The notes beneath the pieces were generated by a model. The model did no database searches, had not been told where the DNA came from, and saw only the letters and a list, made by a program, of their open reading frames with translations. A DNA stretch of 64,000 nt from Bacteroidaceae bacterium (GTDB taxonomy: Bacteria; Bacteroidota; Bacteroidia; Bacteroidales; Bacteroidaceae), in contig JAZRDQ010000008.1 in assembly GCA_045660365.1 (NCBI GenBank), positions 72,506 to 136,505 of the forward strand, in the 5' to 3' direction. A program made the translations under genes and the position numbers. Positions 1-64,000 of this stretch are shown here, in pieces (the stretch's first letter is position 1; each line of letters starts with the position of its first letter).

Positions 1-1122
1 TTAGGAAAAGAAGTTGCCATTGAGTTACAGCGATATGGCGTGGAGGTAATTGCATTGGATCGTTATGAGAATGCTCCGGCAATGCAGATTGCCCACAGGT
101 CTTATGTACTTTCAATGCTGGATGGCCCCAGACTACGTGAGATAATAGAAAAGGAGAAACCAGATATGATTATCCCAGAAGTAGAAGCTATTGCTACTCC
201 AACTCTTATTGAACTGGAAAAAGAGGGATATAATGTAATTCCAACAGCCCAGGCAACATTCCTGACAATGAACCGTAAGGGAATACGTCAGCTTGCTGCT
301 GAAGAGTTGGGATTGCCTACATCAAAGTATAAGTTTGCTGCTACAAGAGAAGAGTTTGATGCGGCAATTGCTGAGGTTGGAACTCCATGTGTGGTTAAGC
401 CTATTATGAGCTCTTCAGGTCATGGTCAGAGCGTATGCAAGACTCCTGCAGATGCGGATAAATGCTGGAAATATGCTCAGGAGGGAGGCCGTGCAGGCGA
501 AGGTGAAGTTATTGTTGAGGGTTTTGTAAAGTTTGACTACGAAATTACACTTCTGACAGTTCGTCATAGCGCAGGTACATCGTTCCTGAACCCAATAGGA
601 CATCATCAGGTAGATGGTGACTATCGTGAATCATGGCAGGCACAGCCAATGAGCGATATTGCTCTGGCTAAGGCACAGGATATAGCCAAGAAAATTACCG
701 ATGCATTGGGCGGATATGGTATATTTGGTGTTGAGATGTTCATCTGTGGTGATGATGTTCTCTTCAGTGAAGTTTCACCTCGTCCACACGATACCGGTAT
801 GGTAACAATGATATCACAGGATCTTTCAGAATTTGCGCTTCATGCAAGAGCTATTCTGGGTTTGCCTATTCCAAAAATTAATTTCTACGGTCCATCAGCA
901 TCAAAGGCTATCGTAGTGGAAGGTGACGGCACACAGGTTGTGTTTGAAAATCTAGATGAAGTTCTTGCTGAAGAGGATGTACAGATACGTATATTCGGTA
1001 AACCTTTCGTTAAGGGACATCGCCGTATGGGTGTTATCCTTGCAAAGGATGAAACAATAGAAAAAGCGCTGGAAAAGGCAGAGCGTGCCTATGCAAAACT
1101 GAGTGTTAAGGTTGTTGGCTGA
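1..1122 (+). CDS. purT: Formate-dependent phosphoribosylglycinamide formyltransferase (GAR transformylase 2), 5' end cut by the window edge
   Basis: Frame 1 is open from nt 1 ([22 protein letters not shown]...). ATP-grasp blocks [32 protein letters not shown] and SPRPHDTGM fit PurT. Stop codon at 1120-1122. Confidence 0.9.
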
Positions 1123-3073
1123 TAACAAGCTCCTTTTCATTCATACGCTCCAAATATTGCTGAATAACGGCTTTTAGTTCGTCAGCAAGTTCTGAAGCAA
1201 TATCAGGATACCGGTCTTTAAGATTTTCTTTCAGGCCGGTATCTGTTTTAAAGTTATACATGGCCATTACATTGGTTCCATCAAACTGTACTACGTAATC
1301 GCCCTTCATATACTGGAATATTCCATTTATGTAGTTAGCTGCAAAGGTATCTTCATCCTTTGTGTTAAGCAGGTTCTGTCCAAAGCAGATAAATGGAAGG
1401 TCATAACCCAGATAACCTAAAATGGTAGGCAGAATATCGGTCTGCTGTGCTATACAGTTACGTTCACCCTTCAGTTCGCCCGATGGGTCATAGAAGATAA
1501 TAGGCACTCTGAATTTACCAACTTCTGTCTGGTATTCTGCAAATTCTGACTGGTTGGTGTGGTCGGCAGTAAATACAAAGAGTGTGTTGTTGAACCACTC
1601 CTGTTCCTTAGCCTTTTCAAAGAACAGACGCAATCCATTATCGGAATACCTTACACATTTGTGAATAGGCAGGTTGCCTTCTGGAAATTTATCCTTGCTC
1701 CATTCAGGAATAGCGAATGGGTGGTGCGATGTAGCTGTGAAGATGGACGATACGAACGGTTGCTTAAAACTGCCCATTTTATCGCAGAAATATTGCAGAT
1801 AATCTTCATCCCAGATGGCCCATATACCATCGAATTTTGACATTCCGCCATATTGTGGCTCTTCGTTGAATTCAGTCAGACCAAAATAATCAGTGTATCC
1901 TATACTGCGTGAATATGATTTGAATCCCATTGAATTATTTTCTGCACCATGGAAAAATGCTGAATAGTAACCTTTGCCAGCAAGCTCTTCAGCAAGACCG
2001 CTTACATTCTTGTTTATCAGAGTAGGGGTTAGGACAAAGTTTTCTACAAACATCGGGATGCCTGATAGTATTGATGGCATGGCATCAATGCTCTTTCTGC
2101 CGTTTGCAAATGAGTATCTGAAGGTTAAACTTTCCTCTATCAGAGAATCCAGAAATGGGGTGTAGCTTACAAAGTCCGGTTTATCTTTATTTAGCGCACC
2201 TATGTATTCTGTTCCGAAACTTTCCAGTATAAAAACCACAACGTTCTTATCTCTGAAAACAGCGTTGGAATCGGGCAAAACTACACCTGAGAATCTCTTT
2301 TCAAGTTCTTCTTCAGAGAAGTATCTGGTTACAACCATCTGCTTCTTGTCAAGTGTGCGCACAAAACAGAAAGGGGTGTTCAGTACCGCAACAGCTTCTA
2401 CCGGTCTGTTTACATACTGGTTTGCATTGCTCAGTGTAATTGGGTGGCTGCTTGTCCAACCGCCGCGCATACCTACGACGCTCAGCGTTGCCATGATAAT
2501 AAGCGAGAGTGTACGTATAACGTAGTATGATGGAAGATGATTGAATACAATTGTTCGGGGCGTACGTATGGTCTTAACAAGAAAGGCTATTAGCAGCAGG
2601 CCTGTCAATGTTATGTACCAACTGTTTATCACCTCCTTGAATATTATCTGCCCTAAATTTGTTTCGTTTGCAAATTCGGTGAATACAGATATTGTTGTGC
2701 GTTTGCCTGAGAACTGATAATAGACTGTATCTACCAGATTCATTACGATGCCTATGCTGCAGAAAATTATAAGAATCCAGCGGACAAATCTGTAATATCC
2801 CTTTTTCTCCTTGATATGTAATGGCAATAGCATCAGTAATGTATAAAGAACGCTCAGATACATTATTGCTGCGGTGTCAAAGCGCAGACTACCTTTAAAC
2901 ATACTCCACAAAAGTTCTCTGGTAAGATAACCTTCGTACAGGCTATAGTTGTAGCATACAAACACAATTCTGCATATCATAAAGCAGATGTATGCCATTA
3001 GCAGGTTCCAAAGTAGTGTGATTAGCGGCGTTCCCAGTACCGTCTTTATAAAATGCTTAGCTTCTTTTGCCAT
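1106..3073 (-). CDS. LTA-synthase / sulfatase-family membrane protein (phosphoglycerol- or phosphoethanolamine-transferase-like)
   Basis: About five N-terminal hydrophobic helices are followed by an alkaline-phosphatase-superfamily domain ([29 protein letters not shown]). The preferred ATG at 3073 (MAKEAKHF) lies 1 nt after the stop of the upstream kinase gene; the longer ORF reaches 3100. The 3' end overlaps purT convergently by 17 nt. Confidence 0.75.
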
Positions 3074-3074
3074 T

Positions 3075-3998
3075 TTAACTGAATATTTCAGAGATATCAA
3101 TCTCTATGTAATTGTTGGTTGTCTGACAGGCTTTGGTAGCAAATGCAATACCGTATGCAGCTATCTTTTCCCAGTTGCTTTTGCCTAATTTTTCCAGGTT
3201 GTCAGTATAGATTGATTCAGAAATCAGGCTGTAAGCTATTCCTGCATTGAAGTTGTCGCCAGCGCCTATTGTGCTTATTACATTGTCTATCCTTTTGGAT
3301 GGGATGTAATAATAGTTGTCTTTGTCTATAATCTCTACACCCTTTGCTCCGTGGGTCATTATCAGAACGTTACAACGGCCTTTTATATGCTGTTCATAAA
3401 CTTTTTTTATGTCTGATTCTCCGTAGAGGATTTCAAAATCTTCGTCGCTGCCACGTACTATATCTGCCAGACAGAAATTTTCATGGAAGGTGTCATATAG
3501 AGAATCCACTTCACTCTTATGGTTGGCCCGGAAGTTTAAATCATAGTAGAGCAGTGCGCCGCTCTCTTTGGCATGTTTCAGGAATCCGCCTACCTGTCTG
3601 CGTAAAACCGGATTAAGTGCATAGTATGATCCAAAAAGAACTATATCTTCCTTGCTCATTTCCGGTAGTTCAAATTCCAGGCGGATGTTTGGATAGTCTT
3701 TGTAGAAACTGTAATCGGCATTGCTGTTCTGGTCTAAAAATGCCAGTGAAATGGCCGTTTTTTTACCTTCATAACAGGAAAGATAGCGTGTGTCAACGCC
3801 ATTCTTTTCCATGGTCTCCTTTATTATCATTCCCACTCGGTCACTGCCTACTTCACTTATCTGGGTACATTTTACACCAAGCTTTCCAAGTGTCATCAAT
3901 CCATTGAATACTGAGCCACCAGGTACGCCTGCTATTGGCTGACCATCCTTGAAAATAATGTCATATATAGTTTCTCCTATTCCGAAAACTCTTCTCAT
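3075..3998 (-). CDS. PfkB-family carbohydrate kinase (fructokinase/ribokinase-like)
   Basis: 307 aa with an N-terminal GGSVFNG motif and a C-terminal TIGAGDNFNAG PfkB signature. The start overlaps the stop of the upstream SIS gene by 4 nt. Confidence 0.8.
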   Translation of the reverse strand: MRRVFGIGETIYDIIFKDGQPIAGVPGGSVFNGLMTLGKLGVKCTQISEVGSDRVGMIIKETMEKNGVDTRYLSCYEGKKTAISLAFLDQNSNADYSFYKDYPNIRLEFELPEMSKEDIVLFGSYYALNPVLRRQVGGFLKHAKESGALLYYDLNFRANHKSEVDSLYDTFHENFCLADIVRGSDEDFEILYGESDIKKVYEQHIKGRCNVLIMTHGAKGVEIIDKDNYYYIPSKRIDNVISTIGAGDNFNAGIAYSLISESIYTDNLEKLGKSNWEKIAAYGIAFATKACQTTNNYIEIDISEIFS

Positions 3999-4594
3999 AA
4001 TAGTCTTTTTGAACGTAGCCCCAGGTAACCTCCATGGTGCCTTTTGTTATATTCTTCTACTGTAAAGCCAATTCTTTTCATGGTCTCTACCACCAGAATA
4101 TCTCCTATTACAGTCATTACTGTTGTACTGGTTGTAGGTGCCAGACCCAGGGCGCATACCTCCTCCGGTGCACCTGTCAAAAGTAAAACATCGGCCATCT
4201 TTGCCAGTTGGCTGTTCTTTTTGCTAGTAATTACAATGAATTTCAATTCAGGATCAAGTTCCTTGCTCAACTCAATAAGCTCCAGAATTTCTCTGGTCTT
4301 CCCGGAATTCGATATAAGCAGGAACAGGTCATTCTTTTGAACTATTCCCAGATCGCCATGTTGCGCTTCGCTTGGGTGCAGAAATACGGCAGGTGTACCA
4401 GTTGAACAGAATGTGGTTGCCATGTTCATGGCTATCTGTCCGGCTTTACCCATACCGCTGGTTATCAGTTTTCCGTTGTTATTGTGTATATGATCAACTA
4501 TCATATCGATAGCTCTTTCATATTCGTCATCAATTGGTAGGTTGAGTATTGCTTTCGCCTCTTGCTCTATCAAATCTTTAATTGATTCTTTCAT
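3995..4594 (-). CDS. Single SIS-domain sugar-phosphate isomerase, KpsF/GutQ-like (possible arabinose-5-phosphate isomerase without CBS domains)
   Basis: 199 aa. GMGKAGQIAMNMATTFCSTGTPAVFLHPSEAQHGDLGIV and LISNSGKTREI closely resemble the KdsD/KpsF SIS domain. No CBS pair follows. Confidence 0.65.
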   Translation of the reverse strand: MKESIKDLIEQEAKAILNLPIDDEYERAIDMIVDHIHNNNGKLITSGMGKAGQIAMNMATTFCSTGTPAVFLHPSEAQHGDLGIVQKNDLFLLISNSGKTREILELIELSKELDPELKFIVITSKKNSQLAKMADVLLLTGAPEEVCALGLAPTTSTTVMTVIGDILVVETMKRIGFTVEEYNKRHHGGYLGLRSKRLL

Positions 4595-4624
4595 ACTCTT
4601 AGTATTGTAATTGCTGCAAAGATA

Positions 4625-6115
4625 CTATTTGAAAAACTTATTTACAAGCGGAATGGACTTTAGTGGTAAATCCGTCTTTATAATGTACCATACATAACAG
4701 ATAAGCAATAGAGTGTTGATACTCAGTTTTAACACAATATTTGTATCCTTGAACAATGTTGAAATTCCCCATAAGACAGCTGCCAATATGCAATAGATAA
4801 AGATCTCTTTCAGTGGGTATTTGACAGGTTCATAATGTTGACCTACAAAATATGATAGCAACATACATACTCCATAACCTGCAAATCCACCCCACGCACA
4901 GGCAATATATCCGTATTTAGGAACAAACAGTATGTTTATTGCTACCAGCACTGTGCAACCAATGAACGAGAAGAATCCACCCCACCAGGTTTTATCGCTT
5001 AGTTTGTACCAGAATGACAGGTTAAAGTAGATACCCATAAAAATTTCTGCTATCATCACTATAGGTATTACCTTTGCTCCGGCACGGTAGTTCGGACCTA
5101 ATATCAGGAGTAGGATATCCAAATAGAAAACAACTGTCAGAAATGCCAGAATCGCAAAGATTATAAAGTATTTCATTGTGTCTGAATACATTTTGTTCTT
5201 TTCGTCTCTGCTCTCTCTTGTTGCACCGAATACCATAGGTTCATAAGCATATCTGAATGCCTGGATAAGCATGCTCATTATCATGGCAATTTTAACTGCA
5301 GCACCATATTCGCCTAACTGTGCCTGTCCTTCCTGCCCTGTTACAAGGTGCGGATAGAGCATCTTGTCGGCCACCTGATTCAGTATGCCGGCCAGCCCTA
5401 AAATCAGTATAGGAAGGGTATATGCAAACATTTCGCGGAATAATTTAGCGTTAAACCCAAACTTCAGTTCTTTCAGTTCCGGAATGAATGCAAGCAGTGA
5501 AACAGCAGAACAGAACAAGTTTATAAGGAAAGCATATAACACCAGATTGTCTGTTTTAAACCAGCCTGCAAATAGCGCAGAATGGGCAAAATATTCAGGT
5601 ATGAAATAGATGAACAGCAAATTAAGCGCTATATTCAGGAATATTATGGCTAATTTTATGCTTGCAAATTTTAGTGGTCTTTTCTGAAGTCTGAGATATG
5701 AGAATATAACAGCCTGGAAAGCATCAAGTGCCACTACCATTGCCATTATACGAATGAATTCCGGGCGGGCAGTAAACTTTAGTACTAGGGAAACAGGTTC
5801 AGTAAACAGGCAGCATGCCAGTGCGAACAGGAATGAAAGTGTACCTACAAAAATTAATGTTGTGGAGAAAACTTTTCCCTTATGAGCACCCTCTTTGTTT
5901 GCGAAACGGAACATTGTGGTTTCCATTCCAAAAGTCAAAAATACCAACAAAAATGCAGTCCATGCATAGAATGATGTAATCTGCCCATATTCAGACTGAT
6001 CTGTAAGAGTACGGGTGTATAGCGGAGTCAACAGGTAGTTTATAAATCTGCCGACAATGCTGCTTATACCATATATTGCGGTGTCTTTGGCCAGTGCGGC
6101 CATCTTGTTTGCCAT
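4625..6115 (-). CDS. MOP-superfamily polysaccharide/oligosaccharide flippase (Wzx/RfbX-like)
   Basis: 496 aa and polytopic (about 12-14 hydrophobic segments). The N-terminus AKDTAIYGISSIVGRFINYLLTPLYTR is typical of polysaccharide biosynthesis flippases. Confidence 0.75.
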   Translation of the reverse strand: MANKMAALAKDTAIYGISSIVGRFINYLLTPLYTRTLTDQSEYGQITSFYAWTAFLLVFLTFGMETTMFRFANKEGAHKGKVFSTTLIFVGTLSFLFALACCLFTEPVSLVLKFTARPEFIRIMAMVVALDAFQAVIFSYLRLQKRPLKFASIKLAIIFLNIALNLLFIYFIPEYFAHSALFAGWFKTDNLVLYAFLINLFCSAVSLLAFIPELKELKFGFNAKLFREMFAYTLPILILGLAGILNQVADKMLYPHLVTGQEGQAQLGEYGAAVKIAMIMSMLIQAFRYAYEPMVFGATRESRDEKNKMYSDTMKYFIIFAILAFLTVVFYLDILLLILGPNYRAGAKVIPIVMIAEIFMGIYFNLSFWYKLSDKTWWGGFFSFIGCTVLVAINILFVPKYGYIACAWGGFAGYGVCMLLSYFVGQHYEPVKYPLKEIFIYCILAAVLWGISTLFKDTNIVLKLSINTLLLICYVWYIIKTDLPLKSIPLVNKFFK

Positions 6116-6134
6116 ACTTTTTCTGTAGTTTTTG

Positions 6135-6142
6135 CAAACTTA
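6135..6142 (-). promoter_or_regulatory. Candidate Bacteroidetes -7 promoter element (TAAGTTTG on the minus strand) for the flippase operon
   Basis: Plus-strand CAAACTTA is an exact TAnnTTTG on the minus strand, about 20 nt upstream of the ATG at 6115. I found no clean -33 TTTG. Confidence 0.3.
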
Positions 6143-6390
6143 CAAAATAATTGGTTAATAATAGCTGTCTGTTGCATTAAATAGGTTGCACTTCTTGGCG
6201 CTATGTCCTAATTGCAGTAAAATTATTTAACAGCTACCGGTTGTAAGTGTTTTTGTAAAAAAAAATAATAGGCATTAAGGTGTTTTTTAATTGATTTTTT
6301 TGCCTAACTTCGTAGCCTTGTTTTACGCATATGCGCATATATGCGCGAGATAGACGAAAGTTGATGTTAAGAAACAAATAGGTAATTAAC

Positions 6391-7710
6391 GTGAGTAAGG
6401 GACAGAACAACATAATAAGTACATTGATTTTAATATTAACCTCTCATTTTGTTGGGTGGGTTAAGGCTGCGCCTATGAGTCCTGATGTGAATTTGGTTTC
6501 CCAGGACTCATTCTACGTTGATTCAGTCTATATTAATCTTTTTGAAAATTCCACCACAGATGTCCTTTTTAAACTGAATGATGAAAAACTGTATGAAGAC
6601 TACAGAGACAATGCTCTGGCGCTGGATAAGTTGCATCGCATATTGGATTCTGTTGATGTTCAGGATGTTCTGGAAGTGGAAATTGTTGTCCAGTCATCTC
6701 CTGAAGGCGTATATCTTCGAAATAAGTGGCTTACAGAGCATCGTACCCAGGTAATAAGTGATTATATGAATAAAAACTGGCCTGTGCTTGCCGGCAGAAC
6801 CACTTTGCATAGTGTAATAGAGGCCTGGGATGATTTGGAATTCTATGTAAATGAGGATACGTTGTTATCAGACAAAAGCAAACAGAGAATTCTGAATGTG
6901 ATTAATCCAAAAGACAGCATCAGTATAGAGACCAAGAAATGGCGTATGGAGAACAGACTGGGTTATGACCCGGCTGTCGGAGCTGTTTACAGATATCTGT
7001 ATCGCAAATATTATCCAGTCCTGAGAGGTGCAGGTGTGCAGATTAAGTACAAGAATCGTAATGTGCAGACAGTGTTTCCAATGGTTGGACTAACTGTAAA
7101 ACCTTTACCTGATAGAATTGAAGAGAGAGAATATCCTGCGGTGGAAGAACCTGTTGTAAGGAAAGAGCCTGTAATAGTTGCGGCTCTTAAGACCAACCTC
7201 CTGTTTGATGCAGCAATGGCTCCGAACGTAACATTGGAGATACCAATAGGAAAGCATTTCTCAATCCATTTTGAGGATATATTTCCATGGTACAGTAACG
7301 GATACAAGCAGTGTTATGAATTATGGGTTATGGGTCCGGAGGTAAGATTTTGGTTCAGAACTCCTGAAAAGCGCAATGAAAAGTTGCGTGGTCATTTTGT
7401 GGGATTATACGGATATGCCGGTCTCTATGACTTCCAGAACTATTTTGATTTCTGTTATCAGGGCGATTTATGGTCAGTGGGCGCAACATACGGATATTCA
7501 TTCCCTATTGGCAAAAAGAAAAAGTGGAACCTTGAGGCTGCAGCTTCAGTAGGTTATTCAAATATCAACTATCAGCACTATTATCCATCACTTAACTATG
7601 ATCGTTTGATTCGTGATGTGAACAAGGTGGGTAGAATAAAATATCTTGGGCCGACAAATGTAAAAGTTTCATTGGTAAGACCAATCAATTTAAAACTTAA
7701 AAGCAAATAA
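6391..7710 (+). CDS. Outer-membrane beta-barrel protein, DUF3575-like C-terminal half with an OmpA-like N-terminal region; first gene of pilus-like locus 1
   Basis: 439 aa with an N-terminal signal-like segment. The OmpA-like block is VQSSPEGVYLRNKWLTEHRTQVISDYM. The C-terminal block LKTNLLFDAAMAPNVTLEIPIGKHFSIHFEDIFPWY...GPEVRFWF...GHFVGLYGYAGLYDF shows an alternating beta-strand pattern typical of DUF3575. It is paralogous to 46475-47779. Confidence 0.65.
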   Translation: MSKGQNNIISTLILILTSHFVGWVKAAPMSPDVNLVSQDSFYVDSVYINLFENSTTDVLFKLNDEKLYEDYRDNALALDKLHRILDSVDVQDVLEVEIVVQSSPEGVYLRNKWLTEHRTQVISDYMNKNWPVLAGRTTLHSVIEAWDDLEFYVNEDTLLSDKSKQRILNVINPKDSISIETKKWRMENRLGYDPAVGAVYRYLYRKYYPVLRGAGVQIKYKNRNVQTVFPMVGLTVKPLPDRIEEREYPAVEEPVVRKEPVIVAALKTNLLFDAAMAPNVTLEIPIGKHFSIHFEDIFPWYSNGYKQCYELWVMGPEVRFWFRTPEKRNEKLRGHFVGLYGYAGLYDFQNYFDFCYQGDLWSVGATYGYSFPIGKKKKWNLEAAASVGYSNINYQHYYPSLNYDRLIRDVNKVGRIKYLGPTNVKVSLVRPINLKLKSK

Positions 7711-7721
7711 GCTGTACGGAT

Positions 7722-8822
7722 ATGAATAGAAGGGCAAATACATTAATGATGTTTCTGATGACGTTAATTCTTTTGACGTCATGTGAATTGCGTCCGCTCA
7801 GCGATCTTAATAAGAATCTGTTGCTGCGTCTGCGTGTTAATCTACAGATACAGAATGTTACTGAAACTCCAAAGGTTGAGGTAATGCGTGTAATTTTCTA
7901 TGATCCCAAAACAAATCGTCGTTTTACAGAAGATTACGTGCCTTCTGAAGGTGGCTACATAAGTGTACCTCCCGGTGACTATAAGCTTATAATCTACAAC
8001 TTTGATACAGAATCAACCCTAATAAGAAATGATGCGCAATTGTATCAGATGGAGGCTTATACCAATGAGATCTCACAGCAACTTAAGAATAAAGCTTTCA
8101 GTGTAATTGAAAGGTCTAAGTCCGAGATAGAAAAGGGTGCCCCATCTCGCAGGGTGCGTACTCGTGCAGAAGGCGACACTCTCAATATAGAAGATGATGA
8201 TATAGTAGGCGATACAATCTCAAATGAAGATAAGGAGTGGGCAGAATCTATGGATGGTATTGAGAATACCAAAATTGTATATGAACCTGATCATCTTTTT
8301 GTGGCACGCGATAATGTTACCATCTTTAACGATGTGGAAGAGCAGGTGGTGGAGGTTGAGGCCGAAACAGTTGTTGAAACCTATTATTTGAGTGTAAGGG
8401 TAAAGAATATCAAGCACATGGCATCAGCAAATGCATTGCTTACAGGCCAGATAGGTTCTAACTTTATTGGCTATCCGAAGGAGGAGGGTAAATCGGACGA
8501 TAATGTATCGCTATACTTTCCGCTTTATGCAGCAACCGATGAAACTGAAAACGATAAGGTACACAGTACATTCAATACCTTCGGTAAAATGCCGGGTAAA
8601 GAGACAAAATTGTGGCTAACCATATTTCTTACTACCCAATCTGGTCAGACAGTAGAATGGCATAAGGATATTACAGAGGAATTCATTGATAATCCTGACC
8701 ATAAGATTGAGATTGAAGAAGATGCAATTATTGTTCCCGATCCTCCTGCAGGCAGTGGTGGCGGTGGTTTCCAGCCAGGTGTGTCAGAGTGGGAAGAGGA
8801 AAATCATTACATAGAACTATAA
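7722..8822 (+). CDS. Lipoprotein, candidate FimB/Mfa2-type pilus anchor (DUF5119-like)
   Basis: 366 aa with lipobox LLTSC. It lies 11 nt downstream of the barrel gene and ends GGGGFQPGVSEWEEENHYIEL. It is paralogous to 48109-49317 (GGGFNASVENWGNEYNASVTI). The family name is recalled from gene context, not from a search. Confidence 0.5.
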   Translation: MNRRANTLMMFLMTLILLTSCELRPLSDLNKNLLLRLRVNLQIQNVTETPKVEVMRVIFYDPKTNRRFTEDYVPSEGGYISVPPGDYKLIIYNFDTESTLIRNDAQLYQMEAYTNEISQQLKNKAFSVIERSKSEIEKGAPSRRVRTRAEGDTLNIEDDDIVGDTISNEDKEWAESMDGIENTKIVYEPDHLFVARDNVTIFNDVEEQVVEVEAETVVETYYLSVRVKNIKHMASANALLTGQIGSNFIGYPKEEGKSDDNVSLYFPLYAATDETENDKVHSTFNTFGKMPGKETKLWLTIFLTTQSGQTVEWHKDITEEFIDNPDHKIEIEEDAIIVPDPPAGSGGGGFQPGVSEWEEENHYIEL

Positions 8823-8834
8823 TTATAGAGAGAT

Positions 8835-9845
8835 ATGCTAAAGGTATTTAAAAAAATGTCAGTTTTAGGAGTTGCATTGGGAATGTTGTCCTCTTGTGCA
8901 ACGAATGAAACATTTATGCCTGAAACTACAGAAATTGGTTTTAATGCGGTAACAGGTAATGCTACAAAAGCAATATTGTCGGCTGGAACATTACCAACTA
9001 CTGCATCATTTGATGTTTGGGGCTTCTATTCTAACGATGGCTCATTTGCAGAGTTTAGCGATAATTCATTATCAAACTTTATGAGTGGCCTGACAATAGA
9101 GTGGACATCAGGAAATGATGAGAGTCGTCCTGAAGCCTGGCGTAATAAAGAAAAATATTACTACTGGCCAACAACTGGTGTGATAGGTTTCTATGCTCTT
9201 TATCCTTCAGGACTGAATGGAGTACAAAAACCTGAGTTCAAAGGTAGAGGTCTGCAGATAGATGACTACACAATAGACATCACATCAAAGTACACAGACT
9301 TAATGTATGCATACACTATGGGTACAAATCGTACAACTGCATTGCCAATTCAGTTCAAGCATGCTTTATCGCAGATAGAGTTTAAGGTAAAACTTGAAGA
9401 GAACTATCCGGATGTGGAGTTCTATGTAGAAAAGATAGAACTGCAGAATGTTGATTTACAGGCTACATTTAACTATGTACAGCCATCAAGCGTTTCTATA
9501 TGGACAAATAATACTGATAACCAGACAGAGTCGTTGAAATATTCAGATGAATCAATAAAGCTATCTTCTGAAACTCAAGTATATTCTTCGGCTATGGTAA
9601 TGTTGCCTCAACAACTAAGCAAGGCTGATACTGCTGAAACAGCAATCAGCATATTGTATAAAATGGTTCAGGCAGACGGAACAATTATGGATGGAACTAT
9701 GGTGAAAGTTATATCTACTTTGCAACCATCGTGGGAACAAAGTACAAAATATGTATATACACTTAACTTCAATTTGAACGAAATTACATTCAATCCGGAA
9801 ATAACAGACTGGACAGAAATAAGTGTAAACCAGATTATGAAGTGA
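8835..9845 (+). CDS. Fimbrillin-like lipoprotein, paralog 1 (Mfa_like_1-type)
   Basis: Lipobox LSSC. Family blocks: EIGFNAV..ATKA, YYYWP, DLMYAY, FKHALSQIEF, MLPQ, KYVYTLNFNLNEITFNPEITDW. Confidence 0.7.
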   Translation: MLKVFKKMSVLGVALGMLSSCATNETFMPETTEIGFNAVTGNATKAILSAGTLPTTASFDVWGFYSNDGSFAEFSDNSLSNFMSGLTIEWTSGNDESRPEAWRNKEKYYYWPTTGVIGFYALYPSGLNGVQKPEFKGRGLQIDDYTIDITSKYTDLMYAYTMGTNRTTALPIQFKHALSQIEFKVKLEENYPDVEFYVEKIELQNVDLQATFNYVQPSSVSIWTNNTDNQTESLKYSDESIKLSSETQVYSSAMVMLPQQLSKADTAETAISILYKMVQADGTIMDGTMVKVISTLQPSWEQSTKYVYTLNFNLNEITFNPEITDWTEISVNQIMK

Positions 9846-9877
9846 ACCCCAAAAGTTAGACAAAAAACTTTTGGGGT
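9846..9877 (+). terminator. Perfect 12-bp stem-loop directly after paralog 1 (partial terminator or RNA-stability element)
   Basis: ACCCCAAAAGTT (9846-9857) pairs perfectly with AACTTTTGGGGT (9866-9877) across an 8-nt loop. It starts 1 nt after the TGA stop and has no U-tract. Confidence 0.5.
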
Positions 9878-9911
9878 CAGATCAATTAAAGTGCCTTAAA
9901 TAAAAAACAAT

Positions 9912-10892
9912 ATGAAACGGTTTTATTACATTTTGTTAACACTGCTTCCAGCCTTTATGGCTTGTGCAGAGAGAGAGTTCGACTTTGTGCCAGAAGAGAT
10001 TGGATTCAAAGCTGTAACTCGTAACGCAACCAAAGCTAATGTCTTTGGTACAATTGGTACAGCCTATAATGATGTGGAGCATTTTGGCGTGTATGCTTTT
10101 CATGAAGTTTCTGCAGATTCATGGGCTTCGGCTCCATATATGAATAATGTGGAAATAGAAAAAGATACGTTGGACGGATTATGGAGAAATCTGGAGAAGA
10201 AGTATTTCTGGCCATCAGAAGGCAAATTGACTTTTGCATGTTATAGTCCTTATGTGTTTGAAGGAACAGTATCGGCATCGCAAGAAACAGGTATTACAGT
10301 TACTGGATATCTTGCATCGGCAAATGTAAAGCAGCAGATAGATCTTATGGCTTCCGATCTTATAACAGGTTATGATAATAATGTATCGCCAGTTCCGGTA
10401 ACTTTCCGCCATCTGTTGTCGCAGATCAAGTTCAAGGCTCAGAGTAACTTTAACTATTCTGCAGGAACAAATGTGAGTGGCATAACCATAGATAGTTTAA
10501 TAATAGATGGTTTAAATACCAAAGCCGATTATGCTACAACAGACGGCAGACGTGAAAATGGCGCATGGAGTAACTTATCGGACCCAAAGGAGTATTGCGT
10601 GTTGGATAGTGCTGTACAATTGGTTTTAGATGGTAAGAGCCCAGTGGATGTTGGAATACCAATCCTGCCAATTCCTCAGGATATAAGCCAGAGCAATTCT
10701 GTAAAGATTGTATATACCATAACATTTGACAATGGTAGTAAATCTACCGATACCAGATATTTCTCAACTGTTAATGAATGGCAGATAGGATTTATTTACA
10801 CCTATACGATTAAAATAGGATTGAACGAGATTTCATTTGTTCCGAATGTAGAAAAATGGGATTTGGCAAACAATGTTGATGTTGAGATTTAA
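9912..10892 (+). CDS. Fimbrillin-like lipoprotein, paralog 2
   Basis: Lipobox FMAC. Blocks: EIGFKAV..ATKA, KYFWP, DLMAS, FRHLLSQIKF, PIPQ, YTYTIKIGLNEISFVPNVEKW. Confidence 0.7.
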   Translation: MKRFYYILLTLLPAFMACAEREFDFVPEEIGFKAVTRNATKANVFGTIGTAYNDVEHFGVYAFHEVSADSWASAPYMNNVEIEKDTLDGLWRNLEKKYFWPSEGKLTFACYSPYVFEGTVSASQETGITVTGYLASANVKQQIDLMASDLITGYDNNVSPVPVTFRHLLSQIKFKAQSNFNYSAGTNVSGITIDSLIIDGLNTKADYATTDGRRENGAWSNLSDPKEYCVLDSAVQLVLDGKSPVDVGIPILPIPQDISQSNSVKIVYTITFDNGSKSTDTRYFSTVNEWQIGFIYTYTIKIGLNEISFVPNVEKWDLANNVDVEI

Positions 10893-10933
10893 AAAGTAAA
10901 ACCGTAACATATATATAATAAGGAGAAACAATT

Positions 10934-11935
10934 ATGAAAAGAAAGAATATACTGGCAATAGCAGTAGCATCATTAGCAATGATTGCATGTACACAGAATG
11001 AAATAGGTACACCAGAACTTAACGAAGTAGGCTTTAAAGCTGTAGTACGTAAAAATACAAAGGCTATAATAACAGGTACCACTTTTACTGAAAATTTAAA
11101 GTTCAAGGTATGGGGCTTCTATACACAGGAAGGCGATTTTTCAGAGCTGACTGCTGCTGCAGCACCTAACTTTATGAAGGGCGTTGAGATTTCATATATA
11201 GAAAGCGAACAGAAATGGCGCAATGAAACAAACCACTACTACTGGCCAAGCCAGGGTAAGGTTGGCTTCTATGCATTCTATCCTGAAACCTTAACACCAT
11301 CATTTGAATGGGGTACCGGTGCAACAATTGCAGACTATAATCTTACACCAAACAATCAGCTTGTTGATGTAATGTATGCATACAATGTTGGTCCCGATCA
11401 GGCTGCTTTGCCAATGGTATTTAACCATGCACTGAGCCAGATAGAGTTCCGTTATCAGACTAATGCTGCTTACAGCGATGTAACAGTTAAGATTAACTCT
11501 GTAACATTCAAAGGTGTGGATTTGACAGCCGATTTCAACTTTAACGCATCTGCACAGAATGCAACAGCTGAATGGAGCAAAAACACAACTCAGACATCGG
11601 ATTATGTATATTACAACACATTGAGCGATGCAGCTGCAGAAACCGCAACCGGTGCTAATGCTGCAACATACGGTGCACCATTACTGTTTATCCCTCAGGT
11701 GGCATCTGAAGCTGAACTGGTATTCACAGTGTCAATGCTCAATACAGACGACATTACATATACAACAACAATCAACCTTGATCCTGAACTCAGCGCAGCA
11801 AATGCTGCAACAGGCAGTTGGGTTTTGGGTAAGAAATATATCTACACTCTTAACTTTAAGTTAGACGAAATCAACTTTGCTCCAAGTATTACAGACTGGG
11901 TTGATGTAGTGGTAGAGACTATAGACATTGAATAA
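10934..11935 (+). CDS. Fimbrillin-like lipoprotein, paralog 3
   Basis: Lipobox MIAC. Blocks: VGFKAV..NTKA, HYYWP, DVMYAY, FNHALSQIEF, FIPQ, KYIYTLNFKLDEINFAPSITDW. Confidence 0.7.
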   Translation: MKRKNILAIAVASLAMIACTQNEIGTPELNEVGFKAVVRKNTKAIITGTTFTENLKFKVWGFYTQEGDFSELTAAAAPNFMKGVEISYIESEQKWRNETNHYYWPSQGKVGFYAFYPETLTPSFEWGTGATIADYNLTPNNQLVDVMYAYNVGPDQAALPMVFNHALSQIEFRYQTNAAYSDVTVKINSVTFKGVDLTADFNFNASAQNATAEWSKNTTQTSDYVYYNTLSDAAAETATGANAATYGAPLLFIPQVASEAELVFTVSMLNTDDITYTTTINLDPELSAANAATGSWVLGKKYIYTLNFKLDEINFAPSITDWVDVVVETIDIE

Positions 11936-11950
11936 AAAAAAAGACAAGAT

Positions 11951-12997
11951 ATGAAAAAGATTCTTTTGTTGATGAGCACTGCAATGTTACTATTTGCAGG
12001 TTGCGCAAAGGAGGAGCTGACATCAGATCCTCAGGAGATAGGTTTCCGTGCCTATACATTCAAGCAGACCAAAGCTCCTATTGAAGGTGCTGTTTATGGT
12101 GAAACTGATCCAATGTTCAGAGTATTTGCTGCATTGGTAAGAGAAGGAGATTATGCAGTTAAATATGCTTCTTCTGAAAAGTATTTTGAAACAGATGTAA
12201 AATACGATGGTTCAGCCAACTACAAAATCTGGAGACCATGGTCCGGAACTGATTTTATAAAGTATTACTGGCCAATGGAGGGATCTCTGACATTTGTTGC
12301 AGTATCTCCTACTGATGCAACAAGTGCATTTAATAACACAACAGCAACACTTACTGTTACTGATTTTTCATTATCAACAGATGTTGCAGCACAGGCTGAC
12401 TTAATGTATACAAAGATAGCCGATGCTGATAATCTGACTGCAAATACAACTGCATATACAGGTTCAACCAAAAACGGTGTACCAGTAGTGTTTAACCATG
12501 CACTCTCACAAATAAGATTCAAGGCTTATAACAAGGAGGCTGCAGCCAATACAATACAGATTGATAATATTCAGCTGACAAATGTAGCAAACAAGGGAAC
12601 TCTTACAGTTGTTAATGATGCTGTCAGCAATGTTACTCCTTCTGTAGATGGCTGGCTTACAACAACCGACAGCGATGCAGATTTTGTATCTCTTTCAACT
12701 GCAAAAGAAACAACCGGAACAGCTGAAGAATTTGGTCTTCCTGTAATGACGTTGCCTCAGACATTGGCCGATGATATTATGCTGAAGGTTACATATACCA
12801 TGACACATATTAATGGAGAAGATGTTCCGGATACACAGAAAACAGTGTCAAAGAAACTTAGCGAAGTTGTAGGAGCCCAGCTGAATGCAAACAAAAAATA
12901 TACAATTACATTGGGAATTGGTGCCGATGAGATTCTGTTCTCACCAAGTGTAACTGTATGGTCCGATACAGCAGCAGACGAGAGATTTGATTTTTAA
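11951..12997 (+). CDS. Fimbrillin-like lipoprotein, paralog 4
   Basis: Lipobox FAGC. Blocks: EIGFRA..QTKA, KYYWP, DLMY, FNHALSQIRF, TLPQ, KYTITLGIGADEILFSPSVTVW. Confidence 0.7.
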   Translation: MKKILLLMSTAMLLFAGCAKEELTSDPQEIGFRAYTFKQTKAPIEGAVYGETDPMFRVFAALVREGDYAVKYASSEKYFETDVKYDGSANYKIWRPWSGTDFIKYYWPMEGSLTFVAVSPTDATSAFNNTTATLTVTDFSLSTDVAAQADLMYTKIADADNLTANTTAYTGSTKNGVPVVFNHALSQIRFKAYNKEAAANTIQIDNIQLTNVANKGTLTVVNDAVSNVTPSVDGWLTTTDSDADFVSLSTAKETTGTAEEFGLPVMTLPQTLADDIMLKVTYTMTHINGEDVPDTQKTVSKKLSEVVGAQLNANKKYTITLGIGADEILFSPSVTVWSDTAADERFDF

Positions 12998-13024
12998 AAT
13001 AATAATCCTGTAATAGATAAAACT

Positions 13025-14134
13025 ATGAAAAAAAGTATGTTTATAGCTGCAATGGCTGCAATGGTTTTTGCCGGTTGTGCAAAGGATGAATCAATGGTTG
13101 AACCACAGGAGATAGGTTTCCAGCCGGTAGCATATAAGGCTGCTCAGACAAAGGCTAATGTAATTACATCAGCTACATATCCAACAGATGCACCAACATT
13201 TGGTCTGTTTGCTTATCAGTTAACAACAGGTACATTCGATGCAAATAAAGCATCTGCACAATTGTATATAGATAATAAGGAAGTCCGTTATGAAGATAGC
13301 AATTGGCGTACATATCCAAAGAGTTACTGGCCATTGCAGGGTTCATTAACATTTATAGCCTATTCACCATATTCAGAAAACGGTAAGGCTTCACATGAGA
13401 TTACTAATTCTGGAAATTCTGTTTTGACAATAGCAGGTTTCCAGGTTGGTATTACAAAAGAAGAACAGAAAGATTTGATGTGGAGTTATCTTTCAAAAGA
13501 CAAAACTTCAAATGGTACGGAGAATAACTATCCGGAAGCATCACCAACTTATGCAGGTGTGCCAATTCTGTTTAACCATGCACTTTGCCGTATAAAGATT
13601 ACTGCAAAAACTGCAGCAGACTATAGCAGTTTTGCAACATATAAAATAAAGAAGATAGAGGTTGCGAACCTTAAGGATAATGCAACACTGACAGTAACTG
13701 ACGATGTTGCAAGCTGGACAGCTCCAACAACTGCATTGGGTACAGCAAGTGGTAGTGATAAAGTGTTTGATTTCTTTGCTCCAGGTGCCGAAGCAAATTA
13801 CGTAACATTGAATTCTACTACTGCATCTGCAGTAAATTATAAGAGCGAAGAGGCTACAGGCAATGGTCTTTTGGCAATTCCTCAAACACTTGATGCAAAC
13901 GTGAAGTTGTTGGTAACATACACTATGACAGTAGATCCTGATGGTGCAGGCATTGCTCCTGCTGTTGTTACTGAGATTACAAAGCCTGTAACATTAAATA
14001 CACAATTGGCTTCATTGGAGCAGAATAAGGTTTACACATTGAATCTGAGCATCTCTGCAAACGAAATTCTCTATTCACCAGATGTTATTGACTGGACTCC
14101 ACAGGGTGCAGAATATGCAGTACCAGAAGTATAA
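13025..14134 (+). CDS. Fimbrillin-like lipoprotein, paralog 5
   Basis: Lipobox FAGC. Blocks: EIGFQPV..QTKA, SYWPLQGSLTFIAYSP, DLMWS, FNHALCRIKI, AIPQ, VYTLNLSISANEILYSPDVIDW. Confidence 0.7.
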   Translation: MKKSMFIAAMAAMVFAGCAKDESMVEPQEIGFQPVAYKAAQTKANVITSATYPTDAPTFGLFAYQLTTGTFDANKASAQLYIDNKEVRYEDSNWRTYPKSYWPLQGSLTFIAYSPYSENGKASHEITNSGNSVLTIAGFQVGITKEEQKDLMWSYLSKDKTSNGTENNYPEASPTYAGVPILFNHALCRIKITAKTAADYSSFATYKIKKIEVANLKDNATLTVTDDVASWTAPTTALGTASGSDKVFDFFAPGAEANYVTLNSTTASAVNYKSEEATGNGLLAIPQTLDANVKLLVTYTMTVDPDGAGIAPAVVTEITKPVTLNTQLASLEQNKVYTLNLSISANEILYSPDVIDWTPQGAEYAVPEV

Positions 14135-14169
14135 TAAGTTTAAATTGCGAATAAATAAAACAGAAAAAT

Positions 14170-15192
14170 ATGAAAAAGAGTCTATTTTTAGCAGCTATTG
14201 CTACCATAGCATTAGCAAGCTGTACTCAGAATGAATTAACTGTTGAGAGACAGGAGATTGGTTTCTCACCATTGCAGTATAAGGCCGTAAATTCAAAGAC
14301 TATAATAACAGGTAACAAATATCCTTCAAGCCTTCCTTTTGGTTTGTATGCATACCATACTGATGGAACAAACAATAAAGTGTATATAAATAATGCAACC
14401 TGTTCATATGATGAAACAGCTAAAACCTTTGTTTCTAATCCGGTTGCATATTGGCCATTGTCAGGTTCTTTAGGTATGGTTGCATGGTCACCAAAGACGA
14501 TTGCCGCTACATATGAATTAGCTAACAAAAAATTAAGTGTACCATTTGTGGCAGCAGGCAGTGAAGCTAATCCAGTTGATTTAATGTATTCAACTCCATT
14601 ATCTGGATTGGACAAAACTAAACAAACAGTAAATTATGCACCTGAAGATGGTAGTAGTGTTACTGGTGGTGGTGCAGGTGTTGGTATTACATTTAACCAC
14701 GCACTATCTCAGATTGTAGTAAATGCAAAAGTGGCAGATACCTATACAGGTGCAGATTATAAAATTACAGGATTGTCTCTTCAAGGTATGGACGATAATA
14801 ACACTCTGACTGTAACGGAGGCTGCAAGTCCGGTAGCATCCTGGGGAACTGCTTCAGTCAACAATGCAACATTCTCTATCTTTAGCGGCACTACTGAAAC
14901 TTTAGTCACAGGAGGTGCAGATGTAGGTTCTGCAGTGTTGGTTATCCCACAAGCGTTGACTGCAAGTAAGCAAAAGTTGGTGGTAGCTTATCAGATGACA
15001 TACAATGGAGTTACAACATCTACAAGCAGGGATGTTTTCCTGAATTCAGGTGCATCACCATTAACAGCATTGGCTATGGGTAAGAAATATACATTAAACT
15101 TAACCATTTCTGCTGATAAGATTCTGTATTCACCTTCTGTTGCAGAAGATTGGGATACAACTACACCTGCAAAGGATTACGGAGTACAGTAA
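14170..15192 (+). CDS. Fimbrillin-like lipoprotein, paralog 6
   Basis: Lipobox LASC. Blocks: EIGFSPL..NSKT, AYWPLSGSLGMVAWSP, DLMYS, FNHALSQIVV, VIPQ, KYTLNLTISADKILYSPSVAEDW. Confidence 0.7.
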   Translation: MKKSLFLAAIATIALASCTQNELTVERQEIGFSPLQYKAVNSKTIITGNKYPSSLPFGLYAYHTDGTNNKVYINNATCSYDETAKTFVSNPVAYWPLSGSLGMVAWSPKTIAATYELANKKLSVPFVAAGSEANPVDLMYSTPLSGLDKTKQTVNYAPEDGSSVTGGGAGVGITFNHALSQIVVNAKVADTYTGADYKITGLSLQGMDDNNTLTVTEAASPVASWGTASVNNATFSIFSGTTETLVTGGADVGSAVLVIPQALTASKQKLVVAYQMTYNGVTTSTSRDVFLNSGASPLTALAMGKKYTLNLTISADKILYSPSVAEDWDTTTPAKDYGVQ

Positions 15193-15363
15193 TTGCAAAG
15201 AGACTTATAGTACAAGCATTTTACAGAAGAATGCAGAAAGAATATTGATGTTGATTTTGGATGGACTTATGCCGATGAGGTTAGTAAATGACTAATTAAT
15301 TCGTAAAGTCAAGCCAGAAGGCATCAGAAGTCAGTGTAATAAAAAAGTATAAAAGTAAAAGAG

Positions 15364-16470
15364 ATGAATAGGATGTGCAATAGATATTTTAGACTAATAG
15401 TGTTGTTTACAACAATGCTATTGGTGGTGTCGTGTACATTGGATAAACCGGAACCACTGGACAGAAAGGAGAGTATGTCATTCCAGCCGGTAGTAAATAT
15501 GTCACGTACATCGAAAGCAATAATCCAGGGCACAGAATATCCGGCAGCTGAAAGTTTCTTTGTTAGCGCATACTATTATACTAACAATGCCGATGCTCAG
15601 CCACATACAACCTATATCAATAAAAATGAAGTAACCAGAAACGGAACAGTGTGGAGTACCACTACAGATTACTACTGGCCATTGTCGGGCTATATGGATT
15701 TTGTAGCATATTCACCAGGCAGCGTAAATGCTGAAATTGATAAAGATGGAGTAAGTATCCGGAACTTTGGATATGTAATTGATACTCCGGAAAAGACAAG
15801 GGTGGATTTCATGTACTATAAAACAGATGAAAAAGTTTCCTGTGCAACACATCCATCTGCTGTAGGTGTTACATTTAAACATGCGCTTACTCAGGTTGCA
15901 TTCAAAGTGGAACCACAAGCGTATTACACAACAACGGCTGCTGACGGCACAACAAACCAGGTTACCATAACAGTAGATAAGATATCGTTGAAGAACATCT
16001 ATTTTAAAGGTAGCTTTAATCAGAACGCAACCCCTCAGTGGGATGTTTACGATGAAGAGGATCAAAAGATCTATCATGATGCATGTCTGACAAACTACGC
16101 TTTATTGAACAAGGATTCAGGCCATGGAACTGAATTAAAGTATGATGGAGAAAATCCAAAGAGTGTTCCTATTATGCTGGACCAGAACACAGAACTTGCA
16201 GCACTGCTGATTCCGCAAACGTTGAATCAGAATGCAGCGCTCGATGTAACATACTCTGTTACTCAAAAAACAACAAAAGGCGATAAAGTAATAGTAGAAC
16301 CATATACTATCACTTTCAATAACTCAATTCTCATTCAGGGTAATCCACAACAGGTACTTCAGATGGGAAAGAAACTGGTATATAATATTCGTATTGGCCT
16401 TGACGCTATATCACTGGAAGCAACATACGGTGACTGGTCGGGCAACGAAGAGAATGTTGAACCACAATAA
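15364..16470 (+). CDS. Fimbrillin-like lipoprotein, paralog 7 (first gene after a 171-nt gap)
   Basis: Lipobox VVSC. Blocks: MSFQPV..TSKA, YYWPLSGYMDFVAYSP, DFMYY, FKHALTQVAF, LIPQ, LVYNIRIGLDAISLEATYGDW. Confidence 0.65.
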   Translation: MNRMCNRYFRLIVLFTTMLLVVSCTLDKPEPLDRKESMSFQPVVNMSRTSKAIIQGTEYPAAESFFVSAYYYTNNADAQPHTTYINKNEVTRNGTVWSTTTDYYWPLSGYMDFVAYSPGSVNAEIDKDGVSIRNFGYVIDTPEKTRVDFMYYKTDEKVSCATHPSAVGVTFKHALTQVAFKVEPQAYYTTTAADGTTNQVTITVDKISLKNIYFKGSFNQNATPQWDVYDEEDQKIYHDACLTNYALLNKDSGHGTELKYDGENPKSVPIMLDQNTELAALLIPQTLNQNAALDVTYSVTQKTTKGDKVIVEPYTITFNNSILIQGNPQQVLQMGKKLVYNIRIGLDAISLEATYGDWSGNEENVEPQ

Positions 16471-16475
16471 TTGGT

Positions 16476-17534
16476 ATGAGAAGATTTAGATACATATATA
16501 ATTGTACTTTGTTATTGGCAGTATCTCTGTTAATGGCATTGTCAGTATCGTGCAGTCGGGAAGATATAGACTTTTCGGAGAAGATTCCTATATCATTCAC
16601 AAGTAGTGTGGATAATTCAACAAAGGCATTGATAAGTGATGTTGCGGGTATTCAAACTACTGGATTTGGAGTAACTGCATATATAAATCAGAACAGTTCA
16701 TGGTTACCGGTAATGAATAACCAGAAGGTAGTTTATTCTGGTGGTAAGTGGGGATATTCTCCAGTATCATACTGGTCAAAAAATGATAGCTACACTTTTG
16801 CAGCTTATGCTCCTTATGGTTCTGCAACAGTTAATCTTAGTGTAGCAACAATGACGTTTGCTGATGTTCCCCGCTATCAGAATGTAATGACAGATGCAGA
16901 AAAAGCTAATGCAAAAGATATATTGACCGATGTAAAGAGTGGTTCATACAACAGCGAATTCAGAAATGGTGAAGTGCAGTTTGAACTGAAACATGAACTT
17001 GCTTATCTGGAAATCCGTGCAGTTAAGGCAGATATTGCAAGCATGAGAGATGTTACGTTTAAAGTAGCATCCCTTACATTGGGCGATGCACAGGATAAAA
17101 TGGCATCAACTGGTAACTGCACTTTTGTTAAAGGTATTCTGGATAATAATAAAACTACCTGGGGTACTACATCTTATACAGGCGATGGTAAATATACAAT
17201 AATAGGCTCTCTTTTGGATACCCCAATTCCAAATGAAGTTGATAAAAATCCATTGGTTTTATCACAAATGCTTATAGCCCCATTTGAATTTGGTGGAACT
17301 GAGGTTTCTCATAGTCTGCCATTCAATATTAGGTATAATAAGAATGATGGTAAAAATACTCCTTCAAACCACGATATTAAAGGTCATGCTATTACAATTA
17401 AAAAGTTTGAAGCGGGTAAAAAATATATAGTAACACTCAGATTCAACACAGCATCCAAGGTTGAAATAAATACAGTGGTGGTAGAGGACTGGACTGCAGG
17501 CACAACTTACGAACCTCCTGTATTTAACTGGTAA
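16476..17534 (+). CDS. Fimbrillin-like lipoprotein, paralog 8 (divergent)
   Basis: Lipobox SVSC. Blocks: ISFTS..STKA, SYWSKNDSYTFAAYAPY, FELKHELAYLEI, KYIVTLRF...VVVEDW. Confidence 0.6.
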   Translation: MRRFRYIYNCTLLLAVSLLMALSVSCSREDIDFSEKIPISFTSSVDNSTKALISDVAGIQTTGFGVTAYINQNSSWLPVMNNQKVVYSGGKWGYSPVSYWSKNDSYTFAAYAPYGSATVNLSVATMTFADVPRYQNVMTDAEKANAKDILTDVKSGSYNSEFRNGEVQFELKHELAYLEIRAVKADIASMRDVTFKVASLTLGDAQDKMASTGNCTFVKGILDNNKTTWGTTSYTGDGKYTIIGSLLDTPIPNEVDKNPLVLSQMLIAPFEFGGTEVSHSLPFNIRYNKNDGKNTPSNHDIKGHAITIKKFEAGKKYIVTLRFNTASKVEINTVVVEDWTAGTTYEPPVFNW

Positions 17535-17547
17535 AATAGGATAGATA

Positions 17548-18597
17548 ATGAACAGATATATTGACAAAATATTCGGAAAGTGGTTACTACTAGCGCTGTT
17601 TATGGTGCTGGCAGTGGGCTGTGCACAGGAATTCGATGAATGGGATAATGGTGTAAAGATAGAGTTTACTACACCTCATCTGCAGGATTTACAGGTAGAG
17701 ACCAGAGCAGTTTCAGGATATAGTGGAACCATATCCGGTAGTTCAAGCATGGGTGTTTTTGTTAGGGGAATTGTGAATGAAAGTACCATTACTTACAATG
17801 GCAGCAGCTGGGAATCGTCACTTAAACTGGATCCTGCTACATATAATATCTATTCATACATACCAAAGCGTAGCGGTGTGTCATTTAATGCAACAGGCAG
17901 CTACCCTGTAATCACTTTTACAGACGTACCATTTATAACAGATCAGGAGATACTTATCTCTTCCGGTGCAGTAGCAGAAACAGTTACATCAGATGGCGGT
18001 GTTTTTACTCCAAACGACATAACTGGCAGCTTATCTAAAAACAGTTATTCAATACGGGTAGAATCGAAAGAGAACTCCAGGAACTATGTAACCTTTATGA
18101 TGGACAGGGTTATGGCAAAGGTAATCCTGAACTTTAAAGTTCACAGCAAGTATGATGCAATCAGAACTGTAAAGATTAAGAAGGTAACATTGCAGCCAAC
18201 CAGTATTGTTGATATAGCATGTACATTAACCGATAAGGAGATAACATATCAGGGAAGTTCCACACAGTCAGCAACCTTATCTCCATTGGTGTATGACCAT
18301 AGTGGATTTGAGGTAGAAACTGATGCTGATGATGCAAATCCATTTGCAACATTCTATAGTGTACCTGGTGTTGAAAGTACAGTTAAGATGACAGTGGTTT
18401 ATGATGTTTATGATAAGTCGGGTACTTTGATTCGTGCCGATCAGGAGGTTACCAATGCATCAATCAAACTAATAGAATCGGGTACGTTACAGCGTGCCAA
18501 AGAGTATAAACTGAATATAAATATTGTGCCAACATATCTCTATTCTTTAAGCGATACAGATAAGGAAAGTGTTATGTTGATACAGTACAGTAATTAA
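17548..18597 (+). CDS. Fimbrillin-like lipoprotein, paralog 9 (most divergent; possible adaptor or tip-type subunit)
   Basis: Lipobox AVGC. Blocks: IEFTT...ETRA, MDRVMAKVILNF, EYKLNINIVP. It lacks the YYWP block and the terminal EIxFxPxVxDW strand. Confidence 0.5.
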   Translation: MNRYIDKIFGKWLLLALFMVLAVGCAQEFDEWDNGVKIEFTTPHLQDLQVETRAVSGYSGTISGSSSMGVFVRGIVNESTITYNGSSWESSLKLDPATYNIYSYIPKRSGVSFNATGSYPVITFTDVPFITDQEILISSGAVAETVTSDGGVFTPNDITGSLSKNSYSIRVESKENSRNYVTFMMDRVMAKVILNFKVHSKYDAIRTVKIKKVTLQPTSIVDIACTLTDKEITYQGSSTQSATLSPLVYDHSGFEVETDADDANPFATFYSVPGVESTVKMTVVYDVYDKSGTLIRADQEVTNASIKLIESGTLQRAKEYKLNINIVPTYLYSLSDTDKESVMLIQYSN

Positions 18598-18610
18598 ATA
18601 GAAATATAAG

Positions 18611-21600
18611 ATGAATATATCCACAAATAGAAAACAGAAAACTTTGTTGGCAAGGGTACTCCGTCCACTCCTGCTTACACTGTCTGTTGTATGCAGCATG
18701 CCATTGCAGGCGCTCGTAATTAAAGGTGATGTGTATGGTGGCGGAAAGGAAGGTATGGTAGGTGTAGAAGGTACTCCTGCTCAGACCGATGTGGATATTA
18801 ATAGTGGAGAAGTTCGCACAGTATTTGGTGGCGGACAGGACGGAAAAGTGTATGGAACTACATCTGTAGATGTAACTGGTGGAACTATTGGTGCAGAAAA
18901 GTTTAATGGTTCCTTATATGGAGGTGTATATGGTGGTGGCGAAGGTGCTGAAGCTACAGTATTTGGTACTGCAAATGTAAATATGACAGCTGGCACTGTT
19001 GTGAATAATATATATGGCGGTGGTAAGATGGCTGCTTTACAGGGTAATACCAATGTTAAGATTTCTGGCGGTACAGTATCAGGATCTGTGTTTGGTGGTG
19101 CATGTATGGCAGATATTCAGGGCAGAACATACGTATGGATTAATGGTGGTGCTGATGCACTGAACATCGGCGCTGTTTATGGCGGTAACGATATATCTGG
19201 TAATGTATCATCCTATCTTTCAGTTGTGACCAACCCATATACTATACCTGTTGCAGCTATAGCAAATGATGACAACTGGAAAAACTGGAATGCCTTTGTA
19301 AGGGTAACCAAAGGGGCAGGAGAAGTAAATATAGGTTCATTGTATGGCGGCGGTAATGGTGATTATGGTTATGTTGGCACTGAAGGTAACTATTCCATTA
19401 CCTTGAAGGATTTTGCTCCGAATGGCACTGAAACAACAAGAATTCTTACAGTATCAAACAGACCAACATTGGGCAGAGTGCTTGTAGATGTTACAGGTGG
19501 AACATTCAATGCTATATATGGTGGCGGTAATAATGCAACAGTAACATTTTCTACCGATATATATCTTAATGGTGCAAATCTGACTGCAACAAATGTATTT
19601 GGTGGTAACAATAAGGCTGTAATGGCTATTCGCCCTACATGGCACCTGCATGATGCTACTATCACAAACCTCTATTCCGGAGGTAACCGTGGTGATATGA
19701 CCAGCCCGTCAGGTTTGTTACTTGCCATAGAGAGTGCATATCTGACCATAGAAAATGTGTATGGTGGTTGCCGTATGGCAAACGTATCTCCAACTGCTAC
19801 TCCAGGTGCAGAAACATATACAGCAACTGGCGGTAAATCTATCAGCTTCGATGGTGGATATGCAGCCCGCGTCTATATAGGTGGCGGTAAGGTTAAGAAC
19901 GTTTATGGTGGTAATGATATATCCGGTAAGGTGAATTATGGTGCAAACGTAGAGATATACAGTTCAATATCCGGCAGTATATATGGTGCGGGTAATGGTG
20001 CTTATCTTTATACTGACAACCCGGCCAATTCTTCATCTGATTTGTATTATATAAAAGGTGGAAATTCAGTTGCAGCACTATATGATTATCGTCCTCAGGT
20101 GGAAAAGACACTGTTGCATATTGCAGGTCCGGTAAATGATGATGGCACTCCAACTGAAAATCCGTTATATGTAGCAGGAAATGTGTTCTGTGGTGGTAAC
20201 TCAGCTCCACTAAAATCGGATGATACAAACGCAACCACTCAGTTCCGTATAGGTAAGAATGTTGTCATCAATGGTGTCTTCTTAGGTAGTAATGGAGAAC
20301 AGATGGTAGATCCTGAAGTTCTTAAATACTATGCTGATAATGCAAACTCTTCTATTGATTTGACTGATTCAGACCAGATGAAAGGTTATATGGATGGTGT
20401 ATCTGTCAACCTTAAACCATCTTTCTCCGTAGATTGGAAAGAGGAATTAACTCCGGACCAGACAGGAACATATATCGGTTCGCTCTATTTAGGCGGTAAT
20501 GTTGGTAGTTTAACTGCAACAGAGCAGATAGATGTAACTATTCCATCTTCAATCACCATTTATGAAAAGATAGTAGGTGGATCCAACAATGCTATTGTTG
20601 CTGCGAATAGTGGAATTAATGCGGAATATGTAGGTGGTGTAACAGAAACATCTTCTGGTGACTACAAACTGAAGATGACTGTTGCCAGCAGAATGGAACC
20701 TAAAACTCTGAATGCAACACTGGATGGTGAAGGTTATGTAACATCAGCATCGCTTGTCTGGAAAAAGTCAGCACCATCTGGTCTGGCGGAAGAAATTATT
20801 TCTGGTGCTAACATTTATGGTGGTTGTTATCAGAGTGGTGTAGTGAATGGTAATGTAATAATTGATGTAACTGATAATCTTATATCACAGAATATTATCT
20901 CTAAAAATCTCCATAAATATAATAGTGGTAGTACTGCGATAGGTGAATATGTATTTACCAATGCTATTTCTGTATTTGGTGGCGGTTATGGTGCAAACTC
21001 TACTATTAATGGTAACACTACCATCAACCTGAAAGAAAATGCTCAGGTGCTGAAGGTATTTGGAGGTGGTGAATTAGGTGCTGTAACAGGTAATACTTCT
21101 ATTAATCTGGATAAGAACCTGAAACAGCCTGCGGAAGGATTTTATAATGCATTTAAGGTGTATGGTGGTGGCTTGCAGGGTAATGTAGGCGGAACAGCAT
21201 CTGTTAATGTGCAGGGCGGTAAGTTCTTCGATGTATTCGGTGGCAGCTGTTTTGCTGATATTACCGGAACAGCAAAGGTTGTTATTGGTTCAGCAGAATC
21301 AGTGGGCAGCCAGACCCCATTGCTTATTGCTAACAACGTGTATGGAGCTAACGACTTTGGTGGAACAATTGGCGGTTCTGTAAGTTTTGGTCAATTAGCT
21401 TATGGTGGTAAATATGTGATGGCTCAGACAATGGTTCAGTACATATCGGGCGTTATTAATGGTAATATCTTTGGTGGCGCTAATGGTGCTTACGATTACG
21501 CATGGCAGTTCAGTAAAATCAATATGGAGGGAAAATATCCATTGTTGAATAAAGAGATAACTGAAAATAATGCATCATTTATAACCTCTAACACATTTGT

Positions 21601-24600
21601 TCATATAGCATCGCCTTCTACAAAAACAGATCAGATAAAAGGTGCTGTATATGGTGGCGGACAGGGATTCAGTGGTGCAACCGGTATAGTTGATGTAAAA
21701 GATACATACGTTCATCTGGCTGCTACAGGTACATATCAGGATCGTGTAACAAATGGTGCTGGCCCTTTGGTAAATAAGGTGTTTGGCGGAGCATACTATT
21801 CATACGTAGAGAAAACAACGGTTGATGCTGCAAGCGGATACTACAATGAGATATATGGAGGTACATTCGGCGCTACTCACAATGGCCTGCCAGTTGGTAT
21901 ATCCTATGACTGCGGAACTACAAATGTGAACATTTATGGTATGAATAATGCCAGTCTGAATGTTTATGGTGCAGGTGCAAAATCGGGTGCAACAACTACC
22001 AATGTTAAACTGTATGCGGGTAATATAGGTTATGCATACGGCGGATCTTTTGCTGAAGGTTATTGTGGTACAACAAATGTAACTATACCTGCAGGTTCTA
22101 CCATTACCGCAAAAGCTGTCTATGGAGGAAGTGTGGGCTCTGATGCTGGTTTGCCTTGTGATGTTGGACAATCTAATCTGACATTTGCATCAAATACTGC
22201 CTATATAACAGGCGAAGGCCTGTTTGGAGGTAACAAGAGCTATCGTGCTACACATAAAACCAATGTCAATATAACATCTCCTGTTCAGATAATGGCAGGT
22301 GAATATGCAAATGTATATGGTTCCGGACACGGTGAAAACACCATTACAGGTTTTGCAAAGGTTACACTATCAGATGGCGCACAGGTGGCTAATGTATATG
22401 GTGGCGCACTGGATGGTACTGTAAGATATGCATACGATGATAAATCGGGTGCACCAACATATTATGCAACTAATTTTGCTAAGTATGCGCACTGGGAATA
22501 TGAAGATCCTAAAACCGAATTGGAAAACAGAAATACCCGTATTATAATAGAAGAAGGTGCTACCGTTCAGGAGAATGTATTTGGCGGTGGCTATGGTGCT
22601 ACTGCTACGGTACATGGAGCAACAAGTGTAAGCCTTTTAGGAGGTATAGTAGAGGGCGATATTTATGGTGGTGGCTCTATGGGTAACATGGAACTGCTTG
22701 ACAAAGATAATGATGCAGGTAATAATATTCTCTCTATACTGGAAATATATGGTGGTAAGGTACGCCGAGTATTTGGTGGTGGCTTAGAAGGATATATAGA
22801 AGGTGAAACAGATGTACAGATAGGATTGCGCCAACAGGTTGAAGGCGGTAAGATTACCGACAAGGTGTATGCTTTGAATTCTAATAATTTAGTTGAAGCA
22901 GATATCGATTGGGGAAAACCTGCAGTTCTTCGTTCAGCGTATGGTGGTGGTGAACGCGGTAAAGTAACCAATACCAATATTACCATGAATAACGGTTATG
23001 TAGGTTACGATTACGATTATAAAACAGAAAAATATTTTCCGAACGTAAAACTACACAGTCAGGACGATCTGAATCTGCTTGCCAATAATGGTAACCTTTA
23101 TGGTGGTGGCTTTGGTGACGAGGCCTGGACAGTGAACACTCAGGTAACAATGTATGGTGGAAAAATCCGTCACTCACTTTATGGTGGTGGTGAAATAGCT
23201 TCGGTAGGTTTTGCCCCTATGAAGGTAGATGACGGAGTAGTTAAAGAGGTAGATTGGACTAGAACTGGAGAGATTACAGAAGGTAGTACTAAGGTAACAA
23301 TGTATGGCGGTACAGTAGAACGTGATGTATTTGGTGGTGGCCGTGGATTCAGTTATACACTGGCAGGTGCGTTAGAGGTTGAAAACGTATTCTATTCAAG
23401 TGGTTTTGTGTTTGGTAAGACCGAGGTCTATCTGCATCGCGGAACAGTTGGAACCGATGAAACTCTTAAAGACGAAGCAGGAAACGTATTTGGTGGCGGT
23501 AATATTGGTTATGTCTATTCTGTTAAGGGTAAAAAGAATGGTTACTCTCAGCAATTTACCACAGGACACTATTATGATAGAGAAGGAAAATATACAGAAG
23601 ACTGTAAGGTTCTTATCACTCCGGTAACAGTAGCTTTGGAGGATATAACAATAGGATCCAAATCATATAAAGCAGGCGATTTTGTTCCATGTTCCGATTT
23701 GAATACGCTCTATGCTAACGACTCAAGATGGAAGCAGATGGATGAACAGGGTGTTACAGTACGTAATGCAGTCTTTGCCGGTGGTAATGTAATTCAGGGT
23801 ACCGATATTATGACTGCCGATGTAAAGACCGTATTTGGTAATGTAACAGCATCAGTAGTGGATGTATTTGATTGCGATATGGTATCTGTAAGTACCGATA
23901 ATATCGGTGGTTTCTATGGAGATGGTAACTTAAGTCTTGTAGATGGTTACAGAGAACTGAATATAACTAACTATGGCACTGACTATCATAATCTTACACA
24001 TGAAATTACATACGATGATTACCAGAAAATGCATGCAAGAAAGAAAGCATATTATGAACTGAAATATCTATGTCTGGAAGCTCATGATTATAAAGATAAG
24101 AACAATAAAACACACTACTATGTAGAGGGTGATCAGATATCCGGTTCTGTATGGGGCAGCATGCCTGCAGAAGAACAGGCAAAGTGGAAACTTGCAGGTC
24201 TGGCAACACTATACGCAGGCAGAATGATTAACACCATACAGCGTGCCGATTTCTGTGGTGTTGTGGGTAGCAGAGTGGTGTTAAAGGGTGCACGTGATCG
24301 TGAAACAACTACTGCCGACTTTACCATGTACACCATTAACCGTCTGGATGAACTTTCACTGAATGAAGTTAAAACATATCCTATAGCCGGTTATAACCCT
24401 GATGGAACAAAAGACCATGGTTGTTACTTTGGTATATACAATGTGGTGAACTATTTAGGAGCAGTATCTTCCAACCTTAATTATTATACTGATGTTCGTA
24501 AAACACACAGTACAGAAGATATTTATAAGCCAGATCCAGAGAACCAGGATGAAACTTATTATGAATATAAGATGCGTCAGGCAGGAACAAAATTCCGTAA

Positions 24601-27600
24601 TAATGGTGAAAGTTCAAATATAATTGCACTTGCAGGTGGTGTATGGCTTGAAGTTGTAAGATCAATAAATGAACAGACAGGCAAAAAGGATTATGGACCT
24701 ATTACAGGTGTTATCCAGCTTGATCTTATAAATGTAGCACCTGGCGAGGGTGGTGGATATGTGTATGCCAAGAATATCCACGGAAAAAGAACACCTTCCG
24801 GTGAAGTGAACGTTACATTGGCCGAATCCAACAAAGATGCGGTATCGTACAAACTACATAAATATTCAGATGATCAGACTGAGCCATATGCATCATCCGG
24901 TAACTTTGTACATAGCCAGAAGCAGATTGTAGATGATTGCTATCCAAATAACGGCGATAAGAGTTCGCCTGCACACTATTGGTATGTACGTGGCGATTTC
25001 TACGTATATAACCAGACAATCTCTGCATATACCGGTACACCGCAGGCATATTCAGAGGATGTATCAATTCCTTTAACTATCACAGCAGGTGCAAATGGCA
25101 GACTGGAATTACTTGATATCTCCAAAAACTACTATGCATACTATACCGGATTGAATTATGGAGGCAGAGAACTGACTGCAGACGATTCTGTAAGAATTGG
25201 CGGACAGTATTACCATACCAACGATCCTATCAGCAGCTGGGATTATGAAAGACTTGCTACTCCTGAACAGGCCTTCTTTGTAGAGGAGACTTACGTATGT
25301 ATAGACGATGTGGTAAATATTGATGGGGAAGCAAAAGATTCTGAAGGCAGAGATCTGGGTGCGCTTGCGCTTGCATACAGGAAAGGCGATGTAATACTTC
25401 CGGCTAAGTTACAGGAACTGAAGGATTCAACTGTCAGGATTAAGATTCATGATCCGAATGCAAATACTGCCGATGCAACCCAGCTGGTTCCAGTATCCTA
25501 TTTCTTCCATCCAACAAACAATATGAGTAAGGATGAAGGATTCCTGCTTACATTCAAAATTAATAACCCTGCAGTATGGAATGATTACTATACACAGGCA
25601 TCGGGTGCTCCAAACCAGATTAGCTTAGCAACATATAATGATGGTAAAACCAATAAGGAACTATATGTGTCAGGTCCGTCGTTCTTGAATACAACAGGTG
25701 GTATATATGGACAATATACATATAATGCCGGCGATATTATAGATGATGAAGTATATAATGAACAGCAGAATTTGCTGAAGGATGCTACGGATAAGGGAGT
25801 GGCATCTCCAACCGGACAGGCTGTATTTGAAATAGCATACGTGGCAACAGAAAATGTACATGTTAATACCTCCAATGGCAATGGTGGTGAAACAGATATG
25901 TATATTACTGAAGGTAACGTAATTTCAAAAACAGATTATGATAGAGCCAGCAATGAAAAGATACGAAGGCATTTTGAAAAGGCAGTATTGTGTACACAAA
26001 CATTCGAATTTGCTCCGGAAGAGTGGTACTATTATGGTGATATATTGCAGCAGTCTGAATTTGATAAGCTGAATGCATCTGATAAAAAGAATTTCTCTGT
26101 CAATACATGGCTCTGTACCGCTACAGGTAATTTTGGTGGTCACCTGTTTATAGTGCAGAACAGTTATGATGCACTGCAATATGCGGGAGTCCAGCCGGAT
26201 GAGCGTAAGAATTTCTCTTTTAATAAAGATGCTCTGGATTTGTTGAGTACCAATTTCTCAAAAGATCTGCATGGATACGATCCGTCTGCAAATTATGATC
26301 CTAATACAGAAAACGATGGCTATCGTTACAGCAATCCTACAAGAGTTGATTATACAGCGGTTTATAATGGTACAGGTCTGGGTGTTTCCGGTCTGGGAAT
26401 ATCAGATATAGATGGCAACCCATTGGAAGTAATCAGTAAAGGCACAAAACTGAACAATGTGAATTATGAAAAGCTTCCGAATGAGAAGATGAACTTTGCT
26501 CTGGTAAATGTAACCGATGAACATCTGCGTGTTGATAACAATGCAGAGCCACCTAAAGCAAAGAATACATTCTATGTGGTTAAGAAGACATTTAAGGTTG
26601 GCGATGTTTATTATGCAAGGGGCAGAGTGCTTACCGACACAGAATTTACTAAATTACCGGTTGATGATAATGTGAGGAATAATAATGTAATGCATTATAC
26701 ATTCAATTCACAAGGAACTTATTATGTATGTCTGAATGATTTCAGCAACCAGCAGAAACTAATAAAGATTAATCCTGAGAGTGATGGTTCATATAATAGT
26801 GCAAACAATAATAATAAAGCTGATGTTGCTGCAGGAACCATAAAAGAAGGAACTGTTATTACAACCACTTCGTACGCAGAGAACGTAGTGAATATGCAGA
26901 CTAACTTCTCTGTTCAGGGAACTATGCCTACAGAAACATCAACGCTGTATGTTCCAAGAAGTGCCGATGTAAGAGACCTGTCGGAAGATAAGATAGTAAC
27001 AGTTGTATATAAGTATTCTTATCTGGAGAGCGATCTGGCAGGTAACAACTTTGAAGAGATAGTAGAACGTCATATTGTAAATATCAGGGTACACTTTGAG
27101 AGTGGTGTGCCTAAGATTGGCGATCTGCAGACTCCTCAGACAGTATTGCCTGGCGAAGTACTTGGTATGAACACACCTCCTGTAACACCTGGTGCTTACG
27201 AAATTATGGGTGGTGGATTTGAGATCTTTGCTAACGAACAGGATGCATTTGCTCATAAGAATGGTGTTGCATATCAGCAGGGACGTGCTCCACTATACTG
27301 GTATCAGAATGAATACTGGATAGCATACTATGCAAAGACATACTTAGGTAAAACTTATTCAAATCCGGTAAGATTATCCGTTGCCAACTATCATAGACTG
27401 AAAGATGTACTTGAACATCCGGAATATATGTATGTGGATTCTATAACTGATACATATTCAAATAAACCTGCAATGTTGCGTAATCCAAAGATTTACATAA
27501 ATAATGATGTGTTTACAGCAAAAGTAGGTGATGAGGAGAAACAATTTAATGAGTTTGACTACCTGATTAAGTTGTATAATGAACATTTGCATATTGGAAA

Positions 27601-30016
27601 AGATTATGTGCCAGATCCAAATAATAAGCCTGACAGGTATATAAATGGTCAGATACAGTATGCCAAGAATCTGGAATTTATATTGCAGAGTGATGTGGAA
27701 CCATTATACTATAAAGATAAAGACTGGACACTTGGCGGTGATGGTGATAACTGTTTCCAGGGTAATCTGCATGGTGATGGTTACACCATAAGTGGTTTGA
27801 CCCACTCATTGTTCAATAAGCTATGCGGTAATGTATATAACTTAGGTGTTACCGGTTCATTTACAGGTGCAGGTATATCAGACAACGGAGGTGCAGTATA
27901 TAACAGTTGGATTTCAACAACCGGAATTACAACTACTGCTCCGATAATTGCAGATGGTGGCTCTGCTGTCAATTCATATTACAACAGCATACAGTACACT
28001 GGTAGTTATGCTAATGGTGCTACAGCAGCCACAACACGTGAATTTACTGATGGTACAGTAGCCTATAACCTGAATGGATACTATCAGCAGAAGCGCAATG
28101 ATATATCGGCAGGTAAAAAGCGTGATGGTTCCGATGGAGCATATCTGCAGAATAATGGTCTGTCTGTATTACCATCATTGCAGAGTATTGCAGCTACTGC
28201 CACATCAGCTAAGTATGGAAATTCGGATTATGTGGAAGAGCGTATGAAAAGTGGTGATTTCCGTTACGAAAAGGGTGAAGTTCCATACCGTGTAGGCGAA
28301 ATCAGATTTATAGAGGGTAATCCTGATCAGGGCACTGCTGCGAAATTTGTACCTCTGTATCCGGATGATTATATCTTCTTTGGACAGAACCTAACATACG
28401 GTTTAAGTCAGAGTAAAGACCATGATAACCTGCCTGACAGAGTTGCAAAGCGTACCTATAACTATTCAAGGACTGTAGAAGATGTAACTACAAACTATCA
28501 GCCGGAACTGATAGATGCAACAACAGTTGCCGATAACCGTGTATTCCGTGTTCCGGTTTATACAACGCAATCTCCAACAGCAGTAGCAGGTGGTGTTCAC
28601 TACAACAGAGATGCTGTATTTACAGATACCTATAACGCAATTGTTATGGACAGAGATGTAACAGCAATTGACTTTACAGGTAATGCGAGTGCAAGTGACG
28701 CATTGTTTGAAAACAGCCTGCTGGATATGCCTGAGCTACGCAGCTTCTACCTGAAGGGTCTTACAAAGAACCTGTTGGTATATGCTGAAGCAGGAGGAGA
28801 GGCAACTTATAAACTGCTTGACGAAGCTGCTAAGGAACCTGAACTTGATATTCAGCAGAATAACTATAATTCTGTTGACAGAATTGTACAGGAGCCTATG
28901 TTCCATCTGGTAGGTAAACAGATTAATGGAGAATACAGAGCAACATCTGACCACTTTATTGTGGATAAACAGAACTTTGCAGCACCAATATCATATAGCT
29001 TTAATGATAACTACTATATGTGGTATCAGCGCGACCCAGCTTACCATGCCAATAGTAGTTCAGATGGCTGGGAAGGTTTGATTCTTCCATTTACTGCCGA
29101 TCTGGTGACTACACAGGACAAGGGTGAAATAACTCACTTCTATGGAGATTCTGATAAGGGGCATGAGTATTGGCTGCGTGGCTTTACAGGAATATCAGAT
29201 GCTAAAGCACAGTTTGCCCGTCCACAGGAAGGTGCTGGCTATGCAAAGTATGAAGATCATAATGGAAATAATCCATATAGAGTGAGCAATAGTTATCTGT
29301 ATGACACATATTACAGTAAGAACAGCAGAAACGATAAAAACAGTGATAAATACTTTGAGTATTACAATGGTACACGTGAATATTCAGATTACCTGCTGAC
29401 TACTCAGAATATGCCATATATTGTGGCTTATCCTGGTGTGGCATACTATGAATTTGATATGTCAGGTAAATTTGTTCCAGGGAATACTGCAACACCTGCT
29501 CCGGAAGAACTGGATAAGCAGATAGTAACCTATGTCTCTGTAGCTAATCAGGTAATTCCTGTATATAATGCGTCAGGTCTGGTAACATCTGCAGGTGGAT
29601 ATACATTGTATGGTTCTTATCTGAATACCGACATTGCAGATGCAGATTACAAAGTTGATGCAACAGGTGCCGGATTTGAACGTGTGCAGAATTCCGATGT
29701 GGCTGTACCATTCCGTGTATATCTGAAGAAGAACGGATCTGCAGCACCAACCAGAGGAAATGTTCTTGATTATATTCCAATAAGTGGCAGTGAAGATTAT
29801 ATAGCAGAACAGGCACCATTGAAGGGATTGAATATCTATGGCAGGAACAATGTAATATACATAGAATCTGCTCTTGACTATGAAACTATGGTTACAATAT
29901 ATTCAACATCGGGACAGATTATTGCAAGAGTGAAGGTGGCTCCGGGAACTACGGTAAAAGTGCCTGTTAATGCAAATGGAGTATATATTGCAAATAGACA
30001 GAAGATAGTTATATAA
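18611..30016 (+). CDS. Giant (3801 aa) secreted GG-repeat (predicted parallel beta-helix) surface protein with a T9SS-type C-terminal sorting domain
   Basis: One uninterrupted 11.4-kb ORF starting 13 nt after paralog 9, with a Sec signal (LLLTLSVVCSMPLQA). Dozens of V[YF]GGG-centred repeats run from about nt 18725 to about 23930. A non-repetitive central region follows. Near 27751-27960 there is a GLUG-like stretch (FQGNLHGDGYTISGL...NLGVTGSF). The last about 70 aa (LNIYGRNNVIYIES...VTIYSTSGQIIARVKVAPGTTVKVPVNANGVYIANRQKIVI) look like a type A T9SS CTD. Confidence 0.8.
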   Translation: MNISTNRKQKTLLARVLRPLLLTLSVVCSMPLQALVIKGDVYGGGKEGMVGVEGTPAQTDVDINSGEVRTVFGGGQDGKVYGTTSVDVTGGTIGAEKFNGSLYGGVYGGGEGAEATVFGTANVNMTAGTVVNNIYGGGKMAALQGNTNVKISGGTVSGSVFGGACMADIQGRTYVWINGGADALNIGAVYGGNDISGNVSSYLSVVTNPYTIPVAAIANDDNWKNWNAFVRVTKGAGEVNIGSLYGGGNGDYGYVGTEGNYSITLKDFAPNGTETTRILTVSNRPTLGRVLVDVTGGTFNAIYGGGNNATVTFSTDIYLNGANLTATNVFGGNNKAVMAIRPTWHLHDATITNLYSGGNRGDMTSPSGLLLAIESAYLTIENVYGGCRMANVSPTATPGAETYTATGGKSISFDGGYAARVYIGGGKVKNVYGGNDISGKVNYGANVEIYSSISGSIYGAGNGAYLYTDNPANSSSDLYYIKGGNSVAALYDYRPQVEKTLLHIAGPVNDDGTPTENPLYVAGNVFCGGNSAPLKSDDTNATTQFRIGKNVVINGVFLGSNGEQMVDPEVLKYYADNANSSIDLTDSDQMKGYMDGVSVNLKPSFSVDWKEELTPDQTGTYIGSLYLGGNVGSLTATEQIDVTIPSSITIYEKIVGGSNNAIVAANSGINAEYVGGVTETSSGDYKLKMTVASRMEPKTLNATLDGEGYVTSASLVWKKSAPSGLAEEIISGANIYGGCYQSGVVNGNVIIDVTDNLISQNIISKNLHKYNSGSTAIGEYVFTNAISVFGGGYGANSTINGNTTINLKENAQVLKVFGGGELGAVTGNTSINLDKNLKQPAEGFYNAFKVYGGGLQGNVGGTASVNVQGGKFFDVFGGSCFADITGTAKVVIGSAESVGSQTPLLIANNVYGANDFGGTIGGSVSFGQLAYGGKYVMAQTMVQYISGVINGNIFGGANGAYDYAWQFSKINMEGKYPLLNKEITENNASFITSNTFVHIASPSTKTDQIKGAVYGGGQGFSGATGIVDVKDTYVHLAATGTYQDRVTNGAGPLVNKVFGGAYYSYVEKTTVDAASGYYNEIYGGTFGATHNGLPVGISYDCGTTNVNIYGMNNASLNVYGAGAKSGATTTNVKLYAGNIGYAYGGSFAEGYCGTTNVTIPAGSTITAKAVYGGSVGSDAGLPCDVGQSNLTFASNTAYITGEGLFGGNKSYRATHKTNVNITSPVQIMAGEYANVYGSGHGENTITGFAKVTLSDGAQVANVYGGALDGTVRYAYDDKSGAPTYYATNFAKYAHWEYEDPKTELENRNTRIIIEEGATVQENVFGGGYGATATVHGATSVSLLGGIVEGDIYGGGSMGNMELLDKDNDAGNNILSILEIYGGKVRRVFGGGLEGYIEGETDVQIGLRQQVEGGKITDKVYALNSNNLVEADIDWGKPAVLRSAYGGGERGKVTNTNITMNNGYVGYDYDYKTEKYFPNVKLHSQDDLNLLANNGNLYGGGFGDEAWTVNTQVTMYGGKIRHSLYGGGEIASVGFAPMKVDDGVVKEVDWTRTGEITEGSTKVTMYGGTVERDVFGGGRGFSYTLAGALEVENVFYSSGFVFGKTEVYLHRGTVGTDETLKDEAGNVFGGGNIGYVYSVKGKKNGYSQQFTTGHYYDREGKYTEDCKVLITPVTVALEDITIGSKSYKAGDFVPCSDLNTLYANDSRWKQMDEQGVTVRNAVFAGGNVIQGTDIMTADVKTVFGNVTASVVDVFDCDMVSVSTDNIGGFYGDGNLSLVDGYRELNITNYGTDYHNLTHEITYDDYQKMHARKKAYYELKYLCLEAHDYKDKNNKTHYYVEGDQISGSVWGSMPAEEQAKWKLAGLATLYAGRMINTIQRADFCGVVGSRVVLKGARDRETTTADFTMYTINRLDELSLNEVKTYPIAGYNPDGTKDHGCYFGIYNVVNYLGAVSSNLNYYTDVRKTHSTEDIYKPDPENQDETYYEYKMRQAGTKFRNNGESSNIIALAGGVWLEVVRSINEQTGKKDYGPITGVIQLDLINVAPGEGGGYVYAKNIHGKRTPSGEVNVTLAESNKDAVSYKLHKYSDDQTEPYASSGNFVHSQKQIVDDCYPNNGDKSSPAHYWYVRGDFYVYNQTISAYTGTPQAYSEDVSIPLTITAGANGRLELLDISKNYYAYYTGLNYGGRELTADDSVRIGGQYYHTNDPISSWDYERLATPEQAFFVEETYVCIDDVVNIDGEAKDSEGRDLGALALAYRKGDVILPAKLQELKDSTVRIKIHDPNANTADATQLVPVSYFFHPTNNMSKDEGFLLTFKINNPAVWNDYYTQASGAPNQISLATYNDGKTNKELYVSGPSFLNTTGGIYGQYTYNAGDIIDDEVYNEQQNLLKDATDKGVASPTGQAVFEIAYVATENVHVNTSNGNGGETDMYITEGNVISKTDYDRASNEKIRRHFEKAVLCTQTFEFAPEEWYYYGDILQQSEFDKLNASDKKNFSVNTWLCTATGNFGGHLFIVQNSYDALQYAGVQPDERKNFSFNKDALDLLSTNFSKDLHGYDPSANYDPNTENDGYRYSNPTRVDYTAVYNGTGLGVSGLGISDIDGNPLEVISKGTKLNNVNYEKLPNEKMNFALVNVTDEHLRVDNNAEPPKAKNTFYVVKKTFKVGDVYYARGRVLTDTEFTKLPVDDNVRNNNVMHYTFNSQGTYYVCLNDFSNQQKLIKINPESDGSYNSANNNNKADVAAGTIKEGTVITTTSYAENVVNMQTNFSVQGTMPTETSTLYVPRSADVRDLSEDKIVTVVYKYSYLESDLAGNNFEEIVERHIVNIRVHFESGVPKIGDLQTPQTVLPGEVLGMNTPPVTPGAYEIMGGGFEIFANEQDAFAHKNGVAYQQGRAPLYWYQNEYWIAYYAKTYLGKTYSNPVRLSVANYHRLKDVLEHPEYMYVDSITDTYSNKPAMLRNPKIYINNDVFTAKVGDEEKQFNEFDYLIKLYNEHLHIGKDYVPDPNNKPDRYINGQIQYAKNLEFILQSDVEPLYYKDKDWTLGGDGDNCFQGNLHGDGYTISGLTHSLFNKLCGNVYNLGVTGSFTGAGISDNGGAVYNSWISTTGITTTAPIIADGGSAVNSYYNSIQYTGSYANGATAATTREFTDGTVAYNLNGYYQQKRNDISAGKKRDGSDGAYLQNNGLSVLPSLQSIAATATSAKYGNSDYVEERMKSGDFRYEKGEVPYRVGEIRFIEGNPDQGTAAKFVPLYPDDYIFFGQNLTYGLSQSKDHDNLPDRVAKRTYNYSRTVEDVTTNYQPELIDATTVADNRVFRVPVYTTQSPTAVAGGVHYNRDAVFTDTYNAIVMDRDVTAIDFTGNASASDALFENSLLDMPELRSFYLKGLTKNLLVYAEAGGEATYKLLDEAAKEPELDIQQNNYNSVDRIVQEPMFHLVGKQINGEYRATSDHFIVDKQNFAAPISYSFNDNYYMWYQRDPAYHANSSSDGWEGLILPFTADLVTTQDKGEITHFYGDSDKGHEYWLRGFTGISDAKAQFARPQEGAGYAKYEDHNGNNPYRVSNSYLYDTYYSKNSRNDKNSDKYFEYYNGTREYSDYLLTTQNMPYIVAYPGVAYYEFDMSGKFVPGNTATPAPEELDKQIVTYVSVANQVIPVYNASGLVTSAGGYTLYGSYLNTDIADADYKVDATGAGFERVQNSDVAVPFRVYLKKNGSAAPTRGNVLDYIPISGSEDYIAEQAPLKGLNIYGRNNVIYIESALDYETMVTIYSTSGQIIARVKVAPGTTVKVPVNANGVYIANRQKIVI

Positions 30017-30040
30017 GGTTCCAAAACCGGAATTAATGAT

Positions 30041-30081
30041 AAAAATCCTCGGTTCACTTCATAATGGACCGAGGTTTTTTT
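30041..30081. terminator. Bidirectional intrinsic terminator between the convergent giant gene and the GT2-Stealth gene
   Basis: CCTCGGT (30047-30053) pairs with ACCGAGG (30068-30074). An A-run lies upstream and a T7 run downstream (30075-30081). Confidence 0.65.
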
Positions 30082-31870
30082 ACTTTTCAAAACAGCTTTT
30101 GTTAGGGAAACAGGATTGGAGAAATTCTACCATTCTCCTGCGGTCGCTGTCGGTAGTGCCTTCACCATCGTTCATACATACCATCAGAGGCTTGTATTTC
30201 TTTAGAACATAATTGTAATCTTTTGTGTTGACAGGAATACAGCGTGAATAGGATGAGGCCTTTTTCATAATAGCTCTGCCAGTGGCTATCATATAGTATC
30301 CTATGTAGCTTCTGTGCATATCGGAGTCGTTACGGAAACGGCTGTACGATGTTTTGCTCCATTCCTGTGTATGGCAACTGGCTATACACTCCCTGATAAT
30401 GCTTTTAGAGTACAGGTCAAAACAGTGGTGTGGCGCATACTGAATCTTCTTTCCATATTCTTCTGCAATAAGATTCTGCATTCTGTCAATTTTTATGGCG
30501 TAATTACCTTTACGCTTTGCCTTACGTTTGTTGAAACGGTGGCTGTTCAGACGGACAACAGGACGTCCGTCTTCAGAAAAGAGATCTTCTGCCCCTAAGT
30601 TTCCTGTAAAAAACATATCATCATTTCCCAGAAAGAAATATTCACTCAGTTCATCTATGTTGCAGGTGCTGTTCTCTATTGCTGTGGAATTGAAGGTGGG
30701 CAGAGCATCGGCCGGCAGTATCTGATTGTGATTGACCAGAACAACTTTTGGGTGTGTGGTATCAAGCCATTCAGGACACTGACCATCTGTTACTATAAAT
30801 ATGCGGTTAATCCATGGGGCAAATTTTTCGATGGAACGGAGTGAATACTTCAGTTCATCGTTCTCTATCCATCGTGCCTCAATGGTTCCCTGATTTTTAG
30901 TTGCACTGCCTAAGTATCTGTCACGTTTGGCCTGCCATGCGGGGTCATTGCCATCTACCCACATATAGACTATATCTACGGGAGTGGTTATCCTGCTTTT
31001 TGCAGGGGCTTTCCAGAAATATAGCGGTATGGCGTCAAAAAGCCGCAGGGTGCGCCTGTTATTCTTCTCTTTTATCTTCCACAGACAGATGCCACAAACG
31101 GTGTTATGGCTTACTGTGATATTTCTCTCTTTATTGGGTATAGTCAATCCGTTTGCTGATGCGTAGTCAACCATCGATTTATGTGCCTGATACTTCTGTA
31201 GCTGTTTGGAGCGGGTCTGTTTTGATTTTACCGTAGAACTGCTGTTCAGTACATATCTGTAGAATAGATCCGGTACTGTAACCAGTCTGCCGCTTTCACA
31301 GATGGCGCGGAATACAAACATTACATCTTCATACTGAACTCCTTCAGCAAATCTAAGCCCTGTGCGTTCCAGCATCTCTCTGCGATACAGTTTATTTACC
31401 GGATGAAATTCAGGTGGGCATTTGCAGATTTTCAGCTTATCATCAGTTGTAGTTATAACTTTGCTCTCCCTGAATTCAATGACTGTTCTGTTACCACCCG
31501 GTTTCTCCTTTATTATCCCGCAGATAGCTATATCGGCATTCGCTGTTTTTGCTGCGTTGTACAGGGTTTCAAAATAGTTGGCGGGGATATAGTCATCACT
31601 ATCTATCATTCCTATATATTCGCCACGTGCAATAGCCATTGCTGCATTTCTTGCTTTACCCTGACGGCCATTTTGCTGATGAATGACTGTTATGCGGCTG
31701 TCTCTCTTTGCCCACTCATCCAGAACCTGCGCCGAATGGTCTGTTGAACCATCGTTTACACATATTATCTCAGTGTCTGTAAGTGTCTGCTCTGTGACAC
31801 TCTGCAAACAGCGTGGCAAAAGTTCCGCTGTGTTATATACGGGGATTATTATGCTTACCTTTGCTGACAT
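30080..31870 (-). CDS. Bifunctional glycosyltransferase family 2 / Stealth-family (hexose-1-phosphate transferase-like) fusion protein
   Basis: 596 aa. The N-terminus is GT2-like (VSIIIPVYNTAELLPRCLQSV...ICVNDGSTDHS). The C-terminal half carries Stealth CR1 (VDIVYMWVDGNDPAW), CR2 (NDELKYSLRSIEKFAPWINRIFIVTDGQCPEWL...LPTFNSTAIE...LGNDDMFF), CR3 (YAPHHCFDLYSK) and CR4-like (MVCMNDG). Confidence 0.8.
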   Translation of the reverse strand: MSAKVSIIIPVYNTAELLPRCLQSVTEQTLTDTEIICVNDGSTDHSAQVLDEWAKRDSRITVIHQQNGRQGKARNAAMAIARGEYIGMIDSDDYIPANYFETLYNAAKTANADIAICGIIKEKPGGNRTVIEFRESKVITTTDDKLKICKCPPEFHPVNKLYRREMLERTGLRFAEGVQYEDVMFVFRAICESGRLVTVPDLFYRYVLNSSSTVKSKQTRSKQLQKYQAHKSMVDYASANGLTIPNKERNITVSHNTVCGICLWKIKEKNNRRTLRLFDAIPLYFWKAPAKSRITTPVDIVYMWVDGNDPAWQAKRDRYLGSATKNQGTIEARWIENDELKYSLRSIEKFAPWINRIFIVTDGQCPEWLDTTHPKVVLVNHNQILPADALPTFNSTAIENSTCNIDELSEYFFLGNDDMFFTGNLGAEDLFSEDGRPVVRLNSHRFNKRKAKRKGNYAIKIDRMQNLIAEEYGKKIQYAPHHCFDLYSKSIIRECIASCHTQEWSKTSYSRFRNDSDMHRSYIGYYMIATGRAIMKKASSYSRCIPVNTKDYNYVLKKYKPLMVCMNDGEGTTDSDRRRMVEFLQSCFPNKSCFEK

Positions 31871-32742
31871 ACTGTTGCACTATTATATGCCAATGATAGG
31901 TCTATCATATTGCCAAACAGTAGGTCTGATTCCGGCAGTCTCTTTGTGTCATATCCGCTTGCAGGGAAGAAGGTCATCTCTCCAAAATAGATTTTGCCAT
32001 CCACATTGTAGAAATCCACTCTTACAAATGGTATTCCCTTTGACAGTTCTGAAGCCAGTTCAAACATCTTCTCCATATTTGACGGTTTGGGCAGAGTGAA
32101 TCCTTCCGGAGCCTCTTTGCCTCTTTTGTTGTAGCGTTTCAGATTCCATTCTCTGTCAAAGAAGTAGAATTTGGGGCTTCCGGCCTGTCGGTCTATGCAT
32201 AGCAGAACAGCATCTACGCTGCCGTTGTAGCAGTAGAATTTGTAGTCAACCAGATCGTCGCCCAGATACATTTCTGCAAAGATGCGTTTCTTTACATTCT
32301 TGTATGGCCACTCTCTGTAGTTGCGGTGCAGGTCAGTACGCAGTGATTTGTTCAGCTTATTGATGGTCTCTTCCATGTTCAGATTGTTCTTGTCCTTGCA
32401 TATAATGACACCCTTATTGCCACCGCTGTGGTTAGTTTTTAGTACAAACTGCTGTGGAAGTGTCTCCAGATCTATATCATTTGTACTGTTCCAGACAGCA
32501 AGTGTGGGTACTATATATTTTGCACCTATTCTGGCTGCTATGTATCCTTTTACATCAATCTTGTCAACAATGGTGGTGTACTCCGGTCTTCTGTTGTACA
32601 GTTTCAGCCATTGCAACTTTTCATTCATTGTAACGGGGTTCTTCAGATTGAGCTTTTTACCTGTCTCAATCTTGTACATCCACTTAACGAATTGTCTGTC
32701 CGGAATTATCGGGCTGAATTTTCTAAGCAAATTGCGTCTCAT
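31855..32742 (-). CDS. TupA-like ATP-grasp amidoligase family protein
   Basis: 295 aa. NEKLQWLKLYNRRPEYTTIVDKIDVKGYI, FVLKTNHSGGNKGVIIC and VRVDFYNVDGKIYFGEMTFFPASG fit the ATPgrasp_TupA pattern. It overlaps the downstream gene by 16 nt and the upstream gene by 4 nt. Confidence 0.75.
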   Translation of the reverse strand: MRRNLLRKFSPIIPDRQFVKWMYKIETGKKLNLKNPVTMNEKLQWLKLYNRRPEYTTIVDKIDVKGYIAARIGAKYIVPTLAVWNSTNDIDLETLPQQFVLKTNHSGGNKGVIICKDKNNLNMEETINKLNKSLRTDLHRNYREWPYKNVKKRIFAEMYLGDDLVDYKFYCYNGSVDAVLLCIDRQAGSPKFYFFDREWNLKRYNKRGKEAPEGFTLPKPSNMEKMFELASELSKGIPFVRVDFYNVDGKIYFGEMTFFPASGYDTKRLPESDLLFGNMIDLSLAYNSATVCQQR

Positions 32743-33818
32743 TCTATTGCATCTTTAATGTCCTGAACTGTAACATTGTCCTTGCCAAGAAGGTACTGTA
32801 TGGTTCGGGCGTTCTCTCTGAAATCAGTTTTTAGCAGTGCTGAAGCAAGTGCAAGTATTCCCTCCTGGATGGATGTATCCAGCCCCAGTATCCTGCCTAT
32901 GGAAATGTACAGGCCCAATCCCATTGGAACATCTTCCAAAAGGTATCTGTGATTTACAAATGATGGTCCTTTGTTTGATGAATCGGCAAACGATTTAAAT
33001 ACTGTCATTGCGTCAATATCCAGATTCTCTTCATTTCTCCATTTTGCCGCTTCAAAATAGTCCAGAGGTTTGCAACCGAACGCCTGGAGCATCTTGTTCT
33101 TCTCTACGTCGAAAGATTTGATTACGTTTACTACGGAATCTGTGAATGCCTCTTTATACATCCAGAATTCACCCTTGCTGTACTCTATTCTGGATGCAGA
33201 GAAGAGTATTCCTATAGGGTGTACAATCATATTTGGATTATGTATGGCAGATTCCAGAATGTTCTGTCTCAGATATTTTGTGTTTGGGAAACAACCGGAA
33301 AGCAGGGAAATTACCCTCTGCTCCTCTCTTTTTGGCCATGCCGATACTGCATTTCTTGGGTTGTAAAAACTAATTCTTACATATTCGGAATTCATTATTC
33401 TGCCATTGTATGCAGTGGTTTCCCATTCGCTGTATGTTACGTTCTGCTTAATGTATTTCCTGAAGATCAGACTTCCTAAATAGCCCGGAGTGAGGCAGAT
33501 AAGCTGACCTTCCTTTACGTATGGAGCTATCAGTGCTGCTATCTGTTCGTGTTGCAGGGTTGTGGTCATCACCATGATAATATCTGCAAACTCTACAGCA
33601 ACTTTTGCCTCTCTTGTAATGATGGCCGGCTGAGCAAAGTATCGGTTTCCATTGTTGGTGTCGTCCAATACATTATAACCACCATCGGATACTATTTTGT
33701 CAAAGAATTGACTGTTTGTTGCAGAGGTCTTTAAAAGTGCCACTTTATGACCGAACTCAATCAATTTTGCTGCGTGTATCAATCCTGCATTTCCGCAACC
33801 GATAACAGTTATATTCAT
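32739..33818 (-). CDS. NAD(P)-dependent octopine/nopaline (opine) dehydrogenase-family protein
   Basis: 359 aa with a Rossmann motif NITVIGCGNAGLIHAAKL. The C-terminal block NPNMIVHP...HRYLLEDVPMGLG is characteristic of the opine dehydrogenase family. Confidence 0.7.
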   Translation of the reverse strand: MNITVIGCGNAGLIHAAKLIEFGHKVALLKTSATNSQFFDKIVSDGGYNVLDDTNNGNRYFAQPAIITREAKVAVEFADIIMVMTTTLQHEQIAALIAPYVKEGQLICLTPGYLGSLIFRKYIKQNVTYSEWETTAYNGRIMNSEYVRISFYNPRNAVSAWPKREEQRVISLLSGCFPNTKYLRQNILESAIHNPNMIVHPIGILFSASRIEYSKGEFWMYKEAFTDSVVNVIKSFDVEKNKMLQAFGCKPLDYFEAAKWRNEENLDIDAMTVFKSFADSSNKGPSFVNHRYLLEDVPMGLGLYISIGRILGLDTSIQEGILALASALLKTDFRENARTIQYLLGKDNVTVQDIKDAIE

Positions 33819-33931
33819 ATTGCAAAAGCTTTTCTCTTTTTAATGTTTATGACGCAAATTTCGGAATATTTATTGACTTCTGCTAACAATTCATAATAAA
33901 TGTATCTCCGCGCGTAAACCATTGGAGCTAA

Positions 33932-33966
33932 TTTGTTGTATCTTACAATGATAATTCGTATATTTG
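33932..33966 (+). promoter_or_regulatory. Candidate pnp promoter (TTTG ... TATATTTG)
   Basis: An exact TAnnTTTG lies at 33959-33966, 33 nt before the pnp ATG. TTTG lies at 33932-33935; the 23-nt spacer is slightly long. Confidence 0.4.
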
Positions 33967-33998
33967 CCACAATTTACTTATTTATACGTTTTTAAAAG

Positions 33999-36242
33999 AT
34001 GAACATTGTAACAAAAGAAATCCAGCTTCCTGACGGAAGAATTGTGAAGCTGGAGACCGGGAAACTGGCAAAACAAGCCGATGGAGCAGTTATGCTGACT
34101 TGCGGTAAGACTATGCTTCTGGCCACTGTATGTGCCGCTAAAGATGCAGTTCCCGGAACAGATTTTATGCCTTTACAGGTAGAGTACAGAGAAAAGTATG
34201 CAGCTATCGGCCGCTATCCGGGTGGCTTTACAAAGCGCGAAGGTCGTCCTTCAGATTATGAAATTCTGACCTGTCGTCTGGTTGACCGTGCTTTGCGTCC
34301 TCTCTTCCCTGATAACTACCACGCAGAAGTTTATGTAAACATCATACTCTATTCAGCCGATGGCGAACAGATGCCTGATGCATTTGCAGGCTTGGCAGCA
34401 TCGGCAGCTCTTGCAGTATCTGATATCCCATTCCAGGGTCCGATTTCAGAGGTACGTGTTGCCCGCATTGATGGTGAATATGTAATTAACCCAACCTTCA
34501 AACAGCTTGAAGAGGCTGATATGGATGTAATGGTTGCCGCTACATACGACAACATTATGATGGTTGAGGGTGAAATGAAGGAGGTTTCAGAAGCTGACCT
34601 GCTGGGCGCAATGAAGGCTGCTCACGAAGAGATTAAGAAACACTGTCAGGTTCAGATGGAGCTGACAGAGGCTGTTGGCAAGACAGTAAAGCGCGAATAT
34701 TGCCACGAAGTTAATGACGAAGAACTGCGTCAGGCTGTTAAGGATGCATGCTACCAGAAATCATACGAACTGGCTGCTGCTGGTAACACAGACAAGCATT
34801 CACGTCAGGAGAACTTTGATGCTGTTCGCGATGAATTCAAGGCTGCTTACAATGAGGCTCATGCCGATATGGATGAAGCAGAACTTGCTGAAAAGAATGC
34901 TCTGATTGACCGTTACTACCACGATGTAGAGCGCGATGCTATGCGTCGTTGCATTTTGGACGAAGGTAAACGTCTGGATGGTCGTCAGACAACAGAAATC
35001 CGTCCTATCTGGTGCGAAGCAGGTTATCTGCCAGGTCCTCATGGTTCTTCAGTATTTACCCGTGGTGAAACTCAGGCTCTCTGCTCTGTAACACTGGGTA
35101 CAAAGGACGATGAAAAGATGGTTGATGATGTTCTGGATCAGCATGATGAGCGTTTCCTGTTGCACTATAACTTCCCTCCATTCTGTACTGGTGAAGCTAA
35201 GGCACAGCGCAGCACAGGCCGTCGTGAAATAGGTCACGGTCATCTGGCATGGCGTGCATTGAAAGGCCAGATTCCTGCAGATTATCCATACTGCGTTCGC
35301 GTAGTTTCTGATATTCTGGAATCAAACGGTTCTTCATCAATGGCTACAGTTTGTGCAGGTACACTGGCTCTGATGGATGCAGGTGTAAAGATTTCAAATC
35401 CTGTATCAGGTATCGCAATGGGTCTTATCAAGAATCCAGGCGAAGATAAATATGCAGTTCTTAGCGATATCCTTGGTGATGAAGATCATCTTGGTGATAT
35501 GGACTTTAAGACAACAGGTACTGTTAAAGGTCTGACAGCTACTCAGATGGATATTAAGTGTGATGGTCTTTCATACGAAATCCTGGAGAAGGCTCTGGCA
35601 CAGGCTAAAGCAGGCCGCGAACATATCCTTGGCAAAATCCAGGAGTGTCTGGCTGAACCACGTGCTGACCTGAAACCACATGCTCCACGCATTGAAACAA
35701 TGATCATCCCTAAGGAGTTCATTGGTGCAGTGATTGGCCCGGGCGGAAAGATTATCCAGGGTATGCAGGAAGAAACCGGTGCAAACATCAGCATTGAAGA
35801 GATTGATGGTGCAGGCAGAATTGAGATTGCTGCAACCAACAAGGAGAGCATCGATGCAGCTATCGCAAAGATTCGTGCTATAGTAGCTGTTCCTGAAGTA
35901 GGTGAAATTTACGATGGTACTGTTCGCAGCGTAATGCCTTACGGTCTGTTCGTTGAATTTATGCCAGGTAAGGATGGATTGCTCCACATTTCAGAAATCG
36001 ACTGGAAACGTTACGAAACAATTGAGCAGACTGAAATCAAGGAAGGCGATAAGATTCAGGTTAAACTTATCGATATTGACCAGAAGACAGGTAAGTTCAA
36101 ATTGTCACGCAGAGTCCTGATTGAAAAACCGGAAGGTTATCAGGAGCGCGAACGTCCACAGCGTCCTCCACGCGGACCACGCCAGGAGAGAGGTGAGGGC
36201 GGTAACTTCCGTAACAACAGAAAGGAAAATGAAGAGAAGTAA
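33999..36242 (+). CDS. pnp: Polyribonucleotide nucleotidyltransferase (PNPase)
   Basis: 747 aa with two RNase PH domains (GRxxEIGHGxLAxRAL), KH ([13 protein letters not shown]) and S1 ([20 protein letters not shown]) domains, and an RG-rich tail. Confidence 0.95.
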
Positions 36243-37398
36243 TATACCTTTTTTACTCTCAGTATTACTAATAACAGTGGCCTGTCAGCAGCAAGTTGAC
36301 AGGTTCACTATTGATGGAGCAATACTGGAAGCCGAAAACAAAACTCTCTATTTAGATAAGGTGGGAGCTGACAAAACAGAGACAATAGACTCTGTAAAAC
36401 TGGATGATGAAGGAGCTTTCAGCTTTTCACACCCGGCAACTCCTGACTGTTTTGAGTTTTATCGACTGCGCGTAGATAAACAATTTATCAATATAGTTGT
36501 AGATTCTACTGAGACTATTACGGTGTATTCTTCATTGCCTTCAATGGCTGTTTCCTACAGAGTAGATGGTTCTGCAAGCAGTAATCGCCTAAAGGATCTG
36601 GTAATGGAACAGATAGGTATCTCGCAGGAGGTAAACAGAATGTTGCAGGGATTTAACGGCCTGGAGGTTGGTGTATTGAGCAACCAGCTTCAGGAAAAGA
36701 TAGATGTGTTTAAAACCAAGATAAAGAATGAATATATTCTTTCTAATCCCGGGACTCCTGCAGCCTACTACGCTCTGTTTATGACTGTGAGAGGCAGTGC
36801 ATTGTTTAATGCTCAGGTTGACAGGCAGGATGCAAAATGTTTTGCTGCTGTAGCCACCCAGATGGATCTGCATTATCCAGATGCGGTGCGTACAAAACAT
36901 ATTCACAACATTGCCCTGAAGGGAATGTCTATGACTGCTCCTTCACAGCCTGCTTCCGAAGAGACGGTAGCTCAACTGGAGCAGATAACTATGGAGACTG
37001 GTATCATAGATATAAAACTGCCGGATTACAGAGGAGTAGAGCAGAAATTGTCAGATTTAAAGGGTCAGGTAGTACTGCTGGATTTTACAGTTTTCAATAG
37101 TGATTATTCGCCCGGATATAATTTGATGTTGCGTAGCCTGTATGACAAGTATGCCGCTGATGGATTTACAATTTATCAGGTTTCATTGGACTCCAATGAG
37201 CATTTCTGGATTACGGGAGCTGCTAATCTGCCATGGACCTGCGTGCGCGATGAATATGGTGCAAGATCTACAGTTGCAGCAAGTTACAGGGTTTCGGCTC
37301 TGCCATCGGCCTTCCTTATAAACAGAGAGGGTGAGCTTGTAGAGCGTCTGCAGGCAATGAAAGGTCTGGAAGAGAAAATAGAAAATCTACTAAAATGA
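36229..37398 (+). CDS. TlpA/AhpC-like thioredoxin-fold lipoprotein lacking the CXXC active site
   Basis: The ATG at 36229 gives [19 protein letters not shown] (lipobox). The C-terminal block [41 protein letters not shown] aligns to the VLLDFWASWCGPC... region of TlpA-family proteins, but the cysteines are absent. The start overlaps the pnp 3' end by 14 nt. The track ORF start at 36121 lies inside pnp and is rejected. Confidence 0.6.
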
Positions 37399-37415
37399 TT
37401 TTGTTAGGCTAAAAG

Positions 37416-37447
37416 TTTGGATATATAGAATAAACATTATATCTTTG
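37416..37447 (+). promoter_or_regulatory. Canonical Bacteroidetes promoter TTTG-N20-TATCTTTG upstream of greA
   Basis: TTTG at 37416-37419, an exact 20-nt spacer, then TAnnTTTG at 37440-37447. Confidence 0.55.
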
Positions 37448-37476
37448 CGTAGAAGCAAACAAGATAAATAAAAGGG

Positions 37477-37525
37477 TTCCAACACCAGTCGCGGTGTGTT
37501 GGAATTCTTTTTTCATCTTTTTTTT
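37477..37525 (+). terminator. Hairpin plus long T-run in the greA leader (leader terminator/attenuator, or terminator of the upstream gene)
   Basis: TTCCAACACC (37477-37486) pairs with GGTGTGTTGGAA (37493-37504) with a 2-nt bulge. TTCTTTTTTCATCTTTTTTTT follows. It lies between the predicted promoter and the greA ATG at 37554. Confidence 0.55.
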
Positions 37526-37553
37526 AAGTGTAACAATTAAAAATATATCAGAT

Positions 37554-38018
37554 ATGGCTTATATGTCGGAAGAAGGCTACAAGAAATTGTTGGCCGAATT
37601 ACAGTATTTGGAGAATGTACGTCGTCCGGAGGTGATACAGCAGATAGCTGAGGCTCGCGATAAGGGCGATTTGTCTGAGAATGCTGAGTATGATGCAGCT
37701 AAAGAGGCACAGGCAATGCTTGAATCCAAGATTGCCCAGCTTAAATTACAGATAGCTGATGCTAAATTGATAGATGAATCAATGATTGATACATCTACAG
37801 TTCAGATATTGACAAAGGTTAAATTGCGTAATACAAAGAACAACTCAGTAGTAACATACACTATCGTTCCAGAGAGTGAGGCAGATCTTAAAGCTGGAAA
37901 AATATCTTGCAATACACCTATTGCAAAGGGCTTGTTAGGTAAGAGTGCAGGTGAAACTGCTGAAATAACAATCCCAAGCGGAAAAATTGGTTTCGAAATT
38001 CTGGAGATAACTATCTGA
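37554..38018 (+). CDS. greA: Transcription elongation factor GreA
   Basis: MAYMSEEGYKKLLAELQYLENVRRPEV...ARDKGDLSENAEYDAAKE is a typical GreA N-terminal coiled coil. The protein is 154 aa from the ATG at 37554; the track ORF begins further upstream at 37494. Confidence 0.9.
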   Translation: MAYMSEEGYKKLLAELQYLENVRRPEVIQQIAEARDKGDLSENAEYDAAKEAQAMLESKIAQLKLQIADAKLIDESMIDTSTVQILTKVKLRNTKNNSVVTYTIVPESEADLKAGKISCNTPIAKGLLGKSAGETAEITIPSGKIGFEILEITI

Positions 38019-38027
38019 TAAACTGCT

Positions 38028-38417
38028 ATGACTATCTTCAGTAGAATTATAAACGGAGAGATTCCCTGCTACAAGATAGCAGAGAATGAGAATTGCTTTG
38101 CGTTTCTGGATATCAATCCAATGGTCAAGGGGCATACTCTTGTTATTCCCAAGCGTGAAGTAGATTATCTGTTTGATCTGACCGATCAGGAGCTGGCAGA
38201 TCTTCAGCTTTTTGCAAAGAAGATAGCCACGGCTCAGAAGAAGGCTATTCCTTGTTTGCGAGTTGGTCAGGCAGTTTTAGGCCTGGAGGTGCCACATGCA
38301 CATATTCATCTTATTCCAATGCAGAGTGAAAAGGATATGTTGTTCAGCAATCCAAAGCTTAAATTAACGAACGAAGAGTTTGTACAGATAGCTGAATCAA
38401 TCAAATCAATGTTATAA
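38028..38417 (+). CDS. HIT-family (histidine triad) protein
   Basis: 129 aa with the histidine triad VPHAHIHLIP and an N-terminus IFSRIINGEIPCYKIAENE. Confidence 0.9.
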   Translation: MTIFSRIINGEIPCYKIAENENCFAFLDINPMVKGHTLVIPKREVDYLFDLTDQELADLQLFAKKIATAQKKAIPCLRVGQAVLGLEVPHAHIHLIPMQSEKDMLFSNPKLKLTNEEFVQIAESIKSML

Positions 38418-38435
38418 CTTTAAAAACTGTTTATT

Positions 38436-38951
38436 ATGAGAATTAAATCGTTGGTTTTAGTTGCGCTTGTTACAATAGTAACATTTGCTTCATGTGGTGT
38501 TTTGGGTAGCTCAATGGGTACTTCAACTGCTTCTAAAAGCGGTCATTCATCGGGTGTGGCATTGAGAAATCTATATTCATCATACAAAGAATCAGGAAGT
38601 CTTGATATGACCAATATGTCAACAATGCTTCAGTTGGCAACATTGGTAAATGGTGTTCAGTCTTTGAAGACTACAACAGATAAATCATCTTTCTATACAG
38701 ACTTTGCATCCGGATTGATAACAGGTTCAAACAATTTAGTAAATCACTCTAATTCTACTAATGTTATGAATACATTGACTACAATGTCTAATCTGGATCT
38801 GTCTGCTATAACAAGTGCCGCTTCAAATGCTGCAAATAATGCTACTCAGCAGGTAACTCCGGCATTGTCAAATATTGTAACAGCTTCAGAAAATGTAGGA
38901 CAGGCTGTAAGTTCTCTGAATTCAATCTTTAGCCTGTTTGGTGGCAATTAA
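38436..38951 (+). CDS. Hypothetical Ser/Thr/Asn-rich lipoprotein
   Basis: 171 aa with a signal peptide and lipobox (TFASC). I recognised no family. Confidence 0.5.
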   Translation: MRIKSLVLVALVTIVTFASCGVLGSSMGTSTASKSGHSSGVALRNLYSSYKESGSLDMTNMSTMLQLATLVNGVQSLKTTTDKSSFYTDFASGLITGSNNLVNHSNSTNVMNTLTTMSNLDLSAITSAASNAANNATQQVTPALSNIVTASENVGQAVSSLNSIFSLFGGN

Positions 38952-39111
38952 TTCTAAAACAGAAGGATTATGTTCTGGTCATTAAGTTCAGATATTAAAG
39001 CTTTAGGCAAGCCAAACAGAAAGTACAAGTTTCATGATACTTGTATGCTAAAGTCCAAGGATGATAAGGAAAATACTGAGTCTCACGAATGAGAAGGACT
39101 TATGTGAAATA

Positions 39112-39147
39112 AAAAACGGAGGGAGTTTGAAACTCTCTCCATTTTTT
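39112..39147. terminator. Bidirectional terminator hairpin downstream of tRNA-Leu (minus strand) and the lipoprotein gene (plus strand)
   Basis: GGAGGGAG (39118-39125) pairs with CTCTCTCC (39133-39140), including one G-U pair. An A-run lies 5' and a T-run 3', so either strand reads hairpin plus U-tract. Confidence 0.6.
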
Positions 39148-39148
39148 G

Positions 39149-39230
39149 TACCCAGACCCGGGGTCGAACCGGGATGGGTTGCCCCACTGGTGTTTGAGAC
39201 CAGCGCGTCTACCGATTCCGCCATCTGGGC
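39149..39230 (-). tRNA. tRNA-Leu (anticodon CAA), class II with a long variable arm
   Basis: Manual cloverleaf: acceptor GCCCAGA/TCTGGGT, anticodon stem CTGGT/ACCAG, loop CTCAAAC, variable arm tGGGgcaaCCCat, T arm CCCGG-TTCGACC-CCGGG, discriminator A. No CCA is encoded. The track ORF 39048-39317 is a shadow of this gene. Confidence 0.9.
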
Positions 39231-39245
39231 GTCAATTTGACACTG

Positions 39246-39253
39246 CAAAGATA
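39246..39253 (-). promoter_or_regulatory. Candidate -7 element (TATCTTTG on the minus strand) for tRNA-Leu
   Basis: Plus-strand CAAAGATA is an exact TAnnTTTG on the minus strand, ending 16 nt upstream of the tRNA 5' end. The -33 position reads TTAG (one mismatch). Confidence 0.4.
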
Positions 39254-39377
39254 GTATAAAATATCTATAGTTGCTAAAATAATCTCTATAATTTTCATAG
39301 AAAAGGTTAAAATACAATGTAAAAATTTGATTCTTAAGCTATAAGTGTTAACTTCGTGCAAACGAAAATATGATTTT

Positions 39378-40466
39378 ATGTTCAATTCAGATAATTATTG
39401 CATTGTTTTAGCAGGTGGAAAGGGTACCAGACTGTGGCCTCTTAGCAGAAAAGAGATGCCAAAGCAGTTTATAGATTTTAATGGAGATGGCACCACCCTG
39501 TTAAGAAAGATAGTTGACAGACTCTCTAAGCTGTTTGAACTTGAAAATATAATAGTATCTACAAATCTGGATTATTACGATACGGTTTGTCAGTTATTGC
39601 CTTTTTTGAATCCGCAGCAGATTTTGCGGGAACCGGCAATGAAAGGTACGGCTCCTGGATTGGCTATGGCTGCATATCATATCAGAGATCTGAATCCAAA
39701 TGCAAATGTACTTGTCGTGCCATCTGACGTAGTTGTTTCAGAGGATAAGGATTTTGACCATATAGTTGAGCAGGGAATGCATTTTGTGGAGAATAATCAT
39801 GGTCTGTTGACTATAGGAATTAAACCAACTCATCCTGAAACACGTTTTGGTTATATTCAGGCAGACGAAAAGATGCTTGACGGAATGTATAAGGTGCGTA
39901 CTTTTACTGAGAAGCCAGATGAGAATTTTGCAAGGATATTTGTAGAGAGTGGGGAATTTTACTGGAATTCAGGTATGCTTATGTGGAATGTTGAAACCTT
40001 TATCAACACCGTAAGAGTATGTATGCCTGATATGATGGCGCAGTTTGATAATATTTACGACAATCATCATAATCGTGATGCGCGCCGAAAACTGCTCTAT
40101 TCTGTTTTTGAATCCTTCCCTCACAGATCTATAGATTTTGGTGTGCTGGAAAAGGCTGAGAATGTTTATGTAACATTGGGTGAGTTCTATTGGAATGATA
40201 TAGAGAGCTGGGGCTTGCTGTACGATTATTGCAGAAAGGACGAAAATGGTAACTACGTGGGAGCTTCCAAGAATCAGGTTTACAACTGTAATAATAATGT
40301 GGTGATTGAGACAAACGAAAAGAAACTGATAGTGATTGATGATTTGTCTGACTTTATAATTGTGGATACAGACGATGTCCTATTGATATGTCGTAGAGAG
40401 AATGAGGCTGGTTTCAGACGTTATGTGAATGATGCTTCAATTAAATACGGTGGTGAGTTTACATAA
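39378..40466 (+). CDS. Mannose-1-phosphate guanylyltransferase-like nucleotidyltransferase
   Basis: The ATG at 39378 gives MFNSDNYCIVLAGGKGTRLWPLSRKEMPKQF, an NTP-transferase signature. About 362 aa, with no cupin/PMI domain. Confidence 0.8.
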   Translation: MFNSDNYCIVLAGGKGTRLWPLSRKEMPKQFIDFNGDGTTLLRKIVDRLSKLFELENIIVSTNLDYYDTVCQLLPFLNPQQILREPAMKGTAPGLAMAAYHIRDLNPNANVLVVPSDVVVSEDKDFDHIVEQGMHFVENNHGLLTIGIKPTHPETRFGYIQADEKMLDGMYKVRTFTEKPDENFARIFVESGEFYWNSGMLMWNVETFINTVRVCMPDMMAQFDNIYDNHHNRDARRKLLYSVFESFPHRSIDFGVLEKAENVYVTLGEFYWNDIESWGLLYDYCRKDENGNYVGASKNQVYNCNNNVVIETNEKKLIVIDDLSDFIIVDTDDVLLICRRENEAGFRRYVNDASIKYGGEFT

Positions 40467-40474
40467 ACAGGTAA

Positions 40475-40509
40475 AAAAGAAAAGAGGTCTTTTGAACCTC
40501 TTTTCTTTT
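40475..40509. terminator. Perfect 14-bp hairpin, bidirectional terminator between the manC-like gene and tRNA-Asn
   Basis: AAAAGAAAAGAGGT (40475-40488) pairs perfectly with ACCTCTTTTCTTTT (40496-40509) across a 7-nt loop. It abuts the tRNA-Asn 3' end. Confidence 0.7.
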
Positions 40510-40510
40510 G

Positions 40511-40584
40511 CTCTCCCTCTTGGACTTGAACCAAGGACCCTCTGATTAACAGTCAGATGCTCTAACCGACTGAGCTAAGGAAGA
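40511..40584 (-). tRNA. tRNA-Asn (anticodon GTT)
   Basis: Manual 74-nt cloverleaf: acceptor TCTTCCT/AGGGAGA (one G-U pair), D arm GCTC-AGTCGGTTA-GAGC, anticodon stem TCTGA/TCAGA, loop CTGTTAA, T arm CTTGG-TTCAAGT-CCAAG, discriminator G. Confidence 0.9.
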
Positions 40585-40726
40585 ATCACTTCTTGAGTAA
40601 CTTTGTTGCTCAATTGCGGTGCAAAATTACAGCCTTTTTTCAAATATGCAATAGCTTTTCGTAAAAAAATCATCATTCAGTGAAAAAAAATCATACCTTC
40701 GCAGACAGATAAGCAAAAACAGGGCA

Positions 40727-42391
40727 ATGAAACGTAGTAGAGTATCATTTATAATAGTATTCCTGTCGTCAGCACTGATTACACTGGCGGCAACAAGAAA
40801 TCAGGATTTAAGATTTCAGGCATCTAAAAGTTCAGATATATTCCATTCAATATTAAGGGAACTAAATATGCTTTATGTTGATACGGTAGATTTGGAGGAG
40901 GCGGTAAATAAAGGTATAGATGCCATGCTCTCTTCTCTGGATCCGTACACAGAGTTCTATTCTGAACAGGAGGAGACCGATCTGAAGATGATGACAACAG
41001 GAAAGTATGCGGGAATTGGTGCAATCATAAGACAATATCCTGAAAAGAATATGATAGCCATAGAAGAACCCTACGAAGGAATGCCAGCCGCAAGATATGG
41101 ATTAAAGGCCGGTGATTTGATTCTTCGTATAGATGGTGAAGATATGCGTGGCAAGACAAATTCAGAGGTGAGTGATAGATTGCGAGGTGAACCTGATACT
41201 AAATTTGTGATCACCATAGAACGTCCGGGAGTTTCAGATTCGCTGGAAATTGAAATAGTCCGCAGTGTGATAGCTCTTCCTGCTGTACCATATTATGGAA
41301 TGACTGCAGGAAAATACGGATATATTCTATTGGAGAGTTTTACAGATGGCTGTTCAAAAGATGTGAGAAAGGCTATTGAAGAACTGCTCTCTCAGGACGC
41401 AGAAGGATTGATTCTTGACTTGCGTGGGAATGGCGGTGGCCTGTTGACTGAAGCCATAGAGATAGTAGGCCTGTTCGTGCCAAAAGGTACAAAGGTTGTT
41501 GAAACAAAAGGCAGGGCACCACAATCATCCAGAACATATTCTACCGGTCGTGCTCCGATTGTTCCTGAACTGCCTCTGGTGGTAATGGTTGATGAACAGT
41601 CTGCTTCGGCTTCTGAAATTGTGTCCGGTGCATTGCAGGATCTGGACAGAGCTGTAATTGTGGGTAACAGAACATTTGGCAAGGGACTGGTTCAGAGTAC
41701 CCGTCCGCTTCCTTACAACGGAACCCTGAAATTGACTACATCCAAGTATTATATACCAAGCGGACGCTGTATTCAGAAGGTAGATTATGCTGCACGCAGA
41801 AAAGGTACTGATAGCAAGCAGGGTGCAGATACTATATCTGATAAATTTTATACACTTTCAGGACGCCCGGTAAAGTCTGATGGTGGAATTTATCCCGATT
41901 CTGTATGTAAACTGGATACAATGCCTGATATTCTCTACAGGCTGACAACCGATGTGGTACTGTTTGACTTTGTAAACAAATTCTGTATAGAGAACAAGCA
42001 GATTGCACCAATGGAAGAGTTTGAGGTTACAGATGCCCTCTTTGATGAATTTGTTGACTATGTTCATAATTCGGACTTTAAGTTTGAAAGCAATAGCAGC
42101 AAGGCTCTGGATTTGTTGAAGGATATGGCAAAACTTGAGGGATTGGCAGATAAGGCTACCGATGAGTTCAAAGCTCTGGAGGAAAAACTCCAGTATAATA
42201 TGGATAAGGACTTAGAGGTATTCCGTAAGGATATTAAGCGTCTGCTTGCCGTAGAGATTGCAACAAGATACTATTATCAGCGTGGTGGAATATATCATGG
42301 TTTGAAGGATGATATTTGTCTTGATCTGGCTGTAGGTATCCTGAACAATCAGGAGCAATATAATAATATATTAAAGGTGGTTAAGGATTAG
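40727..42391 (+). CDS. S41-family carboxyl-terminal processing peptidase (tail-specific protease) with a PDZ domain
   Basis: 554 aa. Signal/anchor, a PDZ-like segment (GLKAGDLILRIDGEDM), and S41 catalytic blocks LILDLRGNGGG, DEQSASASEIVSGALQD and GNRTFGKG. Confidence 0.85.
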   Translation: MKRSRVSFIIVFLSSALITLAATRNQDLRFQASKSSDIFHSILRELNMLYVDTVDLEEAVNKGIDAMLSSLDPYTEFYSEQEETDLKMMTTGKYAGIGAIIRQYPEKNMIAIEEPYEGMPAARYGLKAGDLILRIDGEDMRGKTNSEVSDRLRGEPDTKFVITIERPGVSDSLEIEIVRSVIALPAVPYYGMTAGKYGYILLESFTDGCSKDVRKAIEELLSQDAEGLILDLRGNGGGLLTEAIEIVGLFVPKGTKVVETKGRAPQSSRTYSTGRAPIVPELPLVVMVDEQSASASEIVSGALQDLDRAVIVGNRTFGKGLVQSTRPLPYNGTLKLTTSKYYIPSGRCIQKVDYAARRKGTDSKQGADTISDKFYTLSGRPVKSDGGIYPDSVCKLDTMPDILYRLTTDVVLFDFVNKFCIENKQIAPMEEFEVTDALFDEFVDYVHNSDFKFESNSSKALDLLKDMAKLEGLADKATDEFKALEEKLQYNMDKDLEVFRKDIKRLLAVEIATRYYYQRGGIYHGLKDDICLDLAVGILNNQEQYNNILKVVKD

Positions 42392-42803
42392 TACCTGTAT
42401 AATCTGTTCCCTCTTTGCTGATTATCAGTTTTTCTCCTTCTTCTGATAGTTCTATCAGACTGACTATGTCAGATTCGCCATCTACTATCAGCAATGTGCT
42501 TTCATCTGCAAATCGGTCTATGTTCAGAGTGAATGTGGTAGATGGTGTGCCGCTGAATATGAGACTGTCATTTACATACATCTGTAGTGGTTTGTTTAGA
42601 GTGGTTTCGTCCAGGACAAATTCATATCGTTCGTGATATTTTTTATCAAGGTTCATTTTACGGTCAATTCTGAATGCCCAGAGAATAAAAATCAGTACAA
42701 TCAGGAAGACCATTACCATCATTGCTATTCCTCCTAATAAAAATGCGTTGTTTGCTTTTGTTGTGAGTTTGCCCATATCCGATAGCTTGTAATTTATGGG
42801 CAA
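42381..42803 (-). CDS. Hypothetical single-pass membrane protein
   Basis: 140 aa with one strong TM segment (FLLGGIAMMVMVFLIVLIFILWAF). An alternative start is at 42776 (MGKLTT). Its 3' end overlaps the peptidase gene convergently by 11 nt. Confidence 0.45.
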   Translation of the reverse strand: MPINYKLSDMGKLTTKANNAFLLGGIAMMVMVFLIVLIFILWAFRIDRKMNLDKKYHERYEFVLDETTLNKPLQMYVNDSLIFSGTPSTTFTLNIDRFADESTLLIVDGESDIVSLIELSEEGEKLIISKEGTDYTGTNP

Positions 42804-42871
42804 AAGTAATGGAAAAGTGTCATTTTTCTTGCAGAAATCCGTTTTTATTGCGAAAATTGCATTTTAAATAA

Positions 42872-43729
<858 letters not shown>

Positions 43730-43750
43730 TATTAAAAGCATGATAAAATT

Positions 43751-43783
43751 AACTGAGGCAGGGATTATTTCCTTGCCTCAGTT
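43751..43783. terminator. Hairpin between the convergent esterase gene and AraC-type regulator 1
   Basis: AACTGAGGCAGG (43751-43762) pairs with CCTTGCCTCAGTT (43771-43783) with one mismatch. The right arm encodes the last codons of the regulator. Confidence 0.5.
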
Positions 43784-45000
43784 TCAATTTGGTTAGTAAT
43801 GGTTATCCATTCGCGGATTGTTACTCCTTCGAATTCTTTTATCTTTCTTGCCATCTGTTGGGTGGATTGGAAACCACTTTTGCTGGCAATGTCATCAATT
43901 TTCATACTTCCTTTTGTCTCTATCAGGAGATTTTTTGCATACTCAACACGTTTGGAATTTATATAATCCGGGAAGCTCTTCTTATATACGTTGTTTACCA
44001 ATAATGATATGTATGTTTTATTGGTTTTCATAATTTTGGCTACGTCGTCAAGTGTTAATCCCTTTGTAGTATAGTAGTGCTCTTTCTCCATGAGATTTGC
44101 AAACATTTCACTCAGTTTGCTCTGATTGTCCAGAAACTTCTTGCTAATGGAAAGGTCCAGTTCCAGATGTTCTTCATTGTTGCTGTTAACAGGTTCAGGA
44201 ATAGTTATGGCATTTATTGGATGTAATATTGCAAAAGCCTTGATCATAGGCATTTTGACAAAGATCTCTACGTAGCCAACAATAAGTATAGTAATACATA
44301 GCGCCAGAGAGATAATGCAGGATGCTACGGCATAGTCGTGAATAAATGATTTTTTCAGCATAAAACGTGTGTACACCATTATGATGAAGATAATCAGGAA
44401 AAGAAGTTGAAGATTATGTCTCTCCATCTTCTCCTTTTTAAAGAAACCTGTAATATATGACCATTTTACCTCTCTTTTGTACAGACAGAAAATGGTGTAA
44501 ATAAGTGAACAGATATATAAGGTGTGGGTATATATCCAGTACACCGGAACTGCAAATATATAGTGTATTCTGTAAATGTTTGTGTTGTACAGTGGAGAGT
44601 CTATGCCATTGTTCCTGTCCGTGTAGAATTGTATGCAGTTGTCTTTGCCAATTAAGGATGCAGAGTATGCAATGATTGTTACTATAATTACTGCCAGAAT
44701 CAGTAGCGTTGTTATCCACTTGGAGTAATATTTGTGAAATGCAACACGTCTTGCATACAGCATTATTACAGAGGGTAGCGTCAATGCTGCAAACCTGTAT
44801 ATAAAATCGGAAATCATCAATGCATTTTTACTGTCCAGTCCGGCAAAGAGGAATGTTTCCGAATACAGGTATATGGTGGTTGTGAACATTAGCAAACTGA
44901 AAATCCAGTATCTGTAAGTTCGGGCTCTGCTCATTACATTTATCAATCCCCAGATAAAGCAGAATATGCTGGGCGCTAATAATATGGCTGTCTCTATCAT
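43765..45000 (-). CDS. Polytopic-membrane AraC/XylS-family transcriptional regulator, paralog 1
   Basis: About 8 N-terminal hydrophobic helices, then a C-terminal AraC HTH (LTLDDVAKIMKTNKTYISLLVNNVYKKSFPDYINSKRVEYAKNLL...IASKSGFQSTQQMARKIKEFEGVTIREW). The ATG at 45000 forms an ATGA overlap with the stop of paralog 2. The longer ORF reaches 45036. Confidence 0.75.
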   Translation of the reverse strand: MIETAILLAPSIFCFIWGLINVMSRARTYRYWIFSLLMFTTTIYLYSETFLFAGLDSKNALMISDFIYRFAALTLPSVIMLYARRVAFHKYYSKWITTLLILAVIIVTIIAYSASLIGKDNCIQFYTDRNNGIDSPLYNTNIYRIHYIFAVPVYWIYTHTLYICSLIYTIFCLYKREVKWSYITGFFKKEKMERHNLQLLFLIIFIIMVYTRFMLKKSFIHDYAVASCIISLALCITILIVGYVEIFVKMPMIKAFAILHPINAITIPEPVNSNNEEHLELDLSISKKFLDNQSKLSEMFANLMEKEHYYTTKGLTLDDVAKIMKTNKTYISLLVNNVYKKSFPDYINSKRVEYAKNLLIETKGSMKIDDIASKSGFQSTQQMARKIKEFEGVTIREWITITNQIETEARK

Positions 45001-46229
45001 AATGGGGTAATAAATTTTCTGTTTGATTTTTGCCATTGACGTGGTGATTGCCCTGTAATCTCTTTGAACTTTCTGGTAAATTGGGATACAGTAGAGAATC
45101 CACTCTTTATGGCTACATATTCTAAAACTGCATTAGGTTCATCCGTGAGCAGTTGCTTTGCATACTTTATGCGCCTGTTGTTGATATAGTCAGGAAACGA
45201 TGAATTGTATGTTCTGTTTAGCAATCGCGAGATATATACGCGGTTAGTTCCAATCTCCTTAGCTATGCGATCTACAGAGATTCCTGGCGTAAGATATATG
45301 TGGTTGTTTTCCATCAGATCTATAAATTTCTGATTTATCTGTTGATAGAAAATAATGGATTCCTTGGTCTCTGAAGCTAATAGATCTGCAATATCTTCTG
45401 AACTTAAATTGTTGGGTGCCGATTCGTATATTTTACGTACAGGATTAAACAGGCTTCTTAGCGGTATCATCTCTTCTGTGAAGAATAGTTCTATAAAGCC
45501 TAGTGTAAAGACAGCTATAGCCTGAATAAAGAACATTATGGTTGAGATTGTGCTGTTCTCAATTAAGAAGAAACGTCCCATATAGCTTCTTGCAGCAGAA
45601 AGAACACAAATTGCAATAATTGTGTTGCCGATAATTGTAGGCTTGTCTATACTTTTGCGTATAAACAGATAATATCTGCCTCTCTTTCCCTTATTGCGTT
45701 GAAAAAGCTTTACTGAGATGAATATAGAAAGCAGTGCTGCGCTGAAAATGACAACGTATGTAAACAGTTGCGAACAGAAAAAGAAGTAGTTTCTGTATGC
45801 AGCAGTGTCATATCCTGCAGGGAAACGTGTGTGCTGTGTCTCCTTGGCAATTATGTAGTCCTGCATATTGTCAAATCCTATATAGAAAATTGAAAAAAGT
45901 GCTACAGTGCTTATGACTATGGCAGGGAAATAGAATACATATTCTATCGCATTTGCTTTGTTTAAATTAAGAGTCCTTTTAAAGTATGAGTAGCTTACCG
46001 GAAAAATAAGCGGAATTATGACTTTTGATATTGTATCTGTTATAACCAGATGGTCGTAGTTTACTAATGGTGATGTGTATCCGGCAGAGATGTAGAAATG
46101 TATTACAAAAATGAACATAATTATTCCAAAGGCTTTGTGGCGGAAGTCTTTGTTCGTGCGCGTGGTTGATAAAATAAACCACATAATGCACAAAATACAT
46201 GGGATGAGTGTAAATGTCAGGTTTAACAT
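44997..46229 (-). CDS. Polytopic-membrane AraC/XylS-family transcriptional regulator, paralog 2
   Basis: Same architecture, with HTH ISVDRIAKEIGTNRVYISRLLNRTYNSSFPDYINNRRIKYAKQLL...VAIKSGFSTVSQFTRKFKEITGQSPRQW. The ATG at 46229 (MLNLTFTLIP) aligns with the paralog 1 start and gives 410 aa against 411 aa. The track start at 46265 is a TTG. Confidence 0.75.
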   Translation of the reverse strand: MLNLTFTLIPCILCIMWFILSTTRTNKDFRHKAFGIIMFIFVIHFYISAGYTSPLVNYDHLVITDTISKVIIPLIFPVSYSYFKRTLNLNKANAIEYVFYFPAIVISTVALFSIFYIGFDNMQDYIIAKETQHTRFPAGYDTAAYRNYFFFCSQLFTYVVIFSAALLSIFISVKLFQRNKGKRGRYYLFIRKSIDKPTIIGNTIIAICVLSAARSYMGRFFLIENSTISTIMFFIQAIAVFTLGFIELFFTEEMIPLRSLFNPVRKIYESAPNNLSSEDIADLLASETKESIIFYQQINQKFIDLMENNHIYLTPGISVDRIAKEIGTNRVYISRLLNRTYNSSFPDYINNRRIKYAKQLLTDEPNAVLEYVAIKSGFSTVSQFTRKFKEITGQSPRQWQKSNRKFITPL

Positions 46230-46262
46230 CCTGTTAAAATCAACGGAAATACATTTTGTATG

Positions 46263-46270
46263 CAAAAGTA
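46263..46270 (-). promoter_or_regulatory. Candidate -7 element (TACTTTTG on the minus strand) for the AraC-type regulator pair
   Basis: Plus-strand CAAAAGTA is an exact TAnnTTTG on the minus strand, 34 nt upstream of the ATG at 46229. The -33 element is imperfect. Confidence 0.35.
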
Positions 46271-46474
46271 TTAATAATCTTTAAATTAACAATGTTGTGA
46301 TAGTGTATTTTTTAATAATTTGCAATTTGTGTTTTATGAATTGCGCTAAAATTTACGAATTTAGCTAAGGTGTGCCACCTTATTTATACATAATGCGATA
46401 AAATATATATAACCATTCGTAAATGTTATTAGTGAAATTTTAGAACTTTGCGGAGTGAACTGAATAGTCTTAAT

Positions 46475-47779
46475 ATGGGTTTTGTTTTGCATAAGCGTTT
46501 GGCCTGTCTGCATTTTGTGCTTTTGTTTGCGGCTCAGGTGTTGGTTGCGCAGGATTTTCTGTCTGAAGGGTCCTATTCCTACAGAGCAGATATACATTTC
46601 AGACTTGACGATATTAAACTGGATTATACATATCTGGATAATGATGTTTCGTTTACTCAGTTGGCTGATGTCATAGATTCAATAGGTGTAGGTAGTATTC
46701 TCTCTATAGAATTAATTTCCCAGTCATCTCCAGAGGGCTCCTACAGACATAATAAGTGGCTTACAGAGAGGCGTGCACAGGTTGTGTATGATTCGCTTGT
46801 TTTCAGATATACAAATCTGGAACCGTTGCTCAATATTCGCAAAATTGCTGAGTCGTGGGATGATTTGCGTTGCTATGTAGTTGCAGACTCAATTTTATCA
46901 GAAGAATCAAAACGGAAAATTCTCTCTGTGATAGATGGTGCCTATAGTGATCCTGATGCTGCAGAACTGGCAATGAAAAAAAGTCTGGGTACAGATCCTT
47001 ACGTGGGTGATTTGTATAAATATCTTTTTGCAACTTATTATCCTGTTATCAGAAATACGGCAATATGTATAACGCATTTCTATGGTGCCTTTAAGCCGGT
47101 AGGTCTTGCCCGGACTGATCAACTCAAGGGGTCTGTACCTGATATCTATTATCCTCCAAATAAGATTGAATGTTATCAGGAAAGGCGTTCATTGCTGGCT
47201 GTAAAGACGAATATACTCTATAATTTATTCTTTACCCCTGATCTGGGTTATGCGCCTATATGGAATGTAGAGCTTGAACTCTATCCTAAATCTGCTGGGC
47301 GCTGGTCCTGTTTGCTTGAGTATGAATTTCCCTGGTATGAAAAGGAACAGAAACATCAATATCTGCAACTGCTTAATCTGCAGCTTGAGGCGCGCAGATA
47401 CTTTAAGTCTGATAATGGTTATTCTGGCCATTATTTGTCTGTCTATTCTATGGCAAATTTGTATGATATATGCTTGAATACAAATGGTAGTGGTTTTCAG
47501 GGAGAAGGCTTTGGTGCAGGAGTGGGGTATGGCTATGTTCTGCCTCTTGGAGAGAAGAGACGCTGGAAACTGGAATTCTCTGTGAAAGGAGGTTTTTATG
47601 AAAGTTATTATGATCCATACGATGCCGGTAATCCGTATCTGGGTAAGTACTATTATCACTGGTTTGACGACCCTAACAAATTTGTAGAAAGAAACTGGCG
47701 TCTCAGGTATTTTGGTCCTACAGGGGTTGGCCTCTCTGTCAGTTATGACCTTATAACTGTTAAGGAGAGAAGAAAATAA
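46475..47779 (+). CDS. Outer-membrane beta-barrel protein, DUF3575-like with OmpA-like N-terminal region; first gene of pilus-like locus 2
   Basis: The ATG at 46475 gives a signal peptide (MGFVLHKRLACLHFVLLFAAQVLVAQD). It is paralogous to 6391-7710: ELISQSSPEGSYRHNKWLTERRAQVVYDSL, AESWDDLRCYVVADSILSEESKRKILSVI, LAVKTNILYNLFFTPDLGYAPIWNVELE. Confidence 0.65.
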   Translation: MGFVLHKRLACLHFVLLFAAQVLVAQDFLSEGSYSYRADIHFRLDDIKLDYTYLDNDVSFTQLADVIDSIGVGSILSIELISQSSPEGSYRHNKWLTERRAQVVYDSLVFRYTNLEPLLNIRKIAESWDDLRCYVVADSILSEESKRKILSVIDGAYSDPDAAELAMKKSLGTDPYVGDLYKYLFATYYPVIRNTAICITHFYGAFKPVGLARTDQLKGSVPDIYYPPNKIECYQERRSLLAVKTNILYNLFFTPDLGYAPIWNVELELYPKSAGRWSCLLEYEFPWYEKEQKHQYLQLLNLQLEARRYFKSDNGYSGHYLSVYSMANLYDICLNTNGSGFQGEGFGAGVGYGYVLPLGEKRRWKLEFSVKGGFYESYYDPYDAGNPYLGKYYYHWFDDPNKFVERNWRLRYFGPTGVGLSVSYDLITVKERRK

Positions 47780-47809
47780 GCGGAGTATTTTGTATTGAAT
47801 GAATTTATA

Positions 47810-47860
47810 CATCGGCATAGGTACCCTATGTTGATGCCTTGTCTTTTTGTTCTTTGTTTG
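47810..47860 (+). terminator. Hairpin plus T-rich tract after the locus 2 barrel gene
   Basis: CATCGGCATAGG (47810-47821) pairs with CCTATGTTGATG (47825-47836), including two G-U pairs. CCTTGTCTTTTTGTTCTTTGTTTG follows. Confidence 0.5.
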
Positions 47861-48074
47861 TGATATTAAGATTTGTGTCAAACTTGTTAACATTCGTGTA
47901 AGTGTCTAAAAATCAGATTTGTAAGAAAGGAATTGTTATTTTGTAATCAAAGATTTGCTAATATGTTTACTGTTTTTTAGAAAATTTTGCTTTTGTGTAA
48001 ATTTAATCATTGAATTGAATAAAATTGAACTTTTTCTTTTATGTGTTGAAAATAATAGCGCGTGCGTATGTAAA

Positions 48075-48082
48075 TAACTTTG
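48075..48082 (+). promoter_or_regulatory. Candidate -7 element (TAACTTTG) for the anchor-like and fimbrillin genes of locus 2
   Basis: An exact TAnnTTTG 27 nt upstream of the ATG at 48109. No clean -33 TTTG sits at the canonical spacing. Confidence 0.35.
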
Positions 48083-48108
48083 CATCGTAATCGATTGCAA
48101 AAAACAAA

Positions 48109-49317
48109 ATGACACAACAGAAAACAAACAAATCAGTAATAATTCAGGTAACCCTTTACCTGCTCTTGCTTGTTGTGTCAACTTTTACCAGCTGTACCCG
48201 TAAGGACCTGTTCCTAAGAATTGACCAGTCTGAAATCAGAATTAACATCAACGACATACGTCTGGATATGCTTTGGGGTATTGACTGGCAGACTTCAATG
48301 CTTTACAACTGGGATGAACAGGTTCACGGTCGTTTAGGTTACACTGAACCGGAATGGATTCGTGCAACTATCTATGATCTTAATTCAGCAGATTTCACCA
48401 GAACAGGTAGTTTCAACCGAAATTTTACAAGAGCAGGAGGCAGAGTATCTCTCACAGCTGGCCAATGGTATGATATGCTTTTCTATAATGCCGATACGGA
48501 ATATGTGATTTTCGGTCAGAATGATTTGAACTCTGATTATATGGCAACAACACGTTCTACATCTCTGAATGTTTATACTCGTGCTACTGAAGACAATATG
48601 CAACTTCCGTCAAGAAGTTATGCAGACTTTAATCAGCCTGATGAACTATTTGGAAGTTTTATTGACGATATGCAGGTTTCAGAAGATCCTGACCATTATG
48701 AACAAACAATTGATTCATTGGGTAACATAGTTAATGTGTTTAATATTGAAACATCTCTTCAACCATATACGTTTATCTATCTGATTCAGGTTGTAGTAAT
48801 GAACAATCAGGACGAAAAAGGAACCAGGATAGTTGGTGGCCAGGGTATGACTGTTACAGGTCTGGCTAAAGGTGTGGAACTCTTTTCGCGCAGAACAAAT
48901 TCAGAAGTTGTTTCAGTAACTTCAGAAGATATAAAGCCGACACAGTCTTTTACCGATCTGGAACTTCCGGATGGTACAAAAGCAGATTGTGAGGTGTTTG
49001 CTTCACGTATCCTCACCTGGGGGCTCCCAAATGTAGCTCCTTTAGCTGAGCGTACAAGATCATCCGTAGAAGTAGTAGAAGATAATTTCATTGGAGTTGG
49101 TTTGCTTACTCGTTCCGGTTACGTTTACAACTATACAGCAAACATAACAGAACAGATGCATCAGCATCCTGCAGGAGGTGTTATTACTGTAGTGATAGAT
49201 GCGGGACAGATTGATAATAAGTATATTGATAAACCTCAGTCAGAGAACAGGGGTGGTGGTTTTAACGCTTCTGTAGAAAACTGGGGTAACGAATATAATG
49301 CAAGTGTAACAATTTAA
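48109..49317 (+). CDS. Lipoprotein, candidate FimB/Mfa2-type anchor (DUF5119-like), paralog of 7722-8822
   Basis: 402 aa with lipobox TFTSC. The shared C-terminal motif is GGGFNASVENWGNEYNASVTI. It holds the same position relative to the barrel gene as in locus 1. Confidence 0.5.
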   Translation: MTQQKTNKSVIIQVTLYLLLLVVSTFTSCTRKDLFLRIDQSEIRININDIRLDMLWGIDWQTSMLYNWDEQVHGRLGYTEPEWIRATIYDLNSADFTRTGSFNRNFTRAGGRVSLTAGQWYDMLFYNADTEYVIFGQNDLNSDYMATTRSTSLNVYTRATEDNMQLPSRSYADFNQPDELFGSFIDDMQVSEDPDHYEQTIDSLGNIVNVFNIETSLQPYTFIYLIQVVVMNNQDEKGTRIVGGQGMTVTGLAKGVELFSRRTNSEVVSVTSEDIKPTQSFTDLELPDGTKADCEVFASRILTWGLPNVAPLAERTRSSVEVVEDNFIGVGLLTRSGYVYNYTANITEQMHQHPAGGVITVVIDAGQIDNKYIDKPQSENRGGGFNASVENWGNEYNASVTI

Positions 49318-49432
49318 AATAACGACTAAAAACTAAACAATTATGAAACTGAAGAAAATTAACATTAACGGTGTGATTAACGGAGTAAATGAGTTTAACA
49401 AATTAATTAATAACAATCAAAAACAAAACATT

Positions 49433-50431
49433 ATGAAAAAGAGTTTTTTATTTCTAGCAGTTGCTGCTTCTTTCGCAGCTTGTACTTCAAACGATCAGAT
49501 CAACGACGATTTGCAGGGTGATGAAATTCGTTTTGATCAGGTATTGAACAAAACCACAAAGGCAGAGATTGTTGACGAGGCAGCTCTTGCTTCAGAAGGT
49601 GGCTTCGCAGTGTTTGGTTACAAATCAACAGATGGCTTTGTAAGCAATGTAACACCAGTGTTTAATGGTGATAATGTTAAACTGGTAGATGGTGTATGGA
49701 AATATGACAACACCAGATATTGGGATAAAACTACTACCTATAACTTCTATGCGATTGCACCATACGAAGCAGTACCTAACTATTCATTAACAGATGGCAA
49801 GTTTGTAATTAACAATGTGGCTTCTGGTCTGGCAGCAGATTCAAAGGATTATGTGATAGACCGTACATTCAATGATGAATCAGGTATTGCAGGAAATGGA
49901 ACTCAGTCAAAGATTGGATTTGAATTCCATCACGTAATGGCAAAGGTTTCATTTGCAGTTAAGACAACTATTGCTGACGCTACAATCATAGTGCAGAACC
50001 TTACAATGACAGGTTGGGATGCAGGTTTAGGTAAATTCACACAGAGCAAAATAGATGGTACATGGAGAGAATTGAATGTTAGTGAATGGAATATTGCTGT
50101 TCCGTTGGCAGGTAGCGCAACACTGATAGGAGACGGTTCTGGAAATGCTGATGATATCACATTGTCATCAACAGCTCAGGATTTGAAAGACGTTTATATT
50201 ATGGTACCTCAGGTAATTGCGGCAAAAAAATTGACTTTTACAGTTGATTATACAATTAATGGCGAACCTTTTACAAATCAGGTATCTGCTTTAGCTGCAG
50301 CTCAGACATGGGGAACAGACTCTTATACCAAATATACATTGGCTATAGGTCCATCAGCTATCGAGTTTGATGTTGAATCTGTATGCGATTTCTGTTATAC
50401 AGCTCCTGAGCAGACTCCAAACGTACAATAA
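49433..50431 (+). CDS. Fimbrillin-like lipoprotein, locus 2 paralog Q1
   Basis: The ATG at 49433 gives MKKSFLFLAVAASFAAC. Blocks: IRFDQV..TTKA, TRYWDK..YNFYAIAPY, FEFHHVMAKVSF, MVPQ, KYTLAIGPSAIEFDVESV. Confidence 0.65.
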   Translation: MKKSFLFLAVAASFAACTSNDQINDDLQGDEIRFDQVLNKTTKAEIVDEAALASEGGFAVFGYKSTDGFVSNVTPVFNGDNVKLVDGVWKYDNTRYWDKTTTYNFYAIAPYEAVPNYSLTDGKFVINNVASGLAADSKDYVIDRTFNDESGIAGNGTQSKIGFEFHHVMAKVSFAVKTTIADATIIVQNLTMTGWDAGLGKFTQSKIDGTWRELNVSEWNIAVPLAGSATLIGDGSGNADDITLSSTAQDLKDVYIMVPQVIAAKKLTFTVDYTINGEPFTNQVSALAAAQTWGTDSYTKYTLAIGPSAIEFDVESVCDFCYTAPEQTPNVQ

Positions 50432-50491
50432 TCTTATCGGAATTATACTATTGATGAAATAACAAAGAACAAAATTAAAATAAGAAGAATT

Positions 50492-51583
50492 ATGAAAAAG
50501 AGTTTTTTAATTTTAGCAACTGCTGCAATGTTTGCAGCATGTACAAACGATTCATTTCGTAGTGATATTGAAGAATCACAGGTAGAGATTGGTTTTTCAA
50601 CCTATATTCAGAAGCCTGTAGCTACCAAAGCTGATAACTCAGCAGCAACCGAAGCTAATAGCCTAAGTGCATATCATACTACATTCGTGGTTAATGGTTA
50701 TAAAACAGTAGGCGGTTCAAATGAAACAGTATTCAATAATCAAGAGGTATCATACAGCTCTTCTGCCTGGACCTATTCTCCAAAAAAAATCTGGGATAAA
50801 TCAGCATCAGGATATTCATTTTTTGCTGCTGCTCCTTTTTCAGCGAATTGGGCTTATGCTGCTGGAAAATATAAATACACAGATTTTGAACTTACAGGTA
50901 GCTCTTTGGAGCCTACTACAGAATTAAATGCAGCAGCAGTATTTGGTGCAGAAGATTTGATGATTGCAACAGACGTAACAGATTATAAAACTTACGAAAG
51001 TGCACCTGTGAATTTCAGTTTCAACCATATCTTATCAAGATTGAATATTGCAGTTAAATGTACAGGTTTTGATTCTGATTATGATGTTCTTCTAAAAGAA
51101 CTTAAGGTTTATAACATGGTCAGCAATGGCTCTTTTAATGAGGCTGCAGATATTGAAACAGATGTACTTGCTAATGGCACAATTAAACGTTGGGCTGCTG
51201 CTACAGCTCCTGCTAAATATACAACAGGTGTTGGTTATACAAGTGCTGAAGGACTTAATATTGACGGAACCGCAAACTATGTATATCAGGCATTGATAAT
51301 TCCTCAGGAAGTGGCTTATGTTGCTAATGTGGCTCTTAATGGTACCGGTCTTAGTGCTGAGAGTGCTCCATATCTTAATATTAAATATACTGTCAATGGT
51401 GAAAACTTTAATTACTTCTATAACCTGGCAGATATGTTTAATGGTGCAGAAACAACAAATGTAAAATTCTGTGAAGGTTGGCAGAACAATCTTACAATAA
51501 ACATTGGTATGGCAGAAATCAACTTTGATGCAGATGTTTACAAGTGGAGTACAAAGGAAAGTGGCTCTTTTGATGTAGATTAA
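50492..51583 (+). CDS. Fimbrillin-like lipoprotein, locus 2 paralog Q2
   Basis: Lipobox FAAC. Blocks: EIGFST..ATKA, KIWDK..YSFFAAAPF, DLMIA, FSFNHILSRLNI, IIPQ, LTINIGMAEINFDADVYKW. Confidence 0.65.
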   Translation: MKKSFLILATAAMFAACTNDSFRSDIEESQVEIGFSTYIQKPVATKADNSAATEANSLSAYHTTFVVNGYKTVGGSNETVFNNQEVSYSSSAWTYSPKKIWDKSASGYSFFAAAPFSANWAYAAGKYKYTDFELTGSSLEPTTELNAAAVFGAEDLMIATDVTDYKTYESAPVNFSFNHILSRLNIAVKCTGFDSDYDVLLKELKVYNMVSNGSFNEAADIETDVLANGTIKRWAAATAPAKYTTGVGYTSAEGLNIDGTANYVYQALIIPQEVAYVANVALNGTGLSAESAPYLNIKYTVNGENFNYFYNLADMFNGAETTNVKFCEGWQNNLTINIGMAEINFDADVYKWSTKESGSFDVD

Positions 51584-51593
51584 ATAATTTAAT

Positions 51594-51632
51594 CCAGGGT
51601 GCGGAAGAGCGCGAGCCCCAACCGCACTCTGG
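51594..51632 (+). other. GC-rich intergenic stem-loop after Q2
   Basis: CCAGGGTGCGG (51594-51604) pairs with CCGCACTCTGG (51622-51632), including one G-U pair, across a 17-nt GC-rich loop. The surrounding spacer is AT-rich. Confidence 0.45.
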
Positions 51633-51675
51633 TTAAAACAGGATAATTAACTATATAAATAACGATTTTAGAAAG

Positions 51676-53205
51676 ATGAAAAAAAGTTTGCAGTTTGTAG
51701 GTATGGCACTGCTTATGGCAGGTTGCTCTGAGAGTGCTATGCTTGATGGTATTAACGAAAACACGAAAGATTATTCTAAACTGATTGAGTTTGCCAGCAC
51801 ATTTGTTGAGAATCAGACTCGTACATCATTAAAGGTGGGCCAGACATTTCCTGCCGGTTCAAAGATGGCTGTGTATGGTTTTCAGATAACAGACAATGCA
51901 GAAGAGGTGCTGTTTGATAATCAGATGGTAGAGTGTACAGATGGTGAAGCGGGAGTGTGGACATATTCTCCCAAAAAACCCTGGAACCGTGAATCTACAT
52001 ACGAATTCTATGGTTTCTATCCATACTCAGAAGATGGATTGTATGAATTCAATGCAGAGAAAAAATTAATTTCAATAGAATCTTATACAGTGAAGGATGC
52101 TATTACTGAACAGGAAGATCTGATGATTGCACAGCGTAATTATGCAAATCCATTCAATACTGTTCATACAAACTTTAACCATATTCTGAGTAATGTAAAC
52201 TTCTACGCTAAGGTTGCTCCGAATGTGGATATGACAGGTATCAGCAGTATTGATATACTGAATCTGGATGTACAGGGCATAGCAAACAGTGGCTCATACA
52301 CCCAATCAGGGTGGGCTAATAACCATGTGCCAGTTGGCAAATGGAGTATTAAAGAGGGTACCTATTATGATTTTCCGGGTATTTCAAATACAACAATGTC
52401 ATTGACTACAGAAAGGAAAGATGTAGCAGTGGATATGTTGCTTATGCCTCAGATTTTATTCTTTCACGAGTATGCTGATAAAAAGGACCCTGTTCTTACT
52501 GTCGTATATAAGATATCATACGATGATGGAACATCTGCGACAATGGAAAAGGAAGTTCGTTTATCGAGTATTAAAGGTGTTAAGACAAAGAGTGACACAA
52601 ATGAAAGCCTGCCAATTTATGAATGGTTGCCAAATAATAAGTATAATTACATTGTTGCAATCAATCCTGAGCAGACTACCCGTAAATGGGGTACAGACTG
52701 GGATGGCTCAAATGGAGGAGGTGATAAGGTTCCTAATGAAGAGTCAAGCTACAATCCTGATACTCCAAATGTAATCGTAGTCTGGGAAGACAAGAATGAA
52801 AATGGTCAGGTTGATGATGGTGAAATTACTGAATATCCTCTTGCCTGGGAAGATATTGATGGAGATGGTATGCTGGAAGGTGGTATAGACACCGATGGCG
52901 ATGGTCAGATAGACGATGTTGACAAGGATAATGGTTGTGTTTCAGTAGAGAAGGATTCTAATTCAACAGATAGTAATCCTACTGATGGCGACAGGGAGAA
53001 TAATCCTGATGATAAGGATGCTATACTGGTTTATGTTGATACAGATGGTGACGGGGAACCTGATGATTGGCGTCAGCTTGAAAAGGATCCGGACACAGGT
53101 GTGGTTACTCCTGAAAAGGAACAGGAAGACTCCTTTATTGAATTCTCAGCAGAAGTTATTGACTGGGTAGAGGAGTATAACGTAGATTATGAAGTAAAGA
53201 ACTAG
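51676..53205 (+). CDS. Fimbrillin-like lipoprotein Q3 with a about 150-aa acidic DxDxDG (calcium-loop-like) insert before the C-terminal strand
   Basis: Lipobox MAGC. Blocks: IEFAS..QTRT, KPWNR..YEFYGFYPY, DLMIA, TNFNHILSNVNF, LMPQ, KYNYIVAIN. The insert spans about nt 52681-53127 and contains DKNENGQVDDGE, DIDGDGMLE, DTDGDGQIDD and DTDGDGEPDD. The family terminal strand IEFSAEVIDW follows. Confidence 0.7.
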   Translation: MKKSLQFVGMALLMAGCSESAMLDGINENTKDYSKLIEFASTFVENQTRTSLKVGQTFPAGSKMAVYGFQITDNAEEVLFDNQMVECTDGEAGVWTYSPKKPWNRESTYEFYGFYPYSEDGLYEFNAEKKLISIESYTVKDAITEQEDLMIAQRNYANPFNTVHTNFNHILSNVNFYAKVAPNVDMTGISSIDILNLDVQGIANSGSYTQSGWANNHVPVGKWSIKEGTYYDFPGISNTTMSLTTERKDVAVDMLLMPQILFFHEYADKKDPVLTVVYKISYDDGTSATMEKEVRLSSIKGVKTKSDTNESLPIYEWLPNNKYNYIVAINPEQTTRKWGTDWDGSNGGGDKVPNEESSYNPDTPNVIVVWEDKNENGQVDDGEITEYPLAWEDIDGDGMLEGGIDTDGDGQIDDVDKDNGCVSVEKDSNSTDSNPTDGDRENNPDDKDAILVYVDTDGDGEPDDWRQLEKDPDTGVVTPEKEQEDSFIEFSAEVIDWVEEYNVDYEVKN

Positions 53206-53232
53206 TTTGGTTTAATAGTTAGTGTTAATAGG

Positions 53233-53261
53233 CCGGTGGGGGTTGAATGTTCCCCCTCCGG
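53233..53261 (+). other. GC-rich intergenic stem-loop after Q3
   Basis: CCGGTGGGGG (53233-53242) pairs with CCCCCTCCGG (53252-53261) with one T-T mismatch, across a 9-nt loop. Confidence 0.4.
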
Positions 53262-53286
53262 TCACCAAGAGAAAAATGATTGGAAT

Positions 53287-55110
53287 ATGAAAAAACTTTA
53301 TACAGTATTATTTGTAGTGGCAATGTCTCTATTTGTGAGTTGCGATAGAGAAAATCCTGATGGCATTTCTAACGAAATGGCTATTAAAATGTCTGTGTCA
53401 GTGGATAAGACTAAAGCTATACTTACCACAGATAATATAATAAACACCTCTATCGGTGTGTTTGGCTATAAAGAACAGATTTCCAATCAAAACAATAAGT
53501 ATCTGGTATTTAATAATGAGAAATTATCATTCGAATCAGATTCTTGGGCTTATTCGCCTGTAAGATATTGGGATACACAGACAGCATATTCGTTTATTGC
53601 ATACGCTCCATATCAGGAGAATTCAGATGATGTTTTAGTGAATGATTTTGAGGGCATTACTATTAATGGCATTCCACAATGGCAAGATGCAGATGATGCG
53701 GAATCAAAAGACTATGTAGTTGCGTTGACAGACAGTGCCGCAACAAACTATATAAATAATGGTGGAGTAGATTTGAAATTTCATCATATATTGGCAAATC
53801 TTAAGATAACGGCTTTTAAAGAGGGTGATTCAGATTTTGAGATACAGAATATAACAATAGGGGCGGATATAGATAATCAAAGAGTTCCGGCAGTTGATGC
53901 AGAGCGCAGCTATGTACAAAACTTTGGACATGAAAGAGCTGATGGCTCGTTCAGCAATGTGACCCTAAATGGAATACCTATTTCATTGTTTGCAGGTAAT
54001 ATGGCAGTAGAATCTGCTATAAGTAAAGTGGCGAATCTTTTGGTGGCTCCATTTATTGCAGGAGCAGATTTGCCACTGACTATTACCTATACTGAAAATG
54101 GAACAGAAAAGAGTGCTGTAGTTAATTCCGGTATTACAGAATTTAAGAGTGATGCCGTATATACCGTAAACCTGAAATTCACTTCTACAGAAGCCGATGA
54201 ACCTTTGGGTCCTTCCGGTCCTGGTATAGAAGTAGTTCCGGGATTTTCCTATGCGATATCTGATGGTGGTAGAAATAATATATTAGCATTTAGTTATAAT
54301 AATGGTAATCCCGTCCTAAAAACTTCATATGCAGAACATCCTGATAATATATTATGGCAATCAACAGGTGATTTGCTTGGTGATGAATTGCAACAACTAT
54401 GTATAGAACTAAAAATGGATGCGGTGACAACTATAAAGTATTATTTAGCATTTGATGAAAATGGAAATGTTAAATTGACTGATGATGTTAATAGCGCATT
54501 TGGATTTAAAAATGTAGCACCAAATAATCCGGGAATGTCAATTGGTTGTTTTGATGCGAATGGAAATTATATGGGTAGACTAAAGTATATTGAATCTGAA
54601 AGATCATTTAAGGTTATTAGCGAACAATACGTAGGGCAAGATAGTTGGATATGGTCAGCTGTTAATGTTGCTGATTGCAAAGTAGTAGATGGTTATGCCG
54701 GTCCGCTGATATATGTCAATAATAATAGTAGTTTTACAGAAGGTAAGTACAATGTGGGTGCAAAGCAACTGTCAGTAGGTGGCAGTGTAAATTTTGACGT
54801 TATTGCATCGGAAAAGACTTTTCAGTACTATTATGATGGCAATATGTCCCGATTCTTTTTTGATGGTTGTAAAAGTATGTATGAATATCCGACGGATCAG
54901 CTTTATACAAATTGGATATGGAATTTGGAAGGGGCAGATGGTTATGCTACGATAGTTAATGATGGTACTCTTGTTTACAATAATCAATCTCCAAATGATA
55001 TACTGGTAAAGATCAGTGCTACTGCTATAATTGTAGTATCTTACAATCCATATACAACTAAATCTATAACGGGTTATTATGAAGTACTGTTAAAAGGTAG
55101 TAGTAATTAG
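53287..55110 (+). CDS. Fimbrillin-like lipoprotein Q4 with a about 300-aa C-terminal extension (candidate tip adhesin)
   Basis: The ATG at 53287 gives MKKLYTVLFVVAMSLFVSC. Blocks: IKMSVS..KTKA, RYWDT..YSFIAYAPY, LKFHHILANLKI, VYTVNLKF. Then PLGPSGPG and an unrecognised domain replace the EIxFxPxVxDW terminal strand. Confidence 0.6.
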   Translation: MKKLYTVLFVVAMSLFVSCDRENPDGISNEMAIKMSVSVDKTKAILTTDNIINTSIGVFGYKEQISNQNNKYLVFNNEKLSFESDSWAYSPVRYWDTQTAYSFIAYAPYQENSDDVLVNDFEGITINGIPQWQDADDAESKDYVVALTDSAATNYINNGGVDLKFHHILANLKITAFKEGDSDFEIQNITIGADIDNQRVPAVDAERSYVQNFGHERADGSFSNVTLNGIPISLFAGNMAVESAISKVANLLVAPFIAGADLPLTITYTENGTEKSAVVNSGITEFKSDAVYTVNLKFTSTEADEPLGPSGPGIEVVPGFSYAISDGGRNNILAFSYNNGNPVLKTSYAEHPDNILWQSTGDLLGDELQQLCIELKMDAVTTIKYYLAFDENGNVKLTDDVNSAFGFKNVAPNNPGMSIGCFDANGNYMGRLKYIESERSFKVISEQYVGQDSWIWSAVNVADCKVVDGYAGPLIYVNNNSSFTEGKYNVGAKQLSVGGSVNFDVIASEKTFQYYYDGNMSRFFFDGCKSMYEYPTDQLYTNWIWNLEGADGYATIVNDGTLVYNNQSPNDILVKISATAIIVVSYNPYTTKSITGYYEVLLKGSSN

Positions 55111-55212
55111 AACTGTATGGGGAAAATAGGTTGCAGGTAGGCAGAAAAATGTAAGTGAAATGAAGAAAGTGAATATTGTAAATAATTTAGTTTTTGGTTG
55201 TTCCAATGAGTG

Positions 55213-55241
55213 GTATTCTTCACATTTATGGTGAAGAGTAC
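55213..55241 (+). terminator. Candidate terminator hairpin about 100 nt after locus 2
   Basis: GTATTCTTCAC (55213-55223) pairs with GTGAAGAGTAC (55231-55241), including one G-U pair. T-rich sequence follows. Confidence 0.4.
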
Positions 55242-55393
55242 TGCTCTTTGATTGTTTGTGAACAATGACTTTGTTTTGTGTATTATATATAAGGTGTATT
55301 GCATAGGTGTATAAATAAGAAATGTATAATGTTAGTTTTGTTATAGGAATGCATAATTATCATTATGAACGATAACATATTTTGTTTGGGTGC

Positions 55394-55425
55394 GCGACGC
55401 AGTGATTGCGTTGCACACTTTTTTG
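55394..55425 (+). terminator. Hairpin plus T-run just upstream of the rimP promoter
   Basis: GCGACGCA (55394-55401) pairs with TGCGTTGC (55407-55414), including one G-U pair. ACACTTTTTTG follows. Confidence 0.35.
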
Positions 55426-55433
55426 TATAAAAA

Positions 55434-55465
55434 TTTGTGGGAATGATATAATATCACTACTTTTG
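55434..55465 (+). promoter_or_regulatory. Canonical Bacteroidetes promoter TTTG-N20-TACTTTTG for rimP-nusA-infB
   Basis: TTTG at 55434-55437, an exact 20-nt spacer, then TAnnTTTG at 55458-55465. Confidence 0.55.
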
Positions 55466-55486
55466 CACTGAATTAGATGATGTGTT

Positions 55487-55511
55487 GAGGGGCTCGAGAG
55501 CCTCTCTTTTT
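55487..55511 (+). terminator. Terminator-like leader hairpin between the promoter and the rimP start (candidate attenuator)
   Basis: GAGGGGCT (55487-55494) pairs with AGCCTCTC (55499-55506), including one G-U pair, across a 4-nt loop. TTTTT (55507-55511) follows. The rimP ATG is at 55531. Confidence 0.5.
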
Positions 55512-55530
55512 CGTTATTAAAATAGAATAT

Positions 55531-56001
55531 ATGATAGACAAACTTCAAGTTCGTGAGTTGGTAACAAAGTGGTTGGAAACCAAAGAGGGGTATTTCTTGG
55601 TAGATGCTGATGTCAGTGCAGACAACAGAATTCTGGTAGAAATAGATCACCCGGAAGGTGTTTGGATAGACGATTGTGTAGAGTTGAGCAGACATATTGA
55701 ATCCAATTTTGACAGAGAAATTGAAGATTATGAACTCGAAGTGGGTTCTGCCGGCATTGGTCAGCCTTTCAAGGTTTTACAACAGTATGTAAACCATGTG
55801 GGCAGCGAAGTAGAGGTCCTGCCTAAAAGTGGTACCAAACTGAAAGGTGTTCTGGTAAGTGCCGACGAAAATGGTTTTGTTTTGCAAACTAAGGTAAAAC
55901 AGACTGTAGAAGGTTCAAAACGTCCAAAAATGGTGGAAGTGGAGATGCCTTTCAAATATGAAGAAATTAAATATACAAAATACGTAATAAGCTTAAAGTA
56001 A
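55531..56001 (+). CDS. rimP: Ribosome maturation factor RimP
   Basis: 156 aa, positioned directly before nusA. The sequence (LEVGSAGIGQPFKVLQQY..G.EVEV) fits RimP. Confidence 0.85.
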   Translation: MIDKLQVRELVTKWLETKEGYFLVDADVSADNRILVEIDHPEGVWIDDCVELSRHIESNFDREIEDYELEVGSAGIGQPFKVLQQYVNHVGSEVEVLPKSGTKLKGVLVSADENGFVLQTKVKQTVEGSKRPKMVEVEMPFKYEEIKYTKYVISLK

Positions 56002-56003
56002 TT

Positions 56004-57281
56004 ATGGCTAAGAAGGTAGAGATGATCTCATTGATTGAGACATTCCAGGAGTTCAAGGAACAGAAGAACATAGACCGTGCTACTTTGGTAAGTGTTCTTG
56101 AAGAGAGTTTCCGCAATGTCATTTCAAAGATGTTCGGAACAGACGAAAACTATTCTGTTATTGTTAACCCTGATAAGGGTGACTGCGAAATTCAGCGTAC
56201 TCGCGTAGTGGTAGAAGATGCCGAAGTGGAAGATACAAACACTCAGATTCCACTAAGTGAAGCTGCTCAGATAGACCCGGATTTTGAGGTTGGCGAAGAG
56301 GTTACAGAACCTATTGATTTTGCATTGTTTGGCCGCAGAGCTATTTTGACCCTGCGTCAGACACTGGCTTCAAAGATATTGGAACTTGAAAAAGATAGTT
56401 TATACAACAAGTATATAGAGAAGGTTGGAACTGTTATAGTTGCAGAAGTTTATCAGGTATGGAAGAAAGAGGTACTTCTGTTGGACGAAGAGGGTAATGA
56501 ACTGTTGTTGCCAAAATCAGAACAGATTCCATCAGATTTCTTCCGTAAAGGAGAATCAGTACGTGCTGTAATAGACAAAGTAGAGAATGTAAATAACCCT
56601 AAGATATTGTTAAGCCGTACATCACCAGTATTCCTACAGAGATTATTCGAGCAGGAGGTTCCGGAAATCAATGATGGTCTGATTACTATAAAGAAGATAG
56701 CACGTATCCCGGGTGAAAGAGCAAAAATTGCAGTAGAATCTTACGATGATCGCATTGATCCGGTAGGTGCTTGTGTAGGTGTAAAAGGCTCACGTATTCA
56801 TGGCATAGTACGCGAATTGCGTAATGAAAACATTGATGTTATTAACTATACATCAAATCTGGAATTGTTTATTAAGCGTGCTCTCAGCCCTGCAAAGATT
56901 TCAGAGTTGAATATTGTAGAAGACGAAAAACGTGTAGAGGTATATCTGCGTCAGGATCAGGTATCGCTTGCAATAGGTAAAAATGGCTTGAATATCAAGC
57001 TTGCAAGTATGCTTACAGGTTATACAATTGATGTATTCCGTCAGTTGGACGAAGTTCAGGAAGAAGATGTTTACCTGGATGATTTCCGTGGCGATATTGA
57101 GGACTGGATTGTTGATGCATTGCACAATGCAGGCTTTGATACAGCTAAGACAGTGCTTCGTGCACCACGTGAGATATTATTGGAGAGTGCAGACCTTGAA
57201 GAGGAACAGATTGACGAAATACTGGCAATCCTGGCTTCAGAGTTTGCGGATGAAGAAGAATTTCAGGGATTCTTGAGATAA
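56004..57281 (+). CDS. nusA: Transcription termination/antitermination factor NusA
   Basis: 425 aa. The N-terminal domain, S1, two KH domains (VGACVGVKGSRIHGIVREL; LAIGKNGLNIKLASMLTG) and an acidic C-terminus are all recognisable. Confidence 0.95.
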   Translation: MAKKVEMISLIETFQEFKEQKNIDRATLVSVLEESFRNVISKMFGTDENYSVIVNPDKGDCEIQRTRVVVEDAEVEDTNTQIPLSEAAQIDPDFEVGEEVTEPIDFALFGRRAILTLRQTLASKILELEKDSLYNKYIEKVGTVIVAEVYQVWKKEVLLLDEEGNELLLPKSEQIPSDFFRKGESVRAVIDKVENVNNPKILLSRTSPVFLQRLFEQEVPEINDGLITIKKIARIPGERAKIAVESYDDRIDPVGACVGVKGSRIHGIVRELRNENIDVINYTSNLELFIKRALSPAKISELNIVEDEKRVEVYLRQDQVSLAIGKNGLNIKLASMLTGYTIDVFRQLDEVQEEDVYLDDFRGDIEDWIVDALHNAGFDTAKTVLRAPREILLESADLEEEQIDEILAILASEFADEEEFQGFLR

Positions 57282-57311
57282 TTAACAGTTATTTATTAAA
57301 GTTTCTTATAG

Positions 57312-60300
57312 ATGGCAATAAGAATAGGAAAAATAGCAAGAGAATTGAATGTGGGAGTCAAGACAATATTTGATTTCCTGCAGAAGAAGGGGTATGAGGA
57401 TGTTCCTGTAGATAATCCAAACTATAAACTCTCTGATGAACAGGAGAATCTTTTGGTTGTAGAGTTTAGTCAGGATAAAGTTAGAAAAGAGGAGGCAATG
57501 AACAGAATGCGTCCAAAACAGAAATCTGTTGAAACCAAAGCTGCTGTTGAAACTGTAGAAGAAGTGGAGATTAAGATTGAAAAACCTGCTGAACCTGTTA
57601 TCAAATTTAAAACTGTTGGTAAGATTCAGCTGGACGAATCTATGGTATCAGAGTCTCCATATGTAGAGTCTGTAAGAGAGGAGGCAGCAAAGAAAGAGCA
57701 GAAGCCTGTTCAGAAAAGCGGACCAAAATCTGCTCCTGTACAGAATCAGAAGCCGGTGAAAGCAGAAATGCAGGAAAAACCTGCCGTAGAGGAGAAACCT
57801 GTAAAAAAGGAAGATAAACCAGTTGAAAAGATGGTTGAGAATGAACTCAAACCGGTAGAGAAACCTATACAAAAGGTTGATAAACCTGAACAAAAAGTGG
57901 ATAAACCAGTAGAAAAACCAGTTCAGCAGGAGGTTAAGAATAACGCTCAGCCGGAAAATGCAGAACCTAAGACAGAGGGTGTAACCAAGGGCCCGGATGT
58001 ATTTAAACTTGATGCCCCAAAATCCAATTTGAACTTAAAAACAGTTGGTAAGATAGATTTGAGTGCCATCAATCAATCTACCAGACCAAAGAAGAAGTCA
58101 AAAGAGGAGAAGAGAAAGGAACGCGAGGCTAAGGAGCAGCAGCGTCAGCAGCAGCGCGAGGCTTACAAGGAGTCAATAATGAAGGAGATTAGCAATAAGT
58201 CTAATAACTCTTCCAATAACAATAAGAACACCGGTGGAAATAACAACAATGGCAAGCAGCAGAATAATGATGCTCCAAGAAAGAAAAACCGTGTTCGTAT
58301 AGGTGGCGAAAAGGTTGATATCAACAAAGCTTCATCTTTCAATCCTGGAGGTGGAGAACAGCCATACGGTGGTGGAAAGAAGAACCATTCTGAACATCAG
58401 GACAAGCAGGACAAAAAAGGCAAGGGTGGTGGCAGAAACTCAAAAGACCATCGTCATGCAAAGACTGAGAAAGACTTTAGCAGCGAAGATGTAAACCGTC
58501 AGATTAAGGAGACATTCTCAAAGTTTGCCAAAGGTAAAACAAAGTCTTCAAAATACAGAAAGGATAAGCGTGAAGTGGCTCAGATGCGTCAGCAGGAGAT
58601 GCTTGAGCAGGAGATGGCTGAAAGCACAGTATTGAAGCTTACTGAATTTGTTACAGCCAACGAACTGGCTACCATGATGAATATCCCTGTAACTCAGGTT
58701 ATTGCAACCTGTATGAGCGTGGGTATCATGGTCTCAATCAACCAGCGTCTCGATGCAGAAACTATCAACATAGTGGCAGAAGAGCATGGCTTTACAACTG
58801 AATATGTAAGTGCAGAGGTTGCTCAGCAGATTCAGGAAGAGGAGGACAAGGCAGAAGATTTGAAACCACGTGCTCCAATTGTAACAGTAATGGGACACGT
58901 TGACCATGGTAAGACTTCACTTCTTGACTACATCCGTAAGGCAAATGTAATTGCAGGCGAAGCCGGTGGTATTACACAGCACATTGGTGCTTACAATGTT
59001 AAGCTGGAGGATGGACGTAAGATTACATTCCTGGATACTCCTGGTCACGAAGCGTTTACCGCTATGCGTGCCCGCGGTGCTCAGGTTACCGATATTGCCA
59101 TCATCATTGTGGCTGCTGACGACAATGTGATGCCTCAGACAAAAGAGGCTATTGCACACGCAACAGCTGCTGGTGTTCCTATAGTATTTGCTATCAACAA
59201 GGTAGATAAACCTGCTGCCGATCCTGAACGTATCAAACAGGAGCTGGCACAGCTGAACTTCCTGGTTGAAGACTGGGGTGGTAAGTATCAGTCTCAGGAT
59301 ATATCAGCAAAGCATGGTATGGGTGTGCCTGAACTTATGGAGAAGGTGCTTCTTGAAGCAGAAATGCTTGATCTGAAGGCAAATCCAAACCGTAAGGCTA
59401 CAGGTTCAATTATTGAATCATCACTGGATAAAGGTCGTGGTTATGTAGCTACAGTACTGGTATCAAACGGTACTCTGAAGATGGGTGATATAGTGATAGC
59501 AGGAACCTTCTGGGGTAAAGTGAAGGCTATGTTCAACGAACGTAATCAGAAGATTAAGTCTGCTGCACCTGCTGAACCGGTATTGATTCTGGGTATGAAT
59601 GGTGCACCTCAGGCAGGTGTTACATTCCACGTGGTAGATACTGAACGTGAAGCTCGTGAAATTACCAGCAAGCGTGAACAGTTGCAGCGTGAACAGGGTA
59701 TCAGAACTACTACAACACTTACTCTTGATGAACTTGGCCGCAGAATTGCGATGGGCGATTTCCACGAACTGAACCTGATTGTAAAAGCCGACGTGGATGG
59801 TTCTGCCGAAGCATTGAGCGATTCACTCATAAAGCTATCTACACCACAGGTACAGGTAAATGTTATGTACAAGGCTGTAGGTGCTATCTCTGAAAGTGAC
59901 GTCAGTCTGGCTGCTGCATCGAATGCGATTATCGTTGGTTTCAATGTGCGTCCTTCAGGTGCTGCAAAACGTCAGGCAGAACAGAACGATGTGGATATCA
60001 GAATCTACTCAATCATCTATGATGCTATAGACGAAGTTAAGGCGGCTATGGAGGGTCTGCTTGCTCCAACAGTGAAGGAGGAGGTTACATCAACCATAGA
60101 AGTACTGGAAGTATTCCATATCTCAAAGGTTGGTATGGTGGCCGGTGGCCGTGTTCGTGAAGGTAAGGTTTCACGTAATGACCGTGCCCGCGTAATTCGT
60201 GATGGTATTGTAATACATAATGGTAATATCCAGACTCTGAAACGTTATAAGGACGATGTTAAGGAGGTATCAGCAGGTGTTGACTGCGGTATCAGCCTGG

Positions 60301-60374
60301 TATCATATAACGATCTGAAAGAGGGCGATATGATTGAAACATATACTCAGATAGAGGTTAAACAGACACTTTGA
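57312..60374 (+). CDS. infB: Translation initiation factor IF-2
   Basis: 1020 aa. A low-complexity K/E/P/N-rich N-terminal region is followed by a GTPase domain ([28 protein letters not shown]) and conserved C-terminal domains. Confidence 0.95.
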
Positions 60375-60375
60375 T

Positions 60376-60939
60376 ATGGAGGATTTCTTCACATCGTTGA
60401 ATACGCTGGACTATATTATCCTGATATTGCTGCTGATAGGCCTTATCACAGGATTTGCACAAGGGGTAATCAAACAGGCTTTCGGATTGGGAGGCCTGCT
60501 TGGTGGCCTGGTGTGCGGAGCCCTGCTCTATAAACCGGCAGCAGTATTCCTTCAGGATGTGGTCGATATGGACGATAATGTGGCTCAGGTAGTGGCATTC
60601 ATTGTAATATTGATACTGGTTCCGGTGGTCTTTTCGATAGTGGGAAATCTGCTTTCAAAGTTGGTACATATAATCTCTTTAGGATTTGTTGATCGTCTTT
60701 TGGGAGGAATCTTTGGTGTGGTTAAGTTCTTTATTGTGATAGGTTTGTGTATCCAGCTGCTGGAGATGACCGGTGTAGCTGACAAATTGATACGCAACAG
60801 TGAGAAAAAAGAGTCGCTTCTGTACGAACAGGCCCGCGTAATCTCCGACAACTGTCTTAGATGGACCTGGAACAAGGTGTTGCCACACGTTGAAGAGAAA
60901 GATGAAAGTAACGGAAACGGAACTGAAAAAATTATTTGA
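60376..60939 (+). CDS. cvpA: CvpA-family membrane protein
   Basis: 187 aa with four hydrophobic segments. The N-terminus [24 protein letters not shown] is typical of CvpA. Confidence 0.75.
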
Positions 60940-62405
60940 CGATGAAACAGAATGACAATACTGATAATAGTCTTGTCAGGGAGATATCGAACGAGAAATA
61001 TAAATACGGTTTTACTACAGATGTTCACACAGAGATAATAGAGCGTGGACTGAATGAGGATGTAATCCGTATGATTTCTGCCAAGAAGGGTGAACCGGAA
61101 TGGCTGCTAGAATTCAGGTTGAAAGCCTATAACTACTGGCTCACACTTGAAATGCCAAAATGGGCTCATCTTGATATTCCTGAAATAGATTATCAGAATA
61201 TATCATATTATGCCGATCCTACAGTGAAAAAGGACGGCCCAAAATCTTTGGACGAAATAGATCCGCAGCTGATGAGCACCTTCGACAAGCTGGGTATTCC
61301 GCTTGAAGAGCGTCTGGCACTAAGCGGTGGTGTGGCAGTAGATGCTGTTATGGACTCTGTATCGGTAAAGACAACTTTTAAGAAGACACTTTCTGAAAAG
61401 GGTATCATCTTTTGTTCTATAAGCGAAGCTGTACGTGAACATCCCGAACTGGTAAAACAGTACCTGGGAAGTGTTGTCAATTACAGAGATAACTTCTATG
61501 CTGCATTGAACAGCGCGGTATTCAGTGATGGATCTTTTGTATATATTCCAAAAGGTGTGCGTTGCCCGATGGAGTTATCTACCTATTTCCGTATCAATGC
61601 TGCCGGTACAGGACAGTTTGAAAGAACTCTGATTGTTGCAGATGATGATAGTTATGTATCATATCTGGAAGGTTGTACCGCTCCAATGCGCGATGAGAAC
61701 CAACTGCATGCAGCAATAGTGGAGATAGTGGTACTGGACAGAGCAGAGGTAAAGTACAGTACTGTTCAGAATTGGTATCCGGGCGATGAAAACGGAAAAG
61801 GAGGTGTATATAACTTTGTTACTAAACGTGGCCATCTGCGCGGCGTGAACAGTAAACTGTCATGGACCCAGGTGGAAACAGGTTCTGCAATAACATGGAA
61901 ATATCCAAGCTGTATTCTCTCCGGTGATGGTTCACAGGGAGAATTCTACTCCGTGGCGCTGACCAATAACTATCAGCAGGCCGATACCGGTACAAAGATG
62001 ATTCATCTGGGAAAGAATACCAGCAGTACAATTATCAGTAAAGGTATATCGGCAGGACATAGCCAGAATTCATATCGTGGACTGGTAAAGGTTGGAAAGA
62101 ATGCTGATGGTGCACGTAACTACAGTCAGTGCGACTCTCTGCTGCTGGGTAGTAATTGCGGCGCACATACATTCCCGTATATGGATATTCAAAATGAGAC
62201 TGCTGTTGTTGAACACGAAGCAACAACTTCAAAGATTTCAGAAGATCAGCTGTTCTATTGTAATCAGCGTGGTATTCCAATGGAGGAATCGATAGGTCTT
62301 ATAGTGAATGGTTATGCAAAAGAGGTTTTGAATAAACTGCCCATGGAGTTTGCGGTTGAGGCGCAGCGTCTGTTAGCAGTATCTTTAGAAAATACAATTG
62401 GTTGA
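60936..62405 (+). CDS. sufB: Fe-S cluster assembly protein SufB
   Basis: 489 aa with strong SufB blocks ([37 protein letters not shown]). Confidence 0.95.
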
Positions 62406-62411
62406 TTTAGT

Positions 62412-63173
62412 ATGCTTAAAATAGAGAATCTACATGCAAGTATAAATGGCAAAGAGATACTGAAAGGTATAAATTTGCAGGTGAACCCGGGTGAAGTCCA
62501 TGCTATTATGGGCCCGAATGGTTCCGGAAAGAGTACAATGAGCAATGTGCTTGTTGGTCATCCATCGTATCAGGTTACAGAGGGTAGTGTTACATACAAA
62601 GGTAAGAATCTGCTTGATATGGCTGTGGAACAACGCAGTCATGAAGGTCTGTTCCTCTCATTCCAGTATCCTGTAGAGATTCCTGGAGTAAGCATGACCA
62701 ATTTTATGCGTACAGCAATCAATGAAAAACGTAAATATCTGGAGTTGCCACCTTTGTCACCATCAGATTTTCTGAAGCTTATCAAGGCCAAGAGAGATTT
62801 GGTAAAGCTGGACAGTAAGTTTATGAATCGTTCTGTAAATGAAGGATTCAGTGGCGGTGAAAAGAAACGTAATGAGATATTCCAGATGGCAATGCTGGAA
62901 CCATCGTTAAGTATTCTTGATGAAACCGATTCAGGTCTGGATATTGATGCTCTGCGTATAGTGGCAGAGGGCGTTAATAAATTGAAAACCCCTGAAACTT
63001 CTGTGATTGTAATTACCCATTATCAGAGGTTGTTGGATTATATCAAACCGGATATAGTTCACGTGCTCTATTCAGGTCGCATCATCAAGACAGCAGGTCC
63101 TGAACTGGCACTGGAACTTGAAGAGCGTGGATACGATTGGTTGATTAAGGAGTTTGAAGATTCACAGAAATGA
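62412..63173 (+). CDS. sufC: Fe-S cluster assembly ATPase SufC
   Basis: 253 aa with Walker A GPNGSGKST, ABC signature FSGGEKKR and Walker B SILDETDSGLD. Confidence 0.95.
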   Translation: MLKIENLHASINGKEILKGINLQVNPGEVHAIMGPNGSGKSTMSNVLVGHPSYQVTEGSVTYKGKNLLDMAVEQRSHEGLFLSFQYPVEIPGVSMTNFMRTAINEKRKYLELPPLSPSDFLKLIKAKRDLVKLDSKFMNRSVNEGFSGGEKKRNEIFQMAMLEPSLSILDETDSGLDIDALRIVAEGVNKLKTPETSVIVITHYQRLLDYIKPDIVHVLYSGRIIKTAGPELALELEERGYDWLIKEFEDSQK

Positions 63174-64000
63174 GTGTAAGCGATATATATATAGATCTGT
63201 TCCGTAACAACAGGCAGACTATTGATGCAGGGATTGCCCCGGTTATAAATGGCTGCAGGGAGAGGGCATTGCAGGCTCTTTCGGAATATGGTCTCCCTAA
63301 TAAAAAGCTGGAGGAGTATCTGCACTTTGATGCAGAACAACTGTTTGCTCCCGACTGGGGTATGAATCTTGGCAGATTAAAAATGGCTGTAGATTATACA
63401 GAGGCATTCCGTTGTAATGTTCCTAATCTCAGCACTCTGTTGTACTATCTTGCAGGCGATACACTGGTACAATCGGAATCGGCAGCAAGGGTGCAATTGG
63501 ATAATGGTGTGCTTATAGGCAGTCTGAACAGCATGGCAAAGGATTATCCGGAGCTAGTGGAGAAGTATTATGCCGGAATTGCCAATATGGAGCGTTCGGG
63601 TATAGCATCCATAAATACCATGTTTGCTCAGGATGGTCTGTTTGTATATGTTCCCGATGGGGTTGTAGTGGAAAAACCGGTGCAGCTGGTCTCTCTGTTG
63701 CAATCTAAAGTGGATATGATGGTAAATCGCAGAATTCTGGTTGTTCTGGGCAATGGTGCGCAGTTAAAACTGCTGTTGTGTGACCACTCTATAGATAGCA
63801 GAAATGCACTCTCTGTTCAGGTGGTAGAGGCTTACGTAGGCAGTGGTGCTTCATTCAGCTATTATGATCTGGAGGAGACTCACACTGCAAATCATCGTAT
63901 CAATGAACTCTTCATAGAGCAACAGTCAGATAGTAATGTGGAACTTAAAACCATTACTCTGCATAATGGCAAAACCAGAAATACCATATTTGCTACATTA
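63170..64000 (+). CDS. sufD: Fe-S cluster assembly protein SufD, 3' end cut by the window edge
   Basis: The ATG at 63170 overlaps the sufC stop (ATGA). Frame 2 stays open to nt 64000 (MSVSDIYIDLFRNNRQTIDAG...). It is absent from the ORF track because no stop falls in the window. The sufBCD order supports the call. Confidence 0.8.
   Translation, partial: MSVSDIYIDLFRNNRQTIDAGIAPVINGCRERALQALSEYGLPNKKLEEYLHFDAEQLFAPDWGMNLGRLKMAVDYTEAFRCNVPNLSTLLYYLAGDTLVQSESAARVQLDNGVLIGSLNSMAKDYPELVEKYYAGIANMERSGIASINTMFAQDGLFVYVPDGVVVEKPVQLVSLLQSKVDMMVNRRILVVLGNGAQLKLLLCDHSIDSRNALSVQVVEAYVGSGASFSYYDLEETHTANHRINELFIEQQSDSNVELKTITLHNGKTRNTIFATL

Follow-up and report, generated by a model that had tools for sequence, protein, structure and literature searches.

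Stealth proteins are hexose-1-phosphate transferases that carry the conserved regions CR1–CR4 (PMC5974469, PMC10668966). The known members, such as the meningococcal serogroup A and X polymerases, M. tuberculosis CpsY, and GNPTAB, have the CR1 motif VDIVYMW, CR2, a CR3 arginine, and a C-x-ND motif in CR4, and they are expected to transfer hexose-1-phosphate from UDP-hexose and thereby form a phosphodiester (PMC5974469, PMC10668966). The characterized Stealth polymerases are described as single-domain proteins, and those that build capsules as a single protein require no partner glycosyltransferase (PMC5974469); their genes lie in ABC-transporter (group 2) capsule loci. In CpsY, the CR3 arginine R419 is essential; in vitro phosphotransferase assays of this enzyme supplied UDP-GlcNAc and glucan as its substrates (PMC10668966). 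The CslB/TagF-like poly(oligosaccharide-phosphate) polymerases, from which glycosidic and phosphodiester bonds are predicted to be made by one polypeptide, have an N-terminal GT-A domain and a phosphotransferase module that is GT-B-like or TagF-like and explicitly not Stealth (PMC5974469).

The TupA-like ATP-grasp enzymes (PF14305) include WemR of Proteus mirabilis and the C-terminal domain of Cj1438 from Campylobacter jejuni HS:2, which occur beside GT2 enzymes in surface polysaccharide loci. The latter, Cj1438C, is a proven uronic-acid amidoligase that turns the C6 carboxylate of glucuronate into an amide (PMC11800379); it is fused to a GT2 domain and works with an aminotransferase, a decarboxylase, and a phosphatase for serinol or ethanolamine phosphate. 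Another TupA-like enzyme, CfmP, modifies Klebsiella fimbriae (PMC13419641). Opine dehydrogenases, such as CENDH of Arthrobacter (1bg6) and octopine dehydrogenase, are known from the catabolism of opines, from anaerobic metabolism in muscle, and from metallophore (CntM-type) clusters. Providencia O-antigens contain N-(1-carboxyethyl)-lysine and alanopine (PMC10609480). Pneumococci have a CDP-2-glycerol gene set, Gtp1/2/3 with WchX (PMC1391919).

The locus compared here with these systems lies in a stretch of 64,000 nucleotides, referred to as the window. Its host is an uncultured Bacteroidales of the ruminant gut, with matching records in the MAG RGIG9871 (yak rectum) and GCA_045587305.1. Three minus-strand ORFs, all three starting with ATG, encode an opine-dehydrogenase (ODH)-family NAD(P)H oxidoreductase of 359 aa as the first gene (32739..33818), a TupA-like ATP-grasp ligase of 295 aa (31855..32742), and a GT2-Stealth fusion protein of 596 aa (30080..31870). 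The TupA-like and ODH genes overlap by 4 nt (ATGA), and the GT2-Stealth and TupA-like genes overlap by 16 nt; coordinates and overlaps agree exactly with the preliminary description. The trio is a real and probably co-transcribed unit. Its presumed promoter is the divergent 180-bp stretch that separates the ODH gene from PNPase (33819..33998); a promoter-box scan found an exact Bacteroidetes-type TAnnTTTG box on the PNPase side and only a one-mismatch box, GAAATTTG, on the trio side, approximately 40 nt upstream of the ODH ATG. At the other end, sequence inspection revealed a hairpin (30047..30074) whose 10-bp stem has an A-run on one side and a T-run on the other, which is likely a bidirectional terminator common to the trio, whose stop begins at 30080, and a convergent giant gene, whose stop codon ends at 30016. 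A TM/signal scan predicted no TM segments or signal peptides in the trio proteins.

The GT2-Stealth protein joins an N-terminal GT2 (GT-A) domain (aa 6–169; 31364..31855, minus strand) to a Stealth domain (aa 297–596; 30083..30982, minus strand), unlike the single-domain Stealth polymerases. The former matches Glycos_transf_2 (PF00535) with 134.8 bits, above the Pfam cut-off, has GalT1 5hea and 3bcv among its PDB matches, and contains a DSDD (DxD) motif in which D90, D92, and D93 are invariant across nine homologues. The Stealth domain had been called complete from CR1 to CR4, of which CR1 (43.4 bits), CR2 (131.0 bits), and CR4 (30.6 bits) each exceed their own Pfam cut-off, but CR3 (PF17102) is sub-threshold when its segment is scanned alone (18.7 bits against 24.2); its key arginine is kept as the invariant R513, the equivalent of CpsY R419. 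The alignment of the Stealth half with CpsY (PDB 8j2n; 2e-41) spans its full extent, and the second top PDB match is the GNPTAB catalytic domain (2e-30). CR1 reads VDIVYMWVDG, CR4 reads CMND in contrast to CLND or CIND in known Stealth transferases, and the CR3–CR4 spacer is approximately 21 residues shorter than in the closest relatives. The N-terminal GT-A domain is shared with the CslB/TagF-like polymerases; as the phosphotransferase module of the window protein is Stealth, any such resemblance would be functional convergence.

The TupA-like protein matches ATPgrasp_TupA (PF14305) with 187.8 bits, which passes the Pfam cut-off. The fold of its AF2 model (pLDDT 92.7) matches carboxylate-amine ligases, the best PDB matches being D-Ala-D-Ala ligases, LysX/ArgX, PsnB, and RizA. 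Orthologues of 62–84% identity are common among gut Bacteroidales, and some are named 'ATP-grasp fold amidoligase family protein' by NCBI. In contrast to Cj1438C, the window protein stands alone and is partnered by an ODH-family enzyme, and unlike in the Cj1438 and WemR systems, there is no uronic-acid gene close by.

The ODH-family protein passes the Pfam cut-off for Octopine_DH (PF02317; 102.3 bits) and also has an ApbA-type Rossmann domain. All four domain calls of the preliminary description (GT2, Stealth, TupA, and Octopine_DH) are thus upheld. It aligns over its full length with the true opine dehydrogenase CENDH (2.5e-33), and H200, R291, and E295-D296 align with the HP...RYxxED motif of that enzyme and are invariant or near-invariant in 26 diverse members of the ODH subfamily. 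Both domains, the histidine, and RYxxED are thus held in common with known opine dehydrogenases, from which the window protein differs by an identity below 30% (by eye) and by its context of glycan loci beside amino-acid ligases. Plasmid-borne relatives are only 25–29% identical.

The ODH subfamily has 433 relatives in the genome collection, and the best 80 of the 433 are nearly all from gut Bacteroidales, the close relatives being located in capsule loci. Among the 67 ODH loci of at least 12 kb, 53 have an ATP-grasp ligase within 8 kb of the ODH gene, compared with none of 38 control GT2 loci, whereas cytidylyltransferases are not enriched (7/67 against 6/38); the controls, GT2 loci of mixed taxa, are crude, and the seeds used for ATP-grasp came from the ODH loci themselves. 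These counts favour an amino-acid or opine decoration, with predicted substrates, over a CDP-polyol pathway. One recurrent type of ODH locus that lacks an ATP-grasp gene has a FemAB/Acetyltransf_6 gene in place of the ligase. A tight block of ODH, two ATPgrasp_ST genes, and TupA is found in two unrelated Wzx/Wzy loci, one (L177–L180) with UDP-sugar dehydrogenase, 2-epimerase, and PGA_cap genes and the other (L181) with two M14 peptidase genes.

What stays constant across sister strains is GT2-Stealth, the core of the locus; the genes upstream of it are allelic, interchangeable cassettes. Orthologues of GT2-Stealth (98, 66–68, and 51% identity) keep the position adjacent to PNPase and diverge fast, being 51–66% identical while PNPase is 94–99% identical. 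The cassette of the first ODH (ODH-A) and TupA is present in the window, L001, L011, L012, L013, and L172. L002 and L003 have DegT, a LAL-type ATP-grasp enzyme, a second ODH (ODH-B, 30% identical to ODH-A), and two further genes, so that two non-orthologous ODH and ATP-grasp pairs occupy one cassette position. In L004, GT2-Stealth stands alone beside PNPase without a cassette. Distant homologues (36–39% identity) stand by themselves, with XRE-type regulators, integrases, or restriction-modification genes as neighbours, and ODH with TupA is widespread in other loci without Stealth. The trio is not an obligate unit.

A surface-glycan locus that varies between strains has the trio as its promoter-proximal half; in the window, a 24-kb fimbrial cluster splits this locus in two. 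The companion unit (1106–6115, minus strand) begins with a Wzx-like MOP flippase of 496 aa and approximately 11 TM segments (4625..6115; PF01943/PF13440, Wzx_EPS weak), followed by a KpsF/KdsD-like sugar-phosphate isomerase of 199 aa with only an SIS domain (3995..4594; KdsD 2.8e-52, kpsF subfamily 9.4e-49, both below the cut-offs), a PfkB-family sugar kinase of 307 aa (3075..3998; PF00294, 115.5 bits; best NCBIfam matches fructokinase-like and IolC-like, all below the cut-offs), and an LtaS-like (sulfatase-fold) membrane phospho-alcohol transferase of 664 aa with five N-terminal TM segments (1106..3100; PF00884, 100 bits; weak matches to LtaS and phosphoglycerol transferase models). The isomerase matches span only the first ~150–200 of the 268–328 positions in the KdsD/KpsF models, and its C-terminal (CBS) part is therefore taken as absent. 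In L013 and L172, whose PNPase is 98–99% identical to that of the window, ODH, TupA, GT2-Stealth, flippase, and SIS (and PfkB and LtaS-like) genes are contiguous on one strand. The orthologues of the companion unit are 77–88% identical there (flippase 77%, isomerase 84–88%; in L013, PfkB kinase 79% and LtaS-like protein 85%), and the flippase begins 50–200 bp past the GT2-Stealth stop, in contrast to the ABC-transporter setting of known Stealth polymerases. The trio, previously described as isolated from any larger capsule locus, is thus isolated only in the physical sense, with the companion unit 24 kb away. The flippase has its own promoter box (TAAGTTTG in the window) in all genomes examined, and so the two units may be neighbours yet independent.

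Between the halves in the window lies an Mfa-type fimbrial locus (6391..30016, plus strand) that is not part of the glycan module; it includes DUF3575, an Mfa2-like anchor, ten ORFs of ~330–370 aa in a run, and a 3801-aa protein. An orthologue of the giant gene (~3800 aa) is convergent to GT2-Stealth in L002–L004 and L011, but in L013 and L172 no fimbrial locus separates GT2-Stealth from the flippase. The adjacency is therefore polymorphic among strains and lends no support to the proposed modification of cargo or A-LPS. The convergence itself was described correctly; the label of T9SS cargo is weaker, as the sorting domain is sub-threshold (TIGR04183, 20.3 bits against 23) and a Pfam scan of the giant protein for such a domain gave no match.

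The whole account is put forward tentatively, with somewhat less than even confidence: a lipid-linked phosphodiester glycan with an opine-type amide decoration, flipped by the Wzx-like protein, with substrates predicted from sequence. GT2-Stealth, as a soluble protein, would extend a lipid-linked glycan at the cytoplasmic face, its GT-A domain adding a sugar from an NDP-sugar and its Stealth domain adding hexose-1-phosphate with release of UMP to form a phosphodiester, and repeated action may yield a poly(disaccharide-phosphate). The ODH and TupA-like pair would be a portable decoration module of a kind common in Bacteroidales Wzx/Wzy capsule loci. The amine would be made or completed by the ODH-family enzyme: a reductive condensation with a 2-oxo acid, driven by NAD(P)H, would yield an N-carboxyalkyl ('opine'-type) amino acid. 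The ATP-grasp enzyme would activate a carboxylate, most likely on an acidic sugar by analogy with Cj1438C, and link the amine to it as an amide. The Wzx-like protein would flip the product, the LtaS-like transferase may modify it further outside the cytoplasm, and a sugar-phosphate precursor would come from the KpsF-like isomerase and the PfkB kinase. The giant fimbrial/T9SS-type gene is a neighbour because a 24-kb locus sits within the glycan locus, and this is no evidence of a functional link. Among the window ORFs scanned, no initiating phosphoglycosyltransferase, Wzy, chain-length regulator, or exporter and no UDP-sugar dehydrogenase (uronic-acid gene) were found, so an acidic sugar, a lipid acceptor, and the place where the product ends up are assumptions of this account. 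The earlier interpretation, in which an opine is made and ligated to a sugar acid, is partly supported as a whole: the domain calls, the ligase neighbours and the two non-orthologous pairs agree with it, and its carboxylate acceptor stays putative, given the lack of a UDP-sugar dehydrogenase among the window ORFs scanned.

A different role for GT2-Stealth, as an add-on modifier rather than a polymerase, is rather unlikely. It would attach a single sugar and/or sugar-1-phosphate branch, bearing the amide decoration, to a glycan that other genes produce (LPS/LOS core, capsule, or a Bacteroidetes protein O-glycan), much as serotype-converting enzymes do. The lack of an initiating transferase, Wzy, Wzz, and exporter, both within the locus and across the scanned window ORFs, the lone GT2-Stealth of L004, the solitary distant homologues, and the activity of CpsY on glucan are consistent with such a role, for which GNPTAB, which decorates pre-existing glycans, is a precedent. 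However, a dedicated flippase and an LtaS-like enzyme adjoin it in L013 and L172, which suggests that the locus makes a lipid-linked product for itself. Single-protein Stealth capsule polymerases manage without a partner glycosyltransferase, and a disaccharide-phosphate repeat would call for just such a fusion of GT-A and Stealth.

It is improbable that the ODH-like and TupA-like proteins make a phospho-alcohol instead of an opine amide, by analogy with pneumococcal Gtp1 and Gtp3; the reductase would give a polyol, the ATP-grasp enzyme would phosphorylate it, and the product would enter a phosphodiester-rich, teichoic-acid-like glycan. In work of Wang and colleagues from 2010, Gtp1 is reportedly a ketone reductase and Gtp3 an ATP-dependent 2-kinase on a route to glycerol-2-phosphate. 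In L006–L010, a TagD-like cytidylyltransferase of 138 aa lies between an ODH (72% identical) and a TupA (63% identical), with a LicD gene in the locus and a similar set in L064; this order, with a small cytidylyltransferase in between, leaves room for the route, and the set is like gtp1-gtp2-gtp3 with wchX (reductase, ATP-dependent enzyme, cytidylyltransferase, and LicD-type transferase), a likeness in gene roles. A few ODH loci also have an IspD/TarI-like cytidylyltransferase immediately upstream, and the window locus is itself phosphodiester-oriented (Stealth, LtaS-like). Against this, the association is not general, as the neighbour counts show, with LicD rare; ORF domain scans of the window locus found neither cytidylyltransferase nor LicD, and in L006, TagD and LicD need no further partner for decoration with glycerol-3-phosphate. 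The ODH protein, moreover, keeps the His/Arg/Asp motif, including the carboxylate-binding arginine of opine dehydrogenases, and the TupA-like model matches ligases.

It is very improbable that the giant secreted/fimbrial protein next door, or an anionic LPS that anchors T9SS cargo, is a target of the trio: the recurrent convergence (window, L011, L002/L003, and L004), the fast evolution of both partners (giant protein 51–74%, GT2-Stealth 51–66% identity), the weak likeness of the giant C-terminus to a T9SS type A sorting domain, the CfmP precedent, and the linkage of Porphyromonas T9SS cargo via a uronic sugar bearing an amino acid would fit, but the genomes with the adjacency are all close relatives (PNPase 94–99% identical) and so represent one inherited arrangement and not independent evidence, L013 and L172 have the trio with neither a fimbrial locus nor the giant gene beside it, the trio proteins have no export signals, the sorting-domain match falls short, and ODH and TupA pairs elsewhere lie in ordinary capsule loci. 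With the opine-type amide decoration of a phosphodiester glycan as the preferred reading, the trio is a pointer to candidate genes for amino-acid ('opine'-type) decorations on bacterial sugars.

The trio consists of three minus-strand ORFs with ATG starts, namely, those for the ODH-family protein (32739-33818, 359 aa), the TupA-like protein (31855-32742, 295 aa), and the GT2-Stealth fusion (30080-31870, 596 aa). On re-reading the ORFs, these coordinates and the overlaps of 16 nt (GT2-Stealth/TupA) and 4 nt (ATGA, TupA/ODH) matched the preliminary description exactly. No membrane segment is predicted in any of the three proteins, suggesting a cytoplasmic location, and an NCBIfam scan found nothing specific beyond Pfam. 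Going by their profile matches, all three enzymes fall clearly within known families. One flank of the trio holds PNPase, a thioredoxin-like protein, GreA, and further housekeeping genes; on the other, a hairpin with a 10-bp stem flanked by an A-run and a T-run (30047-30074) separates it from the convergent gene of a giant 3801-aa protein. A 425-aa ORF with a TTG start (36121-37398, plus strand) overlaps the end of PNPase by approximately 120 nt; since its orthologue is called at 389 aa in the sister strains L011 and L002, the true start is probably downstream of the TTG. The records matching the window are GCA_045587305.1 and Bacteroidaceae bacterium RGIG9871 from yak rectum, which represent uncultured ruminant-gut Bacteroidales.

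The GT2-Stealth protein begins with a Glycos_transf_2 domain (PF00535, aa 6-169) that scores 134.8 bits against the Pfam cut-off of 23.3, and the nine homologues compared all keep its DxD motif, DSDD at aa 90-93, unchanged. The Stealth family (Sperisen 2005) is represented by the profiles PF17101, PF11380, PF17102, and PF17103. CR1 reads VDIVYMWVDG (aa 298-307), an IDVVYTF-like motif scoring 43.4 bits with PF17101 (cut-off, 27.2), in which D299, V301, Y302, and W304 are invariant in the nine homologues, and CR2 covers profile positions 1-106 of 108 of PF11380 at aa 333-437 (131.0 bits; cut-off, 39.4). The CR4 tetrapeptide is CMND (aa 565-568), known as CLND/CIND in the family, with 30.6 bits for PF17103 (cut-off, 27.4) and the invariant residues C565, N567, and D568 in the same homologues. 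CR3 is the sole weak point of the domain assignment, as PF17102 gave 18.7 bits with the segment scanned alone, below the cut-off of 24.2. The Stealth half nevertheless aligns end to end with the crystal-structure fragment 8j2n of the Stealth protein CpsY (2e-41) and also with the GNPTAB catalytic domain. In a phmmer alignment, R513, invariant in the nine homologues, faces CpsY chain residue 219, i.e., R419, which is essential by mutagenesis (PMC10668966). The window's protein is without approximately 21 residues of the CR3-CR4 spacer (aa ~540-545) that relatives of 66-68% identity possess; in CpsY, deletion of spacer S3 increased activity (PMC10668966). Stealth proteins transfer hexose-1-phosphate and thereby form phosphodiesters (PMC5974469, PMC10668966).

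The TupA-like protein matches PF14305 over profile positions 1-240 of 241 (187.8 bits; cut-off, 25). No solved structure matching it by sequence was found, and its AF2 model (pLDDT 92.7) resembles the structures of Ddl, LysX/ArgX, PsnB, and RizA (E around 1e-6), so that the modelled fold matches the ATP-grasp carboxylate-amine ligase type. Amide ligation to a sugar carboxylate has been demonstrated biochemically only for Cj1438C, the TupA-like domain of Cj1438, which amidates C6 of glucuronate (PMC11800379).

In the ODH-family protein, an ApbA-type Rossmann domain is followed by Octopine_DH (PF02317), scoring 102.3 bits (cut-off, 30). Residues 4-359 align with the opine dehydrogenase CENDH (1bg6, 2.5e-33), including the HP...RYxxED residues, and H200, R291, and D296, aligned with CENDH, are at least 90% conserved in 26 diverse subfamily members; this His/Arg/Asp set is presumably catalytic, going by the CENDH and OcDH structures. 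Opine dehydrogenases carry out the reductive condensation of an amine with a 2-oxo acid. The HMM scans thus bore out the domain calls first made by eye for GT2, CR1, CR2, CR4, TupA, and Octopine_DH, all above the Pfam cut-offs; of the complete Stealth domain called there, CR3 stayed below its cut-off.

Four further minus-strand genes, at 1106-6115, form a companion unit: a Wzx-like flippase with about 11 TM segments (4625-6115), a KpsF/KdsD-like SIS-only isomerase (3995-4594), a PfkB sugar kinase (3075-3998), and an LtaS-like sulfatase-fold membrane transferase with five TM segments (1106-3100). In two close relatives, L013 and L172, whose PNPase is 98.9% and 97.6% identical to the window's, orthologues of this unit (77-88% identical) follow directly after the trio on the same strand, with 50-200 bp between GT2-Stealth and the flippase. 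The trio of L013 is followed by the flippase, SIS, PfkB, and LtaS-like genes, and that of L172 by the flippase and the start of the SIS gene, where the contig stops. Because of this contiguity, the trio is, as judged from gene order, the leading half of a glycan locus of seven genes whose halves are parted in the window by a 24-kb fimbrial locus, which overturns the earlier view of the trio as isolated from any larger capsule locus. Since the flippase has its own TAnnTTTG box in all three genomes, the halves may be adjacent transcription units instead of one operon, and the flippase unit may be independent of the trio. These Bacteroidetes-type boxes were looked for by regex in place of a sigma-70 promoter scan, which was at chance (9 found vs. 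10.2 expected). GC3 ranges over 0.42-0.50 in the trio, with its maximum in the TupA-like gene, and is 0.40-0.42 in the flippase unit, 0.30-0.38 in the fimbrial genes, and 0.34-0.39 in housekeeping genes; the composition of the trio against its surroundings (0.30-0.42) marks no clear horizontal-transfer island, and the slightly raised GC3 of the trio and flippase unit hints weakly at a separate origin.

Relatives of the ODH-family protein at 62-86% identity are numerous, and the protein is much better conserved than GT2-Stealth. An exhaustive search gave 1909 representative clusters, including 91 with E-values below 1e-30, with the distant ones carrying metagenomic labels only, such as 'opine dehydrogenase'. 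The species-genome collection, searched with an alignment of eight ODH sequences, holds 433 relatives, of which the best 80 are nearly all from gut Bacteroidales MAGs; tblastn against plasmids returned only catabolic-type homologues of 25-29% identity. Apart from the loci that combine ODH with Stealth, the ODH loci are ordinary Wzx-type capsule loci with ODH commonly just upstream of the flippase, and ATPgrasp_ST, TupA-like and RimK-like ligases, PGA_cap, UDP-sugar dehydrogenases, and GT2 genes are its recurrent neighbours. Of the 67 loci that are 12 kb or longer, 53 have an ATP-grasp ligase within 8 kb of ODH, vs. none of 38 control loci, in a crude comparison with generic GT2 polysaccharide loci from metagenomes (the remainder of the GT2-Stealth scan). 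One recurrent locus type without ATP-grasp has in its place a FemAB/Acetyltransf_6 gene, of another amino-acid-adding enzyme family. TupA orthologues at 62-84% identity are abundant, often on ODH-bearing contigs, and a tight ODH-ATPgrasp_ST-ATPgrasp_ST-TupA block occurs in two unrelated capsule loci, one (L177-L180) with UDP-sugar dehydrogenase, 2-epimerase, and PGA_cap genes and the other (L181) with two M14 peptidase (M14 carboxypeptidase) genes. In the sister strain L002, ODH and ATP-grasp ligase are again paired, neither of them orthologous to its counterpart in the window, and an aminotransferase accompanies the two. These associations jointly point to an amino-acid-ligating enzyme as the constant partner of the ODH subfamily; as indirect evidence, co-location with amino-acid ligases fits an ODH-family protein that condenses an amino acid with a 2-oxo acid.

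Some Bacteroidales capsule loci (L006-L010 and L177-L181) carry between three and five ATP-grasp ligases drawn from different families, and PGA_cap (CapA-like) genes are present in L006-L010 and L177-L180, up to three per locus. Such multi-ligase loci with PGA_cap or M14 genes suggest peptide-bearing capsules.

N-carboxyalkyl amino-acid decorations are chemically known from Proteus O-antigens. They are found also in those of Providencia, as N-epsilon-(1-carboxyethyl)-lysine amide-linked to GalA and as alanopine on Qui4N (PMC10609480). The literature searched contained no paper assigning genes for opine-type amino acids amide-linked to sugars, and PF02317 enzymes were uncharacterised in it as a capsule-locus component, though common in such loci. 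It is tentatively proposed that a PF02317 enzyme with an ATP-grasp/FemAB-type ligase, a pairing found in many capsule loci of gut Bacteroidales, is the genetic basis of 'opine'-type glycan decorations, coupled here to a self-contained GT2-Stealth protein that builds a phosphodiester-linked, Wzx-flipped glycan. The ODH-like enzyme would make or complete an N-carboxyalkyl amino acid, the TupA-like enzyme would link an amine as an amide to a carboxylate on the glycan or its precursor, and GT2-Stealth would add a sugar and a sugar-1-phosphate onto a lipid-linked glycan, possibly in repeated rounds. The KpsF-like and PfkB proteins would supply sugar phosphate to the pathway, the Wzx-like protein would flip the product, and the LtaS-like enzyme may decorate it further. 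The window ORFs scanned include no uronic-acid (UDP-sugar dehydrogenase) gene.

Characterised Stealth polymerases are known from ABC-transporter capsule systems. No group 2 capsule export genes (KpsMT/KpsDE-type) were found among the window ORFs scanned, and in relatives a Wzx-type flippase adjoins, a setting that appears unusual for a GT2-Stealth fusion. The characterised Stealth polymerases are also described as single-domain, whereas the window's is fused to GT2 (PMC5974469). The CslB/TagF-like GT-A plus phosphotransferase polymerases are explicitly not Stealth, unlike this fusion (PMC5974469).

The locus beside PNPase varies in its cassette. ODH-A, TupA, and GT2-Stealth are present in the window, in the sister strains L001, L011, and L012, and in L013 and L172; the sister strains L002 and L003 have instead a DegT aminotransferase, an L-amino-acid-ligase-type ATP-grasp, ODH-B (30% identical to the window's ODH-A), a 622-aa protein, GT2, and GT2-Stealth, while L004 has GT2-Stealth by itself. 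The 622-aa protein (L002:7082-8950, also in L003), encoded between ODH-B and GT2, belongs to no Pfam family and has only a faint B12-binding-like N-terminus (E 0.037). Across these strains, identity remains at 94-99% for PNPase but declines for GT2-Stealth (to 66% and 51%) and for the giant protein (to 74% and 51%), the pattern usual for surface-antigen loci that diversify. More distant GT2-Stealth fusions (34-39% identical; L005 and L173-L176) are solitary genes, often near integrase or restriction-modification genes; a divergently oriented XRE-type HTH gene adjoins four of the five (L173-L176), with resolvase and integrase genes instead in L005. In L175, a homologue of NAGPA ('uncovering enzyme'-like phosphodiester glycosidase) lies about 6 kb from the fusion. 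The fusion architecture is common in metagenomes, where a scan with the GT2-Stealth alignment returned mostly generic GT2 motifs and, among the matches listed, a single genuine full-length relative, L092 (49% identical), which had none of the neighbour genes tested for.

Among the ODH-relative loci examined, an ODH gene is combined with Stealth only in the window's own species and L013, and the exact trio appears rare, being found in two related lineages only. The alternative cassettes and solitary homologues mean that the trio is not an obligate unit: GT2-Stealth occurs alone or with other cassettes, and ODH loci are mostly without Stealth. Conservation as a unit, for which the preliminary description had proposed a gene-neighbourhood check, was accordingly contradicted by L002/L003 and L004, and the trio is, on this comparison, one allele of a variable cassette with GT2-Stealth as its constant core, able to stand alone. 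The solitary homologues also favour GT2-Stealth as a single-addition, add-on modifier of a glycan made elsewhere, as does the absence of assembly genes, since the window ORFs scanned include no initiating transferase, polymerase, chain-length gene, or exporter; such a role is a possible explanation. The trio as an autonomous capsule locus was rejected for its lack of initiation, polymerase, and export genes.

It is improbable that the ODH/TupA pair acts in a Gtp1/Gtp3-like polyol-phosphate route of the pneumococcal CDP-2-glycerol (Gtp1-3/WchX) type. A TagD-like cytidylyltransferase and a LicD gene do accompany the pair in the loci L006-L010 and L064, but cytidylyltransferases are no commoner near ODH (7 of 67 loci) than in the same crude controls (6 of 38), and both genes are absent from the trio, the companion unit, and the other window ORFs scanned. 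Full-text literature searches returned no family assignment for Gtp1/Gtp3.

The intervening Mfa-type (type V pilus) locus (6391-30016, plus strand) comprises DUF3575, a DUF5119/Mfa2-like anchor, ten ORFs of ~330-370 aa at 8835-18597, and the 3801-aa protein; two of the ten ORFs were scanned, one being Mfa_like_1 and the other without a Pfam match. The giant protein has no Pfam domain, starts with a glycine-rich N-terminal repeat of the YGGG type, and matches the T9SS type A sorting domain below threshold. The whole locus is present or absent between strains with PNPase 98-99% identical. A role of the trio in modifying the giant protein or A-LPS, raised earlier from its position beside a supposed T9SS cargo, has a parallel in the TupA-like fimbria-modifying enzyme of Klebsiella (PMC13419641) but is very unlikely, as L013 and L172 have the trio with no giant gene beside it, the repeated adjacency is one arrangement common to close relatives, and the sorting-domain match is sub-threshold. 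Adjacency to this surface protein should be taken as an insertion polymorphism, not as functional evidence. A second fimbrial locus (43765-55110) contains DUF3575, DUF5119, and four Mfa_like_1 genes (362-624 aa); ahead of them stand two neighbouring regulator genes of the AraC family, encoded on the other strand (43765-46265).

Returning to opine-type decoration of a phosphodiester-linked glycan, the analysis provides a solid, testable lead for gut Bacteroidales glycan chemistry, with substrates that are predicted only. It documents clearly that, between strains approximately 99% identical in housekeeping genes, a surface-glycan locus has diversified by exchange of cassettes. If true, the proposal would describe a Stealth assembly route distinct from the ABC-transporter capsule systems studied so far, and it would offer testable gene candidates for opine-type glycan decorations whose structures have long been known. 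If the reading is right, many capsules of Bacteroidales from gut and rumen, which affect phage susceptibility and host immune recognition, may carry opine-type decorations.
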